A stretch of DNA of 64,000 nt from an uncultured Tateyamaria sp. (GTDB lineage: Bacteria > Pseudomonadota > Alphaproteobacteria > Rhodobacterales > Rhodobacteraceae). The notes under the pieces were generated by a model. That model worked only from the letters and a program-made list of their open reading frames with translations, had not been told where the DNA came from and did no database searches. Below are positions 1-64,000 of the stretch, piece after piece (position 1 is the stretch's first letter; each line of letters opens with the position of its first letter). The position numbers and the translations under genes were made by a program. The DNA lies in assembly GCF_947503465.1 (NCBI RefSeq), contig NZ_CANNDN010000006.1:8857-72856 (forward strand), written 5' to 3'.

Positions 1-1
1 G

Positions 2-556
2 GTGCACATGGTGACAACGGCGGCGGCCCATGACAGCGGGCCGATTGCCTTCCGCTATCCGCGCGGCAACGGGCGCGGGGTCGAGATGCCGGAACAGGGC
101 GAGGTGCTGGAGATCGGCAAGGGCCGGATGATCCAGGAGGGATCAGACGTGGCGCTCTTGTCGCTGGGCACGCATCTGGATGCCTGCGAACGCGCCGCGG
201 CCCGGCTGGAAGCGGACGGTCTGTCCGTGTCCATCGCCGATGCGCGCTTTGCCAAGCCGCTGGACATGGACATGATCCGCGCCCTGGCGGCCAGGCACAC
301 GCTGCTGGTCACCGTCGAACAGGGCGCCATGGGCGGCTTTGGCGCGATGGTGTTGCAGGCCATGGCCGCCGACGGGTTGCTGGATCAGGGCCTCAAGGTG
401 CGCACGATGCACCTGCCGGACCGGTTCATCGACCAGGCCAGCCCGGACGAGATGTACGAGGATGCCGGCCTTACGGCTCAGGACATCGTGCATACGGTTC
501 AGGACGCCCTTGGGCGCGTGGAGACAAATGTGGTCGACCTGATCGCGGGCGAATAG
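2..556 (+). CDS. dxs: 1-deoxy-D-xylulose-5-phosphate synthase, C-terminal part (5' end outside window)
   Basis: ORF 2..556. Transketolase-C-like motifs typical of Dxs ([37 protein letters not shown]). No start codon in the window. Confidence 0.9.
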
Positions 557-557
557 G

Positions 558-589
558 CTTCATTGTTCGACAAATATGCCCGCCGGAGG
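558..589 (-). repeat. stop-proximal ~33-bp repeat family, copy A (after dxs)
   Basis: CTTCATTGTTCGACAAATATGCCCGCCGGAGG begins 1 nt after the dxs TAG. Confidence 0.85.
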
Positions 590-629
590 CTCCGACATCG
601 GCCGCAGGGACCCTCCGGGGGTCGTATTT

Positions 630-1982
630 TCAGTCGGAAGAAACACGCGCGCGCGCCTGCGCCGCCTGATCGGGAAGCCCTGATGTCTCATAGATGTCCG
701 CCAGCATCGCATTGAGCGGTACGCCGTCGGGATCAAAGGTGCGCCGCATCTCCAGGACCTGCTGCGCACGAGAGGTCCGGCCTGCGCGGATCAGGGCATC
801 AAGGTGGATCTGGTCGAACAGGTCCCTTTGCGCATGGCTGCCACCGCCTTCGGCAAGGCGGGGCAGGGCCTTGCCCAGAAAACGGATGCAATCGTCGTAA
901 TCACCGGCGGCGTGGGCGGCGATTCCGTGGGCGGCCCAAAGCGCCACGTCGCGCCAGACCTGACAGTCGTGCCGGCTGTCATCCTCGGCGCGCTCCTCTA
1001 TCGCCTTCAGCAGGGCCTCGCCCTCGGCGCGCCCTGTCCGGCCCAGGGCGTAAAGGTATTGCAGGGTCAGAAAGGGGCTGACCGTATCGGCCCCGCGCCG
1101 CGCGACATGGTCGGCCACGTCCTGCCAGCGGTCGCCCACGTCGATGCCTGCAAATTCGATCCGTGCCAGCAGCGACACGGCCCCCACCTGATCCTGCGAA
1201 TAGTCGCGGTTCTGGTTCCACACATGGGTGTCATAGGCGGCCAGCAGGTCGTCCGTGCGCCCGGCCGAGATGTAGAACAGCGCCAGGTGCCACCAGTTGT
1301 GGCTGTGCATGAAGCTGTTGAGATCGGCCCAGTGATGCGCGACCGATTCCAGGAATGCCGTGCCTTCGGCCACCTGCCCGCGCGTGAGGTAGATATGGGC
1401 CAGCGCGTGATGCGCCCAGGGTTCGCTGTCATCGAGGCGCAGCGCATGGCGCGCGGCGGCTTCGGCATCGTCCAGCAGGTGGCATTCCTCGAACCCGAAG
1501 GCCAGCATGCCGTGGGCATAAGGGATGTCCGCGGCCCCCGGCTGCGCCTTTTGCGCGACGCGCAGCATGGCCGGAAAGTCGCCGATGTTGAACGTGTGGT
1601 ACTGGCCCAGTTTCAACATCACCATGTCGCGGGGATAGGCGCTGACCGTTGCCTCGCACAGTTCGATCAGTTTGGGGATGTCCCCGGCGACGAAAAGGCG
1701 GGCCGCTTCGACAGCGGCCTCTTCGCGGGGCGACAGGCCTGTGGCGGCCAGCGCGTTGTCCAGGAATGGCTGCGCCAGTGACGGGGCCGAGGGTGCTTCC
1801 AGCAGCATATAGAGGATCGCGGCGTAGGCATTGGCCAGGCCATTGCCGGGGTCCGCCCTGGCCGCCTTGAGGATGTTGGCCGCCTTGGTCTGGAAGCTGA
1901 TGAACCCGTGCACGAAATCGTCGATCCCCTGGCGGGTCGCGTCGCTGTTGCAGGTGATGGGCAGGCCATAGAGGTCGTGCAT
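630..1982 (-). CDS. TPR-like helical repeat protein (TTC38-family-like)
   Basis: 450-aa ORF with ATG start, 12 bp downstream of the preceding gene. All-helical repeat composition. Function not inferable. Confidence 0.55.
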   Translation of the reverse strand: MHDLYGLPITCNSDATRQGIDDFVHGFISFQTKAANILKAARADPGNGLANAYAAILYMLLEAPSAPSLAQPFLDNALAATGLSPREEAAVEAARLFVAGDIPKLIELCEATVSAYPRDMVMLKLGQYHTFNIGDFPAMLRVAQKAQPGAADIPYAHGMLAFGFEECHLLDDAEAAARHALRLDDSEPWAHHALAHIYLTRGQVAEGTAFLESVAHHWADLNSFMHSHNWWHLALFYISAGRTDDLLAAYDTHVWNQNRDYSQDQVGAVSLLARIEFAGIDVGDRWQDVADHVARRGADTVSPFLTLQYLYALGRTGRAEGEALLKAIEERAEDDSRHDCQVWRDVALWAAHGIAAHAAGDYDDCIRFLGKALPRLAEGGGSHAQRDLFDQIHLDALIRAGRTSRAQQVLEMRRTFDPDGVPLNAMLADIYETSGLPDQAAQARARVSSD

Positions 1983-1993
1983 CCGTGTCCCTC

Positions 1994-2785
1994 TCAGATC
2001 GGGTGTTTGGCGGCATAGGCGCGCAGCAGGCCGGCCACCTGGTCGGGCGCATCCCAGTGGATCGAATGCCCGGCCCCTTCAAGGATGTGGTGCGGCAGGT
2101 GGCTGAGCACGGCCAGGATGTGATCGGGTGGCACAACCAGGTCAAGCGCGCCGATCAGCACCTGTGTGGGGCAGGTCGGGCTGGCCAGCGCGGTGCCGTC
2201 AAAGCCGCGCAAGGCGGTCAGTTGGTGTTCCATGGCATCGGCCGTCTGTGCGTGCGGGTAGGCAAGGCTGTCTGCCACCGCCTGGTCCAATGCGGCCGGA
2301 TCGTGGTAGACGCGCGGATTGAATAGCCACGGGAACAGGGCGCGCAGCCATGTGTCTGCGGGCGCGTTGCTGCGCCGGATCGCGATGAGCGTCGCGAAGA
2401 GCGCCGTGTTGCGCGGCAGGCGCACGGGGGCGGAGGCCGCGATATGGGTCGAGGCCATGCGGTCGGGCACCTCCTGCGCCATGTGCAGCGCGATGATCCC
2501 GCCCATCGAATGGCCGATGGTGTGGTACCGGTCGTGTCCCAGATGCGTCATCAGCGCGAGCGCATCCTTGCACATCAGGTCGATGGACACGGGCGCGTCC
2601 CACGGTGTTGTCCGGCCCGTCGTGCGGTTGTCGGGTGTGATGCAGGTAAAGTGATCCCTGAGCAGCGGGATCAGCGGGGTCCAGCTGGCGTGGTCGGACA
2701 TGAACCCGGCTAGCATCAGAAGCGGCGGGCCGTCTCCGGTCACGTCATAGTGCAGGGCGACATCGTTACGTGCGAGGGTCGGCAT
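1994..2785 (-). CDS. alpha/beta-fold hydrolase
   Basis: ORF trimmed to the internal ATG (MPTLARNDV...), which overlaps the upstream stop. GHSMGG nucleophile elbow. Confidence 0.75.
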   Translation of the reverse strand: MPTLARNDVALHYDVTGDGPPLLMLAGFMSDHASWTPLIPLLRDHFTCITPDNRTTGRTTPWDAPVSIDLMCKDALALMTHLGHDRYHTIGHSMGGIIALHMAQEVPDRMASTHIAASAPVRLPRNTALFATLIAIRRSNAPADTWLRALFPWLFNPRVYHDPAALDQAVADSLAYPHAQTADAMEHQLTALRGFDGTALASPTCPTQVLIGALDLVVPPDHILAVLSHLPHHILEGAGHSIHWDAPDQVAGLLRAYAAKHPI

Positions 2786-3776
2786 TGAGCTGGCTCCAGG
2801 TTGGCAGCAGGTCGTGTGGGGCAGGGGTGGCGGCATGAACGCCCCGGGCGATGGCGCGCGTCAGGCACAGCGCGGCGGCGTGGCCGATCAGGCTCAGGTC
2901 CTGCGGGTCGGTCATGGGGGTCGCGCCGGTTGAGACGCCAAAGACAAGATCCCCGTCGCCGGGGCTGTGCGCCGGCACGCAGGCCCGCGCGATACCGTCA
3001 TGCGCCGCAATCGCGACGCGCTGGCATTGCGCCTTGTCCAGCCTGGCGTCCGTGGCGACGATGGCGATGGTCGTGTTGGCCCGCTCCAGCATCGCCGTCA
3101 GCTTGGCACTGTCGAGGCTGCGTCCGAGGCCCGTGGCCGGGTCGGGCCCCAGCCCTCCGAATTCGTCATCGATCTCGAACGGGGCCGCCCAGAAATGCCT
3201 GTCACCGGGTGTCGTGACGCTGCCCATCGGGTTGGCGGCAACCAGGGCGCCCACCGTGATCCCGGTGTCGAGGGTGAGAGAGGCGGTGCCCAGCCCGCCC
3301 TTCATCCGCGCCGTCATGGCCCCGGTGCCCGCGCCGATGGTGCCGATGTCGGTGGTGTCGGTGGCGGCATCGAACGCCGCGCGGCCAAGTGCGGGGTAGG
3401 GGGTGTCGGCCCAGGCATGATCCCCGCCCGACAGCAGGTCGAAGATAATCGCCCCCGGCACCAGCGGGATGATGGCGTCGCCCACGCGGTAGCCGCGCCC
3501 CTGTGCCCGAAGCCCGGCCACCACGCCCGAACAGGCGTCAAGCCCGTAGGCGCTGCCGCCTGCCAGCACCAGCGCATCCACCTGTGCGACGGATTTGTCC
3601 GGTGCCAGCAGGTCCGTTTCGCGCGTCCCCGGCGCGCCGCCCAGAACCGCGACAGAGGCGGTAAAGGGCGCATCCGCCGTCAGCACCGTGACGCCGGATT
3701 TCAGCGCGTCGTCCTGCGCGTTGCCGACCTTGAGCCCGGCAATGTCCGTGATCGCGTTTTGCGGGCCTGGGGTCAT
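2766..3776 (-). CDS. P1/S58-family aminopeptidase (DmpA-like)
   Basis: ORF trimmed to the ATG at 3776 (MTPGPQNAITDIAGLKVGN...). GGAPGTRE and GGSAYGL motifs resemble the DmpA/P1 peptidase family. Confidence 0.7.
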   Translation of the reverse strand: MTPGPQNAITDIAGLKVGNAQDDALKSGVTVLTADAPFTASVAVLGGAPGTRETDLLAPDKSVAQVDALVLAGGSAYGLDACSGVVAGLRAQGRGYRVGDAIIPLVPGAIIFDLLSGGDHAWADTPYPALGRAAFDAATDTTDIGTIGAGTGAMTARMKGGLGTASLTLDTGITVGALVAANPMGSVTTPGDRHFWAAPFEIDDEFGGLGPDPATGLGRSLDSAKLTAMLERANTTIAIVATDARLDKAQCQRVAIAAHDGIARACVPAHSPGDGDLVFGVSTGATPMTDPQDLSLIGHAAALCLTRAIARGVHAATPAPHDLLPTWSQLNADPRT

Positions 3777-3788
3777 TTTGATTTCGTG

Positions 3789-3822
3789 CCTCCGGCGGGC
3801 ATATTTGGGGGAACAATGAAGG
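3789..3822 (+). repeat. stop-proximal repeat family, copy B
   Basis: CCTCCGGCGGGCATATTTGGGGGAACAATGAAGG ends 1 nt from the stop (3824) of the minus-strand cupin gene. Confidence 0.85.
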
Positions 3823-3823
3823 G

Positions 3824-4174
3824 TCAGATGCGGGGTTTCGGTGCGGCCGTGGCAGGATCGCCGGTGTTGGGAACGCCCTTGGGTTCGATCAGCAGGACCT
3901 TGCATTCGGCGTCAGCGCGCGGCCGGTGCGTGACGCCCTTGGGCACGATGAACAGCTCGCCCGCCTTGACCGGGTGGCTTTCGGTTTCCAGGTCCATGAC
4001 CATCTCGCCTTCCAGCACGAGAAAGAAGTCGTCGGTGTCCTCGTGCAGGTGGAAGGGGAATTCCCCCTGGAACTTGACCACCATCACCTCGTTTTCGTTG
4101 TAATCGGCGACCACGTGCGGGTCCCAGTGAGTGTTGAACTGTGCAAGTTTGGCGGCAAGGTTGATGGTCTGCAT
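3824..4174 (-). CDS. cupin domain protein
   Basis: ORF trimmed to the ATG at 4174, preceded by AAGGAG. Cupin metal motif FHLHEDTDDFF...G...H. Confidence 0.7.
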   Translation of the reverse strand: MQTINLAAKLAQFNTHWDPHVVADYNENEVMVVKFQGEFPFHLHEDTDDFFLVLEGEMVMDLETESHPVKAGELFIVPKGVTHRPRADAECKVLLIEPKGVPNTGDPATAAPKPRI

Positions 4175-4238
4175 GGCGGGCTCCTTTTTCTTGTGGCACA
4201 TCATGCGCGATTGTGGGCGGGCCACAAGGGCGCACGCG

Positions 4239-5087
4239 TCATGTCGGCAGTGTCAGGGCCGAGGTAAGTATCGCCGTCACGGCGAGGATCAGAGCGAAAA
4301 CGCTCAATTCCACCGTGATGCTGGCGGCGAGGCGCCGCGCGGCCGTGCGGTCGCCGCGGGCGAGGGCGGGCACGAACCGAACCTTGTTCAGGGCGGCCAG
4401 GCCCAGCAGTGCCGATACGGCAAGAATTTTCAGCAGCAAAGCCTGACCGTAACCGGTGCTGACAAGCGCGCCGGCACTGCCCAGCAATCGGTAGGCCATG
4501 ATCCCGCCCGCGACGATCAGGACCGGAACGAAAACGCTGGCGACGCGGCCGAAGCGATGCCCGAGCGTGGCCGCCTGGGCCATGGTGGAGGGTGTGCGCG
4601 CAAGGCGTCGGAGCGGGATGAGGATACCGATCCATCCCGCGATGCCGACAAGATGCAGAAGCAACAGGCCTGACAGAAGGACGGACTCGCGGGTCGCGAT
4701 ATGACCGGTCAGCACGAAAGACGACAGGGCGGCGACACCACCAAGGCCCGACAGAACGGCACCGATCCGGCCCAGGCCCAGTCCCGCCATCAGCAATACG
4801 AACCCGCCGACCTGGATCTGAAGTGCGGTGCCGCTTTGGGTGCGCCACAGGAGCCCGAGCATTTCGGGGTCGGTCATGCCAGTGGCGTCGCCGGTCAGCG
4901 CGGCCCCTTTCATTACAAAGGTCGCAACCGCCGCAACAAGGCCGAGACTGGCAAAGCCTGCTGCCAGACCGGCGGTGCGCCGCAGGCCAAAGGCAAGCGC
5001 ACACATCACCGTGCCCGCCGCCCCGAGCGTGCCCGTATAGACCGCCCATTTCAGACCGATCGCCAAAAGGCCCAGGCCGTCCGGCAT
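4239..5087 (-). CDS. copD: copper resistance membrane protein CopD-like
   Basis: Multi-pass membrane ORF starting 1 nt after the copC stop (MPDGLGLL...). The pairing with copC supports the call. Confidence 0.65.
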   Translation of the reverse strand: MPDGLGLLAIGLKWAVYTGTLGAAGTVMCALAFGLRRTAGLAAGFASLGLVAAVATFVMKGAALTGDATGMTDPEMLGLLWRTQSGTALQIQVGGFVLLMAGLGLGRIGAVLSGLGGVAALSSFVLTGHIATRESVLLSGLLLLHLVGIAGWIGILIPLRRLARTPSTMAQAATLGHRFGRVASVFVPVLIVAGGIMAYRLLGSAGALVSTGYGQALLLKILAVSALLGLAALNKVRFVPALARGDRTAARRLAASITVELSVFALILAVTAILTSALTLPT

Positions 5088-5088
5088 G

Positions 5089-5430
5089 TCAATCAACGAT
5101 GAAACTGATGGTGCCCTTTTGCGCGTGGCCGTCATCGCCGAGCCCGCGCCATTCGATCAGGTAGGTGCCCTTGCCCATGTCCTGAAGGGGCAACTTGAAA
5201 CGGGACGCGAAACTCTTTTGTCCGTCGAGGGTCATTTGACCCGTTTGCGTTTCTTCGTATGTCCAGGTGACGCGGGTGAGCCGAATGTCACGCTTGAAGG
5301 TCAGAGCGAGTTCGGATGGCGTCGAGCCGAGCCGGTCGCCATGGCCGGGCGACGTGTCCTCCAGCGGTGAATGTGCCGCTGTGGCAGAGGCGAAAGCCCA
5401 GATCACGAGCGCGGCCAGCGTGCATTTCAT
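5089..5430 (-). CDS. copC: periplasmic copper-binding protein CopC-like
   Basis: 113 aa with a signal peptide (MKCTLAALVIWAFASATA) followed by a His-start mature CopC-like domain. Confidence 0.7.
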   Translation of the reverse strand: MKCTLAALVIWAFASATAAHSPLEDTSPGHGDRLGSTPSELALTFKRDIRLTRVTWTYEETQTGQMTLDGQKSFASRFKLPLQDMGKGTYLIEWRGLGDDGHAQKGTISFIVD

Positions 5431-5511
5431 GTCGAGCGTCCTTTGTCGTTCTGTACGTGCCGTGATCCTAGGGTAAAAAGCGGGGCTTAGGCCAGAGGGT
5501 CTGTGCGCCCC

Positions 5512-6252
5512 TCAGATACACCGCCCGCCGTCGATCTCGAGCGCGACGCCCGTGATCATCGATGCCGCATCCGAGCACAGGAATGTGGCCGCCGCGCCCA
5601 TGTCCTGCGGGGTGGAAAAGCGGCCCAGTGGGATGGTGGAGAGAAACTTGGCGCGGGTTTCCGGCGTGTCTTCGCCCATGAACGATTTCAGCAGTGGCGT
5701 TTCGCCTGCCACCGGGTTGATTGCGTTCACGCGGATGCCGTCGGGGGCCAGTTCGACCGCCATCGCCTTGGTTGCCGTGATCATCCAGCCCTTGGAGGCG
5801 TTGTACCAGTTCAGACGGGGCCGTGGGCTGATCCCGGCGGTCGAGGCGACGTTCAGGATTGCGCCTGCCTTGCGCGCCTTGAAGTGGGGCACGAGCGCGC
5901 GCGCCGTCAGGTAGACCGACTTGGCGTTCACGGCCAGCACGCGGTCAAAGTCGTCTTCGGTCACGTCCTCAAGCGCCTGGGGCATGTGGGTGATGCCCGC
6001 GTTGTTCACAAGGATGTCGAGGTGGCCGAAGGTGGACAGCGCCGTGTCGGCCATGGCCTGAACCGACGCGCCGTTTGCGACGTCGACCGGGGTGCTGTGC
6101 CCGCCGATCTCTTGCGCGATGGCCGCCGCGCCGTCGCCGTTGATATCGGCAACCAGCACCTGCGCGCCTGCCGCCGCAAAGGCCCGTGCGATCCCGGCGC
6201 CAAAGCCGCTGGCCGCCCCCGTGACAATCGCGGTCTTGCCGTCAAGCTGCAT
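5512..6252 (-). CDS. SDR-family oxidoreductase
   Basis: Trimmed to the ATG at 6252 (MQLDGKTAIVTGAASGFG). NNAG and YNASK catalytic motifs. Overlaps the upstream stop. Confidence 0.85.
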   Translation of the reverse strand: MQLDGKTAIVTGAASGFGAGIARAFAAAGAQVLVADINGDGAAAIAQEIGGHSTPVDVANGASVQAMADTALSTFGHLDILVNNAGITHMPQALEDVTEDDFDRVLAVNAKSVYLTARALVPHFKARKAGAILNVASTAGISPRPRLNWYNASKGWMITATKAMAVELAPDGIRVNAINPVAGETPLLKSFMGEDTPETRAKFLSTIPLGRFSTPQDMGAAATFLCSDAASMITGVALEIDGGRCI

Positions 6253-7099
6253 CTGACACCTCGTTGATAAAGTCGCGCATGAGGGTATAGAACGCCTCTG
6301 GCGCGTCAAAGTCGACCGTGTGGCCCGCGTTTTCCAGCAGGTGAAAGCGTGGATCCGGCAAGTGCCGGGCGATCTCGGCCCCGAAGACGTGGGGCATGAT
6401 CGGATCGCGGTCACCGGCGATGACAAGGGCCGGGCATGTCACCCGGGCCAGGTCCGCGCGAAAGTCGAAGCGGCCATGTTCGTTTTTCGGGCCGTTGAAC
6501 TGCATCGCGACCGGGTTCTTGACGATCATGCGGGCCACCATGTCCTGATCCAGGCCGCGCACCGAATAGAGCGGAAAACACGTGTCGAAATAGGCCTGTC
6601 TGCGGTCTGGCGTGGGATCGGACCAATAGGTGCGTGCCACCGCGCCCGCCTTGGGCCCGCCGATCCGGGCAAAGGCGGCAAAGACGGTTTCAAAGTCTAC
6701 ATGCGCCGCCGTCACCGACAGGATCAGGCCGGAGAGCCGGTCCGGGTGGCGCGTGGCAAAGGACTGCGCCACATAGCCACCAAAGGACGCGCCATAGATG
6801 ATCGGGGCATCAAGGCCCAGCACATCGCACAGGCCCGCGATGTCGTCGCCCCATTGCGCCAATGTCCAGGTGGACGGATCGCCATCGTCCGACCGCCCGT
6901 TGCCGCGGTGATCGACATAGATGATCTGGCACATATCGGCGAGCTGCCCAAGGTGGGGCTTGTAGATCGAGTGATCCGAGCCGGGCCCGCCATGCAGCGC
7001 AATCAGCGTCGGCTTTTCGCGCATCTCCGGGCCGTCGGGAACGAGGCTGGACCCTTCGATATCGACATAGAGACGGACGCCGTTCACCTCGATCCGCAT
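6242..7099 (-). CDS. alpha/beta hydrolase (proline iminopeptidase-like)
   Basis: 285 aa. HGGPGSDHS and GASFGG motifs. 1-nt overlap with the upstream SDR stop (7099). Confidence 0.75.
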   Translation of the reverse strand: MRIEVNGVRLYVDIEGSSLVPDGPEMREKPTLIALHGGPGSDHSIYKPHLGQLADMCQIIYVDHRGNGRSDDGDPSTWTLAQWGDDIAGLCDVLGLDAPIIYGASFGGYVAQSFATRHPDRLSGLILSVTAAHVDFETVFAAFARIGGPKAGAVARTYWSDPTPDRRQAYFDTCFPLYSVRGLDQDMVARMIVKNPVAMQFNGPKNEHGRFDFRADLARVTCPALVIAGDRDPIMPHVFGAEIARHLPDPRFHLLENAGHTVDFDAPEAFYTLMRDFINEVSDAA

Positions 7100-7815
7100 C
7101 AGGCTGTCGCCCTGCCGCCGGACTGGTCAAAGCAGAACCCGGTGGTAAAGCTTGCCTCTTCGCTTGCCAGCCAGCAGGCCATGCTTGCGATCTCGTCCAC
7201 CGTGCCGAAGCGGCCCATGGGGATCTTGGATTGCATGAAATCGATATGCGCCTGCGTCATCTGGTCGAAGATGGCCGTGCGCACCGCCGCCGGGGCGATG
7301 GCGTTGCAGGTGACCCCGCTGGTCGCCAGTTCCTTACCCAGCGATTTGGTCAGCCCGATCACGCCCGCCTTGGACGCGGAATAGGCGGGGGCGTTGGGGT
7401 TGCCTTCCTTGCCCGCGATCGAGGCGATGTTGACGATCCGGCCCCACCCCTTGGCCCGCATGATCGGGGCCGCGGCGCGGTTGCAGTAGAAGACGGCGTT
7501 CAGGTTCAGGTCGTGCACCTTCAGCCAATCCTCGACCGGATAGTCCCATGTGGTCGTGTTTGGCCCGGTGATCCCGGCCGAGCAGACCAGGATGTCCGGC
7601 GCGGCCTCTGTCATGGCGGCGCTGACTGCCTCTGCGTCCGTCACGTCAATCTGGCGGGTGCCCATGTCCAGCGCAGCCAGCGCGCCTGCGTTGATGTCCC
7701 AGACCTCTACCGTGCCGCCTTCGGCCATGATGCGCGCCGCGATGCCGTGCCCCAGCCCGGCCGCCCCGCCGGTGATGACGGCGCGGCGCCCCTTGAAACG
7801 GTTTTCGATGATCAT
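7099..7815 (-). CDS. SDR-family oxidoreductase
   Basis: 238 aa. ITGGAAGLG Rossmann motif and YSASK catalytic motif. Confidence 0.85.
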   Translation of the reverse strand: MIIENRFKGRRAVITGGAAGLGHGIAARIMAEGGTVEVWDINAGALAALDMGTRQIDVTDAEAVSAAMTEAAPDILVCSAGITGPNTTTWDYPVEDWLKVHDLNLNAVFYCNRAAAPIMRAKGWGRIVNIASIAGKEGNPNAPAYSASKAGVIGLTKSLGKELATSGVTCNAIAPAAVRTAIFDQMTQAHIDFMQSKIPMGRFGTVDEIASMACWLASEEASFTTGFCFDQSGGRATA

Positions 7816-8309
7816 GCCGTGTCCTTCTGCAAGGGCATGCGGTGGACGTGGCGCAGATGGCCGTCCCCGCCAGTGGATGACTTTTCGTGACCAAAGCCGA
7901 GCCTGGTCCAGAACGTGCGCGCGCGGGGGTTTGCGTCCAGCACGGCGATGCGCAGACAGGTGGCCGCGTCCGCCCGGGCCTGTGCGATCACATGGGTGGC
8001 CATCTGTTGGCCCAGACCTGCGCCGCGCGCCTTCGGGTCCAGCAGCAACAGGCCCAGATACCAGTCATTGGGCTCGTAATACCCCTTGAGGCAGGTGGCG
8101 ATGGCGTCGAGGGGGCCGCCCGTGCTGTACCCCCAGCACCAGACCTGGTCCGGCGGGACGCCGGGTGGCGCGTCTGTCATCGTCTCTTGGACATAGGCCA
8201 TGTCGGGGTCCTGCCCGGTTTCAAGCCGGACATAATCGCGGGCCCGCTGGCACAGGTCCAGCACGCGCGCGCCATCCGCGGGCCAGTGCAGGCGCACGAC
8301 CTCAGCCAT
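7812..8309 (-). CDS. GNAT-family N-acetyltransferase
   Basis: Trimmed to the ATG at 8309 (MAEVVRLHW...), which overlaps the ALDH stop. Acetyl-CoA motif ARGAGLGQQM. Confidence 0.6.
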   Translation of the reverse strand: MAEVVRLHWPADGARVLDLCQRARDYVRLETGQDPDMAYVQETMTDAPPGVPPDQVWCWGYSTGGPLDAIATCLKGYYEPNDWYLGLLLLDPKARGAGLGQQMATHVIAQARADAATCLRIAVLDANPRARTFWTRLGFGHEKSSTGGDGHLRHVHRMPLQKDTA

Positions 8310-9744
8310 GATGTGCCGCCACGGTCTTGAGGGTGGAGAAGCCATAGAGTGCCTCGAACCCCTTTTCTCGGCCGTGCCCGGATTTGCCGATGCCACCGAA
8401 AGGCAGTTCGACCCCACCCCCGGCGCCATAGTTGTTGAGGAACACCTGGCCCGACCGCAGTGCTTTCGCAAGCCGCATCTGCCGCGCGCCATCGCGGGTC
8501 CAGACGCTGGCGACAAGGCCGTAATCGGTGCCGTTGGCGATGCGCAGCGCGTCGGCTTCGGTGTCGAACGGGATCAGGACCTGCACGGGGCCAAAGATCT
8601 CGTCGCGGGCCAGTATGTGGTCGGCGGGCACGTTGTCAAAGAGCGTGGGCAGCACATATGCGCCGGTGTCGGGGGCGTCCTGCAATGCGCCCTGGGCCGC
8701 GATCGTCAGGTCCGCGCCCCGTGCGAGGAAGCCGTCAACGATGTCCTTCTGCCGGGCCGAGATCAGGGGGCCGACGCGCAGGTCGTCCAGCGCGGGGCCG
8801 ACAGTGAGGTCGGCGTAAGCCGCCGCCATACGATCCCGGACGTCGTCATACACGCCCCGCTGCACAAGGATGCGCGACGACGCCGAACAGGTCTGGCCCG
8901 TGTTCTGTATCCCTGCGTTCACCAGAAAGGGCAGGGCGGCGTCCAGGTCGGCATCGTCGAACACCAGTTGCGGGGACTTGCCGCCCAGTTCCAGCGTCAC
9001 GGGCACTACATTGGCCCCCGCCGCCTGTTGGACCAGTGCGCCGGTGCGGACCGATCCGGTAAAGCTGATGTGCTGCACGCCGGGATGGGCCGCCAGCGCT
9101 GCGCCCGCTTCGCTGCCCAGACCCGGCACTACGTTCAATGCGCCATCGGGCAACCCGGCCTCGGCTGCGATATGGGCAAAGGCGAGGGCGGTCAGGCACG
9201 CCTCCTCTGCCGGTTTCAGGACACAGGCGTTGCCCATGGCAAGGGCGGCGCCCACGCTGCGCCCGATGATCTGCATGGGATAGTTCCAGGGCACGATATG
9301 CCCCGTGACCCCGTGCGGTTCGCGCAGGGTATAGACGGTATAGCCATCAAGATAGGGGATCGTGTCGCCCGTCACCTTGTCGGCGGCCCCGCCATAGAAT
9401 TCCATGTAGCGGGCCAGCGCCATGGCGTCCGCGCGCGCCTGGGTCAGCGGTTTGCCCACATCCAACGCTTCGAGCGTGGCAAGGTCGTCGACGCGGGCAC
9501 GCACGCGGCGCCCGATCTCGGTCAGGATGCGCCCGCGTTCGGTGGCGGTCATGCGGCCCCAGTCGCCCGCACGCGCGGCATGGGCCGCGGCAACGGCGGC
9601 ATCGATATCCGAACGTTGCCCATTGGCAATGCTCGCCAAGTCACTGGAATCGCTGGGATTGATCAGCGTCAGCCTGTCTTCTGCGGCGACCTCGCGCCCG
9701 CCAATCAGCATCAGCGCAGGATCGAACCAAAGCGGTGGTGTCAT
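8302..9744 (-). CDS. NAD(P)-dependent aldehyde dehydrogenase
   Basis: 480 aa. ELGGKSP motif and catalytic-Cys region GQTCSASSR. Full-length ALDH architecture. Confidence 0.9.
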   Translation of the reverse strand: MTPPLWFDPALMLIGGREVAAEDRLTLINPSDSSDLASIANGQRSDIDAAVAAAHAARAGDWGRMTATERGRILTEIGRRVRARVDDLATLEALDVGKPLTQARADAMALARYMEFYGGAADKVTGDTIPYLDGYTVYTLREPHGVTGHIVPWNYPMQIIGRSVGAALAMGNACVLKPAEEACLTALAFAHIAAEAGLPDGALNVVPGLGSEAGAALAAHPGVQHISFTGSVRTGALVQQAAGANVVPVTLELGGKSPQLVFDDADLDAALPFLVNAGIQNTGQTCSASSRILVQRGVYDDVRDRMAAAYADLTVGPALDDLRVGPLISARQKDIVDGFLARGADLTIAAQGALQDAPDTGAYVLPTLFDNVPADHILARDEIFGPVQVLIPFDTEADALRIANGTDYGLVASVWTRDGARQMRLAKALRSGQVFLNNYGAGGGVELPFGGIGKSGHGREKGFEALYGFSTLKTVAAHHG

Positions 9745-10215
9745 TCAGCTGTCCCTTTCCGCCATGCCAAACATCGCGCGCCACTGTGCGGCGCTCATGG
9801 TCTGACGGTAATCCTGTGTCATGCCGGGGTCGAGGGCCTCGATCAGCACGCGGTCTTCAAGCCAGATCTCGACACACGAGAACGGCCCGCGATTGCAGGT
9901 GCGGGCGGTCCAGCCGTTGCGCGTTCCGATGTCCAGAAGCTGTGCTTCGGTCAGGTCCGAGGTGAGGCAGACATGGGACGCCACGGCGCCAGAGGTGGCG
10001 GGCCCCTGAACAAATGCGATCTGATCCGGTCCGCGTTGTACCTGCATGCCGGCTGGATAGACCTCGATCGCGGTGCCGTCGTCCGACCTGTCAAACGCGA
10101 TGAACGCGCCGGGACAGGGTGGAAAGGGCAGTGCGGTGCCGCCCATGATCCGGGCCAGGACACCCGCCACATGTTCCGGGTTTTCGGCGTCGACGGACAG
10201 GTGGGCAAGGGTCAT
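9745..10215 (-). CDS. conserved hypothetical protein (possibly VOC/glyoxalase-like)
   Basis: 156-aa ORF wedged between the ABC ATPase (ATGA overlap) and ALDH (abutting). Family not recognised with confidence. Confidence 0.5.
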   Translation of the reverse strand: MTLAHLSVDAENPEHVAGVLARIMGGTALPFPPCPGAFIAFDRSDDGTAIEVYPAGMQVQRGPDQIAFVQGPATSGAVASHVCLTSDLTEAQLLDIGTRNGWTARTCNRGPFSCVEIWLEDRVLIEALDPGMTQDYRQTMSAAQWRAMFGMAERDS

Positions 10216-11768
10216 GTCACGGCCTCCGGCACTGTGGGTGCGGCATCAATCAACTGTCGTGTATAGGCGTGCCGGGCCGTGCTGAACACGGCTTCGGTTG
10301 TGCCTTGCTCGACAATCTGGCCGCTTTTCATCACTAGCACGCGGTCGGTGATGGTGCGCACGACACTCAGGTCATGGCTGATGAACAGGTATGTCAGGTC
10401 ATATTGGCGGCAGAGGTCGGCAATCAGGTCGAGGATCTGGGCGCGCACGGACACGTCCAATGCGCTGACCGCCTCGTCAAAGATCACCAGGTCGGGCCGG
10501 ATGATCAGCGCGCGGGCGATGGCCAGCCGCTGGCGCTGTCCGCCGGAAAACTGGTGCGGGTACTTCCGGGCGTCATCGGGGGACAGGCCGACATCGGTCA
10601 GTGCCTTGGCGATCCTGTCGGCGCGGTCGGCGGGCGGCGTGCCAAGCAGGTGGAAAGGTTCCGAGATCAGGCGGGCGACGCGGTGGCGCGGATTGAAACT
10701 GCCATAGGGGTCCTGAAACACCACCTGCATCTTGCGCCGCACCGACGGGTCGGTGACGGGTGTGCCGTCCAGCGTGATGGTGCCGCCCTGCACCGGCTCA
10801 AGCCCCAGGATCGCGCGGGTCAGGGTGGATTTTCCACAACCGGATTCGCCCACCAGCCCAACCCGTTCGCCGCGATTGATGTCAAAGCTGACATGATCCA
10901 CGGCCCGATGTTTTGCCGCGGGGACAAACAGGCGGGTGCGGGGCAGGTCATAGTCGCGCACGATGTTGTCGACGCGCAGCAGCGGGGTATCCTGCGCACC
11001 CATGGGCAAGGTGACGCGGTGGTTCGAGGCGGCCAGCAGCGCCCGCGTATAGGGGTGGTGCGGGGCTGTCAGCAAGGCGTGCGCTTCGCCTGTCTCGACC
11101 ACGTTGCCGCCGTGCATGACGACGATCCGGTCGGCCATTTCGGCCACGACGGCAAGGTCATGGGTGATCATCAAAAGGCCCATGCCGTCTTCGGCTGCGA
11201 GCCGTTTGAGCAGGGACAGGATCTGCGCCTGGGTCGTGACATCCAGCGCCGTCGTCGGCTCGTCCGCGATCAACAGTTTTGGACCGCAGGCGATGGCAAT
11301 GGCGATCACCACACGCTGGCGTTGGCCGCCCGACAATTCGTGCGGGTAGCGTGTGAGGGGGATCGCCTGCAATCCCACGCGGTCCAGCACCTGGCGCGCC
11401 CGGGCCGTCGGATCAAGGTCGGGCCGGTGCAGGCGGACCGTCTCGGCCACCTGTGCCCCGATGGTCTGAACGGGGTTCAGCGCCGTCATGGGTTCCTGAA
11501 ACACCATGCCCGCAAGGTCGCCACGCAGCGTGCAGAGCGTCGCCTCGTCCAGCGCCAGCATGTCGTGGCCATCCAGGGTGATTGATCCGGTTGCACTGGC
11601 CTGTGCAGGCAGCAATTGCATCACGGCGAGTGCGGTCATGGATTTACCCGACCCGCTTTCGCCGGTGATCGCGACCACCTCGCCCGGGGCCAGCGACAGG
11701 GAGACATCGCGCAGGATCGGCAGCCCCGCGATGGACAGCGACAGGGTGCGGATGTCGAGCAGGCTCAT
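10212..11768 (-). CDS. ABC transporter ATP-binding protein, fused double ATPase (DppD/DppF-type)
   Basis: 518 aa. Two Walker A motifs ([16 protein letters not shown]) and two LSGGQRQR signatures. Confidence 0.9.
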
Positions 11769-12580
11769 ACCCGGGCCACCCGCAGCCGTGGATCAAGCGC
11801 ATCGCGCAGGCCGTCACCCAGCAGGTTCAGCCCCAGAACGGTGAGGATGATGGCAAGGCCGGGCACCAGCGCCATGTGCGGCGCGATGCTGACCAGTGTT
11901 TGCGCGTCGGCCAGCATCCGCCCCCAGCTGGGTGTCGGCGGCTGCGCGCCAAGGCCCACATAGGACAGCGCCGCTTCGGCCAGGATACCCAGAGAGAACT
12001 GGATGGTGGCCTGCACGATCAGCAGGTTGGCGATGTTGGGCAGGATGTGTTCGACGCTGATGCGTGCGGCCCCCTTGCCTGCGACACGGGCGGCGAGGAT
12101 GAACTCGCGCGCCCAGAGGGGCAGGGCCCCGCCACGCGTGACGCGTGCGAAGACGGGGATGTTGAAGATGCCGATGGCGATGATGGCGTTGACCGCCCCC
12201 GCACCGAAAACGGCGGTGATCAGGATGGCGATGACCAGCGACGGGAAGGCAAAGATCAGGTCATTGCCGCGCATGATCACCTCGTCTACCCAGCCGCCTT
12301 GCCGCGCGGCGGCCCACAGGCCAAGCGGCACGCCGAGGCCGATGCCGATGCCCACCGCCACGCAGGCCACGGCGATGGAGGTGCGCGCGCCCACCATGAT
12401 CATCGAGAACATGTCGCGTCCGAAATGGTCCGTGCCGAACCAGTGGGTGCCATTGGGCGTTTGCAGCTTTTCCGGGATGTTCATCGCGCCGTGATCGAAG
12501 GGCGTCCAGGCAAAAGACAGCAGCGCCGCGATCACCATCAGCGCCGACAGCACACCGCCCAGGATCAATGACCGGTTCAT
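11765..12580 (-). CDS. ABC transporter permease (DppC-like)
   Basis: 271-aa multi-pass membrane protein. Start/stop overlaps with both neighbours. Confidence 0.85.
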   Translation of the reverse strand: MNRSLILGGVLSALMVIAALLSFAWTPFDHGAMNIPEKLQTPNGTHWFGTDHFGRDMFSMIMVGARTSIAVACVAVGIGIGLGVPLGLWAAARQGGWVDEVIMRGNDLIFAFPSLVIAILITAVFGAGAVNAIIAIGIFNIPVFARVTRGGALPLWAREFILAARVAGKGAARISVEHILPNIANLLIVQATIQFSLGILAEAALSYVGLGAQPPTPSWGRMLADAQTLVSIAPHMALVPGLAIILTVLGLNLLGDGLRDALDPRLRVARV

Positions 12581-13524
12581 GTGCGTGCCCTAAGCCGCGG
12601 ATCGACGGCGGCATAGGCCAGGTCAACACAGAAATTCACCACGATCACGGCGAAGACAAGCAGCATCGTCACGCTTTCGACCACGATCAGGTCGCGGGCA
12701 GAGATGCTTTGGAAGATCAGCCGCCCGAGGCCCGGCAGGTAGAACACCTGTTCGATGATGATGCCGCCCGCCAGCAGGAACGAGAATTGCAGGCCGAGGA
12801 TGGTCAGTACCGGGATCATCGCATTGCGCAGGCCATGCTTGCGCAGCGCTTGCCCGCGACTGAGGCCCTTGGCCCGCGCGGTGCGCATGAAATCCTCGTC
12901 CAGCACATCGAGGAGCGACGACCGCATCACCCGCGCAAGGATCGCGGCCTGCGGCAGCGCAAGGGCGATGGCGGGCAGGGTGAGGGATTTCATCGCGGCA
13001 AAGACCCCCTTGTCCCAACCGGCAAAGCCACCCGCGCTAAACCAGCGCAGGTTGATGGCAAAGATCAGGACCAGCATCATCGCGAACCAGAAGTTGGGGA
13101 TGGCGATGCCCACTTGCGTGGCCCCCATGACGCCGACATCGCCCGCCTTGCCGCGCCGGCTGGCCGCGAAGATGCCCGCGGGAAAGGCGATGAGGGTGGA
13201 GAGGGTGAGCGCATAGAGCGCCAGTGGCAGGGACACCCACAGCCGGTCGGCAATCATGTCCGCGACCTCGGTCCGGTACTGGTAGGATGTGCCGAAATCG
13301 CCCTGCACCATGCCGCCGACCCAAGACAGGTAACGCTGCCATTTTGGTTGATCCAGACCCAGCTCGGTCCGCAGCGCGGCCAGCGTATCCTCGGCCGCGT
13401 TGATCCCAAGCATGAAGGACGCGGGATCGCCCGGCGCCACCTCGATCACCGCAAAGATCAGCAGCGACGCGATGGCGAGGCTGATGATCAGAGACAGGAG
13501 CCGTTTGAGGGTGTAGCGCAGCAT
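12577..13524 (-). CDS. ABC transporter permease (DppB-like)
   Basis: 315 aa. N-terminus MLRYTLKRLLSLI is typical of DppB/OppB-type permeases. Confidence 0.85.
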   Translation of the reverse strand: MLRYTLKRLLSLIISLAIASLLIFAVIEVAPGDPASFMLGINAAEDTLAALRTELGLDQPKWQRYLSWVGGMVQGDFGTSYQYRTEVADMIADRLWVSLPLALYALTLSTLIAFPAGIFAASRRGKAGDVGVMGATQVGIAIPNFWFAMMLVLIFAINLRWFSAGGFAGWDKGVFAAMKSLTLPAIALALPQAAILARVMRSSLLDVLDEDFMRTARAKGLSRGQALRKHGLRNAMIPVLTILGLQFSFLLAGGIIIEQVFYLPGLGRLIFQSISARDLIVVESVTMLLVFAVIVVNFCVDLAYAAVDPRLRART

Positions 13525-13536
13525 GTTGCCCGCAGG

Positions 13537-14169
13537 CTAGGCGGGCGGGTCGGTGCAGGCAAGCACGTCTGTGAGCGCGCCCAGGTCGCGGGCCAACGCG
13601 GCCATCGCCATGCCCCGGATCGTGGCGACATAGCAGTCCTGCGACCAGCCGCAGGTCTGGGTCAGGTTTTCCCAGTTGCGCACGGACAGAAGGGTCCACA
13701 GCAAATCGGTCGCTTGCTCGAGATCGGTGCCATCGGGCAGGGTGCCGTCGTCAGACAGGGCCTGCACGGCGGCGGCGCACCCTTCGCGCATGTCCTGCAT
13801 GCGGGTGTTCCAGGCGGCGGCCGCTTCGGCATCTGTGTCGGTCACGGCCATGATGGCGCGGGCGACGCCATAGATTTTCGGAATGTAGTTGCCCCAAGCG
13901 GTGACAAACGCGTCAAGCCGTTCTGCACCCGAACGCGCATCGCGACTGGGGGCGAGGGCCGCGTCAACGGCGTTCTGCCGGTCCTGATAGCGGGTCGCGG
14001 CCACCAGCAGGTCGGTGCGGCTGGGAAAGTGCAGGTACACGGCCTGCCGGCTGATGCCTGTCGCCCGCGCGATGTCGGACATGGTGGGCAGCTTGGCCTG
14101 CGGTTGTTCCAGCAGCGTGAGCGTGGCGCGCAGGATTTTGGTCGGGGTATCGATCGGATTACTTGACAT
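13537..14169 (-). CDS. TetR-family transcriptional regulator
   Basis: HTH region MSDIARATGISRQAVYLHFPSRTDLL. ATG at 14169 is preferred, with an alternative GTG at 14184. Lies 13 bp upstream of the permease gene. Confidence 0.8.
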   Translation of the reverse strand: MSSNPIDTPTKILRATLTLLEQPQAKLPTMSDIARATGISRQAVYLHFPSRTDLLVAATRYQDRQNAVDAALAPSRDARSGAERLDAFVTAWGNYIPKIYGVARAIMAVTDTDAEAAAAWNTRMQDMREGCAAAVQALSDDGTLPDGTDLEQATDLLWTLLSVRNWENLTQTCGWSQDCYVATIRGMAMAALARDLGALTDVLACTDPPA

Positions 14170-14218
14170 ACTGTCAAGAAGCACATAGTTGACAGGCTGT
14201 CAATTGACACTGTGTCAA
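14162..14218. promoter_or_regulatory. three tandem TTGACA-N(1-3)-TGTCAA palindromes (putative TetR operators)
   Basis: CTTGACAtacTGTCAAG (14162-14178), TTGACAGgCTGTCAA (14189-14203) and TTGACActgTGTCAA (14204-14218). They lie between the tetR gene and the divergent oxidoreductase gene. Confidence 0.7.
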
Positions 14219-14254
14219 GCGAACTGAACCAAAGCAAAGTGATGGAGAACAGAT

Positions 14255-14824
14255 ATGACCAAACGTATTTTCATCTGGGTGGCGCATCCCAAACCCGGGT
14301 CCCTGAACGCGGCCCTCGCCGAGCGCTATGCGGCGGGCGCGCGGGCCAAGGGGGCGGAGGTGCGCATCATGCACCTGTCGGACATGGCGACGGAAACCGG
14401 CTATGACGCGGATGCCACGCTGTCGCCGGATGTGCAGGCCTGGCAGGACAACATCCGCTGGGCCGATCACGTGATGATCGTGCACCCCTATTGGTGGGGC
14501 GCGATGCCCGCGCAGGCCAAGGCCGTGATGGATGCGGGCCTGCAATCGGGCTTTGCCTACAAGTACCATAGGCGCGGCATGGGCTGGGACAAGCTGCTTG
14601 AGGGGCGGACGGGTGACGCGATCATCACGTCCGACACGCCGCCACTGATTGACACGTTGCTGTATCGCAGCCCCGGCCGCCGGGTCATGCGCAATCAGGT
14701 GATGAAGTTCGTGGGCGTGAAGCCAAAGACCGTGGTGCAGCTTGGGTCGGTGAAGCTTGCCACGCCGGAAAAGATTGCCGGCTGGCTGACGCGGGCAGAG
14801 CACATGGGGGCTGCGGCGGCCTGA
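14255..14824 (+). CDS. flavodoxin-like-fold NAD(P)H oxidoreductase
   Basis: 189 aa (MTKRIFIWVAHPKPGSLN...). ATG preceded by GGAGAA. Divergent from the tetR gene. Confidence 0.7.
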   Translation: MTKRIFIWVAHPKPGSLNAALAERYAAGARAKGAEVRIMHLSDMATETGYDADATLSPDVQAWQDNIRWADHVMIVHPYWWGAMPAQAKAVMDAGLQSGFAYKYHRRGMGWDKLLEGRTGDAIITSDTPPLIDTLLYRSPGRRVMRNQVMKFVGVKPKTVVQLGSVKLATPEKIAGWLTRAEHMGAAAA

Positions 14825-14862
14825 CCCCTCGCCACGACGGACTGGACGGTTATGTATGGGCC

Positions 14863-15960
14863 ATGCAGCGCCCGCTTTTCATTGGGTCCGAGATCTATCG
14901 CGGATCGTCCTACGGGTCGTGGCACCCCTTGCGGGTGCCGCGGGTGTCCACGGTCATCGACCTGAGCCGGGCCATGGGCTGGTTGCCGCCTGACGTGTAC
15001 CTGCCCAGCCCGCGTGCCAAGCCACAGGCGCTGACCATCTGGCACACGCCGGACTACCTGTCGGCGCTGCATGCCGCAGAGGCGACGCAGATGGTTTCGG
15101 CAGAGGTGAAGGCGCGGCACAGTCTGGGCACGCCGAACAACCCCGTGTTTCCCGAAATGTACCGCCGCCCCGCCACCGCGGCGGGCGGGTCGCTGCTGGC
15201 CGGAGAGCTGCTGCGCGACGGGGGCATCGTCTATCATCCGGCGGGTGGCACGCATCATGCGATGCCGGACCGGGCCGGGGGGTTCTGTTACCTGAATGAC
15301 CCGGTCCTCGCGATCCTTGCCCTGCAACGCAACGGGGTGCAAAGGGTGGCCTATGTCGACATCGACGCGCATCATCCCGACGGGGTCGAGGTCGCCTTTG
15401 CCGACGATCCGGACGTGCTGATGATCTCGGTCCACGAGGAGGGGCTTTGGCCGCGCACGGGCCCGCTTGGGGCGACGGAGACGCTGGTGAACCTGCCCGT
15501 GCCGCGTGGCCTGAACGACGATGAGATGGCGCTGATCCGGGATCAGGTCATCCTGCCCCGCGTGGCGACCTTCAAGCCCGATGCCATCGTCCTGCAATGC
15601 GGCGCGGACGGGGTCGAGGAAGACCCGCAGGCGCATCTATCCCTGTCGAACAACGCACATTGGGATATCGTCCGGGCCCTGATGGGCCTGGCCCCGCGCC
15701 TGCTGGTGCTGGGTGGCGGTGGCTATAACCCGTGGTCGGTGGGTCGGCTGTGGACGGGGGTCTGGGCCACCTTGAACGGGCAGGAAATCCCTGATCACGT
15801 TGGCGCAGATGCCGAAGAGGTGCTGCGCGCCTTGCGTTTTGACGGAAACCGGCGGGGCAAAAACCCGCCCGCGCACTGGTTTACAATGCTCAGGGACACA
15901 CCGCGCAACGGCCCAATCCGGGACGAGGTGCGAGACAAGCTCTTTCATCTTGCCAGATAA
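14863..15960 (+). CDS. histone deacetylase-family protein (acetoin utilization AcuC-like)
   Basis: 365 aa. Motifs HPAGGTHHAMPDRAGGFCYLND and DIDAHHPDG. Confidence 0.85.
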   Translation: MQRPLFIGSEIYRGSSYGSWHPLRVPRVSTVIDLSRAMGWLPPDVYLPSPRAKPQALTIWHTPDYLSALHAAEATQMVSAEVKARHSLGTPNNPVFPEMYRRPATAAGGSLLAGELLRDGGIVYHPAGGTHHAMPDRAGGFCYLNDPVLAILALQRNGVQRVAYVDIDAHHPDGVEVAFADDPDVLMISVHEEGLWPRTGPLGATETLVNLPVPRGLNDDEMALIRDQVILPRVATFKPDAIVLQCGADGVEEDPQAHLSLSNNAHWDIVRALMGLAPRLLVLGGGGYNPWSVGRLWTGVWATLNGQEIPDHVGADAEEVLRALRFDGNRRGKNPPAHWFTMLRDTPRNGPIRDEVRDKLFHLAR

Positions 15961-15973
15961 ACTCCGGGGGGAG
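15940..15973 (-). repeat. stop-proximal repeat family, diverged copy H overlapping the acuC-like 3' end
   Basis: CTCTTTCATCTTGCCAGATAAACTCCGGGGGGAGG. The TAA stop lies inside the element. Confidence 0.6.
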
Positions 15974-16003
15974 GCGCAGCCGGGGGGCTGGCCCCCCTCT
16001 ACC

Positions 16004-16399
16004 CTACCCTGTGTAGTCGGCGTCGCTGACCTGTTCGAGCCACGTGGCCGCCGCGCCATCCACCGCCTCTTGCATGGCGATGTGGGTCATGGCCGTGTCC
16101 GGTGCTGCGCCGTGCCAGTGTTCGACATCGGCCGGTATCCACACCGTATCGCCCGGCCGTATCTGTTGCGGCGCTTCGCCCCGCAAGCAGACCAGCCCGG
16201 CCCCTTGGGTCACATGCAGGGTCTGGCCCAGCGGGTGGGTGTGCCAGGCCGTGCGTGCGCCCGGTGCAAAATGCACGGCCAGCGCATGCAGCCGCGCGGG
16301 CGGTTCGGCAGAGATGATCGGGTCTTGCCAGACCTCACCGGTGAAGTAGTCGGGGTTGGCCCGCAGGCTCGGGCGGCTGCCCGCCATGTGAATGATCAT
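16004..16399 (-). CDS. cupin domain protein
   Basis: Trimmed to the ATG at 16399 (ATGA overlap with the SBP stop). WHTHPLGQ...H cupin motif. Confidence 0.7.
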   Translation of the reverse strand: MIIHMAGSRPSLRANPDYFTGEVWQDPIISAEPPARLHALAVHFAPGARTAWHTHPLGQTLHVTQGAGLVCLRGEAPQQIRPGDTVWIPADVEHWHGAAPDTAMTHIAMQEAVDGAAATWLEQVSDADYTG

Positions 16400-17868
16400 T
16401 CCGCCCAACTTACCCCGGTCAGGTCGGTCGCCTGCGTCGGCGCGTTGGTCCACAGGCCCTGTACACCTGCCTTGGCCACCGACAGTTGCGCCAGCTGGAA
16501 CAGGTACCCGTTGACCGCGTCGCCGGCGATGATTTCCTGCGCTTTTTCCATCAGGTTGGTCCGCGTATCCGGGTCTGTCGTGCTGTTCAGCGTTGCGATC
16601 AATTCCTGGAATGCCGGATTGTCGTATTGGAAGTAATAGTCCGGGTTGGCATAGATGCCGATGTCCATCGGTTCCGTGTGGCTGACGATGGTCAGGCCAA
16701 AGTCCTTGCCGCGGAACACGGTTTCCAGCCATTGGGCCCATTCGACATTGATGATCTCGGCCTTGATCCCGACCTCGGCCAGTTGCGCGGCGATGATCTC
16801 GCCCCCGCGGCGGGCATAGGAGGGCGGGGGCAGGTGCAGCGTGGTTTCGAACCCTGCTTCCATCCCTGCCTCGGCCAGAAGCGCGCGGGCCTTGGCCGGA
16901 TCATGCGCCGACCCGCCGGTGAAATCGACATAGGCCGGGTTGTGGGGCGCGAAATGGGTGCCGATGGGCGTGCCATAGCCGAACATGGCCCCGTCGATGA
17001 TCGCCTGTCGGTCAATGGCATGGGCCACGGCCTGGCGCACCCGCACATCGTCAAAGGGCGGCCGGGCATTGTTCGTGGACAGGATCGTCTCGCCTTCGGT
17101 GCTGCCCACAAGGACCTGGAAGCGGGGGTCCGCCTCGAATTGGGGCAGGTTTTCGGGGGCCGGGAAGCCGGTGAACACATCCACATCCTCGGCCATCATG
17201 GCGGCAAAGGCGGCTGTCGGGTCCGAGATGAACTTGAACGTGGCCTGCGTCAGCGCAGGCGCATCCCCCCAGTACCCGTCATATTGGCTGATCCGGATAC
17301 TGTCGCCTTGCGTCCATTGATCGAATTTGAAGGGCCCTGTGCCGATGGGCTGTTGCTTGATGGTCTCGATGCTTTCGGGGGCCACGATCACGGCATCGCC
17401 CCAAGCGAGGTTGAAGAGCAGGTTGCCATTGGGGTCCGACAGCGTCATTCGAACGGTTTGCGCATCCACCACCTCGACCGCGCTGATCGCGGCATAAAGC
17501 GCCTTTTGCGCGTTGGCGCTGTCTTCGGCCAGGATGCGGTCAAAGGTGAATTTCACGTCTTCGGCGTCCATCGCGGTGCCGTCATGGAAGGTCACGCCAT
17601 CGCGCAGGGTGAAGGTATAGGTCAGCCCGTCATCCGAGATTTCCCAGCTGGCCGCGAGGCCCGGCACAACCGACCCGTCGCCCATGAAGCGGGTCAGCCC
17701 CTCGAACACGTTGGAATACAGCACCGAATCGATGGCCCCGGCCGCGGCAGAGGTCGGATCGAGGTGCGGGGGTTCCAGCTGCATCGCGACAGTGATGTCG
17801 GTCTTGGCCCAGGCACCCGAGGCGGCAAGTGCGACGGCGGCGGTGGTCATCGTCAGTCGGTTGAACAT
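16396..17868 (-). CDS. ABC transporter substrate-binding protein, family 5 (peptide/nickel type)
   Basis: Trimmed to MFNRLTMTTAAVALAASGAWA (signal peptide) with GGGGAG upstream. About 490 aa, a typical family-5 SBP length. Confidence 0.85.
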   Translation of the reverse strand: MFNRLTMTTAAVALAASGAWAKTDITVAMQLEPPHLDPTSAAAGAIDSVLYSNVFEGLTRFMGDGSVVPGLAASWEISDDGLTYTFTLRDGVTFHDGTAMDAEDVKFTFDRILAEDSANAQKALYAAISAVEVVDAQTVRMTLSDPNGNLLFNLAWGDAVIVAPESIETIKQQPIGTGPFKFDQWTQGDSIRISQYDGYWGDAPALTQATFKFISDPTAAFAAMMAEDVDVFTGFPAPENLPQFEADPRFQVLVGSTEGETILSTNNARPPFDDVRVRQAVAHAIDRQAIIDGAMFGYGTPIGTHFAPHNPAYVDFTGGSAHDPAKARALLAEAGMEAGFETTLHLPPPSYARRGGEIIAAQLAEVGIKAEIINVEWAQWLETVFRGKDFGLTIVSHTEPMDIGIYANPDYYFQYDNPAFQELIATLNSTTDPDTRTNLMEKAQEIIAGDAVNGYLFQLAQLSVAKAGVQGLWTNAPTQATDLTGVSWAE

Positions 17869-18061
17869 GGCAATCTCCCCTTCGATACGGTTCTGGCCCA
17901 GCTTTCCCCCAAAGCCCGCGTCACGCAAGCCCCCCTGTGCCCCGTGTGGCGGACGGGGCATGACCCGTGCCCTGCCCCCGTGACGTTGCGACCCCGGGTG
18001 GTGACAGCGCCGCCCCCGGCCTGCTATGGGCGCGCAACGACACAGTGCGAAGGACATGGAC

Positions 18062-18895
18062 ATGAGCGCCACCGCCCGCAAATCCGCCCCGCTGCCCGAT
18101 GATATCCGGGCCATGAAGGACGGCACGCCCATCGTCAGCCTGACCGCCTATACCACGCCAATGGCCCAGATGATGGATGCGCATTGCGATTTTGTGCTTG
18201 TGGGCGACAGCGTTGGCATGGTGCTGCACGGGTTGCCGTCGACCCTTGGCGTGACCATGGACATGATGGTGATGCACGGGCGGGCCGTCGCGCGGGGCCT
18301 GTCCTCTGCGATGATGGTGATCGACATGCCCTTCGGGTCCTACGAGGAAGGGCCCGAACACGCGTTCCGCAATGCCGCACGGCTGATGGCCGATACCGGC
18401 GCGGGGGCTGTCAAGCTGGAAGGCGGGATGGCCATGGCCGACACGATTGCGTTTCTTGTGGCCCGCGGCATTCCGGTCATGGCGCATGTCGGCCTGACCC
18501 CCCAATCGATCAACACGCTGGGCGGCTACAAGGTCCAGGGCCGGGGCGAGGCGGCGTCGAGCCTGATCGCGGATGCCAAGGCGGTGGCCGGGGCAGGGGC
18601 CTTTGCCGTTGTGCTGGAAAAAGTGCCGGAGAGCCTGGCCGATGACATCACCCAGTCCATCCGTATCCCCACGATCGGCATCGGTGCCTCTGCGGGGTGT
18701 GACGGGCAGATCCTGGTTGTGGATGACATGCTGGGCCTCTTTACCGCCTTCAAGGCGAAATTCGTGAAACGCTATGCCGAGCTGGGCGCGGAAGGTGCCG
18801 CCGCGATTGCCGCATATGCCGAGGATGTGCGCGCCCGCCGGTTCCCCGGCCCCGATCACGTGTTTGGCGATGCCGCCCCAGGGACCACGCCATGA
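18062..18895 (+). CDS. panB: 3-methyl-2-oxobutanoate hydroxymethyltransferase
   Basis: Trimmed to the ATG at 18062. LTAYT...VGDSVGMV...KLEGG motifs. Overlaps the panC start. Confidence 0.9.
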
Positions 18896-19743
18896 CCGCA
18901 CCGATTGTGCGCCGTCTGTCCGAACTGCGCGAGATGACACGCGGCTGGCGACGGGCCGGTGAAACCATTGGTGTCGTCCCCACCATGGGTGCGTTGCATG
19001 ACGGGCATCTGAGCCTTGTTGCCCGCGCCAAGGACATGAGTGACCGGGTGATCGTGACCATCTTTGTGAATCCCAAACAGTTCAACAACCCGCAAGACCT
19101 GGAGAATTATCCGCGCACCGAACACGAAGACGCACGCAAGCTGGCGCGGTTCGAGGTCGACGCGATTTACGTCCCCGATGGGCCGCAGATGTATCCGGAT
19201 GGCTTTGCCACGAACATCAGCGTGGCAGGTCTCACGGATGTGCTGTGTGGCGCGCATCGGGCGGGACATTTCGATGGGGTTGCGACGGTGGTGACCAAGC
19301 TGTTCACACAGACATCCGCCGATCTGGCGTTCTTCGGCGAAAAGGATTTCCAGCAATTGCAGGTGGTGCGGCGGCTGGCGCGCGATCTGGATCTTGGGGT
19401 CGAGGTTGTGGGGTGCCCCACGATCCGCGAGATCGACGGGCTGGCCATGTCGTCGCGCAATCTGTTGCTGTCCGATCAGGCGCGGGCCCGGGCGGCGGCG
19501 TTGCACGCGGTGATGGAGGAGATGGCCGAAGCCCTGGGGCAGGGTGCGGACATGGGAGCGCTGGTGCCGGATGCCAAGGCGCGGCTGGCCGCAGCCGGGT
19601 TTGGCGATATTGATTATCTGGAAATGCGGACCAACGACACGCTGACCTTGATCAACCGCGCGACGCAGCCTGCCCGGTTGTTTGCCGCCGCCTACATGGC
19701 GGGTGTGCGGCTGATCGACAATATTGATGTGCCTTTGGAATAA
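18892..19743 (+). CDS. panC: pantoate--beta-alanine ligase
   Basis: 283 aa. [11 protein letters not shown] motif. ATGA overlap with panB. Confidence 0.9.
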
Positions 19744-19759
19744 ACGGCGTCGCGTTCGA

Positions 19760-20149
19760 TCAGGTGTCAAGTTTTGTCAGCCGCGCAAGAAACCACGCCT
19801 CAAGCACGTCCTGAGGCATATCGCCTGTCACAACATCGACAACCACATCGTCAATCCTGTCACCCTTTAGAACGGCGAGGTCGTAGCCACTGTTCAGGCA
19901 CAGGACTTCGGTGGTCAGCCACGCGGTGCGCTTGTTCGCGTCATTGAACCCATGCGATGTAGCCAAGCCGTGCAGCAAAGCGGCCGCCTTTTTGTGGATG
20001 GGCAGATGATAGCCGTGATAGGGGCGCCCAATTGCGCCCAGAATACTGTCGAGATTGCAGATGCCCGGCAGTCCGCCAAACGCCTCAAGCGATTGTTCGT
20101 GCGCTTCAAGAACGTCACCGAGTTTGATGCGGTAATGCCGCCTACCGAT
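19760..20149 (-). CDS. doc: Doc (death-on-curing, Fic-fold) toxin; start codon unresolved
   Basis: Fic/Doc motif HGFNDANKRTAW. No ATG, GTG or TTG lies near the expected N-terminus. The 5' limit is set at an in-frame ATC that overlaps the antitoxin stop. Confidence 0.65.
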   Translation of the reverse strand: MGRRHYRIKLGDVLEAHEQSLEAFGGLPGICNLDSILGAIGRPYHGYHLPIHKKAAALLHGLATSHGFNDANKRTAWLTTEVLCLNSGYDLAVLKGDRIDDVVVDVVTGDMPQDVLEAWFLARLTKLDT

Positions 20150-20315
20150 TGGCCAGCCGCTGCAGGGCGTCCCTGTTTTTGCTGATGGAACTGCGCACGA
20201 CCTTTGGTGTCTTCTTGTCCGAGGCGTGCTCGGACGTATCCCCACCGTCCTTGCGGATGGTGAACCTTCCGGTGGTTGCGCTGCGGGCAACGGTTGCGCT
20301 GTTTGTCTTGGCCAT
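20142..20315 (-). CDS. putative antitoxin of the Doc module
   Basis: 57-aa ORF (MAKTNSATVARSATTGRF...) directly upstream of doc and overlapping it. Lower-GC patch. Family not recognised. Confidence 0.5.
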   Translation of the reverse strand: MAKTNSATVARSATTGRFTIRKDGGDTSEHASDKKTPKVVRSSISKNRDALQRLANR

Positions 20316-20398
20316 ATCTTCGGTGTCCTTCCGGATCTGAAAATGCACATCCGGTGACAACATATCAAGGGGCCACAAACCGGCCCCTGCCGTTTGGA

Positions 20399-21667
20399 TC
20401 AGGGCAAAAGCAGGGTTTCCAGCGCCTTGCCCATCACCTTGGCGCTGTCGAGCATGTCGGTGATCCCCACCCATTCGTCGGGCTTGTGTGCCAGTTCCAA
20501 TTCGCCCGGACCATAGGCGATGCAATTGCGCAGCTTGCCGATGCGGTCGATGTGCTTTTGGTCGTAGGAGCCGGGGGAGGCGACATAGGTCGGTTCCACC
20601 CCCAGCACGCTTTGAATGGCGGCGTGCACGGTTTCGACCACGGGTGCGGATTTGTCGGTCATGGATGGCAGGACCACGTTCAACTCGCGCATCTCGTACT
20701 CAAAACGGTCGCGGGTCGCTTTGAGCCCTTCGAGCAGGTCAACCACTTCGCCGCGCACCTGGTCCACGTTTTCTTCGACCAGAAACCGCCGGTCGATCAC
20801 GATGCGGCAGCTGTCGGGCACGCAATGGGCGGGCAGGCCGTCGTAGTCTTCGGCCTGTTCCGGCTGGCCGCCATGGATCGAATTGATGTTCATCGTCGAT
20901 TGCCGCGCGCCTTCGGGCACCACGGGCATGTCGGTGCGGCGCTGCGCCATGGCCGGGTAAAGGTCGCTTTCGAACTTGTCGAGCACGGCCCCCATGTGCC
21001 GCACCGCGCAATCGCCGAGAAAGGGCATGGAGCCGTGGGCGATCTCGCCCTTTGTCTCGATCTCGGCCCACCAGCCGCCGCGATGGCCCAGGCAGATGCG
21101 ATCCTTGTTCAGCGGTTCGGGGATGATGACGTGTTGCACGCGTGCGGGGTCAAAGAGCCCCTGTTCGGCCAGATAGGCGACACCGCCATAGCCGCCGGAT
21201 TCCTCGTCTGCCGTGGCGCTGATCTCGACCGCGCCGGTGAAGCCGGGATGCTCTTCGATGAACGCCTCCGCCGCGATGATGGAGGCGGCAAGGCCCCCCT
21301 TCATGTCGCAGGCCCCGCGGCCATAGATCTTGTCGCCCTCGACCTCCGCGCCGAACGGGTCGCGGGTCCAGCCTTGCCCGACCTCGACGACGTCGTGGTG
21401 ACTGTTGAAATGCACGCAGTCACCGGGGGTTTTTCCGTCGCGCCGGGCCATCACGTTCCAGCGCGGGTAGGTGTCGCTGTCGCCCGGCGTGCCGTGGGCG
21501 CGGATCATCTGCACGTCAAAGCCGTGTGCCCTGAGCCTGTCACCGACCAGCAAGCAGATGTCGTGGTAGTGCCGCCCCGGCGGGTTCAGCGTTGGAATGC
21601 GGATCAGGTCCCGGGTCAGCGCGATCAGCGCATCGCGGTGGCCATCGATACGGGTCGAGAGGGTCAT
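20399..21667 (-). CDS. M20-family metallopeptidase (ArgE/DapE-like deacylase)
   Basis: Trimmed to the ATG at 21667 (MTLSTRIDGHRDALIALTRDLIRIPTLNPPG). HFNSHHDVV and GRGACDMKGG motifs. Confidence 0.8.
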   Translation of the reverse strand: MTLSTRIDGHRDALIALTRDLIRIPTLNPPGRHYHDICLLVGDRLRAHGFDVQMIRAHGTPGDSDTYPRWNVMARRDGKTPGDCVHFNSHHDVVEVGQGWTRDPFGAEVEGDKIYGRGACDMKGGLAASIIAAEAFIEEHPGFTGAVEISATADEESGGYGGVAYLAEQGLFDPARVQHVIIPEPLNKDRICLGHRGGWWAEIETKGEIAHGSMPFLGDCAVRHMGAVLDKFESDLYPAMAQRRTDMPVVPEGARQSTMNINSIHGGQPEQAEDYDGLPAHCVPDSCRIVIDRRFLVEENVDQVRGEVVDLLEGLKATRDRFEYEMRELNVVLPSMTDKSAPVVETVHAAIQSVLGVEPTYVASPGSYDQKHIDRIGKLRNCIAYGPGELELAHKPDEWVGITDMLDSAKVMGKALETLLLP

Positions 21668-21725
21668 GGGCGCAGTGTTGGCCCGTGCGCCCGGCTTGGC
21701 AAGGGGGCGCTTGGGATCACCGGGC

Positions 21726-21759
21726 CCTCCGGGGGGCATATTTGCCGGAACAATGAAGG
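21726..21759 (+). repeat. stop-proximal repeat family, copy C
   Basis: CCTCCGGGGGGCATATTTGCCGGAACAATGAAGG ends 1 nt from the stop (21761) of the minus-strand MBL gene. Confidence 0.85.
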
Positions 21760-21760
21760 G

Positions 21761-22636
21761 TCACAGCTTGCCCAAGGGCACCTTGAGCGCCATGTCGCCC
21801 GCATCGTCGCGGGGGATTTCGCCGGCCCGCATGTTCACTTGCAGGGCCGGGATGATCAGGCTGGGCATGGCAAGCTGCTTGTCCCGTTCGGTGCGAAACG
21901 TGATGAAATCCTCGCGCGTCTTGCCCTTGCCCACATGGATGTTGGCCGCGCGTTGTTCGGCCACCGTGGTTTCCCACGCAATGGCCCGCCCGCCCGGACC
22001 ATAGTCGTGGCAGATGAACAGGCGCATGTCGTCGGGCAGGGACAGCACCCGCATGATGCTGTCATAGAGTGCGCCCGCGTCCCCACCGGGGAAATCGGCA
22101 CGGGCCGAGCCACCGTCAGGCATGAACAGCGTGTCGCCCACAAAGGCCGCGTTGCCCATCACATGCACCATGCAGGCGGGCGTGTGGCCGGGTGTGTGCA
22201 TGGCAAAGCAGGGCATCGCGCCGACATTGTACGTGTCGCCGTCCTGAAACAGCGCGTCGAATTGCGAGCCATCGCGTTGAAATTCGGTGCCTTCGTTGAA
22301 GACCTTGCCAAAGGTGTCCTGCACCTCTGTGATCTTGGCGCCGATCCCGATCTTGCCGCCCAGAGCCTCTTGGATATAGGGCGCGCCGGACAGGTGGTCG
22401 GCATGGACATGCGTTTCGATGATCCAGTCAAGCCGCAGGTCATTGGCGCGCATATGCGCGATCATCTTGTCGGCGCCGTCAAAGTTCAGGGCCCCGGCGG
22501 CATAGTCAATATCCATCACGGCGTCGATCACCGCACAGCCTGCACCGTCCGGTTCCTGCACCACATACGAGATGGTATTGGACCGGGCGTCAAAGAACGG
22601 GGTCACCGTCGGTTGGCACGTCATGTCGGGTGTCAT
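21761..22636 (-). CDS. MBL-fold metallo-hydrolase (persulfide dioxygenase-like)
   Basis: 291 aa. HVHADH metal motif. Translationally coupled to the upstream rhodanese gene. Confidence 0.75.
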   Translation of the reverse strand: MTPDMTCQPTVTPFFDARSNTISYVVQEPDGAGCAVIDAVMDIDYAAGALNFDGADKMIAHMRANDLRLDWIIETHVHADHLSGAPYIQEALGGKIGIGAKITEVQDTFGKVFNEGTEFQRDGSQFDALFQDGDTYNVGAMPCFAMHTPGHTPACMVHVMGNAAFVGDTLFMPDGGSARADFPGGDAGALYDSIMRVLSLPDDMRLFICHDYGPGGRAIAWETTVAEQRAANIHVGKGKTREDFITFRTERDKQLAMPSLIIPALQVNMRAGEIPRDDAGDMALKVPLGKL

Positions 22637-23031
22637 GTCTTGTCCTCCTTCTCGACCGGGCCGCCTTGTGCTTCCCAGGTCGAGAACCCTTCGCGCAGGT
22701 GGGCCGCATCAAATCCCATGTCCTGCAATGTGGCGACCGTCAGGGCCGATCGCCAGCCCGAGGCGCAGTGAAACAGGTAGGTCTTGTCCGATTGCCCGAA
22801 CACGTCCTTGAAATAGGGGCTTTCGGGATCGACCCAAAATTCGATCATGCCGCGTGGCGCGTGGACCGACCCGGGGATGAACCCGCTGCGCTGGCGTTCG
22901 CGCACATCACGGATGTCGACGATGACCACGTTCGGGTCATCCACCATCTTGATGGCTGCGGCTGTCTCAACCTCGGGAATGCGCGCGCGCGCCCTTGCGA
23001 CCATCTGAGCGGCGGAGGTGTTCAAGGCCAT
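22633..23031 (-). CDS. rhodanese-like sulfurtransferase
   Basis: 132 aa. Active-site loop HCASGWRS. Confidence 0.8.
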   Translation of the reverse strand: MALNTSAAQMVARARARIPEVETAAAIKMVDDPNVVIVDIRDVRERQRSGFIPGSVHAPRGMIEFWVDPESPYFKDVFGQSDKTYLFHCASGWRSALTVATLQDMGFDAAHLREGFSTWEAQGGPVEKEDKT

Positions 23032-23117
23032 GGGCGTCTCCCTTTTTGGTGAAGTCTGCCAGTGGGCTGCCAGTTCGGCAAGACCGCGATATTTCCGGTA
23101 ATGTGAATTATGTTAAG

Positions 23118-23507
23118 TTACCAGATGACGCGCAGGTCCGGTAGCGGGTCAAATGCCCGATCGGCTGATATCAGGGTCAGCCCGGTCTCGACCGCCGTGG
23201 CCGCGATCAACCGGTCGAACGGATCGCGGTGGGTCCAGTCCCACAGGGCGGCGCGCAGGCAGATGTTGGGTGTCAGTGGCGCGGACACGCCGCCCTGATC
23301 CGACAGGATGTTCGGCAGGTCATCGACCAGTGCCCGCATGTCGGGCCACTTGCCGACACGCACCTTCTGCCCGATCTCGAAAAAGCTGATGGGGCTGACC
23401 AGAACGGTGTCCGCCTTTGTGATCGCGGCACGGGCGCGGTCGGACAACAGCCGATCATCGGCAAAGGACCAGACCCAGGCATGCGTGTCCAGCAGGACGG
23501 CCGTCAC
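23118..23507 (-). CDS. vapC: PIN-domain toxin (VapC family)
   Basis: 129 aa. N-terminus MTAVLLDTHAWVW is typical of PIN toxins. Overlaps the antitoxin stop. Confidence 0.8.
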   Translation of the reverse strand: MTAVLLDTHAWVWSFADDRLLSDRARAAITKADTVLVSPISFFEIGQKVRVGKWPDMRALVDDLPNILSDQGGVSAPLTPNICLRAALWDWTHRDPFDRLIAATAVETGLTLISADRAFDPLPDLRVIW

Positions 23508-23749
23508 GGCCTGTCCGGGTCATCGCCGCCTTCCCAGATGTCCAGATCCGCCTCATCCATCGGGGTCAGGAAATCAGGCACCGCGCCCAATTGTCCGCGA
23601 TGCGTGCCAAGCGCAAAGCCGGACTGGCGGATCGGCACAAGGCGCACGACCGGGCGCGTGCCCTTGGCAATCACCACGTCTTCGCCCGACAAGGCCGCGT
23701 CGATGAGCTTGCTGAGCTGTGTCTTGGCGGCATGTACACTGAATTGCAT
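23504..23749 (-). CDS. Phd/YefM-type antitoxin of the VapC module
   Basis: 81 aa (MQFSVHAAKTQLSKLIDAALSGEDVVIAKGTRPVVRLVP). ATGA-type overlap with vapC. Confidence 0.75.
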   Translation of the reverse strand: MQFSVHAAKTQLSKLIDAALSGEDVVIAKGTRPVVRLVPIRQSGFALGTHRGQLGAVPDFLTPMDEADLDIWEGGDDPDRP

Positions 23750-23888
23750 GGCCTTCTCCCGTCTGTTTAGCTAAGTTAGTCCACTATCGGCCACCCATCA
23801 AGGTTTACCTAAGGCACGCGCCGCAATTGGGCTGGACGCCGCCGGAAAACTGCGGTCGTCTGGCCGCATCAATTGCAGGACCCGCGCC

Positions 23889-24584
23889 ATGACATTCGTG
23901 ATCCCCCAACCGCCCCAAGCCACTGTCGCCGTTGCAGGCACGCCCGACCGGTTTCCGGTGCGCCGCATCTTTTGCGTCGGGCGCAACTATGCCGCCCATG
24001 CGCGGGAAATGGGCAAGGACCCGGATCGCGAGGCGCCGTTTTTCTTCACCAAACCCGGCGATGCGGTCGTCGACAGCCCATGTACGGTACCTTATCCCCC
24101 GCTGACGCAGGACCTGCATCACGAGATCGAGCTGGTGATTGCCATCGGTCGGGGCGGCGCAGACATCGCGCCGGATGCGGTGATGGATCATGTCTGGGGC
24201 GCGGGCGTGGGCATCGACCTGACCCGCCGTGATCTGCAGGCAGAGGCCAAGAAGATGGGCCGCCCCTGGGACTGGGCCAAGGCGTTCGACCTGTCCGCGC
24301 CCATGTCGCCGCTTGTGCCGCTGGCGGACGTGCCCAGTGTCGACCACGGGCGCATCTGGTTGGCCGTGAACGGCACGGTGCGGCAGGACGCGGACATCGC
24401 TGACCTGATCTGGCCCGTGCGCGATCACGTGGCATACCTGTCACAGGCCATGACGCTGGCGCCGGGTGACCTGATCATGACGGGCACCCCGGCCGGGGTC
24501 GGTGCGGTGGTACCGGGCGACGTGATGACCGGCGGCATTGACGGGATCGGAAAGATCGAGGTGACCGTCGGCCCGCGCGCCTAG
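23889..24584 (+). CDS. fumarylacetoacetate hydrolase-family protein
   Basis: 231 aa. Typical FAH-family C-terminal domain (FFTKP...HELELV...[13 protein letters not shown]). Confidence 0.85.
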
Positions 24585-26054
24585 ACGGCCTGGGTCGCCG
24601 CGATGGCGCGCTGCCAGCGGGCATAGCCTGCATCGCGATCCGTTTCGGACATCTGCGGATCAAACCGGGCCTCGCGGGCCCACGTGGCGGCAAAGCCGTC
24701 CATGTCCGGGTAAAGGCCCGCGCGCATACCGGCCAGCCACGCGGCACCAAGGGCCGTCGTCTCGACCCCGGCAGGCCGGTCGACGGGCGCGCCCAGCATG
24801 TCCGACAGGAATTGCATGGCCCAGTCATTCGCGCTCAGGCCGCCGTCGACGCGCAGCACGGCATCGCCCGCATCCGGCCAATCGGCGCGCATCGCTTCCC
24901 ACAGGTCGCGGGTCTGGAAGCCGATGCTTTCCAGCGCGGCGCGGGCCATGTCGGCGGGCCCCGTATCGCGGGTCAGGCCAAAGGTGGGCCCCCCGACAGT
25001 CCGGGTTCCAGTACGGCGCGCCCAGACCGGTGAAGGCAGGCACCAACGTGACATTGCCACTGCCCTGTTCGGCCAGCGCCTGCGTTTCGGCCGCCGTCGC
25101 AATGATACCCAGGCCGTCGCGCAGCCATTGCACCACCGCCCCGGCAATAAAGATGGACCCCTCCAGCGCATAGGTCGGCTTGCCGTCCAGCTGATAGGCG
25201 ATGGTTGTCAGCAAGCGGTTGTTCGACGCCACCGGCGCGTCACCCGTGTTGAGCAGCGCAAAGCAGCCCGTGCCATAGGTCGATTTCAACATGCCCGGCT
25301 GGAAACAGGCCTGACCGATCGTGGCGGCCTGCTGGTCACCCGCGACGCCGTAGATCGGCGTCTTGTCCCCCAGTACGTCCGTGACGCCAAAGTCCGACGC
25401 GCAATCCTGCACTGCGGGCAACATCTCCATCGGGATGTCGAGCATGGCGCACATCTCGGGGCTCCACGATCCCTTGTGGATGTCATACAGCATGGTGCGC
25501 GCGGCGTTCGTGGCATCGGTCACATGCGCCTTGCGGTCGGTCATGTGCCAGATCAGGAAACTGTCCACCGTGCCGAACAGCAGCTTGCCGGCCCGTGCCC
25601 GGTCGCGCGCCCCATCGTGCTGGTCCAGGATCCACTTTACCTTGGTCGCCGAAAAATAGGGATCAAGCAGAAGACCGGTGATGGCGGTGACCTGGTCGCC
25701 GTGCCCCTCGGCCCGCAACCCTTCGCACATCTGCGCGGTGCGCCGGTCTTGCCAGACAATGGCGTTGTGCAGCGGTGCGCCGGTTTCGGCGTCCCAGATC
25801 ACGGTGGTTTCGCGCTGGTTGGTGATGCCGATGGCCGCGATGTCAGACCCTTTCAGGCCGGTCTGCTCCATCACGTCCTTGCAGGTGGATTTCACCGTAT
25901 CCAGCAGGTCCTGCGGGTCGTGCTCCACCCACCCGCTGTTGGGAAAATGCTGTGTGAACTCTTGTTGCGCGGACGCGACGGGTTTCATGTCCCCATCAAA
26001 AATGATCGCACGCGAGGATGTGGTGCCCTGGTCGATGGCAAGAATATGGGTCAT
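24581..26054 (-). pseudogene. glpK: glycerol kinase, disrupted by a 1-nt frameshift in a G/C homopolymer run
   Basis: N-terminal ORF ([15 protein letters not shown]...[11 protein letters not shown]) and C-terminal ORF (TFGLTRDTG...ALGAAWLAG) are in different frames. They join at GGGCCCCCC, 24986-24994. Confidence 0.8.
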
Positions 26055-27586
26055 GCGGCGTTGTCCTTCATCCAAGTCTCGACGGCGGCGCGTTCATCTT
26101 CTGTCAGGCGCAGACCCAGCTTGGTCCGCCGCCACAGCGCATCCTCCGCGCGGGCCGCGTATTCGCGCGTCATCATCCATTTCAGTTCCGCGCCCGTCAA
26201 TGTCGCCCCGAACGCCGGACCAAGATCATCCGGTGTCTGTGCGTCCCCCAGGACATCCCACGCTTCGGTGCCGTATGCCCGGATCAGGCGCCCCGCCCAT
26301 TTCGGGTCGAGAAACGGGTAATCTGCCTGCAACTTCGCCGTCAGCGACCCAACCTCGGCCACCTTGAAATCCCCGCCGGGCAGGGGCACGCCTGCGGTCC
26401 ATTTTTCACCCAATCCCATCTTGGCCAGCGCCTGCTCGGCCAGCTTGCGATAGGTGGTGATCTTGCCGCCAAACACGCTCAGCACCGGCGGGCCATTGTC
26501 ATCCAGTGCCAGCACATAATCGCGTGTCGCGGCCGTCGCCGAAGAGGCACCGTCGTCATAGAGCGGGCGCACCCCGGAATAGGTCCAGACGACATCCGCT
26601 GCCGTGATCGGCTTTTCGAAATACTCCGAGGCAAAGGCACAGAGGTAATCGCGTTCTTCGTCCGTGATCGCGGGCCTGGTGTCCGCATCCGTATGTTCCG
26701 CGTCCGTTGTTCCGATCAGGGTAAAGTCCTGCTCGTACGGAATGGCAAAGATGATGCGCCCATCGGTGCCCTGGAAGAAGTAGCATTTGTCATGATCATA
26801 TAGCCGCTTTGTCACGATATGCGACCCGCGCACCAGCCGTATGTTGTGCTGCGTATTCTGGCGCATGACACCGGTCAGGATGTCCGCCACCCAAGGACCA
26901 CCCGCGTTGACCAGCGCCTTGGCGCGGTACGTGCCCTTTTCCGTTTCGATCCGCCACACATCACCGTCGCGCGTCGCCTCTTTCACCGCGCAGCGCGTCA
27001 GGATCGTGGCCCCGCGCGCTTCGGCATCGCGCGCGTTCAGCATGACCAGCCGGGAATCCTCGACCCAGCAGTCACTGTATTCATAGGCCATCTTGAACCG
27101 GTCCTTGAGCGGCGCGCCCTCGGGCGCGGTTGTCAGGTCCAGCGTCTTGGTGCCTGGCAAAATCTCGCGTCCGCCCAGATTGTCATAAAGAAACAGACCA
27201 AGGCGCACGAGCCATGCCGGCCGCCGCCCCTTTTCCACCCACGGCATCACCTTGCGCAAAAGGCGCGACGTGGGCGTATCACTGTCAAACCGCATGTCGG
27301 GCGCATAGGGCAGGACAAAACGCATGGGCCAGCTGATATGCGGCATGGCCTTCAGCAGCACCTCGCGTTCCTTGAGCGCGGATTTGACCAGCCCGAATTC
27401 AAAGAACTCCAGATAGCGCAACCCGCCATGAAACAGCTTGGTCGACGCGCTTGACGTGGCCCCGCCCAGATCGCCAGCCTCGGCCAGTGCCACGCTCAGA
27501 CCCCGACCCGTTGCATCCCGGGCAATACCGGCCCCGTTGATGCCGCCGCCAATCACAAACAGATCATAGATTTTGTCGTCCGCCAC
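26051..27586 (-). CDS. glpD: glycerol-3-phosphate dehydrogenase (FAD)
   Basis: 511 aa. FAD motif [17 protein letters not shown] overlap with the glpK start. Confidence 0.9.
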
Positions 27587-27654
27587 GCCCGCGTCCTCCG
27601 CATGGAATACCCGGACGTCTTAAGACCATAGTAGGTTGGCTTCAATCGTTAGCG

Positions 27655-28281
27655 TTAACGCTGCGGCGTGATGTCCTTGAGGCCCAAGAGCGCGGCGGCC
27701 CCGATCATCAGGCCCCCGCACAGCCGGTTGATCACGGCCAGCGATGCGTTCAACCGGGCCGCCACCCGGTCCCCCGCCCAGCCCCACAGCAAAAGCGTGG
27801 CACCATCCACACACAGATAGGTGGCCCCAAGGATCAACAGCTGTGGCAGCACCGGGGCGTCAAGCGCGATGAACTGCGGAAAGAGCGCGGCAAAGAAGAC
27901 AACCGCAAACGGGTTGGTCATCGACGTGACAAATCCCAACCGGAACAGGCGCGCGGGATGGGCGGCGGCGTCCGTCCGCGCCTGCGTGGGCGCGCCCCTG
28001 GACAGCATCATGCGCACCCCGATCCAGACCAGATAGGCAACCCCCAGCCATTTGATCAGACCAAAAGCCGTGGCCGAGGTTGCGATCACCGCAGCCAGGC
28101 CGAACGCTGCAGCCGTCATTTGCAGGACATTCGCACTCAGATCACCGGCGATGACCCAACGGCTGCGGCGCAGCCCATGCTTCATGGAATTTGCGATGAT
28201 CAACAGCTGGCTGGTATCCGGGGGCGTGGCAAAAAAGACAGCAACCGCCGCAAGGTACACAAGATAGATGTCGGTCGTCAC
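27655..28281 (-). CDS. LysE-family amino-acid exporter
   Basis: 208-aa six-TM protein of LysE/RhtB type. GTG start overlaps the idi stop (GTGA). Confidence 0.75.
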   Translation of the reverse strand: MTTDIYLVYLAAVAVFFATPPDTSQLLIIANSMKHGLRRSRWVIAGDLSANVLQMTAAAFGLAAVIATSATAFGLIKWLGVAYLVWIGVRMMLSRGAPTQARTDAAAHPARLFRLGFVTSMTNPFAVVFFAALFPQFIALDAPVLPQLLILGATYLCVDGATLLLWGWAGDRVAARLNASLAVINRLCGGLMIGAAALLGLKDITPQR

Positions 28282-28820
28282 ACCCGCGCCGCTTGGACCA
28301 GATCGGCGCCGAAAATCACGTCAGAATGTTCCGACAGGTAAATGCGCAGCCACGGGGTAAAGCGGTCCGGGTGGCGCCGCACGGTGGCCATCAGGTCGTG
28401 ATAGTCGACCCATTCATGGGCCATCACCTCGTCCGGGTTGGGGACGACTGTCAGATCACCGCGCACCCGGCCCAGATAGACCTCAACCACCTCGTGTTCG
28501 ATCAATCCGCCCCCCACTTCGGCGCGGTATTCCAGGTGATGCCGGTGATCCAGCGGCACGCCGGTAATCCCCAATTCCTCGTTCAGGCGCCGGGCGGCGC
28601 AGACAGACGGCGCTTCGTCCCATTCGGGGTGCGTGCAACAGGTGTTCGCCCACAGACCCGGCGTGTGGTACTTGCCCATCGCGCGTTGCTGCAACAGCAC
28701 CTCGGTGCCGCGAATGACAAACACCGACACCGCCTTGTGCTTCAGCCCGCGCTGATGCGCTTCGAGTTTTTCAACCGGGGTCAACACACCGTCGACCCAG
28801 GCCGGGATCATGATCGTCAT
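28278..28820 (-). CDS. idi: isopentenyl-diphosphate delta-isomerase, type 1
   Basis: 180-aa Nudix-type IPP isomerase (WANTCCTHP...E). Overlaps the bchP stop. Confidence 0.85.
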   Translation of the reverse strand: MTIMIPAWVDGVLTPVEKLEAHQRGLKHKAVSVFVIRGTEVLLQQRAMGKYHTPGLWANTCCTHPEWDEAPSVCAARRLNEELGITGVPLDHRHHLEYRAEVGGGLIEHEVVEVYLGRVRGDLTVVPNPDEVMAHEWVDYHDLMATVRRHPDRFTPWLRIYLSEHSDVIFGADLVQAARV

Positions 28821-29995
28821 ACGTGGTTCGCCTTCACCAATCCGGTCAGGTGGGCCATGTTCTTGATGCCGATCTTCAGGTGGGCCATGGGGCGCGCCTT
28901 GACCAGCTTCTTGTTCATATACGCCTCGAAGGTCAGACGCTGCACATCAATGTCGTGACAAAGTGACACAAAGCGTTCGCGCCGGTCGTCGTTGCGGTAA
29001 TACGCGTTCTGCATCGACGCCAGGACCCGAAAGACCGTCTTGTGCTCGCGCATGAACAGCTTGCGGGCCAGTTTCAGGTCCTTCACCCGGCCCGAGGCCA
29101 GGGTGGCGGCACAGGCCGTCGCAGCCACGCGGCCCCCGACCATCGCGTAATAAATGCCCTCGCCCGACGATGGGGCCACAACCCCCGCCGCGTCGCCTGC
29201 CAGCACGACGTCCTTGCCATTGTCCCAGCGGTCCATGGGTTTCAGCGGAATGGGCGCGCCTTCCTTGCGCAGCGTCTCGCAATGTTCGAGGCCCGAGGCC
29301 ACACGCAACGCCGCCGTCGCTTCCTTGAGGTTCACCGACGCCTGTTCGGACCCCATGCCGACGCTTGTGGTGCTGCCATGCGGAAACACCCAGCCGTAGA
29401 AATCGGGCGAAATCGCCCCGTCATAGATCACGTCGCAACGCTGCGGATCATATACGTCCGTCGCAGGCGGGGCCTTGATGATCTCGTGATAGGCAAAGAC
29501 CAGTGGCACCTTGTCCGCCCCTTCGACCTCGGCCTGGCCCACGCGGGACTTGGCCCCATCGGCCCCGATCACCAGCTTGCAGGGCAGTTCCATGTTTTCC
29601 TGGGTCGTCTTGTCGCGATAGATCACAACCGGATGGCCATCGGGCCGGTCGATACGCACGAAGGTGCCGGTAAAATACGCCGCACCGGCATCTGCGGCGC
29701 GCTGGCGCAGGAACGGATCGAAATCCTTGCGGTCGACCATGCCGACATACCCGTTCTCGATCGGGATATCGACGCGGCGGCCCGTGGGGGAAATCATGCG
29801 GGCGGTTGTGACCTTGGTCAGCAACTGCTCTTCCCCGATATGGAAATCCTGCATCAGGCGCGGCGGGATGGCCCCGCCGCAGGGCTTGATCCGCCCCTCG
29901 CGGTCCAGAAGGGCGACGGAGTGCCCCGAGCGGACCAGATCCTCGGCAGCGGTGGCACCGGACGGTCCCCCGCCCACAACTACGACATCATACAT
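28817..29995 (-). CDS. bchP: geranylgeranyl diphosphate/bacteriochlorophyll reductase
   Basis: Trimmed to MYDVVVVGGGPSGATAAE (FAD motif). About 392 aa. Canonical PGC position. Confidence 0.9.
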   Translation of the reverse strand: MYDVVVVGGGPSGATAAEDLVRSGHSVALLDREGRIKPCGGAIPPRLMQDFHIGEEQLLTKVTTARMISPTGRRVDIPIENGYVGMVDRKDFDPFLRQRAADAGAAYFTGTFVRIDRPDGHPVVIYRDKTTQENMELPCKLVIGADGAKSRVGQAEVEGADKVPLVFAYHEIIKAPPATDVYDPQRCDVIYDGAISPDFYGWVFPHGSTTSVGMGSEQASVNLKEATAALRVASGLEHCETLRKEGAPIPLKPMDRWDNGKDVVLAGDAAGVVAPSSGEGIYYAMVGGRVAATACAATLASGRVKDLKLARKLFMREHKTVFRVLASMQNAYYRNDDRRERFVSLCHDIDVQRLTFEAYMNKKLVKARPMAHLKIGIKNMAHLTGLVKANHV

Positions 29996-29999
29996 CAGA

Positions 30000-31256
30000 T
30001 CATTCCCCCGGAACCAAGGTTGCATCATTGGTGTCGGCCGCCTGCATCACGCGGGCGGCGACGATGGCCGCGCACAGGAACAGCGCCGCCTCAAAGGTGA
30101 AAACAGTGCCGTAAGCCGCGGCATCCGGCAGGATCAGACGGGTCAGGTCCAACATCCCCGTTGCGACCAGACCGGCCAGACCGGCGGCGATGGCTTGGGC
30201 AGCCCCAAAGACACCCATCCGTGTGCCGGTGCTGCGCGCATGGGCAGCGGCCAATTGCATCATCGACCCAACCGCACCCACGACAAACAGACCGTTGCCA
30301 AGGCCCAGCACCACGGTTGACGGCACCAGCGGCATCATCAGGCCCAGACCCAGCAGCCCAAGCGCCGACAGCACACAGCCCGTCACCGCCCAGAACCGCA
30401 GCGACCCGATGCGCAGATGCGACAGCACCCCGGCGCCAATCATCCCCAACAGGGCGGCACCATCCTTGCCGCCCGACAGCTTGGTGCTGTCCTCGGGACC
30501 AAGGCCATGCACATGCCCGGCAAAGGGTTCAAAGATCAATTCGGACAGATAGAAGGCCAATATCGACAGGAACACGAAGCCGGTGAACCGCCGCGCAATC
30601 GGGTCCGCCCACGTCCGTTTAAGCGCGGCACCCAGCGGCGTGTCGTCCGGCACATGCTCGAACTCCGCATGGCTTTCGACGCCAGCCGTCGCAATGACGC
30701 ACATAAGGAACGCGATGGCACAGACTGCGGCCACAACCCACACCAATCGGTCGGGGCTGTAAGGCTCCAACGCGATCCCTGTCCCGACAGAGGCAAGGAT
30801 CGCGCCCGCAATCAACAGCAACCACGCCAGCGTGGCCCCTGCCCCTTTGCGCGGTCCGGTCACGCAGGCCAGCAGCGCAAGGAATGACGTGCCCGCCGCC
30901 CCGATGCCCAGGCCAATGGCCGCATAGGACAGAACCCAAACACTCAGCGCCAGCGTCACCGACGTCTCGGCCAGCAGAATACCCCACGCCGCCCCCAGCA
31001 CACCCAAAGCAACCACCGCAATCCCACCAAGGATAAAGGGCGTCCGCCCGCCCTTTACATCCGACCGATGCCCCCAAACGGGCCGGGTCAGTTGCACACC
31101 GTAATGCAGCGCCACCAGCAACCCGGGCAGCAGCGCGGGCAGCGCCAGTTCGACCGTCATCAACCGGTTGAACAGGTTCACAGGCAGCGCGGCCAAACCA
31201 CCGATGGCGGCGTTGACCAGGCACAAGCGTGCCAGCATGCCCCAGCCCGCAATCAT
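30000..31256 (-). CDS. pucC: PucC/BCD-family MFS protein
   Basis: Trimmed to the ATG at 31256 (ATGA overlap with the bchG stop). 12-TM LhaA/PucC-like protein between bchG and bchP. Confidence 0.8.
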   Translation of the reverse strand: MIAGWGMLARLCLVNAAIGGLAALPVNLFNRLMTVELALPALLPGLLVALHYGVQLTRPVWGHRSDVKGGRTPFILGGIAVVALGVLGAAWGILLAETSVTLALSVWVLSYAAIGLGIGAAGTSFLALLACVTGPRKGAGATLAWLLLIAGAILASVGTGIALEPYSPDRLVWVVAAVCAIAFLMCVIATAGVESHAEFEHVPDDTPLGAALKRTWADPIARRFTGFVFLSILAFYLSELIFEPFAGHVHGLGPEDSTKLSGGKDGAALLGMIGAGVLSHLRIGSLRFWAVTGCVLSALGLLGLGLMMPLVPSTVVLGLGNGLFVVGAVGSMMQLAAAHARSTGTRMGVFGAAQAIAAGLAGLVATGMLDLTRLILPDAAAYGTVFTFEAALFLCAAIVAARVMQAADTNDATLVPGE

Positions 31257-32152
31257 GTCAGCCCCCGCAGCGCAAAGGCGGCAATCATCATGCCAGAGAC
31301 ATACAGCAGCACACCCGTGCCATTGTACCACGGGGCCTTGGCCTTGGGATCGCGGAACATGATCCGCATGGCCCAGAACTGCACCAGCAGCACCAGGGCG
31401 ACACCGGCGGCATGGGCCGGACGGTCCCACAGGGCCAGCAACGCAATCACCACAGCCTGCGGCACCGCCATCACGGCACAGGCGACTTGCGCGGCGCGGC
31501 GCGGGCCAAGGGTGACAGGCAGTGAATTCACACCCATCTGACGGTCGCCCTCAAGCGCCTTGAAATCGTTCAACGTCATGATGCCATGCGCGCCCAGACC
31601 GTACAGCAGCGCGACGATCAGCACCTCGGCGCGCGGCGCACCCGCACTCAGCACGGCGGCCCCGGTGATCCATGGCAATGTCTCGTAACTCAGCCCAACC
31701 AGCCCCGGACCCCACCAGCCCGACCGCTTCAGGCGGACAGGTTCAGCGGAATAGGCCCACGCCGCCAGCACGCCCGCAATGGTCGCGGCAAAGCCCCATG
31801 GACCCAACTGCCAGCCAACAAACAGGGACAAGGCGGACATGGCCAGCGCAATCCACAGCCCCCACCGGCCCGGAATGCGCCCCGATGGAATCGGACGGTC
31901 CGGTTCATTGATGGCATCCACATGACGGTCGCACCAATCATTGGCGGCCTGAGACATCCCACACACGATGGGCCCCGCCAGCAACACACCCAGCAACACC
32001 AGGTACCACTGACCCACGGGCGATGCCCCGGACGAGATCACGCCACACAGATAGGCCCACATCGGCGGGAACCACGTGATCGGCTTGATCAGACGCAGGG
32101 CCGCCGCAGGCTCGGGAAATCGGCGCGTAGGTAAGGAAGGGCTGACATCCAT
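31253..32152 (-). CDS. bchG: bacteriochlorophyll a synthase
   Basis: 299-aa UbiA-type prenyltransferase (NDWCDRHVDAINEPDRPIPSG). Confidence 0.9.
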   Translation of the reverse strand: MDVSPSLPTRRFPEPAAALRLIKPITWFPPMWAYLCGVISSGASPVGQWYLVLLGVLLAGPIVCGMSQAANDWCDRHVDAINEPDRPIPSGRIPGRWGLWIALAMSALSLFVGWQLGPWGFAATIAGVLAAWAYSAEPVRLKRSGWWGPGLVGLSYETLPWITGAAVLSAGAPRAEVLIVALLYGLGAHGIMTLNDFKALEGDRQMGVNSLPVTLGPRRAAQVACAVMAVPQAVVIALLALWDRPAHAAGVALVLLVQFWAMRIMFRDPKAKAPWYNGTGVLLYVSGMMIAAFALRGLT

Positions 32153-32153
32153 G

Positions 32154-32171
32154 TGTCAACTATGACTGACA
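32154..32171. promoter_or_regulatory. PpsR-type box TGTCAACTATGACTGACA (TGT-N12-ACA) just upstream of the bchG start
   Basis: Fits the published PpsR/CrtJ consensus TGT-N12-ACA, with palindromic TGTCA/TGACA arms. Lies in the 49-bp ppsR-bchG spacer. Confidence 0.6.
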
Positions 32172-32201
32172 CTTTGAGTCGGCGCAAGGTTGACAGTTGC
32201 G

Positions 32202-33620
32202 CTAGCCGTCCTTGCTGAGCAGCCCGTATTTGCGCAGCTTCACATAAAGCGACTGGCGCGACAGGCCCAGCATCTCGGCCGCGGCGACGCGGTTGTTGCG
32301 GGTCAGGTTCACGGCTGTTTCGATGCACATCTTCTCGACCACATCGGTGGTTTCTGCCACGATCTCCTTCAGCGACGCCGATCCCACCAGGTCCATCACG
32401 TTGCGGCCGGGTTCGGGCATGCTGGACGATCCGCCGCCTTCGGGCTTGCGCACCGCATCCAGACGACTGACATCGCGGATGATCAGGGCGACAGCGGGGT
32501 TTTCGGCATCCTCAAGGGCGGTGGCCGACACCTCGACCGGAACGCGCGCACCCAGATCGTTGACAAGACGGGTGGCATAGACGCGCATCTGCCCCGACCG
32601 GGCCGCGTTCTCAAGCAGGACACCAAGGTCGATCTGACCCCGCGACAGATACTCGGCCAGCGACTGGCCCACGACATCCGACAGATGGGCGGCCCCCACC
32701 AGATCCAGGAAGGCATCGTTGACGGACAATGTGGTGCCGCGCGGATCCATGAAGACAATGGCATCCGTGGTGCCACGGAACAAAGAGGCGGCGTGACGGG
32801 CGGCACTGTCGGGCGCCTGAACCACGGCCTCGCCGGCCAAACGGCACATCAACACCCGCTGCCCCGACGCACGGAACAGCACGGGATACAGATCAACAGC
32901 CTGCCGGGTGCGCGAGGTGCGCACGGCCACGGGGGTGCCATCATCGGTCAACGTGGCATTCATCAGGCTTTCGGTCAGCTCGGCACCGGACCTGTCGGAA
33001 AACAGGCTGGCAAACGTGGCACCCATCAACGCCTCGGGCTTCAGGCCCAGAACGGCGGCGGCCTGCGCATTGGCATCCTCGATCCGTCCGGTCTGCACGG
33101 ATACGAACACCACGGCATCGTCCACATTGGACATGACAACGCGGTACCGGGCGTCAAATTCGCGCCGGGCCTCGTACCCCTGTTCCAGGGCAATCTGCGC
33201 CTGAACCAGCTGCTGCTGGGTTTCGGCAATGGGGCGCAAATCGCGGCCCAACAGCAAAACGGCGTTTTCCTGGCCAAAGCGGTGGAAGGTATAGCGCACG
33301 GGATACTGCCAGACGGCATTGTCGGAATGGTTCAGCTCCAGCGGCTTGCGCGGCGGCTGACCGGACATATAGGCATCGTGGGCGTGCTGGAACTTCTCGA
33401 TACTCTCGTCAGTCAGGAAATCGATGACCGAGCGGCCCTCCCAATGGCTGAGATTGCCAAAGCTGTCATCCTGCCTGTTCAGCAACACGGACAGGATCGT
33501 GCCCTCTGCCGAGACGACCAACGCAATGTCGGACGCCGCCGCAATGATGCTGCTCAGGAATTCCGGCTCGATGAGCGGGACAGAGCCACTTGTCCAGAAA
33601 TTGCTGCCATCTGTTGTCAT
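32202..33620 (-). CDS. ppsR: photosynthesis gene repressor PpsR/CrtJ
   Basis: 472 aa. PAS repeats plus a C-terminal Fis-type HTH (AAAEMLGLSRQSLYVKLRKYGL). Confidence 0.9.
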   Translation of the reverse strand: MTTDGSNFWTSGSVPLIEPEFLSSIIAAASDIALVVSAEGTILSVLLNRQDDSFGNLSHWEGRSVIDFLTDESIEKFQHAHDAYMSGQPPRKPLELNHSDNAVWQYPVRYTFHRFGQENAVLLLGRDLRPIAETQQQLVQAQIALEQGYEARREFDARYRVVMSNVDDAVVFVSVQTGRIEDANAQAAAVLGLKPEALMGATFASLFSDRSGAELTESLMNATLTDDGTPVAVRTSRTRQAVDLYPVLFRASGQRVLMCRLAGEAVVQAPDSAARHAASLFRGTTDAIVFMDPRGTTLSVNDAFLDLVGAAHLSDVVGQSLAEYLSRGQIDLGVLLENAARSGQMRVYATRLVNDLGARVPVEVSATALEDAENPAVALIIRDVSRLDAVRKPEGGGSSSMPEPGRNVMDLVGSASLKEIVAETTDVVEKMCIETAVNLTRNNRVAAAEMLGLSRQSLYVKLRKYGLLSKDG

Positions 33621-34399
33621 CTACGGCCCAATGCCTTTTTGCGCTTCGTCACGAAGCCGACAACATCCTTAGCCGTATTGGTCACCAGATCGACGCCTGT
33701 TTGGTCTCTTGTTGTTTCGGCAATCACCGCGCATGGGCCCCCCAAGGCCAGAACAGGCGGTACATCACCAAGTTGTCTGATCTTTTTAACGCTTCTACGT
33801 ATGGTTTCAAGGGCACTGGCGCGCGCGCACGAGAACAGGACCATGTCCGGGCGGTCATATTCAACCCGACCAAGAAGATGCGCGCTGCTCTCGTTGATGG
33901 AAATGCCGACATCACAGCCCAGGCGCCGCAACTGGGCTGCCACCACGCTGGCCCCCAGGAAATGCTGCTCGGCCTCGGGGACGACAACAAGGGCATGCGG
34001 CGTGTCGCTGTGATCCGTGTGGACCCGCGTCAGGCCATGGGCAGCCTCGCCCAGCAGCGCCTGCAGGCGCATGGCACCGACGGTCACGGATGCGAAATCC
34101 AGATCGGATGTCATCCACATGTCGCCCAGATGTTCGGCGGCCTTGGGAATATACAGATCAATCAGCGCATCATGGGTCAGCCGGTAGGCGCTCATCTCTT
34201 CAAGAACGAGGGCCGCGTCGAAATCCACGCGCGTCGTGACGACACGCACCAGATAGTCGACGGCAATCTGCCGCGCACCCGACGGGCCCACGACCTGCCG
34301 GTCCTTCAGGATGGAAATGACCTCACTCGCCAGAGCAGCATGCTCATCAAAGCGCCCTGACGGGCGACGGGTCGTGCCATATGGGTCGTCCTGCGTCAT
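33617..34399 (-). CDS. ppaA: cobalamin-binding photosynthesis regulator PpaA/AerR
   Basis: 260 aa. B12-binding-domain-like C-terminal half. Immediately upstream of ppsR and overlapping it. Confidence 0.8.
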   Translation of the reverse strand: MTQDDPYGTTRRPSGRFDEHAALASEVISILKDRQVVGPSGARQIAVDYLVRVVTTRVDFDAALVLEEMSAYRLTHDALIDLYIPKAAEHLGDMWMTSDLDFASVTVGAMRLQALLGEAAHGLTRVHTDHSDTPHALVVVPEAEQHFLGASVVAAQLRRLGCDVGISINESSAHLLGRVEYDRPDMVLFSCARASALETIRRSVKKIRQLGDVPPVLALGGPCAVIAETTRDQTGVDLVTNTAKDVVGFVTKRKKALGRR

Positions 34400-34488
34400 G
34401 GATTACCTCGATCCGTGCAAACGCATTGAACAACTCTGGCGCGTCAGAGTCGTGGAAGTTGACAAAGTGTCTGCCTGACAGCGCACTA

Positions 34489-34506
34489 TGTCAACCGGAT
34501 TTGACA
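34489..34506. promoter_or_regulatory. PpsR-type box TGTCAACCGGATTTGACA in the ppaA-bchF divergent region
   Basis: TGT-N12-ACA with TGTCAA/TTGACA arms. Confidence 0.65.
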
Positions 34507-34631
34507 GTATTTATGGACCATATCGCAAGTCTGACGGGTAAAAATCCAAAAAAACCGCGCAAAACTTACAATTTGGCCAATGCCGGCTGTCTGAACACCG
34601 CGACGACAGGCAAAACAGATGACAGGCAAAG

Positions 34632-34649
34632 TGTAAGTTCTAATTGACA
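34632..34649. promoter_or_regulatory. PpsR-type box TGTAAGTTCTAATTGACA overlapping a TTGACA -35-like hexamer upstream of bchF
   Basis: TGT-N12-ACA, 58 nt upstream of the bchF ATG. Confidence 0.6.
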
Positions 34650-34706
34650 CTTTTCCATCCCACCCGATACGCTGAACCCAAGACGCAAAGGGAGAGGCGC
34701 ACCCAA

Positions 34707-36487
<1,781 letters not shown>

Positions 36488-36489
36488 TG

Positions 36490-36521
36490 TTTCATTGTTC
36501 CAAAAATATGCAAAAGGACGG
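36490..36521 (-). repeat. stop-proximal repeat family, copy D (bchN-bchB junction)
   Basis: TTTCATTGTTCCAAAAATATGCAAAAGGACGG begins 2 nt after the bchN TGA and ends 6 nt before the bchB GTG. Confidence 0.8.
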
Positions 36522-36527
36522 TCGCCC

Positions 36528-38075
36528 GTGAAGCTCACCGTCTGGACATATGAGGGCCCTCCCCATGTCGGCGCCATGCGCGTCGCAACCGGCATGACGG
36601 ACCTGCATTACGTCCTGCACGCCCCGCAGGGCGACACATATGCGGACCTCCTGTTCACGATGATCGAACGGCGCGACCACCGCCCGCCCGTCACCTACAC
36701 CACATTCCAGGCCCGCGATCTTGGCGCCGACACCGCCAACCTGTTCAAGACGGCGGCGCAGGACGCTTATGACCGGTTCAAGCCGCAGGCGATCATCGTC
36801 GGCGCATCCTGCACCGCCGAATTGATCCAGGACGATCCCGGCGGCATGGCCGAAACGATGGGCCTGCCGGTGCCCGTCATTCCGCTTGAGTTGCCCAGCT
36901 ATCAGCGCAAGGAAAATTTCGGCGCCGACGAGACGTTCTTCCAGATCGTCAAAACACTGGCCCGCCCGATGGCGCGGACCAAACAGATCACCGCCAACCT
37001 GATCGGCCCCACGGCACTGGGTTTCCGTCACCGCGACGACATTCAAGAGGTGACCGCGCTGCTCTCCGATATGGGCATCAGCGTGAATGTCGTGGCCCCG
37101 ATGACATCGTCGCCCGCCGACATCGCCCGCATGGGGGCCGCGCATTTCAACGTGCTCATGTATCCCGAAACCGCCGAAAGTGCCGCGCGCTGGATGGAAC
37201 GGGAGCTTGACCAACCCTACACCAGGACCGTGCCCATCGGCGTTGGTGCCACCCGCGACTTCATCAACGAAGTCGCCGAGATCACGGGCAAGGACGCCTA
37301 TCTCGACACCTCCCGCCTCCGCCTGCCCTGGTACTCCAGATCCGTCGACAGCACGTACCTCACGGGCAAGCGCGTCTTCCTCTTCGGCGACGGCACCCAT
37401 GTGCTGGCCGCCGCGCGGATTGCCCGGGACGAGATGGGGTTCGAGGTGGTCGGCATGGGCTGCTACAACCGCGAAATGGCCCGGCCCGTCCGCGCCAGGG
37501 CGCGCGAGATCGGCATCGAGGCCACGATCACCGACGACTATCTGGAAGTGGAACGGGTGATCGAGGCGCTGCAACCCGAGATGATCCTCGGCACGCAGAT
37601 GGAACGCCATATCGGCAAGCGCCTGGGCATCCCCTGCGCCGTCATCTCTGCGCCCGTGCACGTCCAGGATTTCCCGGCCCGCTACTCGCCCCAGATGGGG
37701 ATCGAAGGCGCGAATGTGATCTTCGACACATGGGTCCACCCGCTGGTGATGGGGCTGGAAGAGCACCTTCTGCACATGTTCCGCGAGGATTTTGAATTCC
37801 ACGATGCCGCCGGGCCGTCACATCACGGTGGGCATGCGCCCCTGGCTGACGCTGGGGGGCCAGCCCCCCAGACCCCCCGGGATATTTCCGGCCAAGAGAA
37901 TGTGCAGGGTGTGGGTGTGATCTGGCTGCCAGCTGCAGAGAAGGAGTTGAAAAAGATCCCCTTCTTCGTGCGCGGCAAGGCCCGTCGCAATACCGAAACC
38001 TTCGCCACCGAGCGTGGCGTGGCCGAAATTTCCGTCGATACACTCTATGAGGCAAAGGCCCATTATGCGCGATGA
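36528..38075 (+). CDS. bchB: light-independent protochlorophyllide reductase subunit B
   Basis: GTG start at 36528 gives (M)[19 protein letters not shown], the canonical BchB N-terminus. C-terminal [12 protein letters not shown]. Confidence 0.9.
37873..37903 (+). repeat. stop-proximal repeat family, diverged copy G, in frame inside bchB
   Basis: CCCCCCGGGATATTTCCGGCCAAGAGAATG, read as [10 protein letters not shown] in the variable C-terminal linker of BchB. Confidence 0.55.
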
Positions 38076-41000
38076 CATCGGCATAAACGGGCGCCTGCCC
38101 GGCTACCGCGTGGTCATCATCACGCTGGACAGCCATGCCGCGGGCCCGGCGCGCCGGGCAATGGATACCCTCGCCGCAGACTACCCCGGCCTTGATCTGC
38201 AGATCCACGCCGCCGCCGAATGGGGCGAATCCGAAGCCGCGTTCGAAGCCGCCAAGGAGGCGGTGATGCACGGCGATATCATCATCTCGAATCTTCTGTT
38301 CCTCGAGGAACACGTGGCCCGCATCCTGCCCGCGCTCAAGGCCCGCCGAGACCACTGCGATGCCATGGTCGGCATCATAGCCGACGCCGAAGTGGTCAAG
38401 CTGACCCGCATGGGCACGCTTGACATGCAGGCACCGCCCAGCACCATGGGCAAGCTGATGAAACGTCTGCGCGGCTCGTCCAAGCCCAAGACCGAGGACG
38501 GCGCAAAGAAGATGGCGATGCTGCGCCGCCTGCCCAAGATCCTCAAGTTCATTCCCGGCAAGGCGCAGGACCTGCGCGCCTGGTTCCTGGTTATGCAGTA
38601 TTGGCTGGGCGGGTCGGACGACAATGTCCGGGCGATGATCCAGTTCCTGTTGAACCGCTATGCGACCTCTGCCGACTGGGCGGACCGGCCCGAAGCGGCG
38701 CTGCCCGTCGACTACCCCGACACCGGCCTCTATCACCCCGATCTGCCCGCCCGCATCACCACGGATGCCGCCGACATCCCCGGACCTGACGGGGCCGAGA
38801 TGACCGTGGGCATCGTCATGTTGCGGTCCTACGTGCTGGCCGGCGACACCGCGCATTATGATGGCGTCATCCGCGCGTTCGAGGTGCGCGGCATGCGCGT
38901 CCTGCCCGCCTTTGCCGGGGGGCTTGATGCGCGCCCCGCCATTGACGCCTATTTCAAGGGGCACGTGGACGCGCTTGTGTCGCTGACCGGGTTCTCGCTT
39001 GTCGGCGGTCCCGCCTACAACGACAACGTGGGCGCCATTGACGTGCTGGCCGATCTGGATGTGCCCTATCTCGCGGCCCATGCGCTGGAATTCCAGACGC
39101 TGGGACAGTGGGCGGCCAGTTCCGGCGGCCTGGGCCCGATCGAAACCACCATGCTGGTCGCCCTGCCCGAACTGGATGGCGCCACCTGCCCCACCGTCTT
39201 TGGCGGACGGCTTGGCCCCGAGGGGTGCAACGGGTGCAATCACAGCTGTCAGGCGGGTGAGCCCAAGGCGATGGTGCCGTGCGCCGAACGCATCGACAGC
39301 CTGGCGGAAAAGGCCCTGCGCCTTGGACGCCTGCGCCGGAAGGAGAACGCGGACAAGAAAGTGGCCGTGGTCCTTTTCGGCTTCCCACCCAATGCCGGGG
39401 CCGTGGGCACCGCCGCGTACCTGTCTGTTTTCGAGAGCCTGTTCAACACGTTGAAGGCGATGCATTCCCGCGGCTATCGCGTTGACCTGCCCGACAGCGT
39501 GGACGCCCTGCGCGCCCAGGTGCTGCAAGGCAATGCCGCGCAATATGGTCAAGAGGCCAACGTCGCCGCCCATGTGGATGCCGACACCATCGTGCGCACC
39601 ACGCCACCGCTCGCCGCCATCGAAGCCGTCTGGGGCCCTGCCCCCGGGCGCATCCAGTCCGACGGGCGGGGTGTCTTCGTGCTGGGCAAGAAACTGGGCA
39701 ACATCTTCATCGGTGTCCAGCCCGCCTTTGGCTACGAGGGCGACCCGATGCGTCTGCTCTTTGAAAAGGGGTTCGCGCCGACGCACGCGTTCACCACCTT
39801 CTACCTGTGGCTGCGCAACACCTACCAGGCCGACGCGGTGCTGCATTTCGGCATGCATGGCGCGCTGGAATTCATGCCCGGCAAGCAGGCGGGCCTTGGC
39901 GCGCAGGACTGGCCCGACCGGCTGATCGGCGAGATGCCCAACATCTACCTTTACGCCGCCAACAACCCGTCCGAAGCATCGCTGGCCAAGCGCCGCTCGG
40001 GTGCCGTGACGATCACGCACCTGACACCGCCGCTGGCGACCGCTGGTCTCTACAAGGGGTTGGCGGAGTTGAAGGACTCGCTGTGCCGCTGGCGCGAAAT
40101 GCAGGGTGATGACCCGGCGCGGCCCGAATTGGAGGCGCTGATTTCGGAACAGGCCGACGCCGTCGACATGGGCGGCACACCGGCCGACGCGCTGTGGCTG
40201 AAGCTGCTGGAAACCGAAGACGCGCTGATCCCCGACGGGCTGCACATCGTTGGCCAACCGCTTAGCGATGCGGCGCGCGAGGAATACCTGAACCTGATGC
40301 CCCACGCGGACGATGACGCGCGGGCACGGGTCGATGCGCTGCTGCAAAACGAAACCGAACTCGGGGCGCTGATGAATGCCCTCGACGCGCGCTACATTCG
40401 GCCCGTACCGGGCGGCGACTTGATCCGATCGACCGACATCCTGCCCACGGGCCGCAACATCCACGCATTCGACCCGTTCCGCATGCCCACGGCCTTTGCC
40501 TGCCGCGACGGGATGAAACAGGCGCAGCTGCTGCTTGAAACACACCCCACCCTGCCCCGGTCCATCGCGCTGGTGCTGTGGGGATCGGACAATATCAAAT
40601 CCGATGGCGGGCCGATTGCGCAGGCGTTGGCGCTGATGGGCTGCACGCCGCGTTTTGACAGCTTTGGCCGTCTTGCCGGGGCCGACCTGATCCCACTTGA
40701 CGACCTTGGCCGCCCGCGCATCGACGTGATCATGACCCTGTCGGGTATCTTCCGTGACCTGCTGCCGCTGCAAACCCGCATGCTGGCCGAAGCCGCGCTG
40801 AAATGTGCCCAAGCGGACGAGCCGCTGGAGCAAAACTATATCCGCGCCCACGCGCTGGCCTATGCAGAGGCGCAGGGCGTGGACCTTGCCACCGCAGCGC
40901 TGCGCGTCTTCTCGAACGCCGAAGGGGCCTATGGGTCGAACGTGAACCAGCTGGTCGACAGTTCCGCCTTCGGGGACGAGGACGAATTGGCCGACGCTTA

Positions 41001-41622
41001 TGAGACACGCAAGAGCTTTGCCTATGGCGTCGATGGCAAATCCGCCGCCAACCCCGCGCTGCTGCAAAAGGCGCTGGCGGATGTGGAAGTCGCCTATCAG
41101 AACCTCGAATCCGTCGAACTGGGCGTCACCACCGTCGACCACTATTTCGACACGCTGGGCGGCATTGCGCGCGCCGTGAAACGGGCCCGGGGGTCGGACG
41201 CCGCCGTCTATATCGGCGACCAGACGCGCGGCAACGCCAAGGTGCGGACGCTCAAGGATCAGGTGGCGCTGGAAACCCGCAGCCGCGCACTGAACCCCAA
41301 ATTCTTCGAGGGGCTGTTGAAACACGGGGCCGAAGGTGTGCGCCAGATCGAGGCGCATGTGACCAATACCGTCGGCTGGTCCGCCACCACCGGTCAGGTC
41401 GATGCTTGGGTCTACCAGCGCATCTCGGAAACCTTTGTGCTGGACGAAGAGATGCGCAAGCGCATTGCCGATCTGAACCCAACCGCATCAAGCCGTATGG
41501 CCAACCGCCTGCTGGAAGCGTCCGAGCGCGAGTATTGGGCACCGGACGCCGAAACGCTGGCCGCGTTGCAGGATGCGGCCGATGCGCTTGAGGACAAGCT
41601 CGAAGGGATCGCAGCCGAATGA
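38065..41622 (+). CDS. bchH: magnesium chelatase subunit H
   Basis: About 1185 aa ([13 protein letters not shown]...), CobN/BchH family. Start at ATG 38065, with an alternative at 38047. Overlaps the bchB end. Confidence 0.9.
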
Positions 41623-41686
41623 TCCCGCAGTCACATATCAACCGTCGGAGCCTCCCCTTACGGCGGCATAGCCGCCTATCGGGCGA

Positions 41687-42646
<960 letters not shown>

Positions 42647-42686
42647 TGAAAACCGCGACGCAATACTGCACCGGGTGCCGCTCTCA

Positions 42687-42708
42687 TTGCTCTTGCAAGC
42701 AAGAGCAA
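42687..42708. repeat. 22-bp perfect palindrome TTGCTCTTGCAAGCAAGAGCAA in the bchL-bchM spacer
   Basis: 10-bp arms. Sits in an unusually long (106 bp) intra-operon spacer. Confidence 0.85.
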
Positions 42709-42752
42709 CTGCCGCGCACTGCCCACTTTTTGCAGGAGTGCAGAAAGTGACG

Positions 42753-43430
42753 ATGTATGACCAAACCCGCGCCCGGGTCGAAACCTATTTCGACCGCACG
42801 GCGACCAAGACATGGGAGCGTCTGACATCAGACGCGCCGGTGTCGCGCATTCGGGAAACTGTGCGCGCGGGGCGGGACCGGATGCGCGACCTGATGCTGA
42901 GCCGACTGCCCGACGACCTGCGCGGGGCACGGATCCTCGACGCGGGCTGCGGCCCCGGCATGGCGACCATCGAACTTGCCAAACGTGGCGCGACGGTTGT
43001 GGCCGCCGATATCTCGCCGCAACTGATCGACATCGCGCAACTGCGCCTGCCCCATGACCTGCAAAGCCGCGTGATCTTCCACGCGGGCGACATGCTCGAC
43101 CCGAAACTGGGCCGCTTTGACGCCGTGATCGCGATGGACAGCCTGATCTATTACACCGCCCCCGACATCGGCGACGCCCTCGCCACACTCGAACCGCGCG
43201 TCAGCGGGCCCATCATCTTTACCGTGGCCCCCCGCACGCCCGCCCTCATGGCGATGTGGTACGCAGGAAAAGCGTTCCCCCGCTCTGACCGCTCCCCCGT
43301 CATGATCCCGCACGCGCATCCGAAACTGGCCAAGGCCGCCAAGGCCGCAGGCGTCCGCCGGATGCTGCGCCCGGTGAACCGCATCACCAGCGGTTTCTAC
43401 ATTTCCGAAGCGATGGAGCTGCGCCCGTGA
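42753..43430 (+). CDS. bchM: Mg-protoporphyrin IX methyltransferase
   Basis: Trimmed to MYDQTRARVETYFDRTATKTWERL. SAM motif ILDAGCGPG. Confidence 0.9.
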   Translation: MYDQTRARVETYFDRTATKTWERLTSDAPVSRIRETVRAGRDRMRDLMLSRLPDDLRGARILDAGCGPGMATIELAKRGATVVAADISPQLIDIAQLRLPHDLQSRVIFHAGDMLDPKLGRFDAVIAMDSLIYYTAPDIGDALATLEPRVSGPIIFTVAPRTPALMAMWYAGKAFPRSDRSPVMIPHAHPKLAKAAKAAGVRRMLRPVNRITSGFYISEAMELRP

Positions 43431-44851
43431 GCATGCTCAAGCATCTCTCGCTCAAGGCTTTGCCCTTTGCAGATGCAGCGTCGCCTGACCTGCCGATGGG
43501 CCAGCTTCTGCGCCTGTCGCTGTTCCAGGTGTCGGTCGGCATGGCCTCGGTCATGCTTCTCGGCACGCTCAACCGCGTGATGATCGTGGAACTGTCGGTC
43601 CCCGCCATGATCGTTGCAATCATGATCGCGCTCCCGGTGCTGTCGGCCCCGTTCCGCGCGCTTCTGGGCTTTCGGTCCGACACCTACCGCTCTGCCATCG
43701 GGTGGAAGCGCATCCCCTATATCTGGTTCGGCGCGCTGTGGCAGTTCGGCGGGCTCGCCATCATGCCCTTTGCCCTGCTGGTCCTGTCGGGCGATACGGT
43801 GATCAAGGTGCCCTTCGCGGGCGAGGTCCTTGCCGCGCTCGCCTTCCTGATGACAGGGCTTGGCATCCACATGACACAGACGGCGGGCCTCGCACTTGCC
43901 AGCGACCGGGCCACGGACGAAACGCGGCCCCGCGTCGTCGCGATGCTCTACGTCATGTTCCTAGTCGGCATGGGCATCTCGGCCCTGGTCATCGGCGGTA
44001 TCCTCAGCAATTACAGCAGCTTGACGCTGATCCGCGTGGTGCAGGGATCGGCCGTCGTGGGTGCCGTCCTCACCTTCATCGCGCTCTGGAAACAGGAAAG
44101 CGTGAACCCGATGAGCCGCGCAGAACGCGAGGCCCCCCGCCCCCTCTTCCGCGACGCCTGGAACGACTACGCCGCAGGCGGTCAGGCCGGGCGGCTGCTG
44201 GCCTGCGTCTTTGTCGGCACCATGGCGTTCAACATGCAGGACGTGCTGCTGGAACCCTATGGCGGCGAAATCCTTGGCCTGTCGGTGTCGGCCACCACGA
44301 TCCTCACCGCCCTCTGGGCCGCAGGGGCGCTGACCGGGTTCCTGTGGGCCGGTCGCCGCCTCGCCGCCGGGTCGAACTCCTATCGCCTCGCGGGCGGGGG
44401 TATCCTGGCCGGGATCTGGGCCTTCAGCCTCGTCATTTTCGCAGCCCCGATGCAGGCCAATATCCTGTTCTATGCCGGGGCCACGCTGATCGGTTTTGGC
44501 GGCGGGCTCTTTGCCGTCTCGACGCTGACCGCTGCCATGGCGATGCCCGCCAAGGGGGTCGCCGGGCGCGGTCTGGCCCTTGGGGCCTGGGGCGCGGCAC
44601 AGGCCACGGCGGCGGGCGTTGCCATCGCCCTTGGCGGCACGCTGCGCGACTGGATCCACAGCATCGCCATGACCGGCGCGTGGGGCGACGGGCTTGTCAC
44701 CCCCACCACCGGCTATTCCTTCGTCTATCACATCGAGATTGGCCTGCTTTTCGTCACTCTCATCATCCTGGGACCGCTTGTGCGCACTTCGGCTCCTCTT
44801 ACCGAACGGAAGGACGCGGCGCCGCTGGGCCTCGCGGATTTCCCCACATGA
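43427..44851 (+). CDS. lhaA: light-harvesting 1 assembly MFS protein LhaA
   Basis: 474-aa 12-TM BCD/PucC-family protein between bchM and puhA. GTGA overlap with bchM. Confidence 0.85.
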   Translation: MSMLKHLSLKALPFADAASPDLPMGQLLRLSLFQVSVGMASVMLLGTLNRVMIVELSVPAMIVAIMIALPVLSAPFRALLGFRSDTYRSAIGWKRIPYIWFGALWQFGGLAIMPFALLVLSGDTVIKVPFAGEVLAALAFLMTGLGIHMTQTAGLALASDRATDETRPRVVAMLYVMFLVGMGISALVIGGILSNYSSLTLIRVVQGSAVVGAVLTFIALWKQESVNPMSRAEREAPRPLFRDAWNDYAAGGQAGRLLACVFVGTMAFNMQDVLLEPYGGEILGLSVSATTILTALWAAGALTGFLWAGRRLAAGSNSYRLAGGGILAGIWAFSLVIFAAPMQANILFYAGATLIGFGGGLFAVSTLTAAMAMPAKGVAGRGLALGAWGAAQATAAGVAIALGGTLRDWIHSIAMTGAWGDGLVTPTTGYSFVYHIEIGLLFVTLIILGPLVRTSAPLTERKDAAPLGLADFPT

Positions 44852-44876
44852 CCGCCCGTTGGAAAGGACATCTGTC

Positions 44877-45644
44877 ATGACCGCAACATTCTTTGGCGAA
44901 TTCGACCTGGCGTCGCTGACGCTCTGGTTGTTCTACATCTTCTTCTTCGGGCTGATCATCTGGATCCAGCGCGAAAACATGCGCGAGGGTTATCCGCTCG
45001 AGGATGACGAGGGCAACGCCTCCTCGAACCCGTCGCTGTGGCCGCTGCCCGCGGACAAGACGTTCAAGCTGCCCCATGGGCGGGGCGAGGTCACAGTGCC
45101 CTCGGGCCAGACACCGGAACGCGCAGACATCCCGATGAAACGGACCGGGCCCGGCAATGGCTACCCGCTGGAACCCACCGGTGATCCGATGCTGGACGGC
45201 GTTGGCCCGGCCTCGTGGGCACCGCGCCGCGATGTGCCGGAACTCGACGGGCATGGTCACCCCAAGATCATTCCGATGTCCGCCAATGAAAGCTTTCGCT
45301 TTGCCACGGGCCGTGACCCGCGCGGCCTGCCCCTGATGTCTGGCGACGGCGAGGTCGTGGGCATGGTCACCGACATGTGGATCGATGAACCGGAACAGCT
45401 GGTGCGCTACCTCGAATACACGCTGGACGCCAAATGGGGCACGGGCAACCGCCTGGTGCCGCTGACGCTGGCCCGGATCAAATCCGACCGGGTCGTGGTG
45501 CGCACGCTTTATGGCAAACACTTTGCCACCGTGCCGCAGCATGCAAGCGCAACACAGGTCACCATGCTCGAAGAAGAGAAGATCAGCGGCTATTACGGCG
45601 GCGGTGTTCTCTACACGGGCACACGGCAAGAGCCCAAGCTCTGA
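44877..45644 (+). CDS. puhA: photosynthetic reaction centre H subunit
   Basis: Trimmed to MTATFFGEFDLASLTLWLFYIFFFGLIIWIQRENMREGYPLE. GGAAAGGA upstream. Confidence 0.9.
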   Translation: MTATFFGEFDLASLTLWLFYIFFFGLIIWIQRENMREGYPLEDDEGNASSNPSLWPLPADKTFKLPHGRGEVTVPSGQTPERADIPMKRTGPGNGYPLEPTGDPMLDGVGPASWAPRRDVPELDGHGHPKIIPMSANESFRFATGRDPRGLPLMSGDGEVVGMVTDMWIDEPEQLVRYLEYTLDAKWGTGNRLVPLTLARIKSDRVVVRTLYGKHFATVPQHASATQVTMLEEEKISGYYGGGVLYTGTRQEPKL

Positions 45645-45746
45645 TGGCATGTGCACGCGCCATATCCCGGCAAAGCTCCGGAGCGATCCGGAGGGTGGCG
45701 CGTGCACGTCCAGATACACCACATCAACCACAAGGGAACGTGCGCC

Positions 45747-46379
45747 ATGTCCCATGACGACTTCGAAGTGGAGCCCATCGAGGGTCTCCCGGAACGCCCA
45801 CCGACGGGCGAACAGATCCTGTGGCAAGGCAGGCCCGACACCCTCGCCCTTGCCCGCGAGGCGCTGAACCTCAACTGGGTCATCGGCTATTTCGCGCTGC
45901 TGGCCGCGTGGCGGTTCATCTCGGTCGTCGACCTGATGCCCATCGGCCAGGCCATCGGCGCAACGGTGCCCTTCCTGCTGCTGGGCGCGGTGGTGTGCGC
46001 CCTGCTCTATGTCGTCGCCCTGATCCAGGCGCGGTCGACCATGTACACCATCACCTCGTCGCGCATCGCCATGCGCATCGGGGCGGCGCTGACGCTCACC
46101 ATCAACCTGCCCTACCGCGAACTGGGCAACGCGGCCCTTGATCTGCGCAAGAACGGCACCGGCACCATCGCGCTCGACACCACGGGCAAGACGAAAATCA
46201 GCTATCTCGTGCTCTGGCCCCACGCCCGGCCCTGGCGCTTTGGCAACACGCAACCGGCCCTGCGCTGCATCGCGGACGCCGAAAACGTGGCCCGCATCCT
46301 CGCCGACGCGGCCGAGGCGCGGATCACCACGCCGCAAGTGACCCGCGTTGTCCCGAACGACGCCGTGGCGGCGGAGTAG
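45747..46379 (+). CDS. puhB: photosynthetic complex assembly protein PuhB
   Basis: Trimmed to MSHDDFEVEPI.... Membrane protein in the canonical position after puhA. Confidence 0.8.
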   Translation: MSHDDFEVEPIEGLPERPPTGEQILWQGRPDTLALAREALNLNWVIGYFALLAAWRFISVVDLMPIGQAIGATVPFLLLGAVVCALLYVVALIQARSTMYTITSSRIAMRIGAALTLTINLPYRELGNAALDLRKNGTGTIALDTTGKTKISYLVLWPHARPWRFGNTQPALRCIADAENVARILADAAEARITTPQVTRVVPNDAVAAE

Positions 46380-46383
46380 GCCC

Positions 46384-46887
46384 ATGTCCGACGCCACAAC
46401 CCCCCGCATCCGCGCCAAGGAGGACGAACTGGTCCCCCGCGTGCTGATCCGCGCGGTCCTTGCCCTGCTGCTGATCGTGCTGTCGCTGGTCACCATCGCC
46501 ACACTCACGGACCGCCCCCTCGAAAGCACACCGGCAGCGACACCCATCATCGCCGAACGCGCGATCTACCTCGCGGGCAATGCCTCGGGCGCGGCACTGG
46601 TGCTGGACGCCAACGGCGCGGTGCTGGCCGATTTCCCCGCGGACAAGGGCGGCTTTGTCGCCGGTATCGAACGGGTCATCGCCCGCGAACGCGCCAAATC
46701 CGGCGCCGACGCCACAGCCCCCGTCCTGCTCAGGCTGCGCGAGGGCAACCGCCTTTCCCTCTACGACCCCACCACCGACTGGAGCGCCGAGTTGATGGGC
46801 TTTGGCGCCGACAATCTCCGCACCTTCGCCAGGTTGCTGGAGCCACCCCAATCCCAAGGAGGAAGCCACCATGGGACTACTGACTAA
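46384..46887 (+). CDS. puhC: photosynthetic complex assembly protein PuhC
   Basis: Trimmed to MSDATTPRIRAKEDELVP.... Single TM helix. Canonical position after puhB. Confidence 0.8.
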   Translation: MSDATTPRIRAKEDELVPRVLIRAVLALLLIVLSLVTIATLTDRPLESTPAATPIIAERAIYLAGNASGAALVLDANGAVLADFPADKGGFVAGIERVIARERAKSGADATAPVLLRLREGNRLSLYDPTTDWSAELMGFGADNLRTFARLLEPPQSQGGSHHGTTD

Positions 46888-47167
46888 GGACATCGAACGT
46901 GCCCCCTGCACGGTCGAAATCAGCCACAAGTTCGAAAGCCTGCACGCGCATGTGCGGTTCAACAACGGCGCTGTCGTCTATCCGGGCGACGAAGTGCAGG
47001 TACAAGGGCCCGAAATCATGGCCCCCTTCGGTGAAATCGTCACCGAAGACCGCGAGGCCGTGATCGTGCGCGCCTCCGCCCTCGAACGCCTCTGGACCCG
47101 CCTCACCGGCGATTTCGAAGTCATGGAACTCTGCGAATTCTCCTTCTCCGAAGAGGTGACGCTATGA
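46871..47167 (+). CDS. small conserved hypothetical protein of the puh-acsF region
   Basis: 98-aa ORF (MGLLTKDIERAPCTVEISHKF...) with strong AAGGAGGA upstream. Overlaps puhC by 17 nt and acsF by ATGA. Confidence 0.55.
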   Translation: MGLLTKDIERAPCTVEISHKFESLHAHVRFNNGAVVYPGDEVQVQGPEIMAPFGEIVTEDREAVIVRASALERLWTRLTGDFEVMELCEFSFSEEVTL

Positions 47168-48276
47168 ATATCCAGAACACCGACAAACACACCGCCGACG
47201 CCACATCCGTCGAAGAGGGTCTGGCCATCGCCCAGGCCCAGGACGAACAGTTCACGTCCGAATTCGCCACCGAAACGGCGATGCAGAACACCCTGCTCAC
47301 CCCGCGCTTCTACACCACCGATTTCGACGAACTCGATGCCATCGACGTCACATCGGTCCGCGACGATTGGGACAAGCTGATCGCGCAGATGGAAGCGGAC
47401 CCGAACAAGGGCCATTTCAAGAAAAACGAAGACTGGGATCACGTCGATTGGGACGGGATGGAGCCGGAACTGAAAAAGGAATTCATCGACTTCCTGATCT
47501 CCTCCTGCACCGCTGAGTTCTCGGGCTGCGTCCTCTACAAGGAAATGAAACGCCGCGGGGCCAACAAGGACATCACGCAACTCTTCCAGCTCATGGCCCG
47601 GGACGAGGCACGCCACGCGGGCTTCATCAACGACGCCCTGCGCGAGGCCGGGCTGCGCGTGAACCTCGGCTTCCTGACGCAGAAGAAGAAATACACCTAC
47701 TTCCGGCCCAAATTCATCTACTACGCCACCTACCTCTCCGAGAAAATCGGCTACGCCCGCTACATCACCATCTTCCGGCACCTGCAGGCGCATCCCGAAC
47801 ACCGCTTCCACCCGATCTTCAAGTGGTTCGAGGAATGGTGCAATGACGAGTTCAGCCATGGCGAGGCCTTCGCCCTGCTGATGAAGACCGACCCGAAACT
47901 GACCTCCGGCCTGAACGTGCTGTGGATCAAGTTCTTCCTGACGGCGGTCTACGGCACGATGTATGTGCGCGACCACCAGCGGCCCGCCTTTCACAAGGCC
48001 CTAGGCGTCGACCCCGACTGGTACGCGCACGAGGTGTTCACCAAGACATCGAAACTTTCGGAACAGATCTTCCCGATCACGCTCGACATCGACCACCCCC
48101 GCTGGCAGCGCGGCCTGGAACGGCTGCAACAGGCCAATGCCGACATGGCGCAGGCGACAGGCCTGAAGAAACTCGGCGCGCAAGTCCGCGCGGCGGCGGC
48201 CTTCGTGTCGCTCTACACGATCCCGGCCAAGAAACACGTGGTGCCACAAAGCACCCGGCTGGAGCCCGCGTATTGA
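47164..48276 (+). CDS. acsF: aerobic Mg-protoporphyrin IX monomethyl ester cyclase
   Basis: 370 aa. Di-iron motifs (EFSGCVLYKE, ARDEARHAGF, NDEFSHGEAF). Confidence 0.95.
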   Translation: MNIQNTDKHTADATSVEEGLAIAQAQDEQFTSEFATETAMQNTLLTPRFYTTDFDELDAIDVTSVRDDWDKLIAQMEADPNKGHFKKNEDWDHVDWDGMEPELKKEFIDFLISSCTAEFSGCVLYKEMKRRGANKDITQLFQLMARDEARHAGFINDALREAGLRVNLGFLTQKKKYTYFRPKFIYYATYLSEKIGYARYITIFRHLQAHPEHRFHPIFKWFEEWCNDEFSHGEAFALLMKTDPKLTSGLNVLWIKFFLTAVYGTMYVRDHQRPAFHKALGVDPDWYAHEVFTKTSKLSEQIFPITLDIDHPRWQRGLERLQQANADMAQATGLKKLGAQVRAAAAFVSLYTIPAKKHVVPQSTRLEPAY

Positions 48277-48306
48277 ACCACGCCATCCGGCATAACGCCC
48301 CTGCGG

Positions 48307-48334
48307 CTTCATTGTTCTCCCAATATGCCGGGGG
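48307..48334 (-). repeat. stop-proximal repeat family, copy F (acsF-puhE spacer)
   Basis: CTTCATTGTTCTCCCAATATGCCGGGGG, embedded between the CCTGCGGC/GCCGCAGG inverted repeats. Confidence 0.8.
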
Positions 48335-48388
48335 AACGCCGCAGGCGTGGGGGCAGCGCCCCCGGCGACACGTCCGGGGGGCACACAC

Positions 48389-49198
48389 ATGACCCCCTGG
48401 ATCGCCGCTTTCATCGCGCTCTTCATCTGGTGGTTCTCCACCGGCACGATCCTGATGGCCGTAAAATACGCCGACCGCGCCGGCGAACGGGCACGGCGCA
48501 CCACGACCATCGCGGCCCTGCCCCTGATGGGCCTCGGCGCCTACGGCACCTGGTGGTCCATGACCCAGACCGACATCTTCGGCACCTATGTGGCGTTCCT
48601 GTCGGCACTGGCCCTCTGGGGCTGGATCGAACTGGCGTTCCTCACCGGCATCATCACCGGCCCCAACCGCATGAAACTGCCCACCCACGTCCCCGAATGG
48701 GAACGGTTCATCCGCGCCTGGGGCACGGTGGCCTATCACGAGATGCTGCTGACGGGCACGCTCATCGTCCTCGCGCTCGCCCTCTGGTACGCGCCCAACC
48801 CGTTCGCCTTCTACACCTTCGCGGTGCTGTTCTTCGCCCGCATCTCGGCCAAGCTGAACCTGTTCTTCGGCGTCCCCCGCATCCATGTGGAATTTTTGCC
48901 GCAAGCACTGGCACATCTGCCCAGCCACTTCCGCACGGCGGGCATGAACTGGCTCTTCCCCATTTCGGTCACGGCGCTCACCTTCGCCGCGGCCTGCTGG
49001 CTCGAACGGCTCTATGCCGCCGACACGATGGGGGCTGTCACGGGTTTTGCCCTGCTCACCGCCCTCACGGCCCTCGCGGCCCTCGAACACTGGGTGATGG
49101 TCCTTCCCATCCCCGACGAACGGCTCTGGCGCTGGATGCTGCCTGCGCCCAAACCCACCAAGAACACGACACCACAAGGGGGACATCATGGACTTTGA
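48389..49198 (+). CDS. puhE: photosynthetic complex assembly protein PuhE
   Basis: Trimmed to [25 protein letters not shown]. Multi-pass membrane protein following acsF. Confidence 0.8.
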
Positions 49199-50402
49199 TG
49201 TATTGTTCCAAAGCCAAATCGACGCACTGAAGGACGAGGGGAATTACCGCATCTTCGCCGAACTTGAACGCAAGGCCGGCGCCTTCCCGCGCGCCAAGTG
49301 CCACGACGCGGACGCCCCCGACGAGGTGACAGTGTGGTGTTCCAACGATTATCTGGGCATGGGCCAGCACGACAGCGTCATCAAGGCCATGAAGGACGCG
49401 GTTGAACTTTACGGCGCGGGCGCGGGGGGCACGCGCAACATTTCGGGCACCAACCACGCCCACAAGCAGCTCGAGGCGGAACTGGCCGACCTGCACGGCA
49501 AGGAAAGCGCGCTGCTGTTCACCTCCGGCTACGTCTCCAACTGGGCCGCGCTCTCGACACTGGGCAGCCGCCTGCCCGACGCGGTGATCCTCTCGGACGA
49601 ACTGAACCACGCCAGCATGATCGAAGGCATCCGCCATTCCCGCGCGTCCAAGGTGATCTGGAAACACAACGATCCCGAAGACCTCGACCGCAAGCTGGCC
49701 GCCCTGCCCGCCAACGCGCCCAAGATCGTGGCCTTCGAATCCGTCTACTCCATGGACGGCGACATCGCCCCGATCGCCGAAATCCTCGACGTCTGCGAAA
49801 AACATGGCGCGATGAGCTATATCGACGAGGTGCACGCCGTGGGCATGTACGGCCCGCGCGGCGGCGGCGTGGCCGAACGCGAGGGGCTGATGGACCGCAT
49901 CACCCTGATCGAAGGCACGCTTGGCAAGGCCTACGGCGTCGTCGGCGGCTACATCACCGGGTCCGAGGCGCTGTGCGACTTCATCCGCTCGTTCTCAAGC
50001 GGGTTCATCTTCACCACCGCCCTGCCCCCGGCCATTGCCGCTGCGGCCCGCACCTCGATCCGGCACCTCAAGCAGTCGGACCAGGAACGCATCCTGCAAC
50101 GCCAGCGCGTCGCCTACCTGCGCAAGCGGCTGGACCAGGAAGGCATCCCGCATATCGACAACCCCAGCCACATCATCCCGGTGATGATCAAGGACCCGGT
50201 GAAATGCCGGATGCTGTCGGATTACCTGATGCAGCAATACGGAATCTACGTGCAACCCATCAATTACCCGACCGTTCCCAAGGGCACGGAACGGCTGCGG
50301 TTCACCCCCGGACCGCTGCACAGCACCGATGATATCGAACACCTGGTCATGGCGCTCAAAGACCTGTGGAAACAATGCGCTATTGCGCATGCGGTCGCCT
50401 GA
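49188..50402 (+). CDS. hemA: 5-aminolevulinate synthase
   Basis: 404-aa PLP enzyme ([23 protein letters not shown]). 11-nt overlap with puhE. Confidence 0.95.
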
Positions 50403-50439
50403 CGGGGAAATCGACAGACATTTCCCGCTGAAATTCGGA

Positions 50440-50465
50440 TCAAGTCAAAGTTACTGTTGACTTGA
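50440..50465. repeat. inverted repeat TCAAGTCAA-N8-TTGACTTGA upstream of cycA
   Basis: 9-bp perfect arms, about 50 nt upstream of the cycA ATG. Preceded by the GGGAAAT-N8-ATTTCCC hairpin (50405-50426) just after the hemA stop. Confidence 0.7.
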
Positions 50466-50513
50466 TCACGAACCCGCTACGTTCATTGGCAAGAACTTTG
50501 GAAGGAGACACAC

Positions 50514-50963
50514 ATGTTCCGCACCCTCGCCATCGCAGCCACAACCGCCACGCTGGCCGTGCCCGCATTCGCCGACGGCCATGCCGCCTCCGGTGACGCC
50601 GAAGCAGGCGAAGCCGCATTCCGCCAGTGCATCTCGTGCCACGTCGTGGTCGACGACGCAGGCGAAACGCTCGCAGGCCGCGCCGCCAAGACCGGCCCGA
50701 ACCTCTATGGGATCATCGGCGGCAAATTCGGCATGGTCGAAGACTTCCGCTATTCCGACATCAACCAGCTGGCCGCCAGCATGGAAGACCTGATCGTGAC
50801 TGAAGAGGTGTTTGTACCCTACGTTCAGGACCCCACCGGCTACCTGCGCGAGGCAACGGGCGACAACGGCCGCTCCAAGATGACCTACAAGGTGCGCAAG
50901 GAAGAAGATGCGATCAACATCTACGCCTACCTTGCCTCGCTGCAAGGCGACGGCGAAAGCTAA
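50514..50963 (+). CDS. cycA: cytochrome c2-type soluble cytochrome
   Basis: 149 aa. Signal peptide, CISCH haem-binding motif and distal Met region. GGAAGGAGA upstream. Confidence 0.85.
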   Translation: MFRTLAIAATTATLAVPAFADGHAASGDAEAGEAAFRQCISCHVVVDDAGETLAGRAAKTGPNLYGIIGGKFGMVEDFRYSDINQLAASMEDLIVTEEVFVPYVQDPTGYLREATGDNGRSKMTYKVRKEEDAINIYAYLASLQGDGES

Positions 50964-50987
50964 GCACGCCACGCAGTCACACATGTC

Positions 50988-51017
50988 AGGGCCGTCGGAT
51001 CTTCCGGCGGCCTTTTG
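50988..51017 (+). terminator. intrinsic terminator after cycA
   Basis: Imperfect GC-rich hairpin AGGGCCGTCGGA...TCCGGCGGCCTT followed by TTTTG, 25 nt after the cycA stop. Confidence 0.6.
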
Positions 51018-51140
51018 CGTTGCCGGCAGAATGCCGCTGATGTGAAAGACACGCCCGCAAAAGTGACGGCAAGGGGCTGGACGCCCCCGCACGGGCCGCG
51101 CATCTCTGATGGCATGCCCAGACAGCAAGAAGGACCCGCC

Positions 51141-52709
51141 ATGGCCCGCCTCGCCCCCCTGACGCGCCGCAGCGCCCTCGCCACGCTTCTGGCCGGTGTC
51201 GCCCTGCCACGGATCGCGCTGGCACAGGACACAGGACAGCCCTTTTCCTTCGACTGGCTCAAGGCGCGCATGCAGGCCCGCGCGGCCCAGCCCGACACGC
51301 CCCCCGCCCCGCTCGACACCTTCCTGCAAAACCTCACCTATGACGACTACCGCAACATCTACTTCCGGCCAGAGGCGGCGCGCTGGTCGGACACCCCCCT
51401 GCCCTTCCACGTGTCCTCCTTCCACCCGGGCTGGCTCTTCAACGCACCGGTGCAGATCCACGAGGTGACGGACGGCACCGCCCGCCCGCTCACCTTCACC
51501 ACGGATGATTTCGAATACCGCAACGATGTCGGCACCCGCGTGCCCGATCACGCCGACCTGTCGGGCATCGCGGGCCTCAAGCTGACCTACCCGCTGAACG
51601 AGGCCACGAAGTTCGACGAGGTCGTGACGTTCCTCGGGGCCAGCTACTTCCGGGCGCTGGGGCGCGGCAACGCCTACGGCCTCTCGGCCCGCGGCCTCGC
51701 CATCAATACGTGGCGCGACGGACCCGAGGAATTCCCCCGCTTCTCCGAATTCTGGCTCGAAAAACCCCGCGCCACCGACACGTCCCTCACGCTCTACGCG
51801 GCCCTCGACAGCGCGTCCGTCACCGGGGCCTACAGGATCACCATCACCCCCGGCGACGACACCACCATGGATGTCGAGGCGACGCTCTTCTTTCGCGATA
51901 GCGTCCCGCAACTGGGCCTCGGCCCGCTCACCTCGATGTTCTACTTCGCCGAACACTCGACGCGAAAATTCGACGACTTCCGCCGCCAGGTCCACGACAG
52001 CGAAGCGCTCAAGATCGTCCGCAGGAACGGCGACGTCCTGTTGCGCCCGCTGAACAATCCGCCGCGCGTCTCGTCATCCTATTTCAACGAACCCGACATG
52101 GCCCAGTTCGGCCTGATCCAGCGCGACCGCAGCTACGAGGACTACCAGGACGCGGGCGCCCGCTACCACGACCGCCCGTCGGTGATGATCGAACCGCTGA
52201 ACGACTGGGGGCCCGGCACCGTGCGGCTGGTCGAAATCCCGGCCGACCTGGAAATCGACGACAACATCGTCGCCTTCTGGGTGCCCGAACGCGCCCCCGG
52301 GGCCGGTGAAAGCCGCACCTACGCCTGGCGCATGCACTGGGGCGACCTGCCCCCCTCGGGTGGGCTCGCCTGGGTCCAGGGCACCCTTGCAGGCATCGGC
52401 GGCCCCTCGGGCGTGCCGCTCGAAAACCCCAACCTGCGCAAGTTCGTGGTGGATTTCGAAGGCGGCGCACTCGGCATGATGGACGAAGACGCAAACGTCA
52501 CGCCCATCGTCACCCATTCGGCGGGCGAGATCGCCGGCATGGTCCTGCACAAGGTCCGGGACGCCGCCAAACCCACCTGGCGGCTCTTCATCGACATCGA
52601 CGGCGGGGACGCGGACCTGATCGAACTCACCGCCCATGTCGCGGACGAGACACAAAAACTCTCCGAAACCTGGCTCTTCCAATGGCTGCGCGACGACGCC
52701 CCGACCTGA
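51141..52709 (+). CDS. periplasmic glucan biosynthesis protein, OpgG/OpgD family (Tat-type signal)
   Basis: MARLAPLTRRSALATLLAG twin-arginine signal, then an MdoG-like domain (YDDYRNIYFRPE, SYFRALG, FSEFWLEKP). No opgH nearby. Confidence 0.8.
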   Translation: MARLAPLTRRSALATLLAGVALPRIALAQDTGQPFSFDWLKARMQARAAQPDTPPAPLDTFLQNLTYDDYRNIYFRPEAARWSDTPLPFHVSSFHPGWLFNAPVQIHEVTDGTARPLTFTTDDFEYRNDVGTRVPDHADLSGIAGLKLTYPLNEATKFDEVVTFLGASYFRALGRGNAYGLSARGLAINTWRDGPEEFPRFSEFWLEKPRATDTSLTLYAALDSASVTGAYRITITPGDDTTMDVEATLFFRDSVPQLGLGPLTSMFYFAEHSTRKFDDFRRQVHDSEALKIVRRNGDVLLRPLNNPPRVSSSYFNEPDMAQFGLIQRDRSYEDYQDAGARYHDRPSVMIEPLNDWGPGTVRLVEIPADLEIDDNIVAFWVPERAPGAGESRTYAWRMHWGDLPPSGGLAWVQGTLAGIGGPSGVPLENPNLRKFVVDFEGGALGMMDEDANVTPIVTHSAGEIAGMVLHKVRDAAKPTWRLFIDIDGGDADLIELTAHVADETQKLSETWLFQWLRDDAPT

Positions 52710-52715
52710 AGCCAA

Positions 52716-52740
52716 CCGTAGGGTGGGCAATCTGCCCACC
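52716..52740. repeat. REP-like hairpin CCGTAGGGTGGGCAATCTGCCCACC
   Basis: GGTGGGCA/TGCCCACC inverted repeat, 7 nt after the opgG-like stop. Same unit as at 55354 and 58850. Confidence 0.85.
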
Positions 52741-52896
52741 ATTCCCCCCTTAGGCCGCGCATGCACTGCGCACCATCATGGGGCAACGATCAAAGAACGA
52801 ATGTCCATTTCGAACCCAGACCTACCAAATCGGGATCGGTCTCGCAGATGCAGAAAGGCATGCTACCATTCGGCCTATGGATAAGGAGACAAAGCT

Positions 52897-53505
52897 TTGC
52901 AGTTCGAATTGGTTATGGCGTTCACATTGATTTTTTTGGTGGACTCAATTTCGCCAGGTCCTGCGTCGGCGGCAGTTGTAGCTAAGGGGGCTACTACTGG
53001 ACTGCGACGTACCCTGCCTTTCATCTGCGGCCTTGTTCTTGGCGATCTGGTATTGTTCGCCCTCGCTGTCGCGGGCCTTGCTGCCCTGGCGGCAGCGATG
53101 GGACCCTTCTTTGCTGTCATCAAATGGGTCGGTATCGCCTATCTTCTCTATCTTGCTTACAAGATGTGGACTGCGAAACCCGTGAAGATGTGCACTGCTG
53201 CACCACAGGGCGAGGGTTTGAAGCTTTTTGGCCTCGGGATTTTGCTTCCGCTCGGAAACCCAAAGGCTATTGGGTTCTACATCGCCTTGCTTCCTGCGGT
53301 GATGAACGTATCGGCCATCACTCTGGTCGCTGCGTTTCAGCTTAGCCTGATCATCATCGGAGTTTGGGCGCTCGTGCTGATTGCCTATGCAGCAGCCGCT
53401 GACCGCGCCAGCCGCATGATCTCGACACCACGCGCACAGCTTTGGTTGAACCGTAGTTCTGCGGGGGCAATGATCGGCGCAGCGGGAACAATCGCTGCCA
53501 GATAG
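52897..53505 (+). CDS. LysE-family amino-acid exporter
   Basis: 202 aa. TTG start 7 nt after TAAGGAGA. Visibly lower GC and different codon usage from its neighbours. Confidence 0.7.
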   Translation: MQFELVMAFTLIFLVDSISPGPASAAVVAKGATTGLRRTLPFICGLVLGDLVLFALAVAGLAALAAAMGPFFAVIKWVGIAYLLYLAYKMWTAKPVKMCTAAPQGEGLKLFGLGILLPLGNPKAIGFYIALLPAVMNVSAITLVAAFQLSLIIIGVWALVLIAYAAAADRASRMISTPRAQLWLNRSSAGAMIGAAGTIAAR

Positions 53506-53737
53506 GGATGTCGGCTACGTCCCGCAAACCCGCCACCCATCGCCGGTCCAGCACAAGCCCGTGGGCTGGTGTCACACCAAACAATCGGCCGCACTTTATG
53601 GCAGCCAAACACATCCCACAGAACTTCCGTTCGGCACAGCACCCGAAACACCAGCCCGCCGGAACGGGCCCCCTGTTGGACCGGCGCCTTCGGCGTGAGT
53701 CCGGTCCCGTCAACGAACCGAAAAACGCGCAGGAAAA

Positions 53738-54220
53738 TCACTCCGCCGCCACAGACCCCTTCGCCGCCTCACCCGGGTTCAACCGCCAGACCTCGGCATT
53801 CAGCGCCGCCGCAATCGTCACCCAGACCAGATACGGCACAAACAGCATCCCGGCGAGCGTATCCACCTGCCACAGCGCCAGCAGCGCGCTCAGCACCGTG
53901 ACCCACAACACGCCAATGATCGCCATGCCCAGCCGGATATTGCGCAGCCCGAAAAACACCGGCGTCCACAGCCCGTTGAACGCGATCTGCATGGCCCAGA
54001 ACGCCATGGCAATGCCGTTGTCCCCGGCCATCGCCGCGCGCGCCCCCGCAACGGCCATGCAGACGTAAAGAACCATCCATGTCACGGGGAACACCCAGTC
54101 GGGCGGCGTCCAGGCGGGCTTTGACAGCGACCGGTACCAGGGACCCGGCGGGAACAGCCCGCCGGTCACGCCTGCGCCAAGGCAGGCGGCGAAGAAAACG
54201 CAGAATAAAAGCCAGAACAT
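53738..54220 (-). CDS. tspO: tryptophan-rich sensory protein TspO (CrtK)
   Basis: Trimmed to MFWLLFCVFF... (160 aa). Trp-rich 5-TM protein directly after crtB. Confidence 0.9.
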   Translation of the reverse strand: MFWLLFCVFFAACLGAGVTGGLFPPGPWYRSLSKPAWTPPDWVFPVTWMVLYVCMAVAGARAAMAGDNGIAMAFWAMQIAFNGLWTPVFFGLRNIRLGMAIIGVLWVTVLSALLALWQVDTLAGMLFVPYLVWVTIAAALNAEVWRLNPGEAAKGSVAAE

Positions 54221-54225
54221 GCCAG

Positions 54226-55260
54226 TCAGGTAGCCCGGACTCGCCCCCCGATCAAGCTTGCACGGTCGGCCTGGCGTTTTGCCTCCAGTGCGGCCAGCGC
54301 CTCGAACAGGCTGTCGCTGCGGCTGGGCCGCGCGCCCTTGGCCGCCGCATCCACAAGGAATTGCACCTCCGGCAACGGCTTGGCGTACAGTACGGCGGAT
54401 TGCGGCATCACCATGCTGGTCCCGCTCAGGGCAACCGATTGCGCCAGCCATCCCAGCTTTTGCGCCTTGGACGTCCGCGCCCGGGCCGAGATGCTGTCAT
54501 ACCCCATCCCCGTCAGCCGCCCGCCGATCCCCGCATAGATGTAGCGCGCCGCGTAGATGCCGGGACGGCACCCGCGCGGCAGCGCCGCAATGCCCGCCTC
54601 GGAGCGGTAGTAGAGCCGGTTCGCCTCCATCACCAGGCGCTTGACCATACCCCGCACCGCCTTGGTCGGGCGCGGATCGGCAAAGAACGTCTCGGGCGTC
54701 ATGTCGGCCTCTGCCAGCCATTCGGTGGGCAGGTACAGGCGGCCCTCCAGCGCGTCCTCGCCCACGTCGCGGGCAATGTTCGTCAACTGCATCGCCACGC
54801 CCAGATCGCAGGCCCGCGCCAGCGCATCGCCGTCACGCACCCCCATCAACACGCACATCATCGCGCCCACGGCAGACGCCACGCGGGCCGAGTAGTCCTT
54901 GACCCCGCCCAGCGTCGCATAGGTCCGCGCCTCCGCATCCCAGGCCAGCCCCTCCAACAGGGCATCGGGCAAGGCGCGCGGCATGTCGAACTGTTCCACC
55001 ACCGCGGCAAAGGCCCGGTCAGGCGCCGCATCCTTGGGTGTCCCGGCATAGACAAGGTCCAACCGGTCCCGCAGGCGCAACACCGCCTCGACCTTCTCGG
55101 CCTTCAGATCCACCTCGTCATCGGCAAGGCGGCAAAACGCATACAGCGCCAGCGCCGGATCGCGCACCCGCCGGGGCAACAGCTTCGACGCCGCATGAAA
55201 CGACAGCGACCCATGGCGAATGGCCTCCGTGCAGGCCTCAAGATCGCGTGGATCAATCAT
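54226..55260 (-). CDS. crtB: phytoene synthase
   Basis: Squalene/phytoene synthase motifs (FCRLADDEVD, NIARDVGED). ATG at 55260 preferred over GTG at 55284. Confidence 0.9.
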   Translation of the reverse strand: MIDPRDLEACTEAIRHGSLSFHAASKLLPRRVRDPALALYAFCRLADDEVDLKAEKVEAVLRLRDRLDLVYAGTPKDAAPDRAFAAVVEQFDMPRALPDALLEGLAWDAEARTYATLGGVKDYSARVASAVGAMMCVLMGVRDGDALARACDLGVAMQLTNIARDVGEDALEGRLYLPTEWLAEADMTPETFFADPRPTKAVRGMVKRLVMEANRLYYRSEAGIAALPRGCRPGIYAARYIYAGIGGRLTGMGYDSISARARTSKAQKLGWLAQSVALSGTSMVMPQSAVLYAKPLPEVQFLVDAAAKGARPSRSDSLFEALAALEAKRQADRASLIGGRVRAT

Positions 55261-55281
55261 CGCATCCCCCGCCCGTCCTGC

Positions 55282-55336
55282 CACCGCATCGCCCGTAGGG
55301 TGTGCGCTCTGCGCGCACCAAACGTCATGACACCGC
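55282..55336. repeat. REP-like unit, variant hairpin (GGTGTGCGCtctGCGCGCACC), crtB-crtI spacer
   Basis: Shares the flanks CACCGCATC-CCCGTAGGGTG ... CGTCATG-CACCGC with the adjacent unit. Confidence 0.75.
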
Positions 55337-55342
55337 TCATAT

Positions 55343-55395
55343 CACCGCATCCCCCGTAGGGTGGGCAATATGCCCACCACCCGTCATGTCACCGC
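55343..55395. repeat. REP-like unit with GGTGGGCAatatTGCCCACC hairpin, overlapping the crtI stop codon
   Basis: Tandem with unit 55282-55336. The crtI C-terminal codons and stop (55384-55386) lie inside the unit. Confidence 0.8.
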
Positions 55396-56910
55396 ATCCG
55401 GCACAAGCTGACCCAGCACCTCGGCCGTGGAAATCACACCGGGCACACCGGCGCCCGGATGCGTCCCCGCGCCCACCAGATACAGGCCCTCCGCCTCTTC
55501 ACTCACATTGTGCGGACGGAACCAGGCCGATTGCAAAATCCGCGGCTCGATGGAAAAGCCGGAGCCATTGGGCGACAGATACCGATCGCGGAAGGTCTCG
55601 GGCGTGAACACCTGTTCGGTGCTGATTTTCGACCCTAACCCAGGCAAAAGCTGGTCCTCCAGCACCGCCAGCATCTTGGCCTTGTAGGCGTCGGCCTCCA
55701 CCTGCCAGTCGACACCGCCATGCCCCAGATGGGGCACGGGGCTCAGGACATAGAAGGTGTCATCCCCCTCGGGTGCAACGGACGGGTCCGTCACGGACGG
55801 GCGATGGACATAGAGGCTCATGTCGTCGGCCAGCTTGCCCTTCATGAAGATGTCGTGCAGCAACCCGGTATAGCGCGGCGCGTTCAGAATGGTGTGATGG
55901 CCCACATCGGCCCAGTCCCCACGGGTGCCCTTCGTCCCGAAATACCAGACAAACAGGCTCATGGAATAGCGTGTGCGCTTCAGCTTGGCAGGGGTCCACC
56001 GCTTCTTCGGGGCATGACGCATCAGCCGGTCATAGGTATGGCCCGCATCGGCATTGGACACGACAACATCCGCGCCCAGTTCCAGCCCGGTCTCCAGACG
56101 GACGCCGCGCACACGGGGGCCCTCCACCACGATCTCGTCCACGACGGTGTCCATCAACAACGTGCCGCCCTGATCCTCGATGATATCGGCCATCTTGCGC
56201 GCCATCCCGGCCAGACCGCCCATGGCGTAATGCACGCCGAATTCCTTCTCCAGATAGCTGACCAGAATATACATGCTGGTCACATGGGTCGGGTCGCCCC
56301 CGATAAAGAGGGGGTGAAAGGAAAACGCCATGCGCAGCTTGTCATTGCGAAACCGCCGCGCCGCGTGGGCATAAACGGACCGGTCCGCGCGCAACATCCC
56401 GAAGGTGGGCAACACCTTTATCAAGTCCCAAAGCTGATGCATGGACCGGCGGCCCAGATCCTCAAAGCCGAACCAGTACCGCTTGGCCGAATCCTCCAGA
56501 AACTTGTCAAAGCCCGCGACATCGCGCGGCTCGATCCTGGCAACCTCTGCGCGCATCGCATCCGTGTCATGCTGGGCCACAAACCTGGTGCCGTCCGGCC
56601 AGCGGATTTCATAGAACGGGTCCAGGGACCGCAAATCCACGTCCTCCTCGAACGACCGCCCACAGGCGGCCCACAACTCACGATACAGCTGCGGCACGGT
56701 CACGATGGTCGGACCCAGATCAAAGCGATGCCCGTCCTGCCAAATGGCCGATCCACGGCCGCCCGGCACATCCAGCTTGTCAATCACGGTGACCTTGTAG
56801 CCCTTGGCGCCCAGACGCATGGCAGCCGCCAATCCACCCAGCCCCGCACCAATCACAATGGCGCGGTTCCCGGTGCGGGTCTCCGATTCGATGGGATCAA
56901 GGCGTGTCAT
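55384..56910 (-). CDS. crtI: phytoene desaturase
   Basis: 508 aa. FAD motif AIVIGAGLGGLAAAMRL. Canonical crtI-crtB order. Confidence 0.9.
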   Translation of the reverse strand: MTRLDPIESETRTGNRAIVIGAGLGGLAAAMRLGAKGYKVTVIDKLDVPGGRGSAIWQDGHRFDLGPTIVTVPQLYRELWAACGRSFEEDVDLRSLDPFYEIRWPDGTRFVAQHDTDAMRAEVARIEPRDVAGFDKFLEDSAKRYWFGFEDLGRRSMHQLWDLIKVLPTFGMLRADRSVYAHAARRFRNDKLRMAFSFHPLFIGGDPTHVTSMYILVSYLEKEFGVHYAMGGLAGMARKMADIIEDQGGTLLMDTVVDEIVVEGPRVRGVRLETGLELGADVVVSNADAGHTYDRLMRHAPKKRWTPAKLKRTRYSMSLFVWYFGTKGTRGDWADVGHHTILNAPRYTGLLHDIFMKGKLADDMSLYVHRPSVTDPSVAPEGDDTFYVLSPVPHLGHGGVDWQVEADAYKAKMLAVLEDQLLPGLGSKISTEQVFTPETFRDRYLSPNGSGFSIEPRILQSAWFRPHNVSEEAEGLYLVGAGTHPGAGVPGVISTAEVLGQLVPDAVT

Positions 56911-56922
56911 CTGTGCAAAACA
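56905..56922. promoter_or_regulatory. PpsR-type box TGTCATCTGTGCAAAACA overlapping the crtI start codon
   Basis: TGT-N12-ACA. First of two boxes separated by 7 bp in the crtI-crtA divergent region. Confidence 0.55.
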
Positions 56923-56929
56923 ATACGAG

Positions 56930-56947
56930 TGTCTAGTTTAGTTGACA
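56930..56947. promoter_or_regulatory. PpsR-type box TGTCTAGTTTAGTTGACA in the crtI-crtA divergent region
   Basis: TGT-N12-ACA. Paired with the 56905 box in the closely spaced arrangement known for PpsR-repressed promoters. Confidence 0.65.
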
Positions 56948-57008
56948 ATTTCTTTTCTGTCGCACAGGCTAATCAGGTGCCGTGTGGCACGCTGCCAGTG
57001 CGAAAAAG

Positions 57009-57728
57009 ATGAGCCAAACCACCACCATATCCTTCTTCCGCTTCCCGCGGTGGCGCGACCGGGCATGGGCGCTCGGCATGATGGGCGGCGCGCGGCTGTC
57101 CATGGCGCGCATCCCCGATCTGGGGTTCTGGAAGCTGTGTGGCTCAGGCACGGGCGAAGGGTTCACACCGGTGCCCAACACGGCGGTCTATGCGATCCTC
57201 TGCACATGGCCCGACCCCGAAACGGCCCGCGCACGGATCGACACCACCCGCATCTTCCAACGCTACCGCGCCCGCGCGGCCGAAGATTGGACGGTGTTCC
57301 TGTCCCCCACATCATCGCGCGGGGCATGGAGCGGGCAAACCCCCTTTTCCCCCGTATCAGAGCCTGCATCCGATCCGCATGATCAACCCTTGGCCGCCCT
57401 CACCCGCGCCACGATCAAACCCGGCATCCTGACCAAGTTCTGGGGCCGCGTGCCCGACATCTCGGCCATGATCGGCAGCGACCCCAATGTCCTGTTCAAG
57501 ATCGGCATCGGAGAGGTGCCGATGCTGCACCAGGTCACATTCTCCATCTGGCCGGGGGCACGGGAAATGGCCCAATTCGCCCGCACAAACGGCCCCCATG
57601 CCGACGCCATCCGCGCCGTGCGCGCAGGTGCGTGGTTCCGCGAAGAACTCTACGCCCGCTTCACCATCCTTGGCGACAGCGGCACATGGGGCGGCACCAG
57701 CCCGCTCGAAGGATTACGACTGAAATGA
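57009..57728 (+). CDS. crtA: spheroidene monooxygenase
   Basis: Trimmed to [12 protein letters not shown].... About 239 aa. Divergent from crtI and ATGA-coupled to bchI, as in Rhodobacter-type clusters. Confidence 0.8.
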
Positions 57729-58732
57729 CCAAGACGCCCTTTCCCTTCTCCGCCATCGTGGGCCAGGAGGACATGAAACAAGCGATGATCCTCACCGCAG
57801 TTGATCCCGGCATCGGCGGTGTTCTGGTCTTTGGCGACCGGGGCACCGGCAAATCTACCGCGGTGCGCGCGCTGGCGGCGCTCCTGCCCCCGATCACGGC
57901 TGTCACAGGCTGCCCGATCAACGCGGAATCCCATGACCAATGCCCCGGATGGGCCAATGTAGAGACGAAAAAGACCCGAAAAATCCCCACCCCCGTCATC
58001 GACCTGCCGCTGGGCGCCACCGAGGACCGCGTTGTGGGCGCCTTGGACATCGAACGCGCCCTCACCCGCGGCGAAAAGGCGTTCGAACCGGGCCTGCTGG
58101 CCCGCGCCAATCGCGGCTACCTCTATATTGACGAGGTCAACCTGCTCGAAGACCACATTGTCGACCTCCTGCTCGACGTGGCCCAATCCGGCGAAAACGT
58201 GGTCGAACGCGAGGGGCTCAGCATCCGCCACCCCGCCCGCTTCGTGCTGGTGGGCAGTGGCAACCCCGAAGAGGGCGAATTGCGCCCCCAACTCCTCGAC
58301 CGGTTCGGCCTGTCGGTCGAAGTGCGCAGCCCGAACGACGTGGCCCAGCGGATCGAGGTCATCAAGCGGCGCGACGCGTTCGAGTCCGATTTCGACGCGT
58401 TCATGGCCCATTACACCAAGGAAGACGCCAAGATCCGGCGCAAGATCCTTGCCGCGCGCAAGCTTCTGCCCCAGATCGAAACGCCGGACGCCATCCTGCA
58501 CGACTGCGCGGAACTCTGCATCGCGTTGGGCAGCGACGGCCTGCGCGGCGAATTGACCTTGCTCCGCGGCGCCCGCGCGCTGGCCGCCTTTGACCGCAAA
58601 AAGGTGCTCACCCGCGACCACCTCAAACGCATCGCCCCCATCGCCCTGTCCCACCGCCTGCGCCGCGACCCTCTGGACGAGGCCGGCAGCACCACCCGCG
58701 TCACCCGCACGGTCGACGCCGTGCTGGCATGA
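57725..58732 (+). CDS. bchI: magnesium chelatase ATPase subunit I
   Basis: 335-aa AAA+ protein ([35 protein letters not shown]). Confidence 0.95.
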
Positions 58733-58785
58733 TCGCCGCCATGGTGCGCACACATGCCCACCCCATCCCACTCCTCCCGCACCGC

Positions 58786-58822
58786 CCCCTCTCCCCCAAG
58801 GGGAAAGGGCTGGGGAGAGGGG
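58786..58822. repeat. hairpin repeat CCCCTCTCCCC-N15-GGGGAGAGGGG in the bchI-bchD spacer
   Basis: 11-bp perfect inverted repeat. This type of element often shows up as spurious PLSP-GRG-like ORFs in proteobacterial genomes. Confidence 0.8.
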
Positions 58823-58849
58823 CGCGCAACACCCTACATCCCTCACCCC

Positions 58850-58876
58850 CCGTAGGGTGGGCAATCTGCCCACCAC
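58850..58876. repeat. REP-like hairpin CGTAGGGTGGGCAATCTGCCCACCAC in the bchI-bchD spacer
   Basis: Identical core to the copy at 52716. Confidence 0.85.
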
Positions 58877-58909
58877 CCCTACCGTCCCAACCGCACCAAA
58901 CCCCACGAC

Positions 58910-60553
58910 ATGACCGCCCACAGCTGGCATAACGCGCATCTCGCGCTGCGCCTGCTGGCCCTTGACCCCGCAGGCCTCGGCGGTGCGGTTGTCCGCATGC
59001 GCGCCAGCCCCGACCGCGACGCGTTGCTGGCCGGTTTCACCCCTGCCCTGCCCCTTCGCAAATTGCCCATCTCCATCTCAGACGAACAACTGTTCGGCGG
59101 CATCGACCTCAGCGCCACGCTGTCATCCGCTCAAGTCATTGAAAATAAATCATTTTTTCACAGGCCTTGTATCGCTCAAATCCCCATGGCGGAACGCTGC
59201 CCCCCGGCCCTCGCCGCCAAGCTTGCGCAGCTCGCAGATCAGTCTCTAACACAGGGCTTTTTGCTCCTCGACGAGGGGATCGAGCCTGACGAACGCGCCC
59301 CCGATCCCCTGTCAGATCGCTGCGCCTTTCACCTCGAACCAACGGGTCGAAAACCATCTGTCCCCGCGGGGACACCTCAATCTGTCCCCGCGGGGACAAC
59401 GGTCAATACCGCCGACGCCATCATGCAACTGACCTTGCTCGCCACCCGTTTCGGCATCGCGTCCCTCCGCGCCCCGACCCTTGCGCTGCGCACTGCCCGC
59501 GCCCACGCGCGGCTGATGGGCCGCGACCATCTCACGGACGCCGACCTCGACGTCGCCGCGACCCTCGTCTACCCCCACCGTGCAACGGTCATCCCCGAAG
59601 ACATCGAGGCGGAGGATAGCCCACCTCCCCCACCCCAAAACAACGACTGTCCCCGCGGGGACAGCGAAGAAAACGACGCCATCCCCGACGCGGACATGCT
59701 GGTCGATGCCGTCAAATCCCTGCTGCCCCCCGACCTCCTGAACGGACTTGTCCCCGCGGGGACAACCCGCACATCTGGTGGCGCGGGCGCCGGTCAAAAG
59801 CGCACCAGCAACCGCCGTGGGCGCCCCCTGCCCTCGCGCCCCGGTCGCCTGGACGGCACCGCGCGGATCGACCTGATCGCCACCCTGCGCGCCGCCGCCC
59901 CCTGGCAACCCCTGCGCCGCCAGCAGCAACCGGACCGGACAGGCCTGCTCATCCGTCCGTCCGACATCCGGCTGAAACGCTTCGCCGAACAGTCCGACCG
60001 CCTGCTGATCTTCACCGTGGACGCCTCCGGCTCTGCCGCAGTGTCCCGGCTGGGCGAAGCCAAGGGCGCCATCGAACTCCTGCTGGCCGACGCCTATGCC
60101 AGCCGCGACCACGTCGCCCTCATCGCCTTTCGGGGGACAGAGGCAGAAACCCTCCTGCCCCCCACCCGGTCGCTTGTGCAGACCAAACGCCGCCTGTCGG
60201 CCTTGCCCGGCGGCGGCGGCACGCCGCTTGCCTCGGGCCTGCAACACGCGCTCCTGCTTGCCCAGCACACCAGGGGCAAGGGGCTCACGCCCACTGTCAT
60301 CCTGATCACCGACGGGCGCGCCAACATTGCGCTGGACGGCACCGCCAACCGGGCCCAGGCCGGCGCAGACGCAACGGCCATGGCAACCGCCTTGCGCGCG
60401 ACCGGCACGACATCACTGGTGATCGACATGTCGAACCGGCCCCAGCCCGCCCTGCAGGATCTCAGCCGCGCCCTGGACGCGCCCTACGTGCCCATGCCCC
60501 GCGCTGATGCGCAGCGGCTGAGCGGCGCCGTGGCATCCGCGCTGGACGGCTGA
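58910..60553 (+). CDS. bchD: magnesium chelatase subunit D
   Basis: 547 aa. Degenerate AAA+ N-terminal domain, Pro/acidic linker and C-terminal VWA domain (LLIFTVDASGS...ITDGRAN). No obvious SD. Carries four 16-bp palindromes. Confidence 0.9.
   Translation: MTAHSWHNAHLALRLLALDPAGLGGAVVRMRASPDRDALLAGFTPALPLRKLPISISDEQLFGGIDLSATLSSAQVIENKSFFHRPCIAQIPMAERCPPALAAKLAQLADQSLTQGFLLLDEGIEPDERAPDPLSDRCAFHLEPTGRKPSVPAGTPQSVPAGTTVNTADAIMQLTLLATRFGIASLRAPTLALRTARAHARLMGRDHLTDADLDVAATLVYPHRATVIPEDIEAEDSPPPPPQNNDCPRGDSEENDAIPDADMLVDAVKSLLPPDLLNGLVPAGTTRTSGGAGAGQKRTSNRRGRPLPSRPGRLDGTARIDLIATLRAAAPWQPLRRQQQPDRTGLLIRPSDIRLKRFAEQSDRLLIFTVDASGSAAVSRLGEAKGAIELLLADAYASRDHVALIAFRGTEAETLLPPTRSLVQTKRRLSALPGGGGTPLASGLQHALLLAQHTRGKGLTPTVILITDGRANIALDGTANRAQAGADATAMATALRATGTTSLVIDMSNRPQPALQDLSRALDAPYVPMPRADAQRLSGAVASALDG
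59359..59374. repeat. 16-bp palindrome TGTCCCCGCGGGGACA, perfect (candidate ParB/parS site), inside bchD
   Basis: Exact match. Read in bchD as S-V-P-A-G-T. Confidence 0.9.
59383..59398. repeat. 16-bp palindrome, perfect, inside bchD (tandem with the previous copy at 24-bp period)
   Basis: Exact match. Read as S-V-P-A-G-T. The 19 nt ATCTGTCCCCGCGGGGACA are repeated. Confidence 0.9.
59648..59663. repeat. 16-bp palindrome, perfect, inside the bchD acidic/Pro linker
   Basis: Exact match. Read in a different frame as C-P-R-G-D. Confidence 0.9.
59749..59764. repeat. 16-bp palindrome, perfect, inside bchD
   Basis: Exact match. Read as L-V-P-A-G-T. Confidence 0.9.
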
Positions 60554-60556
60554 TCC

Positions 60557-61429
60557 ATGGACTGGTCGCAGATCAAATCGTGGCCCAATTCCAACCTGTC
60601 CCGGCGGGGACACGGACCTGTGCATCGCTGGCATATTCAGGAGGCAGGCGCAGGCAAGACGGTCCTCATGCTGCATGGCGCGGGCGGGTCGACGCATTCC
60701 TATCGCGGCCTGATCCCGACGCTCGCCCAGGACTTTCGTGTGATCGCGCTGGACTTGCCCGGACATGGGTTCACCCAGTTGGGCGCCCGGCACCGGTGCG
60801 GCCTGGATGCGATGGCCGAGGATGTGAAAAAGCTGTGCGACCACGAAGGCTGGACACCGGACGCGATTGTCGGGCATTCGGCAGGCGGTGCGGTGGCGCT
60901 GCGCCTTGCGGAAAGCGATCTGTCCCCGCGGGGACAAACGCCACTGGTGATCGGGATCAACGCCGCGACCGAGCAGTTCAAGGGCATCGCAGGGCTGCTG
61001 TTTCCCGTCATGGCAAAGGCCCTGGCCGCCGTCCCGTTCACGGCCTCGCTGTTCTCGGGCGCGTCCGCCAGCCCTGACCGGATCAAGGCCCTGATCGGTT
61101 CAACAGGGTCTGTTCTGGATGCCGAAGGGTTGGACCTGTACCGGCGGCTGGTGGGCGACCGGAACCATGTGGACGGAACCCTGCTGATGATGGCGCAATG
61201 GAAGTTGAACCCGTTGCTTGCCCGCCTGCCGGATCATCCTGCGCGGGTGCATCTGCTGGTTGGAGACAAGGACACAACCGTGCCGCCGGCGGTGTCGCGA
61301 AATGCGGCGGCACGCATGCGGGATGCCACCGTGCACATGCTGGATGGCCTGGGGCATCTGGCCCATGAAGAACAGCCCTTCGAGACCGCGCGCATGATCC
61401 GCGATATCATCCGGGACGCGCTGCGATAG
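60557..61429 (+). CDS. bchO: alpha/beta hydrolase BchO
   Basis: 290 aa. HGAGGSTHS and GHSAGG motifs. Canonical position after bchD. Confidence 0.8.
   Translation: MDWSQIKSWPNSNLSRRGHGPVHRWHIQEAGAGKTVLMLHGAGGSTHSYRGLIPTLAQDFRVIALDLPGHGFTQLGARHRCGLDAMAEDVKKLCDHEGWTPDAIVGHSAGGAVALRLAESDLSPRGQTPLVIGINAATEQFKGIAGLLFPVMAKALAAVPFTASLFSGASASPDRIKALIGSTGSVLDAEGLDLYRRLVGDRNHVDGTLLMMAQWKLNPLLARLPDHPARVHLLVGDKDTTVPPAVSRNAAARMRDATVHMLDGLGHLAHEEQPFETARMIRDIIRDALR
60597..60612. repeat. 16-bp palindrome, 15/16 (TGTCCCGGCGGGGACA), inside the bchO N-terminus
   Basis: One mismatch at position 7. Read as L-S-R-R-G-H. Confidence 0.8.
60911..60926. repeat. 16-bp palindrome, perfect, inside bchO
   Basis: Exact match. 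Read as L-S-P-R-G-Q. Shares the left flank AGCGATC with the copy at 61435. Confidence 0.9.
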
Positions 61430-61434
61430 CGATC

Positions 61435-61450
61435 TGTCCCCGCGGGGACA
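61435..61450. repeat. 16-bp palindrome, perfect, 5 nt after the bchO stop
   Basis: Exact match, intergenic. Confidence 0.9.
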
Positions 61451-61464
61451 CCCAGTTTTTGTCC

Positions 61465-61497
61465 ACAAAAAAGCCCGCCAGATCGGCGGGCTTTTGC
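61465..61497. terminator. bidirectional intrinsic terminator between convergent bchO and parB
   Basis: ACAAAAAAGCCCGCC-agatc-GGCGGGCTTTTGCA: a 9-bp GC-rich stem with an A-tract on one side and a T-tract on the other. Confidence 0.75.
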
Positions 61498-61500
61498 ATT

Positions 61501-61516
61501 TGTCCCCGCGGGGACA
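61501..61516. repeat. 16-bp palindrome, perfect, 2 nt from the parB stop
   Basis: Exact match, intergenic. Together with the 61435 copy it brackets the terminator hairpin. Confidence 0.9.
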
Positions 61517-61518
61517 GA

Positions 61519-62571
61519 TCACAGATCAAGCTGATCCAGCAGGGCGCGCACCGCCGCTTCGAGCTTGCGCGGATCGAGGGAACCGAAGTCGCGGTTCATC
61601 TGCAATTCGATTTTGCCCTTTGCGCCGATGACCTTCACCGCGCCGGCCTTGCGGTTCAGCTTGATCGTCGTCTTGGACGAGGTTGAGGGCGCGGCCTGTT
61701 CGCTCACCGGTTTGGGGGCCACGACCTTGTTCAGCACGGCCAGCTCGGCCACGGCGTCGTTGGGCTTTTGATGTTCCAGCAGCACGTTCAACTGCTGGGC
61801 TGTGCGCGGCTGTTCTTCGAGCGCCTTGATCAGCTTGAGACCAAGCGCGCGGGGGATCGCTTCGGGGTATTGCAGCCGGTGGCCCAATTGATCCATCAAG
61901 AGACTGAAACTGCCTATGTAGTGACGCTTTTGCCGTCCGGCAGACGCAAAGAGAACCGCGATGGCATCGTTCAATTCAAGATCCATCTGACGGGCGTAGC
62001 TGGACGCCAGCTGGCCCATCTCGGCGAAGGAGATATCGCGCCGGACCATGTTTTCGTCGACCATGCGGCGGTAGAGTTTTTCGAGTGCTTCGCCCTTGGC
62101 CACCAGCACGGCCGGGATGGCGGCGTATTTTTCGTCGCCCGTCTCTTCATACAGCGATTTATAGGCGCTGAGACGGCGGAAACCCTGGATCAACTCATAC
62201 CCTTCGCCGGTGTCCTCGACCTGGATCGGGTTCGACAGTCCCAGATCGCGGATCGAAGTTTTCAACTCTTCAAGGTCCGGGTCGCGATTGGTGCTGCGGT
62301 CGCGCGTCAGCTTTTTCATCGCCACGTCCCCAAGGGGAACGCGGGCCACAATCGCGCCATCCCTTTTTAGAGACACATATTCGTGGGCAAGCCGGTCATT
62401 CTCGGCGCGAATCTCCGCCTCTGCCGAGTGGCGTTCGCTGAGAGCCGTGGCGTTTTCCGAGATGGCGGCAGCCATGGGGCCACGGCGGGTTTCGGGGGCA
62501 GGGGCCTCGGCTGCGTCCTCGGGCCCTGCGCCCGGTTCAAAATCAATGTCGAATACGCGGCGTTTGCTCAT
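61519..62571 (-). CDS. parB: ParB/RepB-type plasmid partition protein
   Basis: 350 aa. ParB N-terminal domain (NPIQVEDTGEGYELIQGFRRLSAYK). ATGA overlap with parA. Confidence 0.85.
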   Translation of the reverse strand: MSKRRVFDIDFEPGAGPEDAAEAPAPETRRGPMAAAISENATALSERHSAEAEIRAENDRLAHEYVSLKRDGAIVARVPLGDVAMKKLTRDRSTNRDPDLEELKTSIRDLGLSNPIQVEDTGEGYELIQGFRRLSAYKSLYEETGDEKYAAIPAVLVAKGEALEKLYRRMVDENMVRRDISFAEMGQLASSYARQMDLELNDAIAVLFASAGRQKRHYIGSFSLLMDQLGHRLQYPEAIPRALGLKLIKALEEQPRTAQQLNVLLEHQKPNDAVAELAVLNKVVAPKPVSEQAAPSTSSKTTIKLNRKAGAVKVIGAKGKIELQMNRDFGSLDPRKLEAAVRALLDQLDL

Positions 62572-63872
62572 GCCTCATCCTCCAGTTGGTCCCAGGCTGT
62601 TCCCAGGTTCGTTTTGAATTCTTCATAAGCCCGGTCAAAGGACGCGCGGGCGCGGCGCCAGGTTTCGCGGGTCATGTCCCGGTAATCTATTTCGTAGATA
62701 CTGCTGAGGAATCGCCCTGACTGCTCGACGGCGCGGGTCATTTCGATCGGGTGTTCGCAGACGCGGTCGCCGAACACCTTTTGGAAGGCACCCTGCATGG
62801 CGCGATGCAATTCGTTGCCCGGCTCGAACCGGGTGAGCAGGAAGCGGAGGTCGAGGAAGGTCTTGGGCAAGGTCATTGTCCCCGCGGGGACAAGCCCGTT
62901 GAAGCGCGACAGATCTTCGAGCGCTTCGGACAATTGGCCGATGAAGGACGTGGTGGAATCGTATTCCCAGTAGCCGGGGCCGGAGGGGATGTAGAGCACG
63001 TCGGCGGCGAAGACCGCGTTCATGGACTGGTAGCCGATGGCGGGCGGGCAGTCGAACAGGATGAGGTCATAGGTGTCGGCCGCGATCTGGTCGAGGAAGC
63101 GCGAGACGGCGGCGAAGAAGGACCATTCGGGGTTGATGTGCCGGTATTGCGCGGAGGCAAATTCGACGAAGGCGGCGTTGGCGCAGCTTGGCACGATGTC
63201 GATCGTGGGCCAGTTCGTGGGCTTGATGAAGTCGCTGGCGCGCAGGTCATTGAGCCCCATGTCGGTGATTGCCGCAGGCAGCTTGCGTTGGGGCAGGGCG
63301 GTGCCTGATTCCGCGCCGCGCAGCGCGGAGTTCATGCGGTCCGTCTCGAACCCCAGATCGCGGGCCATGATGCCCCAGACGGTGTATTCCTCGGCCACGT
63401 CCGACAGGCCCATGGAGTGGCTGAGCGTGGCTTGCGGGTCGAAATCGACGCAGAGCACGCGGTAGCCGTCGAGGGCGGCGGCGTGGGCGAAGTGCAGCGC
63501 CGTGGTGGATTTGCCGGCGCCCCCCTTGAAGTTGGCGATGGCGGCGCGGATGGCGCGCTTGTTCACCGGGCGGTAGGGCATCATCGACTTGCGGTTCACC
63601 TTGATCCGGCGGCGCAACTCGTTGATTTCATCGAGGGAGTACCAGCGTTGGCGGCCGTCTTCCTCGACCGTGCCCTGGGGCAGGGAAGGGTCGGCGGCGA
63701 GGCGGCCGCGCAGGGTGGATTGGTTGGCCTTGAAGATCAGTTCCGCCACTTCCCAGCTTGAGAAACGGCGGAGGGTCTTTTCGCTTTCGGGCGAGTAGGT
63801 TTGCTGGCGGATGAACCCCTGCATCTTGAGGGATTGCGCCTGAAGCTGGGCGAGGTCTGTGTGCGTAAACAT
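62568..63872 (-). CDS. parA: ParA/RepA-type plasmid partition ATPase (long, type Ia-like)
   Basis: 434 aa. Deviant Walker A KGGAGKST with an N-terminal extension. Typical of RepA/ParA from alphaproteobacterial plasmids. Confidence 0.9.
   Translation of the reverse strand: MFTHTDLAQLQAQSLKMQGFIRQQTYSPESEKTLRRFSSWEVAELIFKANQSTLRGRLAADPSLPQGTVEEDGRQRWYSLDEINELRRRIKVNRKSMMPYRPVNKRAIRAAIANFKGGAGKSTTALHFAHAAALDGYRVLCVDFDPQATLSHSMGLSDVAEEYTVWGIMARDLGFETDRMNSALRGAESGTALPQRKLPAAITDMGLNDLRASDFIKPTNWPTIDIVPSCANAAFVEFASAQYRHINPEWSFFAAVSRFLDQIAADTYDLILFDCPPAIGYQSMNAVFAADVLYIPSGPGYWEYDSTTSFIGQLSEALEDLSRFNGLVPAGTMTLPKTFLDLRFLLTRFEPGNELHRAMQGAFQKVFGDRVCEHPIEMTRAVEQSGRFLSSIYEIDYRDMTRETWRRARASFDRAYEEFKTNLGTAWDQLEDEA
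62877..62892. repeat. 16-bp palindrome, perfect, inside parA
   Basis: Exact match. Read on the minus strand as L-V-P-A-G-T. Confidence 0.9.
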
Positions 63873-63888
63873 GCGCTGCCTGTTGATG

Positions 63889-63904
63889 TGTCCCCGCGGG
63901 GACA
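63889..63904. repeat. 16-bp palindrome, perfect, upstream of parA (16 nt between it and the start codon)
   Basis: Exact match in the putative parA promoter/operator region. Confidence 0.9.
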
Positions 63905-63914
63905 GGTGGTGTCT

Positions 63915-63930
63915 TGCCCCTGCGGGGGCA
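63915..63930. repeat. degenerate copy (TGCCCCTGCGGGGGCA, 13/16) upstream of parA
   Basis: Sits between two good copies with centre spacing of 26 and 23 bp. Taken alone, a 13/16 match would be borderline chance. Confidence 0.55.
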
Positions 63931-63937
63931 TCTTGTG

Positions 63938-63953
63938 TGTCCCCGCGGGGACG
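63938..63953. repeat. 16-bp palindrome, 15/16 (TGTCCCCGCGGGGACG), upstream of parA
   Basis: One mismatch at the last position. Confidence 0.8.
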
Positions 63954-64000
63954 CTTTTTCTGCTGGTTTCCAGATTTACGCCGATTTTGCGGAAAAAGCA

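Follow-up and report, generated by a model that had tools for sequence, protein, structure and literature searches.

Partition sites of the parS format are 16-bp palindromes with TGT...ACA ends, the DnaA box being asymmetric, and chromosomal parS sites are frequently intragenic, one example being within spo0J. Dispersed sites are a feature of several ParB-family systems, including Vibrio cholerae ParB2-parS2 (with one site on the other chromosome), RK2 KorB-OB and Bacillus Noc-NBS, and KorB, a ParB homologue, is able to repress transcription. Among Rhodobacterales plasmids, a DnaA-like-I compatibility group was reportedly described by Petersen and colleagues in 2011. In this group, parAB is divergently adjacent to the gene for a ~227-aa DnaA-like replicase, and the module separates bchO from the hemA side of the photosynthesis cluster (Brinkmann et al. 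2018, PMC6052148); a scenario in which the photosynthesis cluster moved from plasmid to chromosome has likewise been published (PMC6052148). The compatibility groups of repABC plasmids possess group-specific parS palindromes of 14-16 bp (PMC5613091, PMC11107812).

The window analysed here, a 64-kb stretch of DNA, represents the photosynthesis-gene-cluster plasmid of an uncultured Tateyamaria, and the position of its par module inside the photosynthesis cluster agrees with PMC6052148. A pattern search with the 16-bp perfect palindrome TGTCCCCGCGGGGACA returned nine perfect, two one-mismatch and one three-mismatch copies within 59359-63953. The features of the region are as follows (coordinates; strand, with a dot where none is assigned; description):

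58910..60553; +; bchD, Mg-chelatase subunit D, carrying four sites
59359..59374;.; perfect 16-mer in bchD (VPAGT, BchD residues 151-155), kept in all cognate photosynthesis plasmids
59383..59398;.; perfect 16-mer in bchD (second VPAGT, 24 bp past the first), only in the Tateyamaria and Thalassococcus lineages
59648..59663;.; perfect 16-mer in bchD (CPRGD, in a Pro/acid-rich linker), Tateyamaria-specific
59749..59764;.; perfect 16-mer in bchD (VPAGT, as LVPAGT), kept in cognate photosynthesis plasmids
60557..61429; +; bchO, alpha/beta hydrolase, carrying two sites
60597..60612;.; one-mismatch copy TGTCCCGGCGGGGACA in bchO, with the identical variant in T. omphalii and locus L141
60921..60936;.; perfect 16-mer in bchO (LSPRGQ, variable loop), kept in cognate photosynthesis plasmids
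61435..61450;.; perfect 16-mer in the bchO-parB spacer, 5 nt past the bchO stop (from the sequence)
61473..61491;.; GC-rich hairpin GCCCGCCAGATCGGCGGGC between an A-run and a T-run, with a 16-mer on either side (read from the sequence; a simple terminator scan did not list it)
61501..61516;.; perfect 16-mer 2 nt past the parB stop, in the arrangement TGA-TC-16mer (from the sequence)
61519..62571; -; parB, 350 aa, ParB_N domain whose GFRR box aligns to Spo0J GERRxRA
62568..63872; -; parA, 434 aa, Walker-type ATPase, nearest named families RepA and SopA, both under cut-offs
62877..62892;.; perfect 16-mer in parA (codon 327, +980 from the start, VPAGT), present in 24/26 cognate loci
63889..63904;.; perfect 16-mer upstream of parA, 32 bp from its start, predicted operator and parS site
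63915..63930;.; degenerate copy TGCCCCTGCGGGGGCA with three mismatches in the parA upstream region (pattern search)
63938..63953;.; one-mismatch copy TGTCCCCGCGGGGACG upstream of parA (pattern search)

The preliminary description had placed these copies correctly apart from one, given as 60911, which starts at 60921. It had also reported the remaining ~59 kb to be free of further copies; this stands for perfect and one-mismatch copies, and the only match outside the array with up to three mismatches, a three-mismatch one at 10911, is at chance level. Allowing up to three mismatches, the 64 kb held 13 matches, whereas shuffled sequence gave 0.84 on average and none of 100 shuffles reached 13. 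The over-representation and the confinement to 4.6 kb are confirmed. Because the window stops 128 bp upstream of parA, the array is incomplete at its edge. The replicase gene would lie beyond this point: an 85.6%-identical T. omphalii plasmid has a DnaA-like replicase there, and on this orthologous plasmid one extra perfect copy is found further upstream, ahead of the replicase gene. R. litoralis, Thalassococcus, Alloyangia and YSTF-M11 have the TGTCCCCGCGGGGACG variant at the equivalent position.

The encoded proteins have the features of a type Ia partition system. ParA, a deviant-Walker-A protein, carries NFKGGAGKST at residues 114-123, with its ATPase domain starting at ~110 and preceded by an N-terminal extension of about 100-110 aa. 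Its best NCBIfam match is RepA (216 bits, cut-off 348), and SopA, too, scores under its equivalog cut-off. The parA and parB genes overlap by 4 bp, parB being second in the operon, and ParB combines a ParB_N domain with a GxxRxxA box. The Pfam ParB_N profile barely exceeds its cut-off (26.9 versus 26.3 bits), and the NCBIfam RepB profile reaches 29 bits against a cut-off of 201. QGFRRLSA of ParB aligns with AGERRYRA of Thermus thermophilus Spo0J (E = 1e-6 over about 115 residues). No repC was found after parB at this locus, where convergent bchO lies instead; given this, and RepA and RepB scores under the equivalog cut-offs, a repABC replicon was rejected.

Comparison across Rhodobacterales revealed the same 16-mer to be clustered at 26/26 examined loci of the related ParAB lineage (ParA 77-100%, ParB 47-100% identical), spanning about 15 genera that include Tateyamaria, Roseobacter, Thalassococcus, Leisingera, Alloyangia, Salipiger, Aliiroseovarius, Celeribacter, Roseinatronobacter, Falsirhodobacter, Pararhodobacter and Pseudophaeobacter. 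Each locus holds 3-17 copies in a conserved layout. Sites lie upstream of parA, within it at +980, where parA meets parB, and at the 3' end of parB; downstream of parB, the arrays reach 11 copies. Repeated inverted-repeat sites by the operon, mainly downstream of parB, are likewise typical of type Ia centromeres. On two complete related plasmids (77.6 and 93.6 kb), copies were confined to the par region; none was found in 184 kb of three other T. omphalii DOK1-4 plasmids, a length too short for a decisive test. Other ParB groups among DnaA-like plasmids have palindromes of their own directly downstream of parB: S190 carries GGGTTACCCGCGGGTAACCC, and Pseudosulfitobacter has GGTAACCCATGGGTTACC twice. 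The Roseinatronobacter plasmid L010 combines cognate ParAB and three perfect sites with an unrelated replicase; at this one locus, the motif therefore tracks ParAB rather than the replicase.

The proposal that the 16-mer forms the parS array used by the neighbouring ParAB is upheld by this co-occurrence at 26 loci, by its absence where ParB is of another group or parAB is missing, by its decay after parAB loss, and by its persistence with ParAB at the locus with a different replicase. From comparative evidence, we consider it highly probable that TGTCCCCGCGGGGACA constitutes the group-specific parS array of a type-Ia-like ParAB system that goes with DnaA-like-I Rhodobacterales plasmid replicons. 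A literature search with the exact 16-mer returned no paper, and one with two half-sites gave noise; an earlier description (Petersen et al. 2011, Mol Biol Evol 28:1229) is possible. As a parS array, the sites would be expected to support ParB binding, spreading and partition activity: ParB dimers would recognise the 16-bp palindrome, ParB clamps would load at the sites and then spread over roughly 4.6 kb, and ParA would segregate the resulting ParB complex on the nucleoid. Such clamp loading is probable because the CTP-binding GxRR box is kept in ParB. The sites upstream of parA probably serve autoregulation too, the one at 63889 likely being both operator and parS site. The array offers a testable candidate centromere for a family of plasmids by which photosynthesis, type VI secretion and further traits spread among marine Roseobacters, and a candidate sequence for vector design and incompatibility prediction.

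Seven of the 12 window copies fall within coding sequence, six of them in bchD and bchO, as the preliminary description had it; its gene assignments hold. Ortholog comparison revealed the sites in bchD, bchO and parA to have arisen by substitution in variable protein loops, without any 16-bp indel. At up to 3-4 mismatches, no copies were found in bchD/bchO of S. guttiformis (with RepB-III ParAB), Sulfitobacter S190 (ParB 33% identical), a Roseinatronobacter chromid or a Tateyamaria chromosomal photosynthesis cluster that lacks parAB. The 59359 site has no mismatch in Tateyamaria, Thalassococcus, R. ponti, R. litoralis and Roseobacter YSTF-M11, and three in R. denitrificans. In the latter, where the cluster is back on the chromosome and parAB is lost, the orthologous positions show 3, 2 and 4 mismatches (background identity 81%), and its sister R. 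litoralis shows 0-1 at those positions. Judged by these orthologues, the in-gene sites depend on cognate ParAB, and the decayed R. denitrificans copies provide independent sequence evidence for the published plasmid-to-chromosome transfer (PMC6052148). In photosynthesis plasmids, where the cluster surrounds the replicon and bchO lies directly against parB, selection would have put the sites into coding loops, writing them by point substitution into tolerant stretches of BchD, BchO and ParA. A replicon lodged in a photosynthesis gene cluster would thereby have shaped Mg-chelatase coding sequence to double as predicted centromere DNA.

With respect to the rest of the genome, Tateyamaria chromosomes each carry roughly 30 dispersed perfect copies (estimated from at least 120 matches in a genome-collection scan), or about one per 75-150 kb as a rough estimate among the matches listed. 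The refuting condition named in the preliminary description thus applies in part: in Tateyamaria genomes the 16-mer does occur away from par loci, though at a density about 1000 times below that of the par region, and in this genus the motif is not exclusively a plasmid centromere. Among the matches listed, 61% of chromosomal copies lie outside coding-like ORFs and about 40% in coding sequence, convergent intergenic regions are favoured, and 23% fall at most 12 nt past a stop codon, compared with 1.6% of random positions. All-against-all comparison gave mostly unique flanks (72 of 116 listed non-par copies resemble no other) or orthologous pairs between species, which counts against a MITE origin. 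At least 10 chromosomal loci have a ~175-nt intergenic repeat headed by the 16-mer, for which we found no Rfam match, no conserved structure past the hairpin, and no occurrence in the window or the plasmid loci. An apparent GGTTAAC promoter motif by the copies reduces to the TTAACC block of this repeat; flank k-mer enrichment otherwise yielded AT-rich intergenic words and a G preference at +1 only, and no halo of degenerate copies surrounds the chromosomal 16-mer. A copy in TrmD, where the SPRG motif already fixes most bases, is perfect in four genomes, has one mismatch in T. omphalii DOK1-4 and three in a genome without parAB beside the photosynthesis cluster. We regard it as unlikely, if conceivable, that the plasmid centromere motif was recruited chromosome-wide in Tateyamaria, where its copies, some of them at the head of the ~175-nt repeat between convergent genes, would be recognised by the photosynthesis plasmid's ParB or by a host factor of the same specificity. 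Were this so, recruited copies might tether the photosynthesis replicon to the nucleoid or position the two together, or ParB might have a KorB- or Noc-like genome-wide role; a plasmid ParB that binds the chromosomal copies would be an unusual partition protein with a chromosome-wide site set, and the decayed parS relics in chromosomal photosynthesis clusters (R. denitrificans) would be molecular fossils of a plasmid past.

These dispersed copies bring into play a small self-propagating palindromic element of the REP/MITE type, gathered at parAB without a role in partition, as the preliminary description had considered. The exact 16-mer is indeed dispersed on Tateyamaria chromosomes, its placement after stop codons resembles that of REP elements, and at least 10 loci share the ~175-nt repeat. 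That repeat, however, is missing from window and plasmid loci, most non-par flanks are unique (72/116 among the matches listed), and no copy was found elsewhere on the two complete plasmids or in the 184 kb of DOK1-4 plasmids. Copies vanish or decay exactly where cognate parAB is missing, and many genera have par-locus clusters with few or no single non-par matches among those listed. Since the in-gene sites, in the window as in bchD/bchO/parA orthologues, are substitutions without indels, we reject such an element for the window copies, scarcely credible as an account of the array; for a subset of the chromosomal copies it is not fully rejected. Still less credence is due to the idea that the copies act in RNA, as hairpins for termination or 3'-end protection, instead of as DNA sites. 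The 16-mer folds into a 6-7-bp GC hairpin, a simple scan marks 61435 and 63937 as terminator-like, and two window copies and 23% of the listed chromosomal ones directly follow stop codons. Yet 7/12 window copies are in coding sequence, where a terminator would harm, and all 16 bases are perfectly kept without the compensatory variation expected from hairpin selection. Moreover, a separate hairpin, GCCCGCCAGATCGGCGGGC, lies between the two intergenic copies and looks like a bidirectional terminator for convergent bchO and parB.

A further reading, which we deem very unlikely, takes the palindromes for iterons or operators bound by the DnaA-like initiator, or by some other regulator whose gene lies beside parAB, and not for ParB sites. 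A DnaA-like-I replicase gene neighbours parAB in 17 of the 18 loci that include the region upstream of parA, so the replicase accompanies the motif nearly as consistently as ParB does, and several copies lie in the parA-rep intergenic region, the expected place of an origin. As dissociation from the replicase stems from the single locus L010, which keeps motif and cognate ParAB beside an unrelated replicase, a DnaA-like initiator could still use those intergenic copies. Most copies, however, are downstream of parB or in parA/parB, 1-4.5 kb from the replicase gene, and a 16-bp perfect palindrome with TGT...ACA ends has the parS format, unlike the asymmetric DnaA box. Finally, the in-gene sites might be selected, in addition to serving as parS, for modulation of bchIDO expression by the ParB complex, which strikes us as rather improbable. 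Sites at bchD +464, bchD +854 and bchO +364 are conserved across genera, and ParB homologues such as KorB can repress transcription; no bch promoter has a site, however. This coupling of segregation to pigment-gene expression, raised in the preliminary description, has no support: plasmids that lack the photosynthesis cluster have an equivalent array downstream of parB, at the same distance but in non-coding DNA. Where the cluster is present, bchO directly adjoins or overlaps parB (spacer of 0-90 bp), leaving only coding DNA open to the array. Scarce intergenic space explains the in-gene placement better than a regulatory link to pigment genes.

How, then, does the predicted parS array compare with described systems? 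The type Ia systems P1 ParA/ParB-parS and F SopA/SopB-sopC share with it a long ParA with an N-terminal extension, a large ParB with ParB_N and HTH, and a repeated inverted-repeat centromere mainly downstream of parB with operators in the parA promoter. In contrast, their site sequences are unrelated, no IHF-type architecture is evident here, ParA scores far under the NCBIfam SopA and RepA cut-offs, and instead of a compact P1 parS or 12 tandem 43-bp sopC repeats, the sites extend over 4.6 kb, half of them in coding sequence. RepA/RepB-parS of repABC plasmids resembles the locus in host order, in a near-invariant group-specific palindrome that, with two to three or more copies in or near the operon, defines the compatibility group, in the occurrence of intragenic sites, and in RepA being the best NCBIfam match of ParA. 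It differs in having repC and an antisense RNA, the replicase expected here being a divergently transcribed DnaA-like protein, and in its TTnACnG/CnGTnAA palindrome, as opposed to the GC-rich GTCCCCG/CGGGGAC with more copies (3-17 per locus).

Chromosomal Spo0J-parS, with the consensus TGTTNCACGTGNAACA, is also a 16-bp perfect palindrome with TGT...ACA ends, and the Spo0J arginine box GERRxRA aligns with the ParB box, overall ParB likeness being weak. Direct comparison of TGTTNCACGTGNAACA with TGTCCCCGCGGGGACA rules out the canonical chromosomal site, as 8/16 bases are equal (only the outer TGT/ACA, C6 and G11), and ParA is of the long plasmid type. REP/BIME elements share with the Tateyamaria chromosomal copies the placement right after stop codons and in convergent intergenic regions, and a subset within a longer repeat; they differ from the short perfect palindrome without degenerate halo, about 40% of whose listed copies are in coding sequence. 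As a dispersed repeat of this REP/MITE type, the window copies were rejected, with none elsewhere on the plasmids and in-gene sites made by substitution. For the chromosomal copies, ParB2-parS2, KorB-OB and Noc-NBS are the closest precedent, with a palindrome at many places including another replicon; KorB sites are spread over promoters, whereas the plasmid sites here are not, and the chromosomal copies are no more than conceivable sites of the plasmid ParB. The predicted parS is the kind of element expected at such a locus, and is unusual mainly in that half of its sites lie in chlorophyll-synthesis genes and its motif is scattered on the host chromosome.

A pattern search of the 64-kb window for the palindrome TGTCCCCGCGGGGACA (hereafter the 16-mer), allowing up to three mismatches, returned 13 matches, a number never attained in shuffled sequence (mean 0.84). 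Twelve of them fell within 59359-63953 (nine perfect, two with one mismatch, one with three), the sole match elsewhere being a three-mismatch sequence at 10911. One-mismatch variants of the 16-mer include C7G and A16G. A preliminary description had proposed this cluster around parAB as a candidate plasmid centromere (parS); its copy coordinates were exact, save that the copy placed at 60911 starts at 60921. ORF listing combined with Pfam searches assigned the surrounding genes as follows.

Genes in and around the 16-mer cluster of the window
57632-58732, plus strand: bchI
58910-60553, plus strand: bchD
60557-61429, plus strand: bchO
61519-62571, minus strand: parB
62568-63872, minus strand: parA

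Four of the 12 copies reside in bchD, two in bchO, two in the bchO-parB spacer, one in parA and three upstream of parA. The two spacer copies flank a terminator-like hairpin within these 89 bp. As the window edge lies 128 bp upstream of parA, the array is incomplete in the window. The two bchD copies in 59359-59398 start exactly 24 bp apart, a spacing kept in the T. omphalii plasmid (L001 8451/8475) and in Thalassococcus (L132 6384/6408), even though the 8 bp separating the pair vary among the three.

A BchD encoded on an 83-kb contig of an uncultured Tateyamaria sp. is 100% identical to the window protein. Among complete records, the T. omphalii plasmid pDOK1-4-3 comes closest (85.6% identity over 5.1 kb); its gene order (bchI, bchD, bchO, parB, parA) matches that of the window and continues into a 227-aa DnaA-like replicase. 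This arrangement is known from photosynthesis gene cluster (PGC) plasmids that belong to the DnaA-like-I compatibility group and keep their replication module at a fixed, central place within the cluster (PMC6052148; PMC6739100); neither paper mentions a palindrome or parS. A literature search, with the founding paper on DnaA-like plasmids outside its reach, found TGTCCCCGCGGGGACA in no paper.

Across Rhodobacterales, the 16-mer accompanied the ParAB lineage encoded in the window. The T. omphalii plasmid carries it at all positions orthologous to those of the window, plus one extra copy upstream of parA, and nowhere away from the par region in its entire 77.6 kb. R. litoralis pRLO149_94 (93.6 kb) harbors three perfect and three one-mismatch copies, confined to bchD, bchO, parA and the parA leader. 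Plasmids with cognate ParAB but without photosynthesis genes possess the motif too: nine perfect copies in Leisingera caerulea, 14 in Alloyangia pacifica (the majority arranged in tandem downstream of parB), one perfect and two one-mismatch copies in Aliiroseovarius, and three perfect copies in Roseinatronobacter. The last of these plasmids (L010) carries an unrelated initiator of 426 aa beside cognate ParAB and is the only locus uncoupling ParAB from the DnaA-like replicase. Among the matches listed when one genome per species was scanned for exact copies, further par loci with the 16-mer belonged to Salipiger, Celeribacter, Falsirhodobacter, Pararhodobacter, Pseudophaeobacter and others.

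When the 16-mers of 26 loci were aligned by distance from the parA start codon, one shared site architecture emerged. At +980, 24 of these loci have a site; upstream of parA, sites fall at -25 to -217; a site at +1345 to +1366 (parA/parB junction) or +2260 to +2290 (parB 3' end) is often present; and an array of copies follows parB. On PGC plasmids, sites lie at ~+2845 (bchO), ~+4015 (bchD) and ~+4400 (bchD). The 16-mer was invariant across these loci, although ParB identity to the window protein ranged from 47 to 100%.

An 8.3-kb contig binned to a Dysgonamonadaceae (Bacteroidota) MAG (L078; JAIRZF010000230.1) bears three perfect 16-mers within 130 bp; it probably comes from a Rhodobacterales plasmid and was binned wrongly. 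Short arrays at L112:6932-7085 (Cypionkella aquatica) and L101:2179-2227 (a Pseudorhodobacter MAG) have no ParA/ParB match in their own 8-kb block; their par genes may lie just past the block edge, or the arrays may be orphans.

Clusters that lost or exchanged ParAB provided natural experiments. At up to 3-4 mismatches, no copy was detected in bchD or bchO of four loci with another ParB type or none: S. guttiformis pSD118, in which the DnaA-like-I module has given way to a RepB-III module; Sulfitobacter sp. S190, with a ParB of 33% identity; the chromid-borne cluster of Roseinatronobacter; and one chromosomal cluster of Tateyamaria from which parAB has been lost. Perfect sites were retained where parAB is retained beside bchO on large contigs, for example in Roseobacter sp. 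YSTF-M11 (1.07 Mb) and on a 702-kb ENA contig. The chromosomal PGC of R. denitrificans, nested among plasmid-borne clusters (PMC6052148), lacks parAB; here, the orthologous positions bchD +464, bchD +854 and bchO +364 have three, two and four mismatches (L139:7465, 7855, 9024), compared to zero, one and one in R. litoralis. Given that the bchDO regions of the two species are 81% identical overall, the R. denitrificans sites have diverged like ordinary sequence, and these decayed copies form a sequence fossil that fits the return of the PGC from plasmid to chromosome described in the literature. A fourth R. litoralis site, at bchD +1031 (L002:3480), is perfect and restricted to that lineage; R. 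ponti and YSTF-M11 show 9-10 mismatches at this position, which makes it a recent gain and shows that sites are still being acquired. Co-occurrence, layout and ParAB-loss comparisons all support the proposal that the window array is the parS of the adjacent ParAB, which we consider very probable on these comparative grounds.

How did such sites come to lie within genes? Protein alignments placed the in-gene copies in variable segments. The BchD loop preceding the AAA lid reads VPAGT at the site, as opposed to TPVWP, IPEFR or PECDP in non-cognate clusters; the Pro/acid-rich linker of BchD has CPRGD, and LVPAGT in place of the LNTGGT or LSSGKA of non-cognate clusters; the BchO site encodes LSPRGQ in a loop; and the ParA site likewise falls in a loop, where S190 ParA (59% identical) has AEDAG. 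A small self-propagating element, the alternative raised in the preliminary description, would have made the sites by insertion, yet the BchD, BchO and ParA alignments contained no 16-bp indel at any site. Because they occupy variable segments without indels, the in-gene sites arose by point substitution under DNA-level selection, and we reject the mobile-element reading for the window copies. The suggested coupling of segregation to pigment-gene expression found no backing; we saw no sign of bch regulation. The simplest reading of the sites in photosynthesis genes is a lack of space. On plasmids without a PGC, the array fills a stretch of 0.5-1.2 kb behind parB that is mostly non-coding; on PGC plasmids, bchO and parB converge, leaving a gap of 89 bp in Tateyamaria and none in R. 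litoralis, R. ponti and Thalassococcus, where the genes overlap. If partition depends on several sites lying no more than a few kilobases from parB, coding DNA would be the only available room.

In Tateyamaria, the 16-mer is not confined to the plasmid. Among the matches listed in the species-wide scan, single perfect copies from 11 Tateyamaria genomes mapped to large chromosomal contigs (8-kb genome blocks within L011-L130), with others from related MAGs and a few from Pseudorhodobacter and Actibacterium. The complete 4.3-Mb chromosome of Tateyamaria sp. SN3-11 (genome CP180422), a strain that also encodes cognate ParB on an 81.5-kb contig, has at least five perfect copies (for example L029, L042, L046, L048, L059); base composition predicts ~0.005 per genome. 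Cognate ParB is missing from other strains, such as SN6-1 and GCA_947497045.1. Two rough estimates, one from second copies in the same 8-kb block (two perfect and two one-mismatch extras in 296 kb) and one from the share of evidently random matches in unrelated phyla among the 120 matches listed, both point to on the order of 30 chromosomal copies per genome, or ~1 per 100 kb. The motif might be suspected of being a repeat spread genome-wide away from par loci. Its presence on Tateyamaria chromosomes agrees with that suspicion, but its density does not, at an estimated ~1 per 100 kb versus one copy every 0.5 kb across the par region, and the reading of the window array as parS is not weakened.

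The chromosomal copies have a character of their own. Of 116, 72 have flanks unlike those of every other copy, most of the remainder being between-species orthologues, and they come with no halo of degenerate 16-mers. They lie in coding-like ORFs less often than random positions (38% versus 73%) and within 12 nt after a stop codon ~15-fold more often (23% versus 1.6%), frequently as TGA-TC-16mer, the arrangement also seen at the window copy after parB. Some in-gene copies coincide with conserved peptide motifs, such as TrmD SPRG, for which four genomes use a perfect 16-mer (L011:4425, L099:3354, L039:6899, L051:2767). The TrmD copy has one mismatch in T. omphalii DOK1-4 and three in a Tateyamaria genome whose PGC has no parAB next to it (L147:1371; L148:1365); most TrmD homologues read MSPRGR, which is unable to encode the 16-mer, and the evidence of selection on this copy is ambiguous.

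At no fewer than ten loci, the 16-mer opens a ~175-nt repeat that fills convergent intergenic regions of Tateyamaria chromosomes (L126:5385-5590(-), L059:3036-3240, L111:6971-7175, L103:397-601, L029:2522-2726, L042:3630-3833(-), L048:6265-6464(-), L105:3917-4121, L040:293-497, L089:3242-3446). The perfect 16-mer is followed by GCCTGTTCG, GATCTTAAC, GCGGGATCAA, an invariant TTAACC block and GGCGGGCGGTC, and the TGA stop of the upstream gene often abuts the repeat. A profile built from the flanks only retrieved 12 instances, all 12 adjoining a perfect 16-mer, and none in the window or any plasmid locus. The repeat had no Rfam match and, apart from a hairpin, no conserved fold. Together with the coding-embedded sites and the decayed relics of R. 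denitrificans, the Tateyamaria chromosomal copies appear worth pursuing.

Different GC-rich palindromes occur directly 3' of parB in two further ParB groups from DnaA-like plasmids: GGGTTACCCGCGGGTAACCC in Sulfitobacter S190 (one copy of CAGGGTTACCCGCGGGTAACCCTG at L133:8446-8469) and GGTAACCCATGGGTTACC on a Pseudosulfitobacter plasmid (two copies, L150:5074-5091 and 5147-5164). Both are candidate parS of their own ParB groups. In the window, ParA is a Walker-type ATPase of the long kind; its best matches among named proteins, RepA and SopA, both scored below the cut-off. ParB has a ParB_N domain with a GFRR box aligning to the CTP-binding box GERRxRA of Spo0J. Judged from sequence, these features fit a type-Ia-like ParABS system outside the repABC family. 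The window system would thus work like the type-Ia plasmid partition loci of P1 and F, while its site differs from the canonical parS sequence; repABC plasmids of the same bacterial order, to which it does not belong, also use group-specific palindromes (PMC5613091, PMC11107812).

Follow-up and report, generated by a model that had tools for sequence, protein, structure and literature searches.

A 16-bp palindrome, TGTCCCCGCGGGGACA, clusters at a plasmid-type parAB pair and within the neighbouring photosynthesis genes bchD and bchO in the 64-kb stretch of DNA analysed here (the window), and its most likely role is that of a candidate parS centromere. The palindrome is conserved among relatives, co-occurs with ParAB, takes variant forms alongside other ParB clades and decays after ParAB loss. 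The window very probably covers most of an extrachromosomal replicon of about 80–85 kb, either a plasmid or a chromid, from a Tateyamaria-like roseobacter, with a ParABS system in which TGTCCCCGCGGGGACA is the putative parS. On balance, we also think it probable that the palindrome is a ParB-binding centromere lying partly within the bchD and bchO reading frames, such that the partition complex would assemble on photosynthesis genes.

The replicon and its relatives

All 64 kb of the window are collinear with the circular 77.6-kb plasmid pDOK1-4-3 (NZ_CP019315.1) of T. omphalii DOK1-4 at 80–89% nucleotide identity, and this collinearity is broken only by one inversion and a few small insertions. 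The two replicons share the same bchIDO|parBA junction and have ParA and ParB proteins that are 98.6% and 93% identical, and pDOK1-4-3 carries 11–12 palindromes in positions matching those of the window. However, the window represents a separate species-level lineage, with no exact match to its ParA, ParB or HemA in the public gene index and a nearest bchD relative among GTDB genomes that is 89% identical. Insertions peculiar to the window relative to pDOK1-4-3 hold CopCD, a segment with Fic/Doc and a peptidase-like gene, VapC/Phd and LysE. The inverted block runs from tspO to parA, with one breakpoint at 52708–53737 adjoining the window-specific LysE gene; none of 15 related loci checked has it in this inverted orientation. 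Because this block is inverted, hemA-cytC-mdoG adjoins tspO rather than the replicase.

Larger-scale features of the window are as follows.

19760–20368: Fic/Doc protein, toxin-like
23118–23749: toxin–antitoxin pair, VapC (PIN) and Phd
53738–64000: block tspO-crtB-crtI / crtA-bchIDO / parBA, inverted relative to pDOK1-4-3
56982–61429, plus strand: crtA-bchI-bchD-bchO operon (NCBIfam), convergent with parAB
60557–61429, plus strand: bchO (open reading frame layout)
61469–61495: GC-rich hairpin flanked by an A-run and an opposing T-run, in the space that separates the convergent bchIDO and parAB
61519–62571, minus strand: parB, 350 aa, ParB_N domain, putative centromere-binding protein
62568–63872, minus strand: parA, 434 aa, type Ia partition ATPase

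The photosynthesis plasmids of Tateyamaria sp. syn59 and ANG-S1 have been grouped with pDOK1-4-3 (Liu et al. 2019, PMC6739100), and the window is a further member of this Tateyamaria group, the architecture of which is already published. A DnaA-like I module at the bchO|parB position of the photosynthesis gene cluster has been described twice (Brinkmann 2018, PMC6052148; Liu 2019, PMC6739100), and in the former account it sits directly after bchO, between the crtA-bchIDO and hemA-puh-bch parts (PMC6052148). On the bchO side of this position the window has an 89-bp gap between bchO and parB. A sequence-only reading had proposed that the photosynthesis cluster may be plasmid-borne, and both the collinearity with pDOK1-4-3 and the published bchO|parB junction (PMC6052148, PMC6739100) agree with it.

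The DnaA-like I compatibility group is said to go back to Petersen and colleagues in 2011, and pRLO149_94 of R. litoralis Och 149 was reportedly named as a DnaA-like I photosynthesis plasmid by Petersen in 2012. In pRLO149_94, crtA-bchIDO is followed by a convergent parBA, and the module matches that of the window in position, orientation and palindrome. By pairwise identity, its ParA is 88% but its ParB just 58% identical to ours. It has fewer intragenic palindromes than the window (three in bchD, one in bchO and one in parA, with one more 5′ of parA), and it differs in host genus, in accessory genes and in its lower GC content (PMC6739100).

A divergent DnaA-like gene lies about 400–750 bp beyond parA in 29 of 29 relatives, counted among sufficiently long loci with related ParAB and a non-Rep_3 initiator (25 photosynthesis-cluster loci and four plasmids without photosynthesis genes), and is 60–95% identical to the T. 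omphalii replicase. Only 128 bp of the window remain past the parA start, and we would place the replicase gene of its replicon beyond the end of the window. Relatives occur on contigs of 72–89 kb. Separately, one related module (L011) lies on a 224-kb contig, and larger cointegrates are thus possible.

Eight genes of the cluster (bchI, bchD, bchO, crtA, crtI, crtB, tspO and hemA) score above NCBIfam equivalog or subfamily cut-offs. As had been anticipated, the cluster is incomplete in the window, which gave no blastn match to positions 1–16278 of L001, the region bearing puf, bchCXYZ and crtCDEF in T. omphalii. The window begins within the 3′ end of dxs, and the suggestion that dxs marks the puf side holds, as dxs comes after pufC in T. 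omphalii. Two toxin–antitoxin modules had also been claimed: VapC/Phd is such a pair, whereas the second consists of a Fic/Doc toxin-like gene only, with no partner identified. The further suggestion that the replicon is potentially transferable finds no support in gene content, as the annotation of pDOK1-4-3 has no relaxase or type IV secretion gene and PLSDB types that plasmid as non-mobilizable.

The partition genes

The parA and parB genes, both on the minus strand, share 4 bp, and 89 bp (61430–61518) separate the 3′ end of bchO from the parB stop codon, the distance that the sequence-only reading had given. ParA carries a deviant Walker A motif, KGGAGKST (KGGxxK[ST]), at about residues 116–123 of 434, which places an N-terminal extension of about 105 aa ahead of the ATPase core; both the length and the extension had been read correctly from the letters. 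An extension of about 100 aa is not found in the short ParA proteins of chromosomal and type Ib systems. Pfam matches are AAA_31, CbiA and MipZ. Of the NCBIfam models, that for the plasmid partition protein RepA (TIGR03453) scores best, at 216 bits (cut-off 348.45), and covers residues 12–166, while SopA, P1/P7 ParA and ParA2 match the C-terminal half. Among solved structures, ParA matches P7 and P1 ParA, Vibrio ParA2 and also Soj.

ParB has a ParB_N domain (Pfam; 26.9 bits, cut-off 26.3) and two motifs, GFRRLSA and DENMVRRDIS, similar to the arginine patch and box III known from ParB proteins that bind CTP. Its description as RepB-like is right in that the match to RepB (TIGR03454) spans the full length, but the relationship is a distant one (29.4 bits against a 201.5-bit cut-off). 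The match to Spo0J is also weak (E = 1e-6). The KGGxxK[ST] motif, the ParA extension of about 100 aa and a ParB_N gene directly 3′ of parA are features of type Ia ParABS systems. Assignment to a plasmid-type pair, of the kind found with DnaA-like I replicons in Rhodobacterales, rather than to Soj/Spo0J was sound, given ParA identities of 98.6% to pDOK1-4-3 and 88% to pRLO149_94.

The 101-nt bchO–parB gap region folds with z = -10.8, and the hairpin at 61469–61495 is probably a bidirectional terminator for the bchIDO and parAB operons. A promoter scan, uninformative for an alphaproteobacterium, gave no sigma-70-like site 5′ of parA.

A palindrome in and around the partition module

The palindrome TGTCCCCGCGGGGACA occurs 11 times in the 64-kb window (nine perfect copies and two with one mismatch), compared with 0.11 copies expected by chance. 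All copies are confined to about 4.6 kb (59359–63953), with four in bchD, two in bchO and one in parA; the other 59 kb, including the PpsR-regulated bch and puh operons, hold none. The copies, listed without strand, are:

59359–59374: perfect, within bchD, reads VPAGT (about aa 150–155)
59383–59398: perfect, within bchD, 24 bp after the preceding copy, peptide SVPAGTPQSVPAGT
59648–59663: perfect, in an acidic, proline-rich bchD linker, reads CPRGD
59749–59764: perfect, within bchD, reads VPAGT (about aa 280–285)
60597–60612: one mismatch, within bchO, reads SRRGH (about aa 14–19)
60921–60936: perfect, within bchO, reads SPRGQ (about aa 122–127)
61435–61450: perfect, bchO–parB gap, 5 bp past the bchO stop codon
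61501–61516: perfect, bchO–parB gap, 2 bp from the parB stop codon
62877–62892: perfect, within parA, reads VPAGT
63889–63904: TGTCCCCGCGGGGACA, 16 bp 5′ of the parA start codon, putative parS and operator
63938–63953: one-mismatch copy TGTCCCCGCGGGGACG, 5′ of parA

These sites differ in how widely they are shared. The bchO site at 60921–60936 is the most widely conserved intragenic copy, the bchD site at 59749–59764 is kept across Tateyamaria and Roseobacter plasmid lineages, and the one at 59359–59374 is also found in the Roseobacter lineage. The site at 59648–59663 is found in close Tateyamaria relatives only, and that at 60597–60612 in six of ten aligned loci, all of the Tateyamaria lineage. 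At the parA position most related loci retain the DNA site, and all 12 aligned ParA homologues keep the peptide VPAGT. Intragenic copy number varies with lineage, ranging from one to four in bchD and from one to two in bchO, and two of the bchD copies derive from a 24-bp tandem duplication. In the complete plasmid pDOK1-4-3, copies are restricted to the corresponding stretch of 4.7 kb.

Plasmids without photosynthesis genes carry the same 16-mer around homologous parAB genes, with 17 copies (at most one mismatch) on an Alloyangia plasmid, including a tandem array of 166 bp × 3, 11 on a Leisingera plasmid and three each on Aliiroseovarius and Roseinatronobacter plasmids. The Roseinatronobacter plasmid has a Rep_3 initiator; therefore, the site tracks ParAB and not the replicase. 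Where ParAB adjoins bchO, 26 of 29 bchD loci carry the canonical site within bchD or bchO, and the remaining three, with a ParB that is 46% identical, carry GTTCCCCGCGGGGAAC within bchD, bchO and parB and 5′ of parA. No copy is present in 41 of 42 loci lacking ParAB (Fisher p = 5e-15, a statistic drawn from related, phylogenetically non-independent lineages rather than from independent events). Other ParB clades have other palindrome variants that share a CCGCGG centre and, like GTTCCCCGCGGGGAAC, lack the TGT/ACA ends, a pattern similar to the group-specific palindromes of repABC plasmids (PMC5613091, PMC9040568).

Shared sites were 94–100% identical in seven of eight comparisons, while the surrounding bchD/bchO DNA was 55–67% identical; in the eighth locus, L040, one bchD site is missing. 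Loss of the partition genes is accompanied by decay. Three close relatives without ParAB (L020, L021 and L023) have 7–13 mismatches at the intragenic sites, and chromosomal photosynthesis clusters have either no palindrome or decayed ones. In R. denitrificans, the four R. litoralis positions carry 2–6 mismatches and drift at about the background rate. In a metagenome-assembled genome (L036), parAB is lost, with parB reduced to an 18-codon stub adjoining an IS21 element, and the sites have decayed, yet one perfect copy is kept.

Sulfitobacter contigs bear, at the same position, an unrelated ParA (27% identity) and, on the flanks of the par operon, another palindrome, TTGCCCATGGGCAA; they have neither sites within bch genes nor relics of the canonical one. 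Therefore, intragenic sites are specific to the ParAB lineage of the window. No repeated perfect palindrome of at least 12 bp was found for C. sphaeroides or for T. omphalii pDOK1-4-6, whose ParB proteins are 33–34% identical to ours.

Discussion

We infer the extrachromosomal state of the replicon from the comparisons above, and consider it extremely improbable that the window is chromosomal and its parAB a remnant of an integrated plasmid. Chromosomal clusters descended from plasmid-borne ones do exist, both in R. denitrificans (PMC6052148) and in L036 with its parB stub, and the replicon carries the core-like genes dxs, idi, hemA, panBC and glpKD. However, both par genes are full length, ParA is nearly identical to a plasmid-borne copy and the whole window matches a circular plasmid with relatives on contigs of similar size. 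Additionally, the cumulative GC skew has its minimum beside parAB and inverts there, and the window has no match to tRNA, rRNA or any other Rfam family; rRNA operons were among the signs by which the sequence-only reading would have recognized a chromosome. The palindromes point the same way: nine of 11 are perfect here, whereas the two integrated cases have 1–6 mismatches at most sites and have lost parAB. Intact sites in the window and decayed ones where the module is gone thus argue against an integrated remnant.

The palindromes themselves could be something other than a centromere. PpsR/CrtJ binds TGT-N12-ACA, the palindrome likewise starts with TGT and ends with ACA, and ppsR is located on the same replicon; copies also occur in the parA–rep intergenic region, where an origin is expected, and each can form a 6-bp GC hairpin, some of which a terminator scan flags. 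It is nevertheless very unlikely that the copies serve PpsR/CrtJ as operators or the DnaA-like replicase as iterons, or that they act as RNA hairpins of the REP-like or terminator kind. A PpsR operator was rejected on spacing (N10, not N12), on the presence of sites on plasmids without photosynthesis genes and on the variants without TGT/ACA, and the PpsR-regulated bch and puh operons are free of copies. Replicase iterons were rejected in view of the Roseinatronobacter plasmid, which has a Rep_3 initiator together with the same ParAB and the same sites. In addition, most copies have no T-run and lie in-frame within genes. We also think it unlikely that only the intergenic copies act as parS and that those in bchD and bchO are unselected by-products of local duplication or gene conversion. 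Their lineage-dependent number, the 24-bp duplication that gave two of them and the possibility that two intergenic copies suffice for partition would fit such an origin. But three intragenic positions persist between lineages with far more divergent bch genes, close relatives without ParAB have lost theirs, the R. denitrificans sites drift at roughly the background rate and the lineage with a variant ParB has its own variant within both bchD and bchO.

Thus, we favour a ParB-binding centromere, and from these patterns we infer ParB binding, spreading and partition function at the palindromes. In the mechanism we propose, parA and parB would form one operon, and ParB dimers would load at TGTCCCCGCGGGGACA, whose 11 copies extend from bchD to the parA promoter, and would probably spread over the palindrome region as a CTP-dependent clamp, while nucleoid-bound ParA-ATP would separate sister plasmids. 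The two copies directly 5′ of parA would probably serve in autoregulation as well. Type Ia ParA proteins also bind DNA via their N-terminal domain, so that some copies, those at the parA promoter above all, could be operators for ParA and not sites for ParB. Where plasmids of this ParAB family have no photosynthesis genes, the palindromes form a non-coding array 3′ of parB. On photosynthesis plasmids, that space is taken by the convergent bchIDO operon, and the sites have become part of the BchD and BchO reading frames, in tolerant loops and linkers, as VPAGT, CPRGD or SPRGQ.

The system resembles several known ones and coincides with none. Like repABC, it combines a RepB-like ParB with a long ParA that is extended at its N terminus, and repABC plasmids likewise have 16-bp palindromes with a central GC that are specific to compatibility groups and sometimes present several times per replicon (PMC9040568, PMC5613091). 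The relatives' variant GTTCCCCGCGGGGAAC fits the repABC parS consensus GTTNNCNGCNGNNAAC exactly, whereas the window's palindrome has TGT/ACA in place of GTT/AAC ends. Unlike in repABC, both proteins score below the RepA and RepB equivalog cut-offs, the gene 3′ of parB is the convergent bchO and not repC, and the initiator of the relatives is a separate, divergent DnaA-like gene. F sopABC and P1/P7 parABS have the same class of ParA (the structural matches are to P1/P7 ParA), and type Ia systems of the F/P1 kind carry the centromere as multiple repeats 3′ of the B gene, a likeness extended by the Alloyangia array, which resembles sopC. However, sequence similarity to F, P1 and P7 is low, and the window's sites, scattered across 4.6 kb, flank the operon on either side and also fall within three coding genes.

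Chromosomal Soj/Spo0J systems have a ParA of about 250–255 aa and the canonical parS TGTTNCACGTGAAACA near oriC, and they tolerate intragenic parS sites, as in Bacillus subtilis, where one lies within spo0J. A 16-bp palindrome with TGT...ACA ends and the arginine-patch and box III motifs of ParB recall these systems. In contrast, the 434-aa ParA, the different palindrome core, the weak Spo0J match and a locus beside photosynthesis genes rather than oriC, gidB or rsmG set the window apart.

In the searchable literature we found no description of the palindrome inside bchD or bchO, of its link to this ParAB family, of its clade variants or of its conservation and decay, although an earlier account is possible in Petersen 2011 (MBE) or 2012 ('Think pink'), no occurrence of the sequence GTCCCCGCGGGGAC and no experiment on binding, spreading or stability involving the palindrome. 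Neither Brinkmann 2018 (PMC6052148) nor Liu 2019 (PMC6739100) mentions palindromes or parS.

It has been proposed that phototrophy spread patchily among roseobacters on plasmid-borne photosynthesis clusters. One more photosynthesis replicon is an incremental addition to these; the useful one is a concrete and easily tested candidate centromere. Through incompatibility it could serve to cure photosynthesis plasmids, with pigment loss as a simple read-out, and the palindrome sequence could be the basis for sorting DnaA-like plasmids into compatibility groups, as has been done for repABC. If our reading is correct, decayed copies at the same codons would be scars marking chromosomal clusters formerly carried by such a plasmid, as seen in R. 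denitrificans and in the metagenome-assembled genome with a parB stub beside IS21, and the published 'outsourcing/insourcing' scenario would become directly testable. As pure speculation, ParB loading on the 3′ half of crtA-bchIDO could couple Mg-chelatase expression to partition. Finally, the putative binding site would dictate the BchD and BchO peptides VPAGT, CPRGD and SPRGQ, an indication that constraint at the level of DNA can strongly shape protein linkers.

A probable new member of a known group of photosynthesis plasmids

The whole window is collinear with pDOK1-4-3, a circular 77.6-kb plasmid of Tateyamaria omphalii DOK1-4 (83-86% identity by megablast, 80-89% per segment in a blastn map), and the junction of crtA-bchIDO with parBA is also found on pRLO149_94 of R. 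litoralis. The replicons of T. omphalii, syn59 and ANG-S1 were described and named chromid-like by Liu et al. 2019 (PMC6739100), and the account of Brinkmann et al. (PMC6052148) takes in ANG-S1 and others. Thus, the sequence-only reading of plasmid-type parAB abutting a partial photosynthesis gene cluster (PGC) holds, for an architecture published before, and the window probably adds one more member to the photosynthesis plasmids of the Tateyamaria group. The public gene index has no entry identical to its ParA, ParB or HemA.

Gene order in the window, left to right, and insertions specific to it
Left end: dxs, 3' end
After dxs: accessory genes, about 23 kb (peptide ABC transporter, SDRs, aldehyde dehydrogenase, panBC)
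Next: glpKD
Next: idi, bchP, pucC-family gene, bchG, ppsR, B12-binding gene
Next: bchFNBHLM, puhABC, acsF, puhE, hemA
Next: cytochrome c gene, mdoG
Next, minus strand: tspO, crtB, crtI
Right end: crtA-bchIDO, then parBA
4239-5430: insertion, copCD-like copper resistance (CopCD), missing from the T. omphalii plasmid
19760-20368: insertion, Fic/Doc family gene, missing from the T. omphalii plasmid
23118-23749: insertion, VapC (PIN)/Phd toxin-antitoxin pair, missing from the T. omphalii plasmid
52897-53505: insertion, LysE-type exporter gene, at an inversion breakpoint

As the earlier reading held, puf, bchCXYZ and crtCDEF are missing from the window (blastn), and its suggestion that dxs marks the puf side agrees with T. 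omphalii, where dxs comes after pufC. Its proposal of a potentially transferable replicon finds no support in gene content, because no conjugation or mobilisation genes are annotated on the homologous T. omphalii plasmid, which PLSDB types as non-mobilizable. Core-metabolism genes are carried as well (dxs, panBC, glpK/glpD, idi and hemA; 2-556, 18026-19743, 24581-28820, 49188-50402), and thus the chromid-like label fits.

Indirect sequence evidence is consistent with an extrachromosomal replicon, beginning with the collinearity of all 64 kb with a closed plasmid. In many Tateyamaria genomes the contigs with related bchD loci are 72-89 kb long, and no tRNA, rRNA or other Rfam matches were found within the window. 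The curve of cumulative GC skew bottoms out at about 60-62 kb, adjoining parAB, and peaks at about 20-22 kb, turning points that would fit a replicon of roughly 84 kb whose origin lies beside parA. The window ends 128 bp past the parA start. A divergent 227-aa DnaA-like gene lies about 400-750 bp beyond parA in 29 loci with ParAB homologues of the window type, that is, in every such locus extending far enough except one with a Rep_3 initiator; 25 of them are PGC loci and 4 are plasmids that carry no photosynthesis genes.

The block carrying tspO-crtBI, crtA-bchIDO and parBA (52708-64000) appears inverted in the window. All 15 of 15 related loci, and pDOK1-4-3 likewise, have the order crtC, tspO through bchIDO, parBA, rep, DinB, (mdoG), hemA, whereas the window reads hemA, cytC, mdoG, LysE, then tspO through parBA, so that hemA-cytC-mdoG adjoins tspO instead of the replicase side. 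One breakpoint maps to 52708-53737 (blastn map), and the inverted block presumably takes in the replicase besides the partition module. The inverted order may instead be an assembly error.

The partition genes and a repeated palindrome

Features of the parAB region
62568-63872, minus strand: parA-like ORF, 434 aa
61519-62571, minus strand: parB-like ORF, 350 aa
61469-61495: GC-rich hairpin flanked by an A-run and a T-run, between convergent bchO and parB, bracketed by two palindromes
Inside bchD: four palindrome copies
Inside bchO: two palindrome copies
In the 89-bp bchO-parB gap: two palindrome copies, either side of the strong hairpin
Inside parA: one palindrome copy
Just upstream of parA: two palindrome copies

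The two ORFs overlap by 4 bp, and bchO ends at 61429, 89 bp from the parB stop codon. Both lie where the sequence-only reading had placed them, and its plasmid-type parA of 434 aa stands; its RepB-like parB holds only as a distant likeness, as the RepB model matches ParB over its full length, faintly and far under the cut-off (29 against 201 bits). ParA matches the AAA_31, CbiA and MipZ domains and, about 115 residues after its start, carries KGGAGKST, a deviant Walker A motif. Among NCBIfam models it fits plasmid partition RepA best (216 bits, under the equivalog cut-off of 348 bits), with SopA a weaker match; among solved structures it matched P7 ParA, P1 ParA, Vibrio ParA2 and also Soj. ParB has a ParB_N domain and the motifs GFRRLSA and DENMVRRDIS, in which we see a likeness to the arginine patch and box III known from CTP-binding ParB proteins. 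On the strength of these domain, motif, model and structure matches we classify the predicted pair as type Ia plasmid partition proteins, related to RepAB of repABC but outside that family proper.

Reading of the parAB region revealed a perfect 16-bp palindrome, TGTCCCCGCGGGGACA. With up to two mismatches allowed across the entire window there are 11 copies (9 perfect, 2 with one mismatch; chance expectation 0.11), all confined to 59359-63953. The complete T. omphalii plasmid has 12 copies at the same tolerance, only in the equivalent 4.7 kb, and R. litoralis has six at corresponding positions. Being palindromic, the site reads VPAGT, CPRGD or SPRG(Q/H) according to frame. The copy at 59648-59663, in the acidic linker of BchD, yields CPRGD, with an RGD motif that is curious beside the integrin-I-like VWA domain of this protein and that probably arises by chance from the DNA site.

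The palindrome as a candidate parS

Across the loci compared, TGTCCCCGCGGGGACA appears to track ParAB rather than photosynthesis genes or replicase, and its readings as a PpsR operator or a replicase iteron are disfavoured. The same 16-mer surrounds homologous parAB on plasmids without a PGC (all counts at up to one mismatch): 17 copies in Alloyangia pacifica, including a tandem array of 166 bp x 3 downstream of parB, 11 in Leisingera aquaemixtae, and 3 each on Aliiroseovarius and Roseinatronobacter plasmids, the latter with a Rep_3 initiator. The Alloyangia array (plasmid unnamed5, L003, 8371-8869) is non-coding, and each unit holds three palindromes at spacings of 54, 48 and 64 bp, an arrangement resembling F plasmid sopC. 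A REP-like or terminator hairpin is likewise disfavoured, since most copies have no T-run and sit in frame within genes. The hairpin at 61469-61495 itself looks like a bidirectional terminator, and its two bracketing palindromes can pair together too (101-nt region, MFE -64 kcal/mol, z = -10.8).

A BchD scan with one genome per species returned 80 loci. The canonical palindrome lies inside bchD or bchO in 26 of the 29 loci with this ParAB beside bchO and is absent from 41 of 42 loci without it (Fisher p = 5e-15, among loci that are phylogenetically related). The three exceptions, Cognatishimia-like contigs of about 29-51 kb (L045, L046, L058), have a ParB 46% identical and instead carry a variant, GTTCCCCGCGGGGAAC, in bchD, bchO and parB and upstream of parA. 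This GTT...AAC variant also accompanies a divergent ParB on Pseudosulfitobacter plasmid P4 (L095; 46-49% identity across the four) and fits the repABC parS consensus GTTNNCNGCNGNNAAC exactly. Among PLSDB plasmids, other ParB clades have CTTCCCCGCGGGGAAG (D. shibae pDSHI02, L092) and CTTATCCGCGGATAAG (Loktanella salsilacus plas1, L096), and the canonical site was not found on pDOK1-4-6 (L098), a second DnaA-like plasmid co-resident in T. omphalii. These ParB-linked variants mirror repABC plasmids, where palindromes are specific to compatibility groups (PMC5613091, PMC9040568). Compatibility groups of DnaA-like plasmids may be set by bases in the outer part of the palindrome.

Conservation also suggests selection at the DNA level, and copies arising as unselected by-products are disfavoured. 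When the window is compared with eight plasmid loci of the Roseobacter lineage, identity in bchD and bchO is 55-67% away from the palindromes; at common palindrome sites it is 94-100% for seven of these loci, and the eighth (L040) misses one bchD site. Close Tateyamaria relatives that lack ParAB (L020, L021, L023) depart from the palindrome at 7-13 of its 16 columns. In aligned proteins the palindrome-encoded residues take the place of others in variable loops and linkers (BchD, about aa 150-163, 246-251 and 280-285; BchO, about aa 14-19 and 122-127).

Chromosomal and other clusters

The R. denitrificans PGC is chromosomal (CP000362, L089), and Brinkmann et al. (PMC6052148) inferred its re-integration from a plasmid from phylogeny; neither parAB nor a replicase was found after its bchO. 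At the exact bchD and bchO counterparts of the four sites on the R. litoralis plasmid (8465, 8855, about 9030 and 10024) it has 3, 2, 6 and 4 mismatches, and thus, with bchD-bchO 81% identical overall, the sites drift at about the background rate. Loci lacking ParAB have matches with up to four mismatches at a rate of 0.63 per 10 kb, so that three within 2.5 kb, each at an exactly homologous position, are unexpected. These decayed copies look like the scar of a plasmid-to-chromosome return. In a 584-kb MAG contig (CALSOO010000005.1, L036, 10529-13200), a remnant of the parB 3' end, 18 codons long, directly follows bchO, with an IS21-family element after it, and palindromes in bchD and bchO have 0, 1 and 2 mismatches; this contig may be a chimera. 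The chromosomal PGC of R. fucihabitans has no trace of the palindrome. Six Sulfitobacter contigs (L054, L060, L061, L067, L069, L075) have an unrelated ParA, 27% identical, at the same place after bchO. Their par operon is flanked by another palindrome, TTGCCCATGGGCAA, which was not found inside their bch genes, and no canonical-site relics remain.

Proposed mechanism and implications

From sequence, conservation and covariation we infer a partition mechanism in which, most likely, ParB dimers would load on the palindromes and spread across the region from bchD to parA, and nucleoid-borne ParA-ATP would, again most likely, separate plasmid copies. Promoter-proximal palindromes would probably also mediate autoregulation.

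To the known architecture, our analysis adds a candidate parS, its copies within bchD and bchO, and putative decayed copies in chromosomal clusters. In B. subtilis one parS lies within spo0J, and thus the principle of an intragenic parS is ordinary. A plasmid centromere written into its own cargo genes appears undescribed in the searchable literature. The particular case here is a candidate plasmid centromere inside the cargo genes that it would help to inherit.
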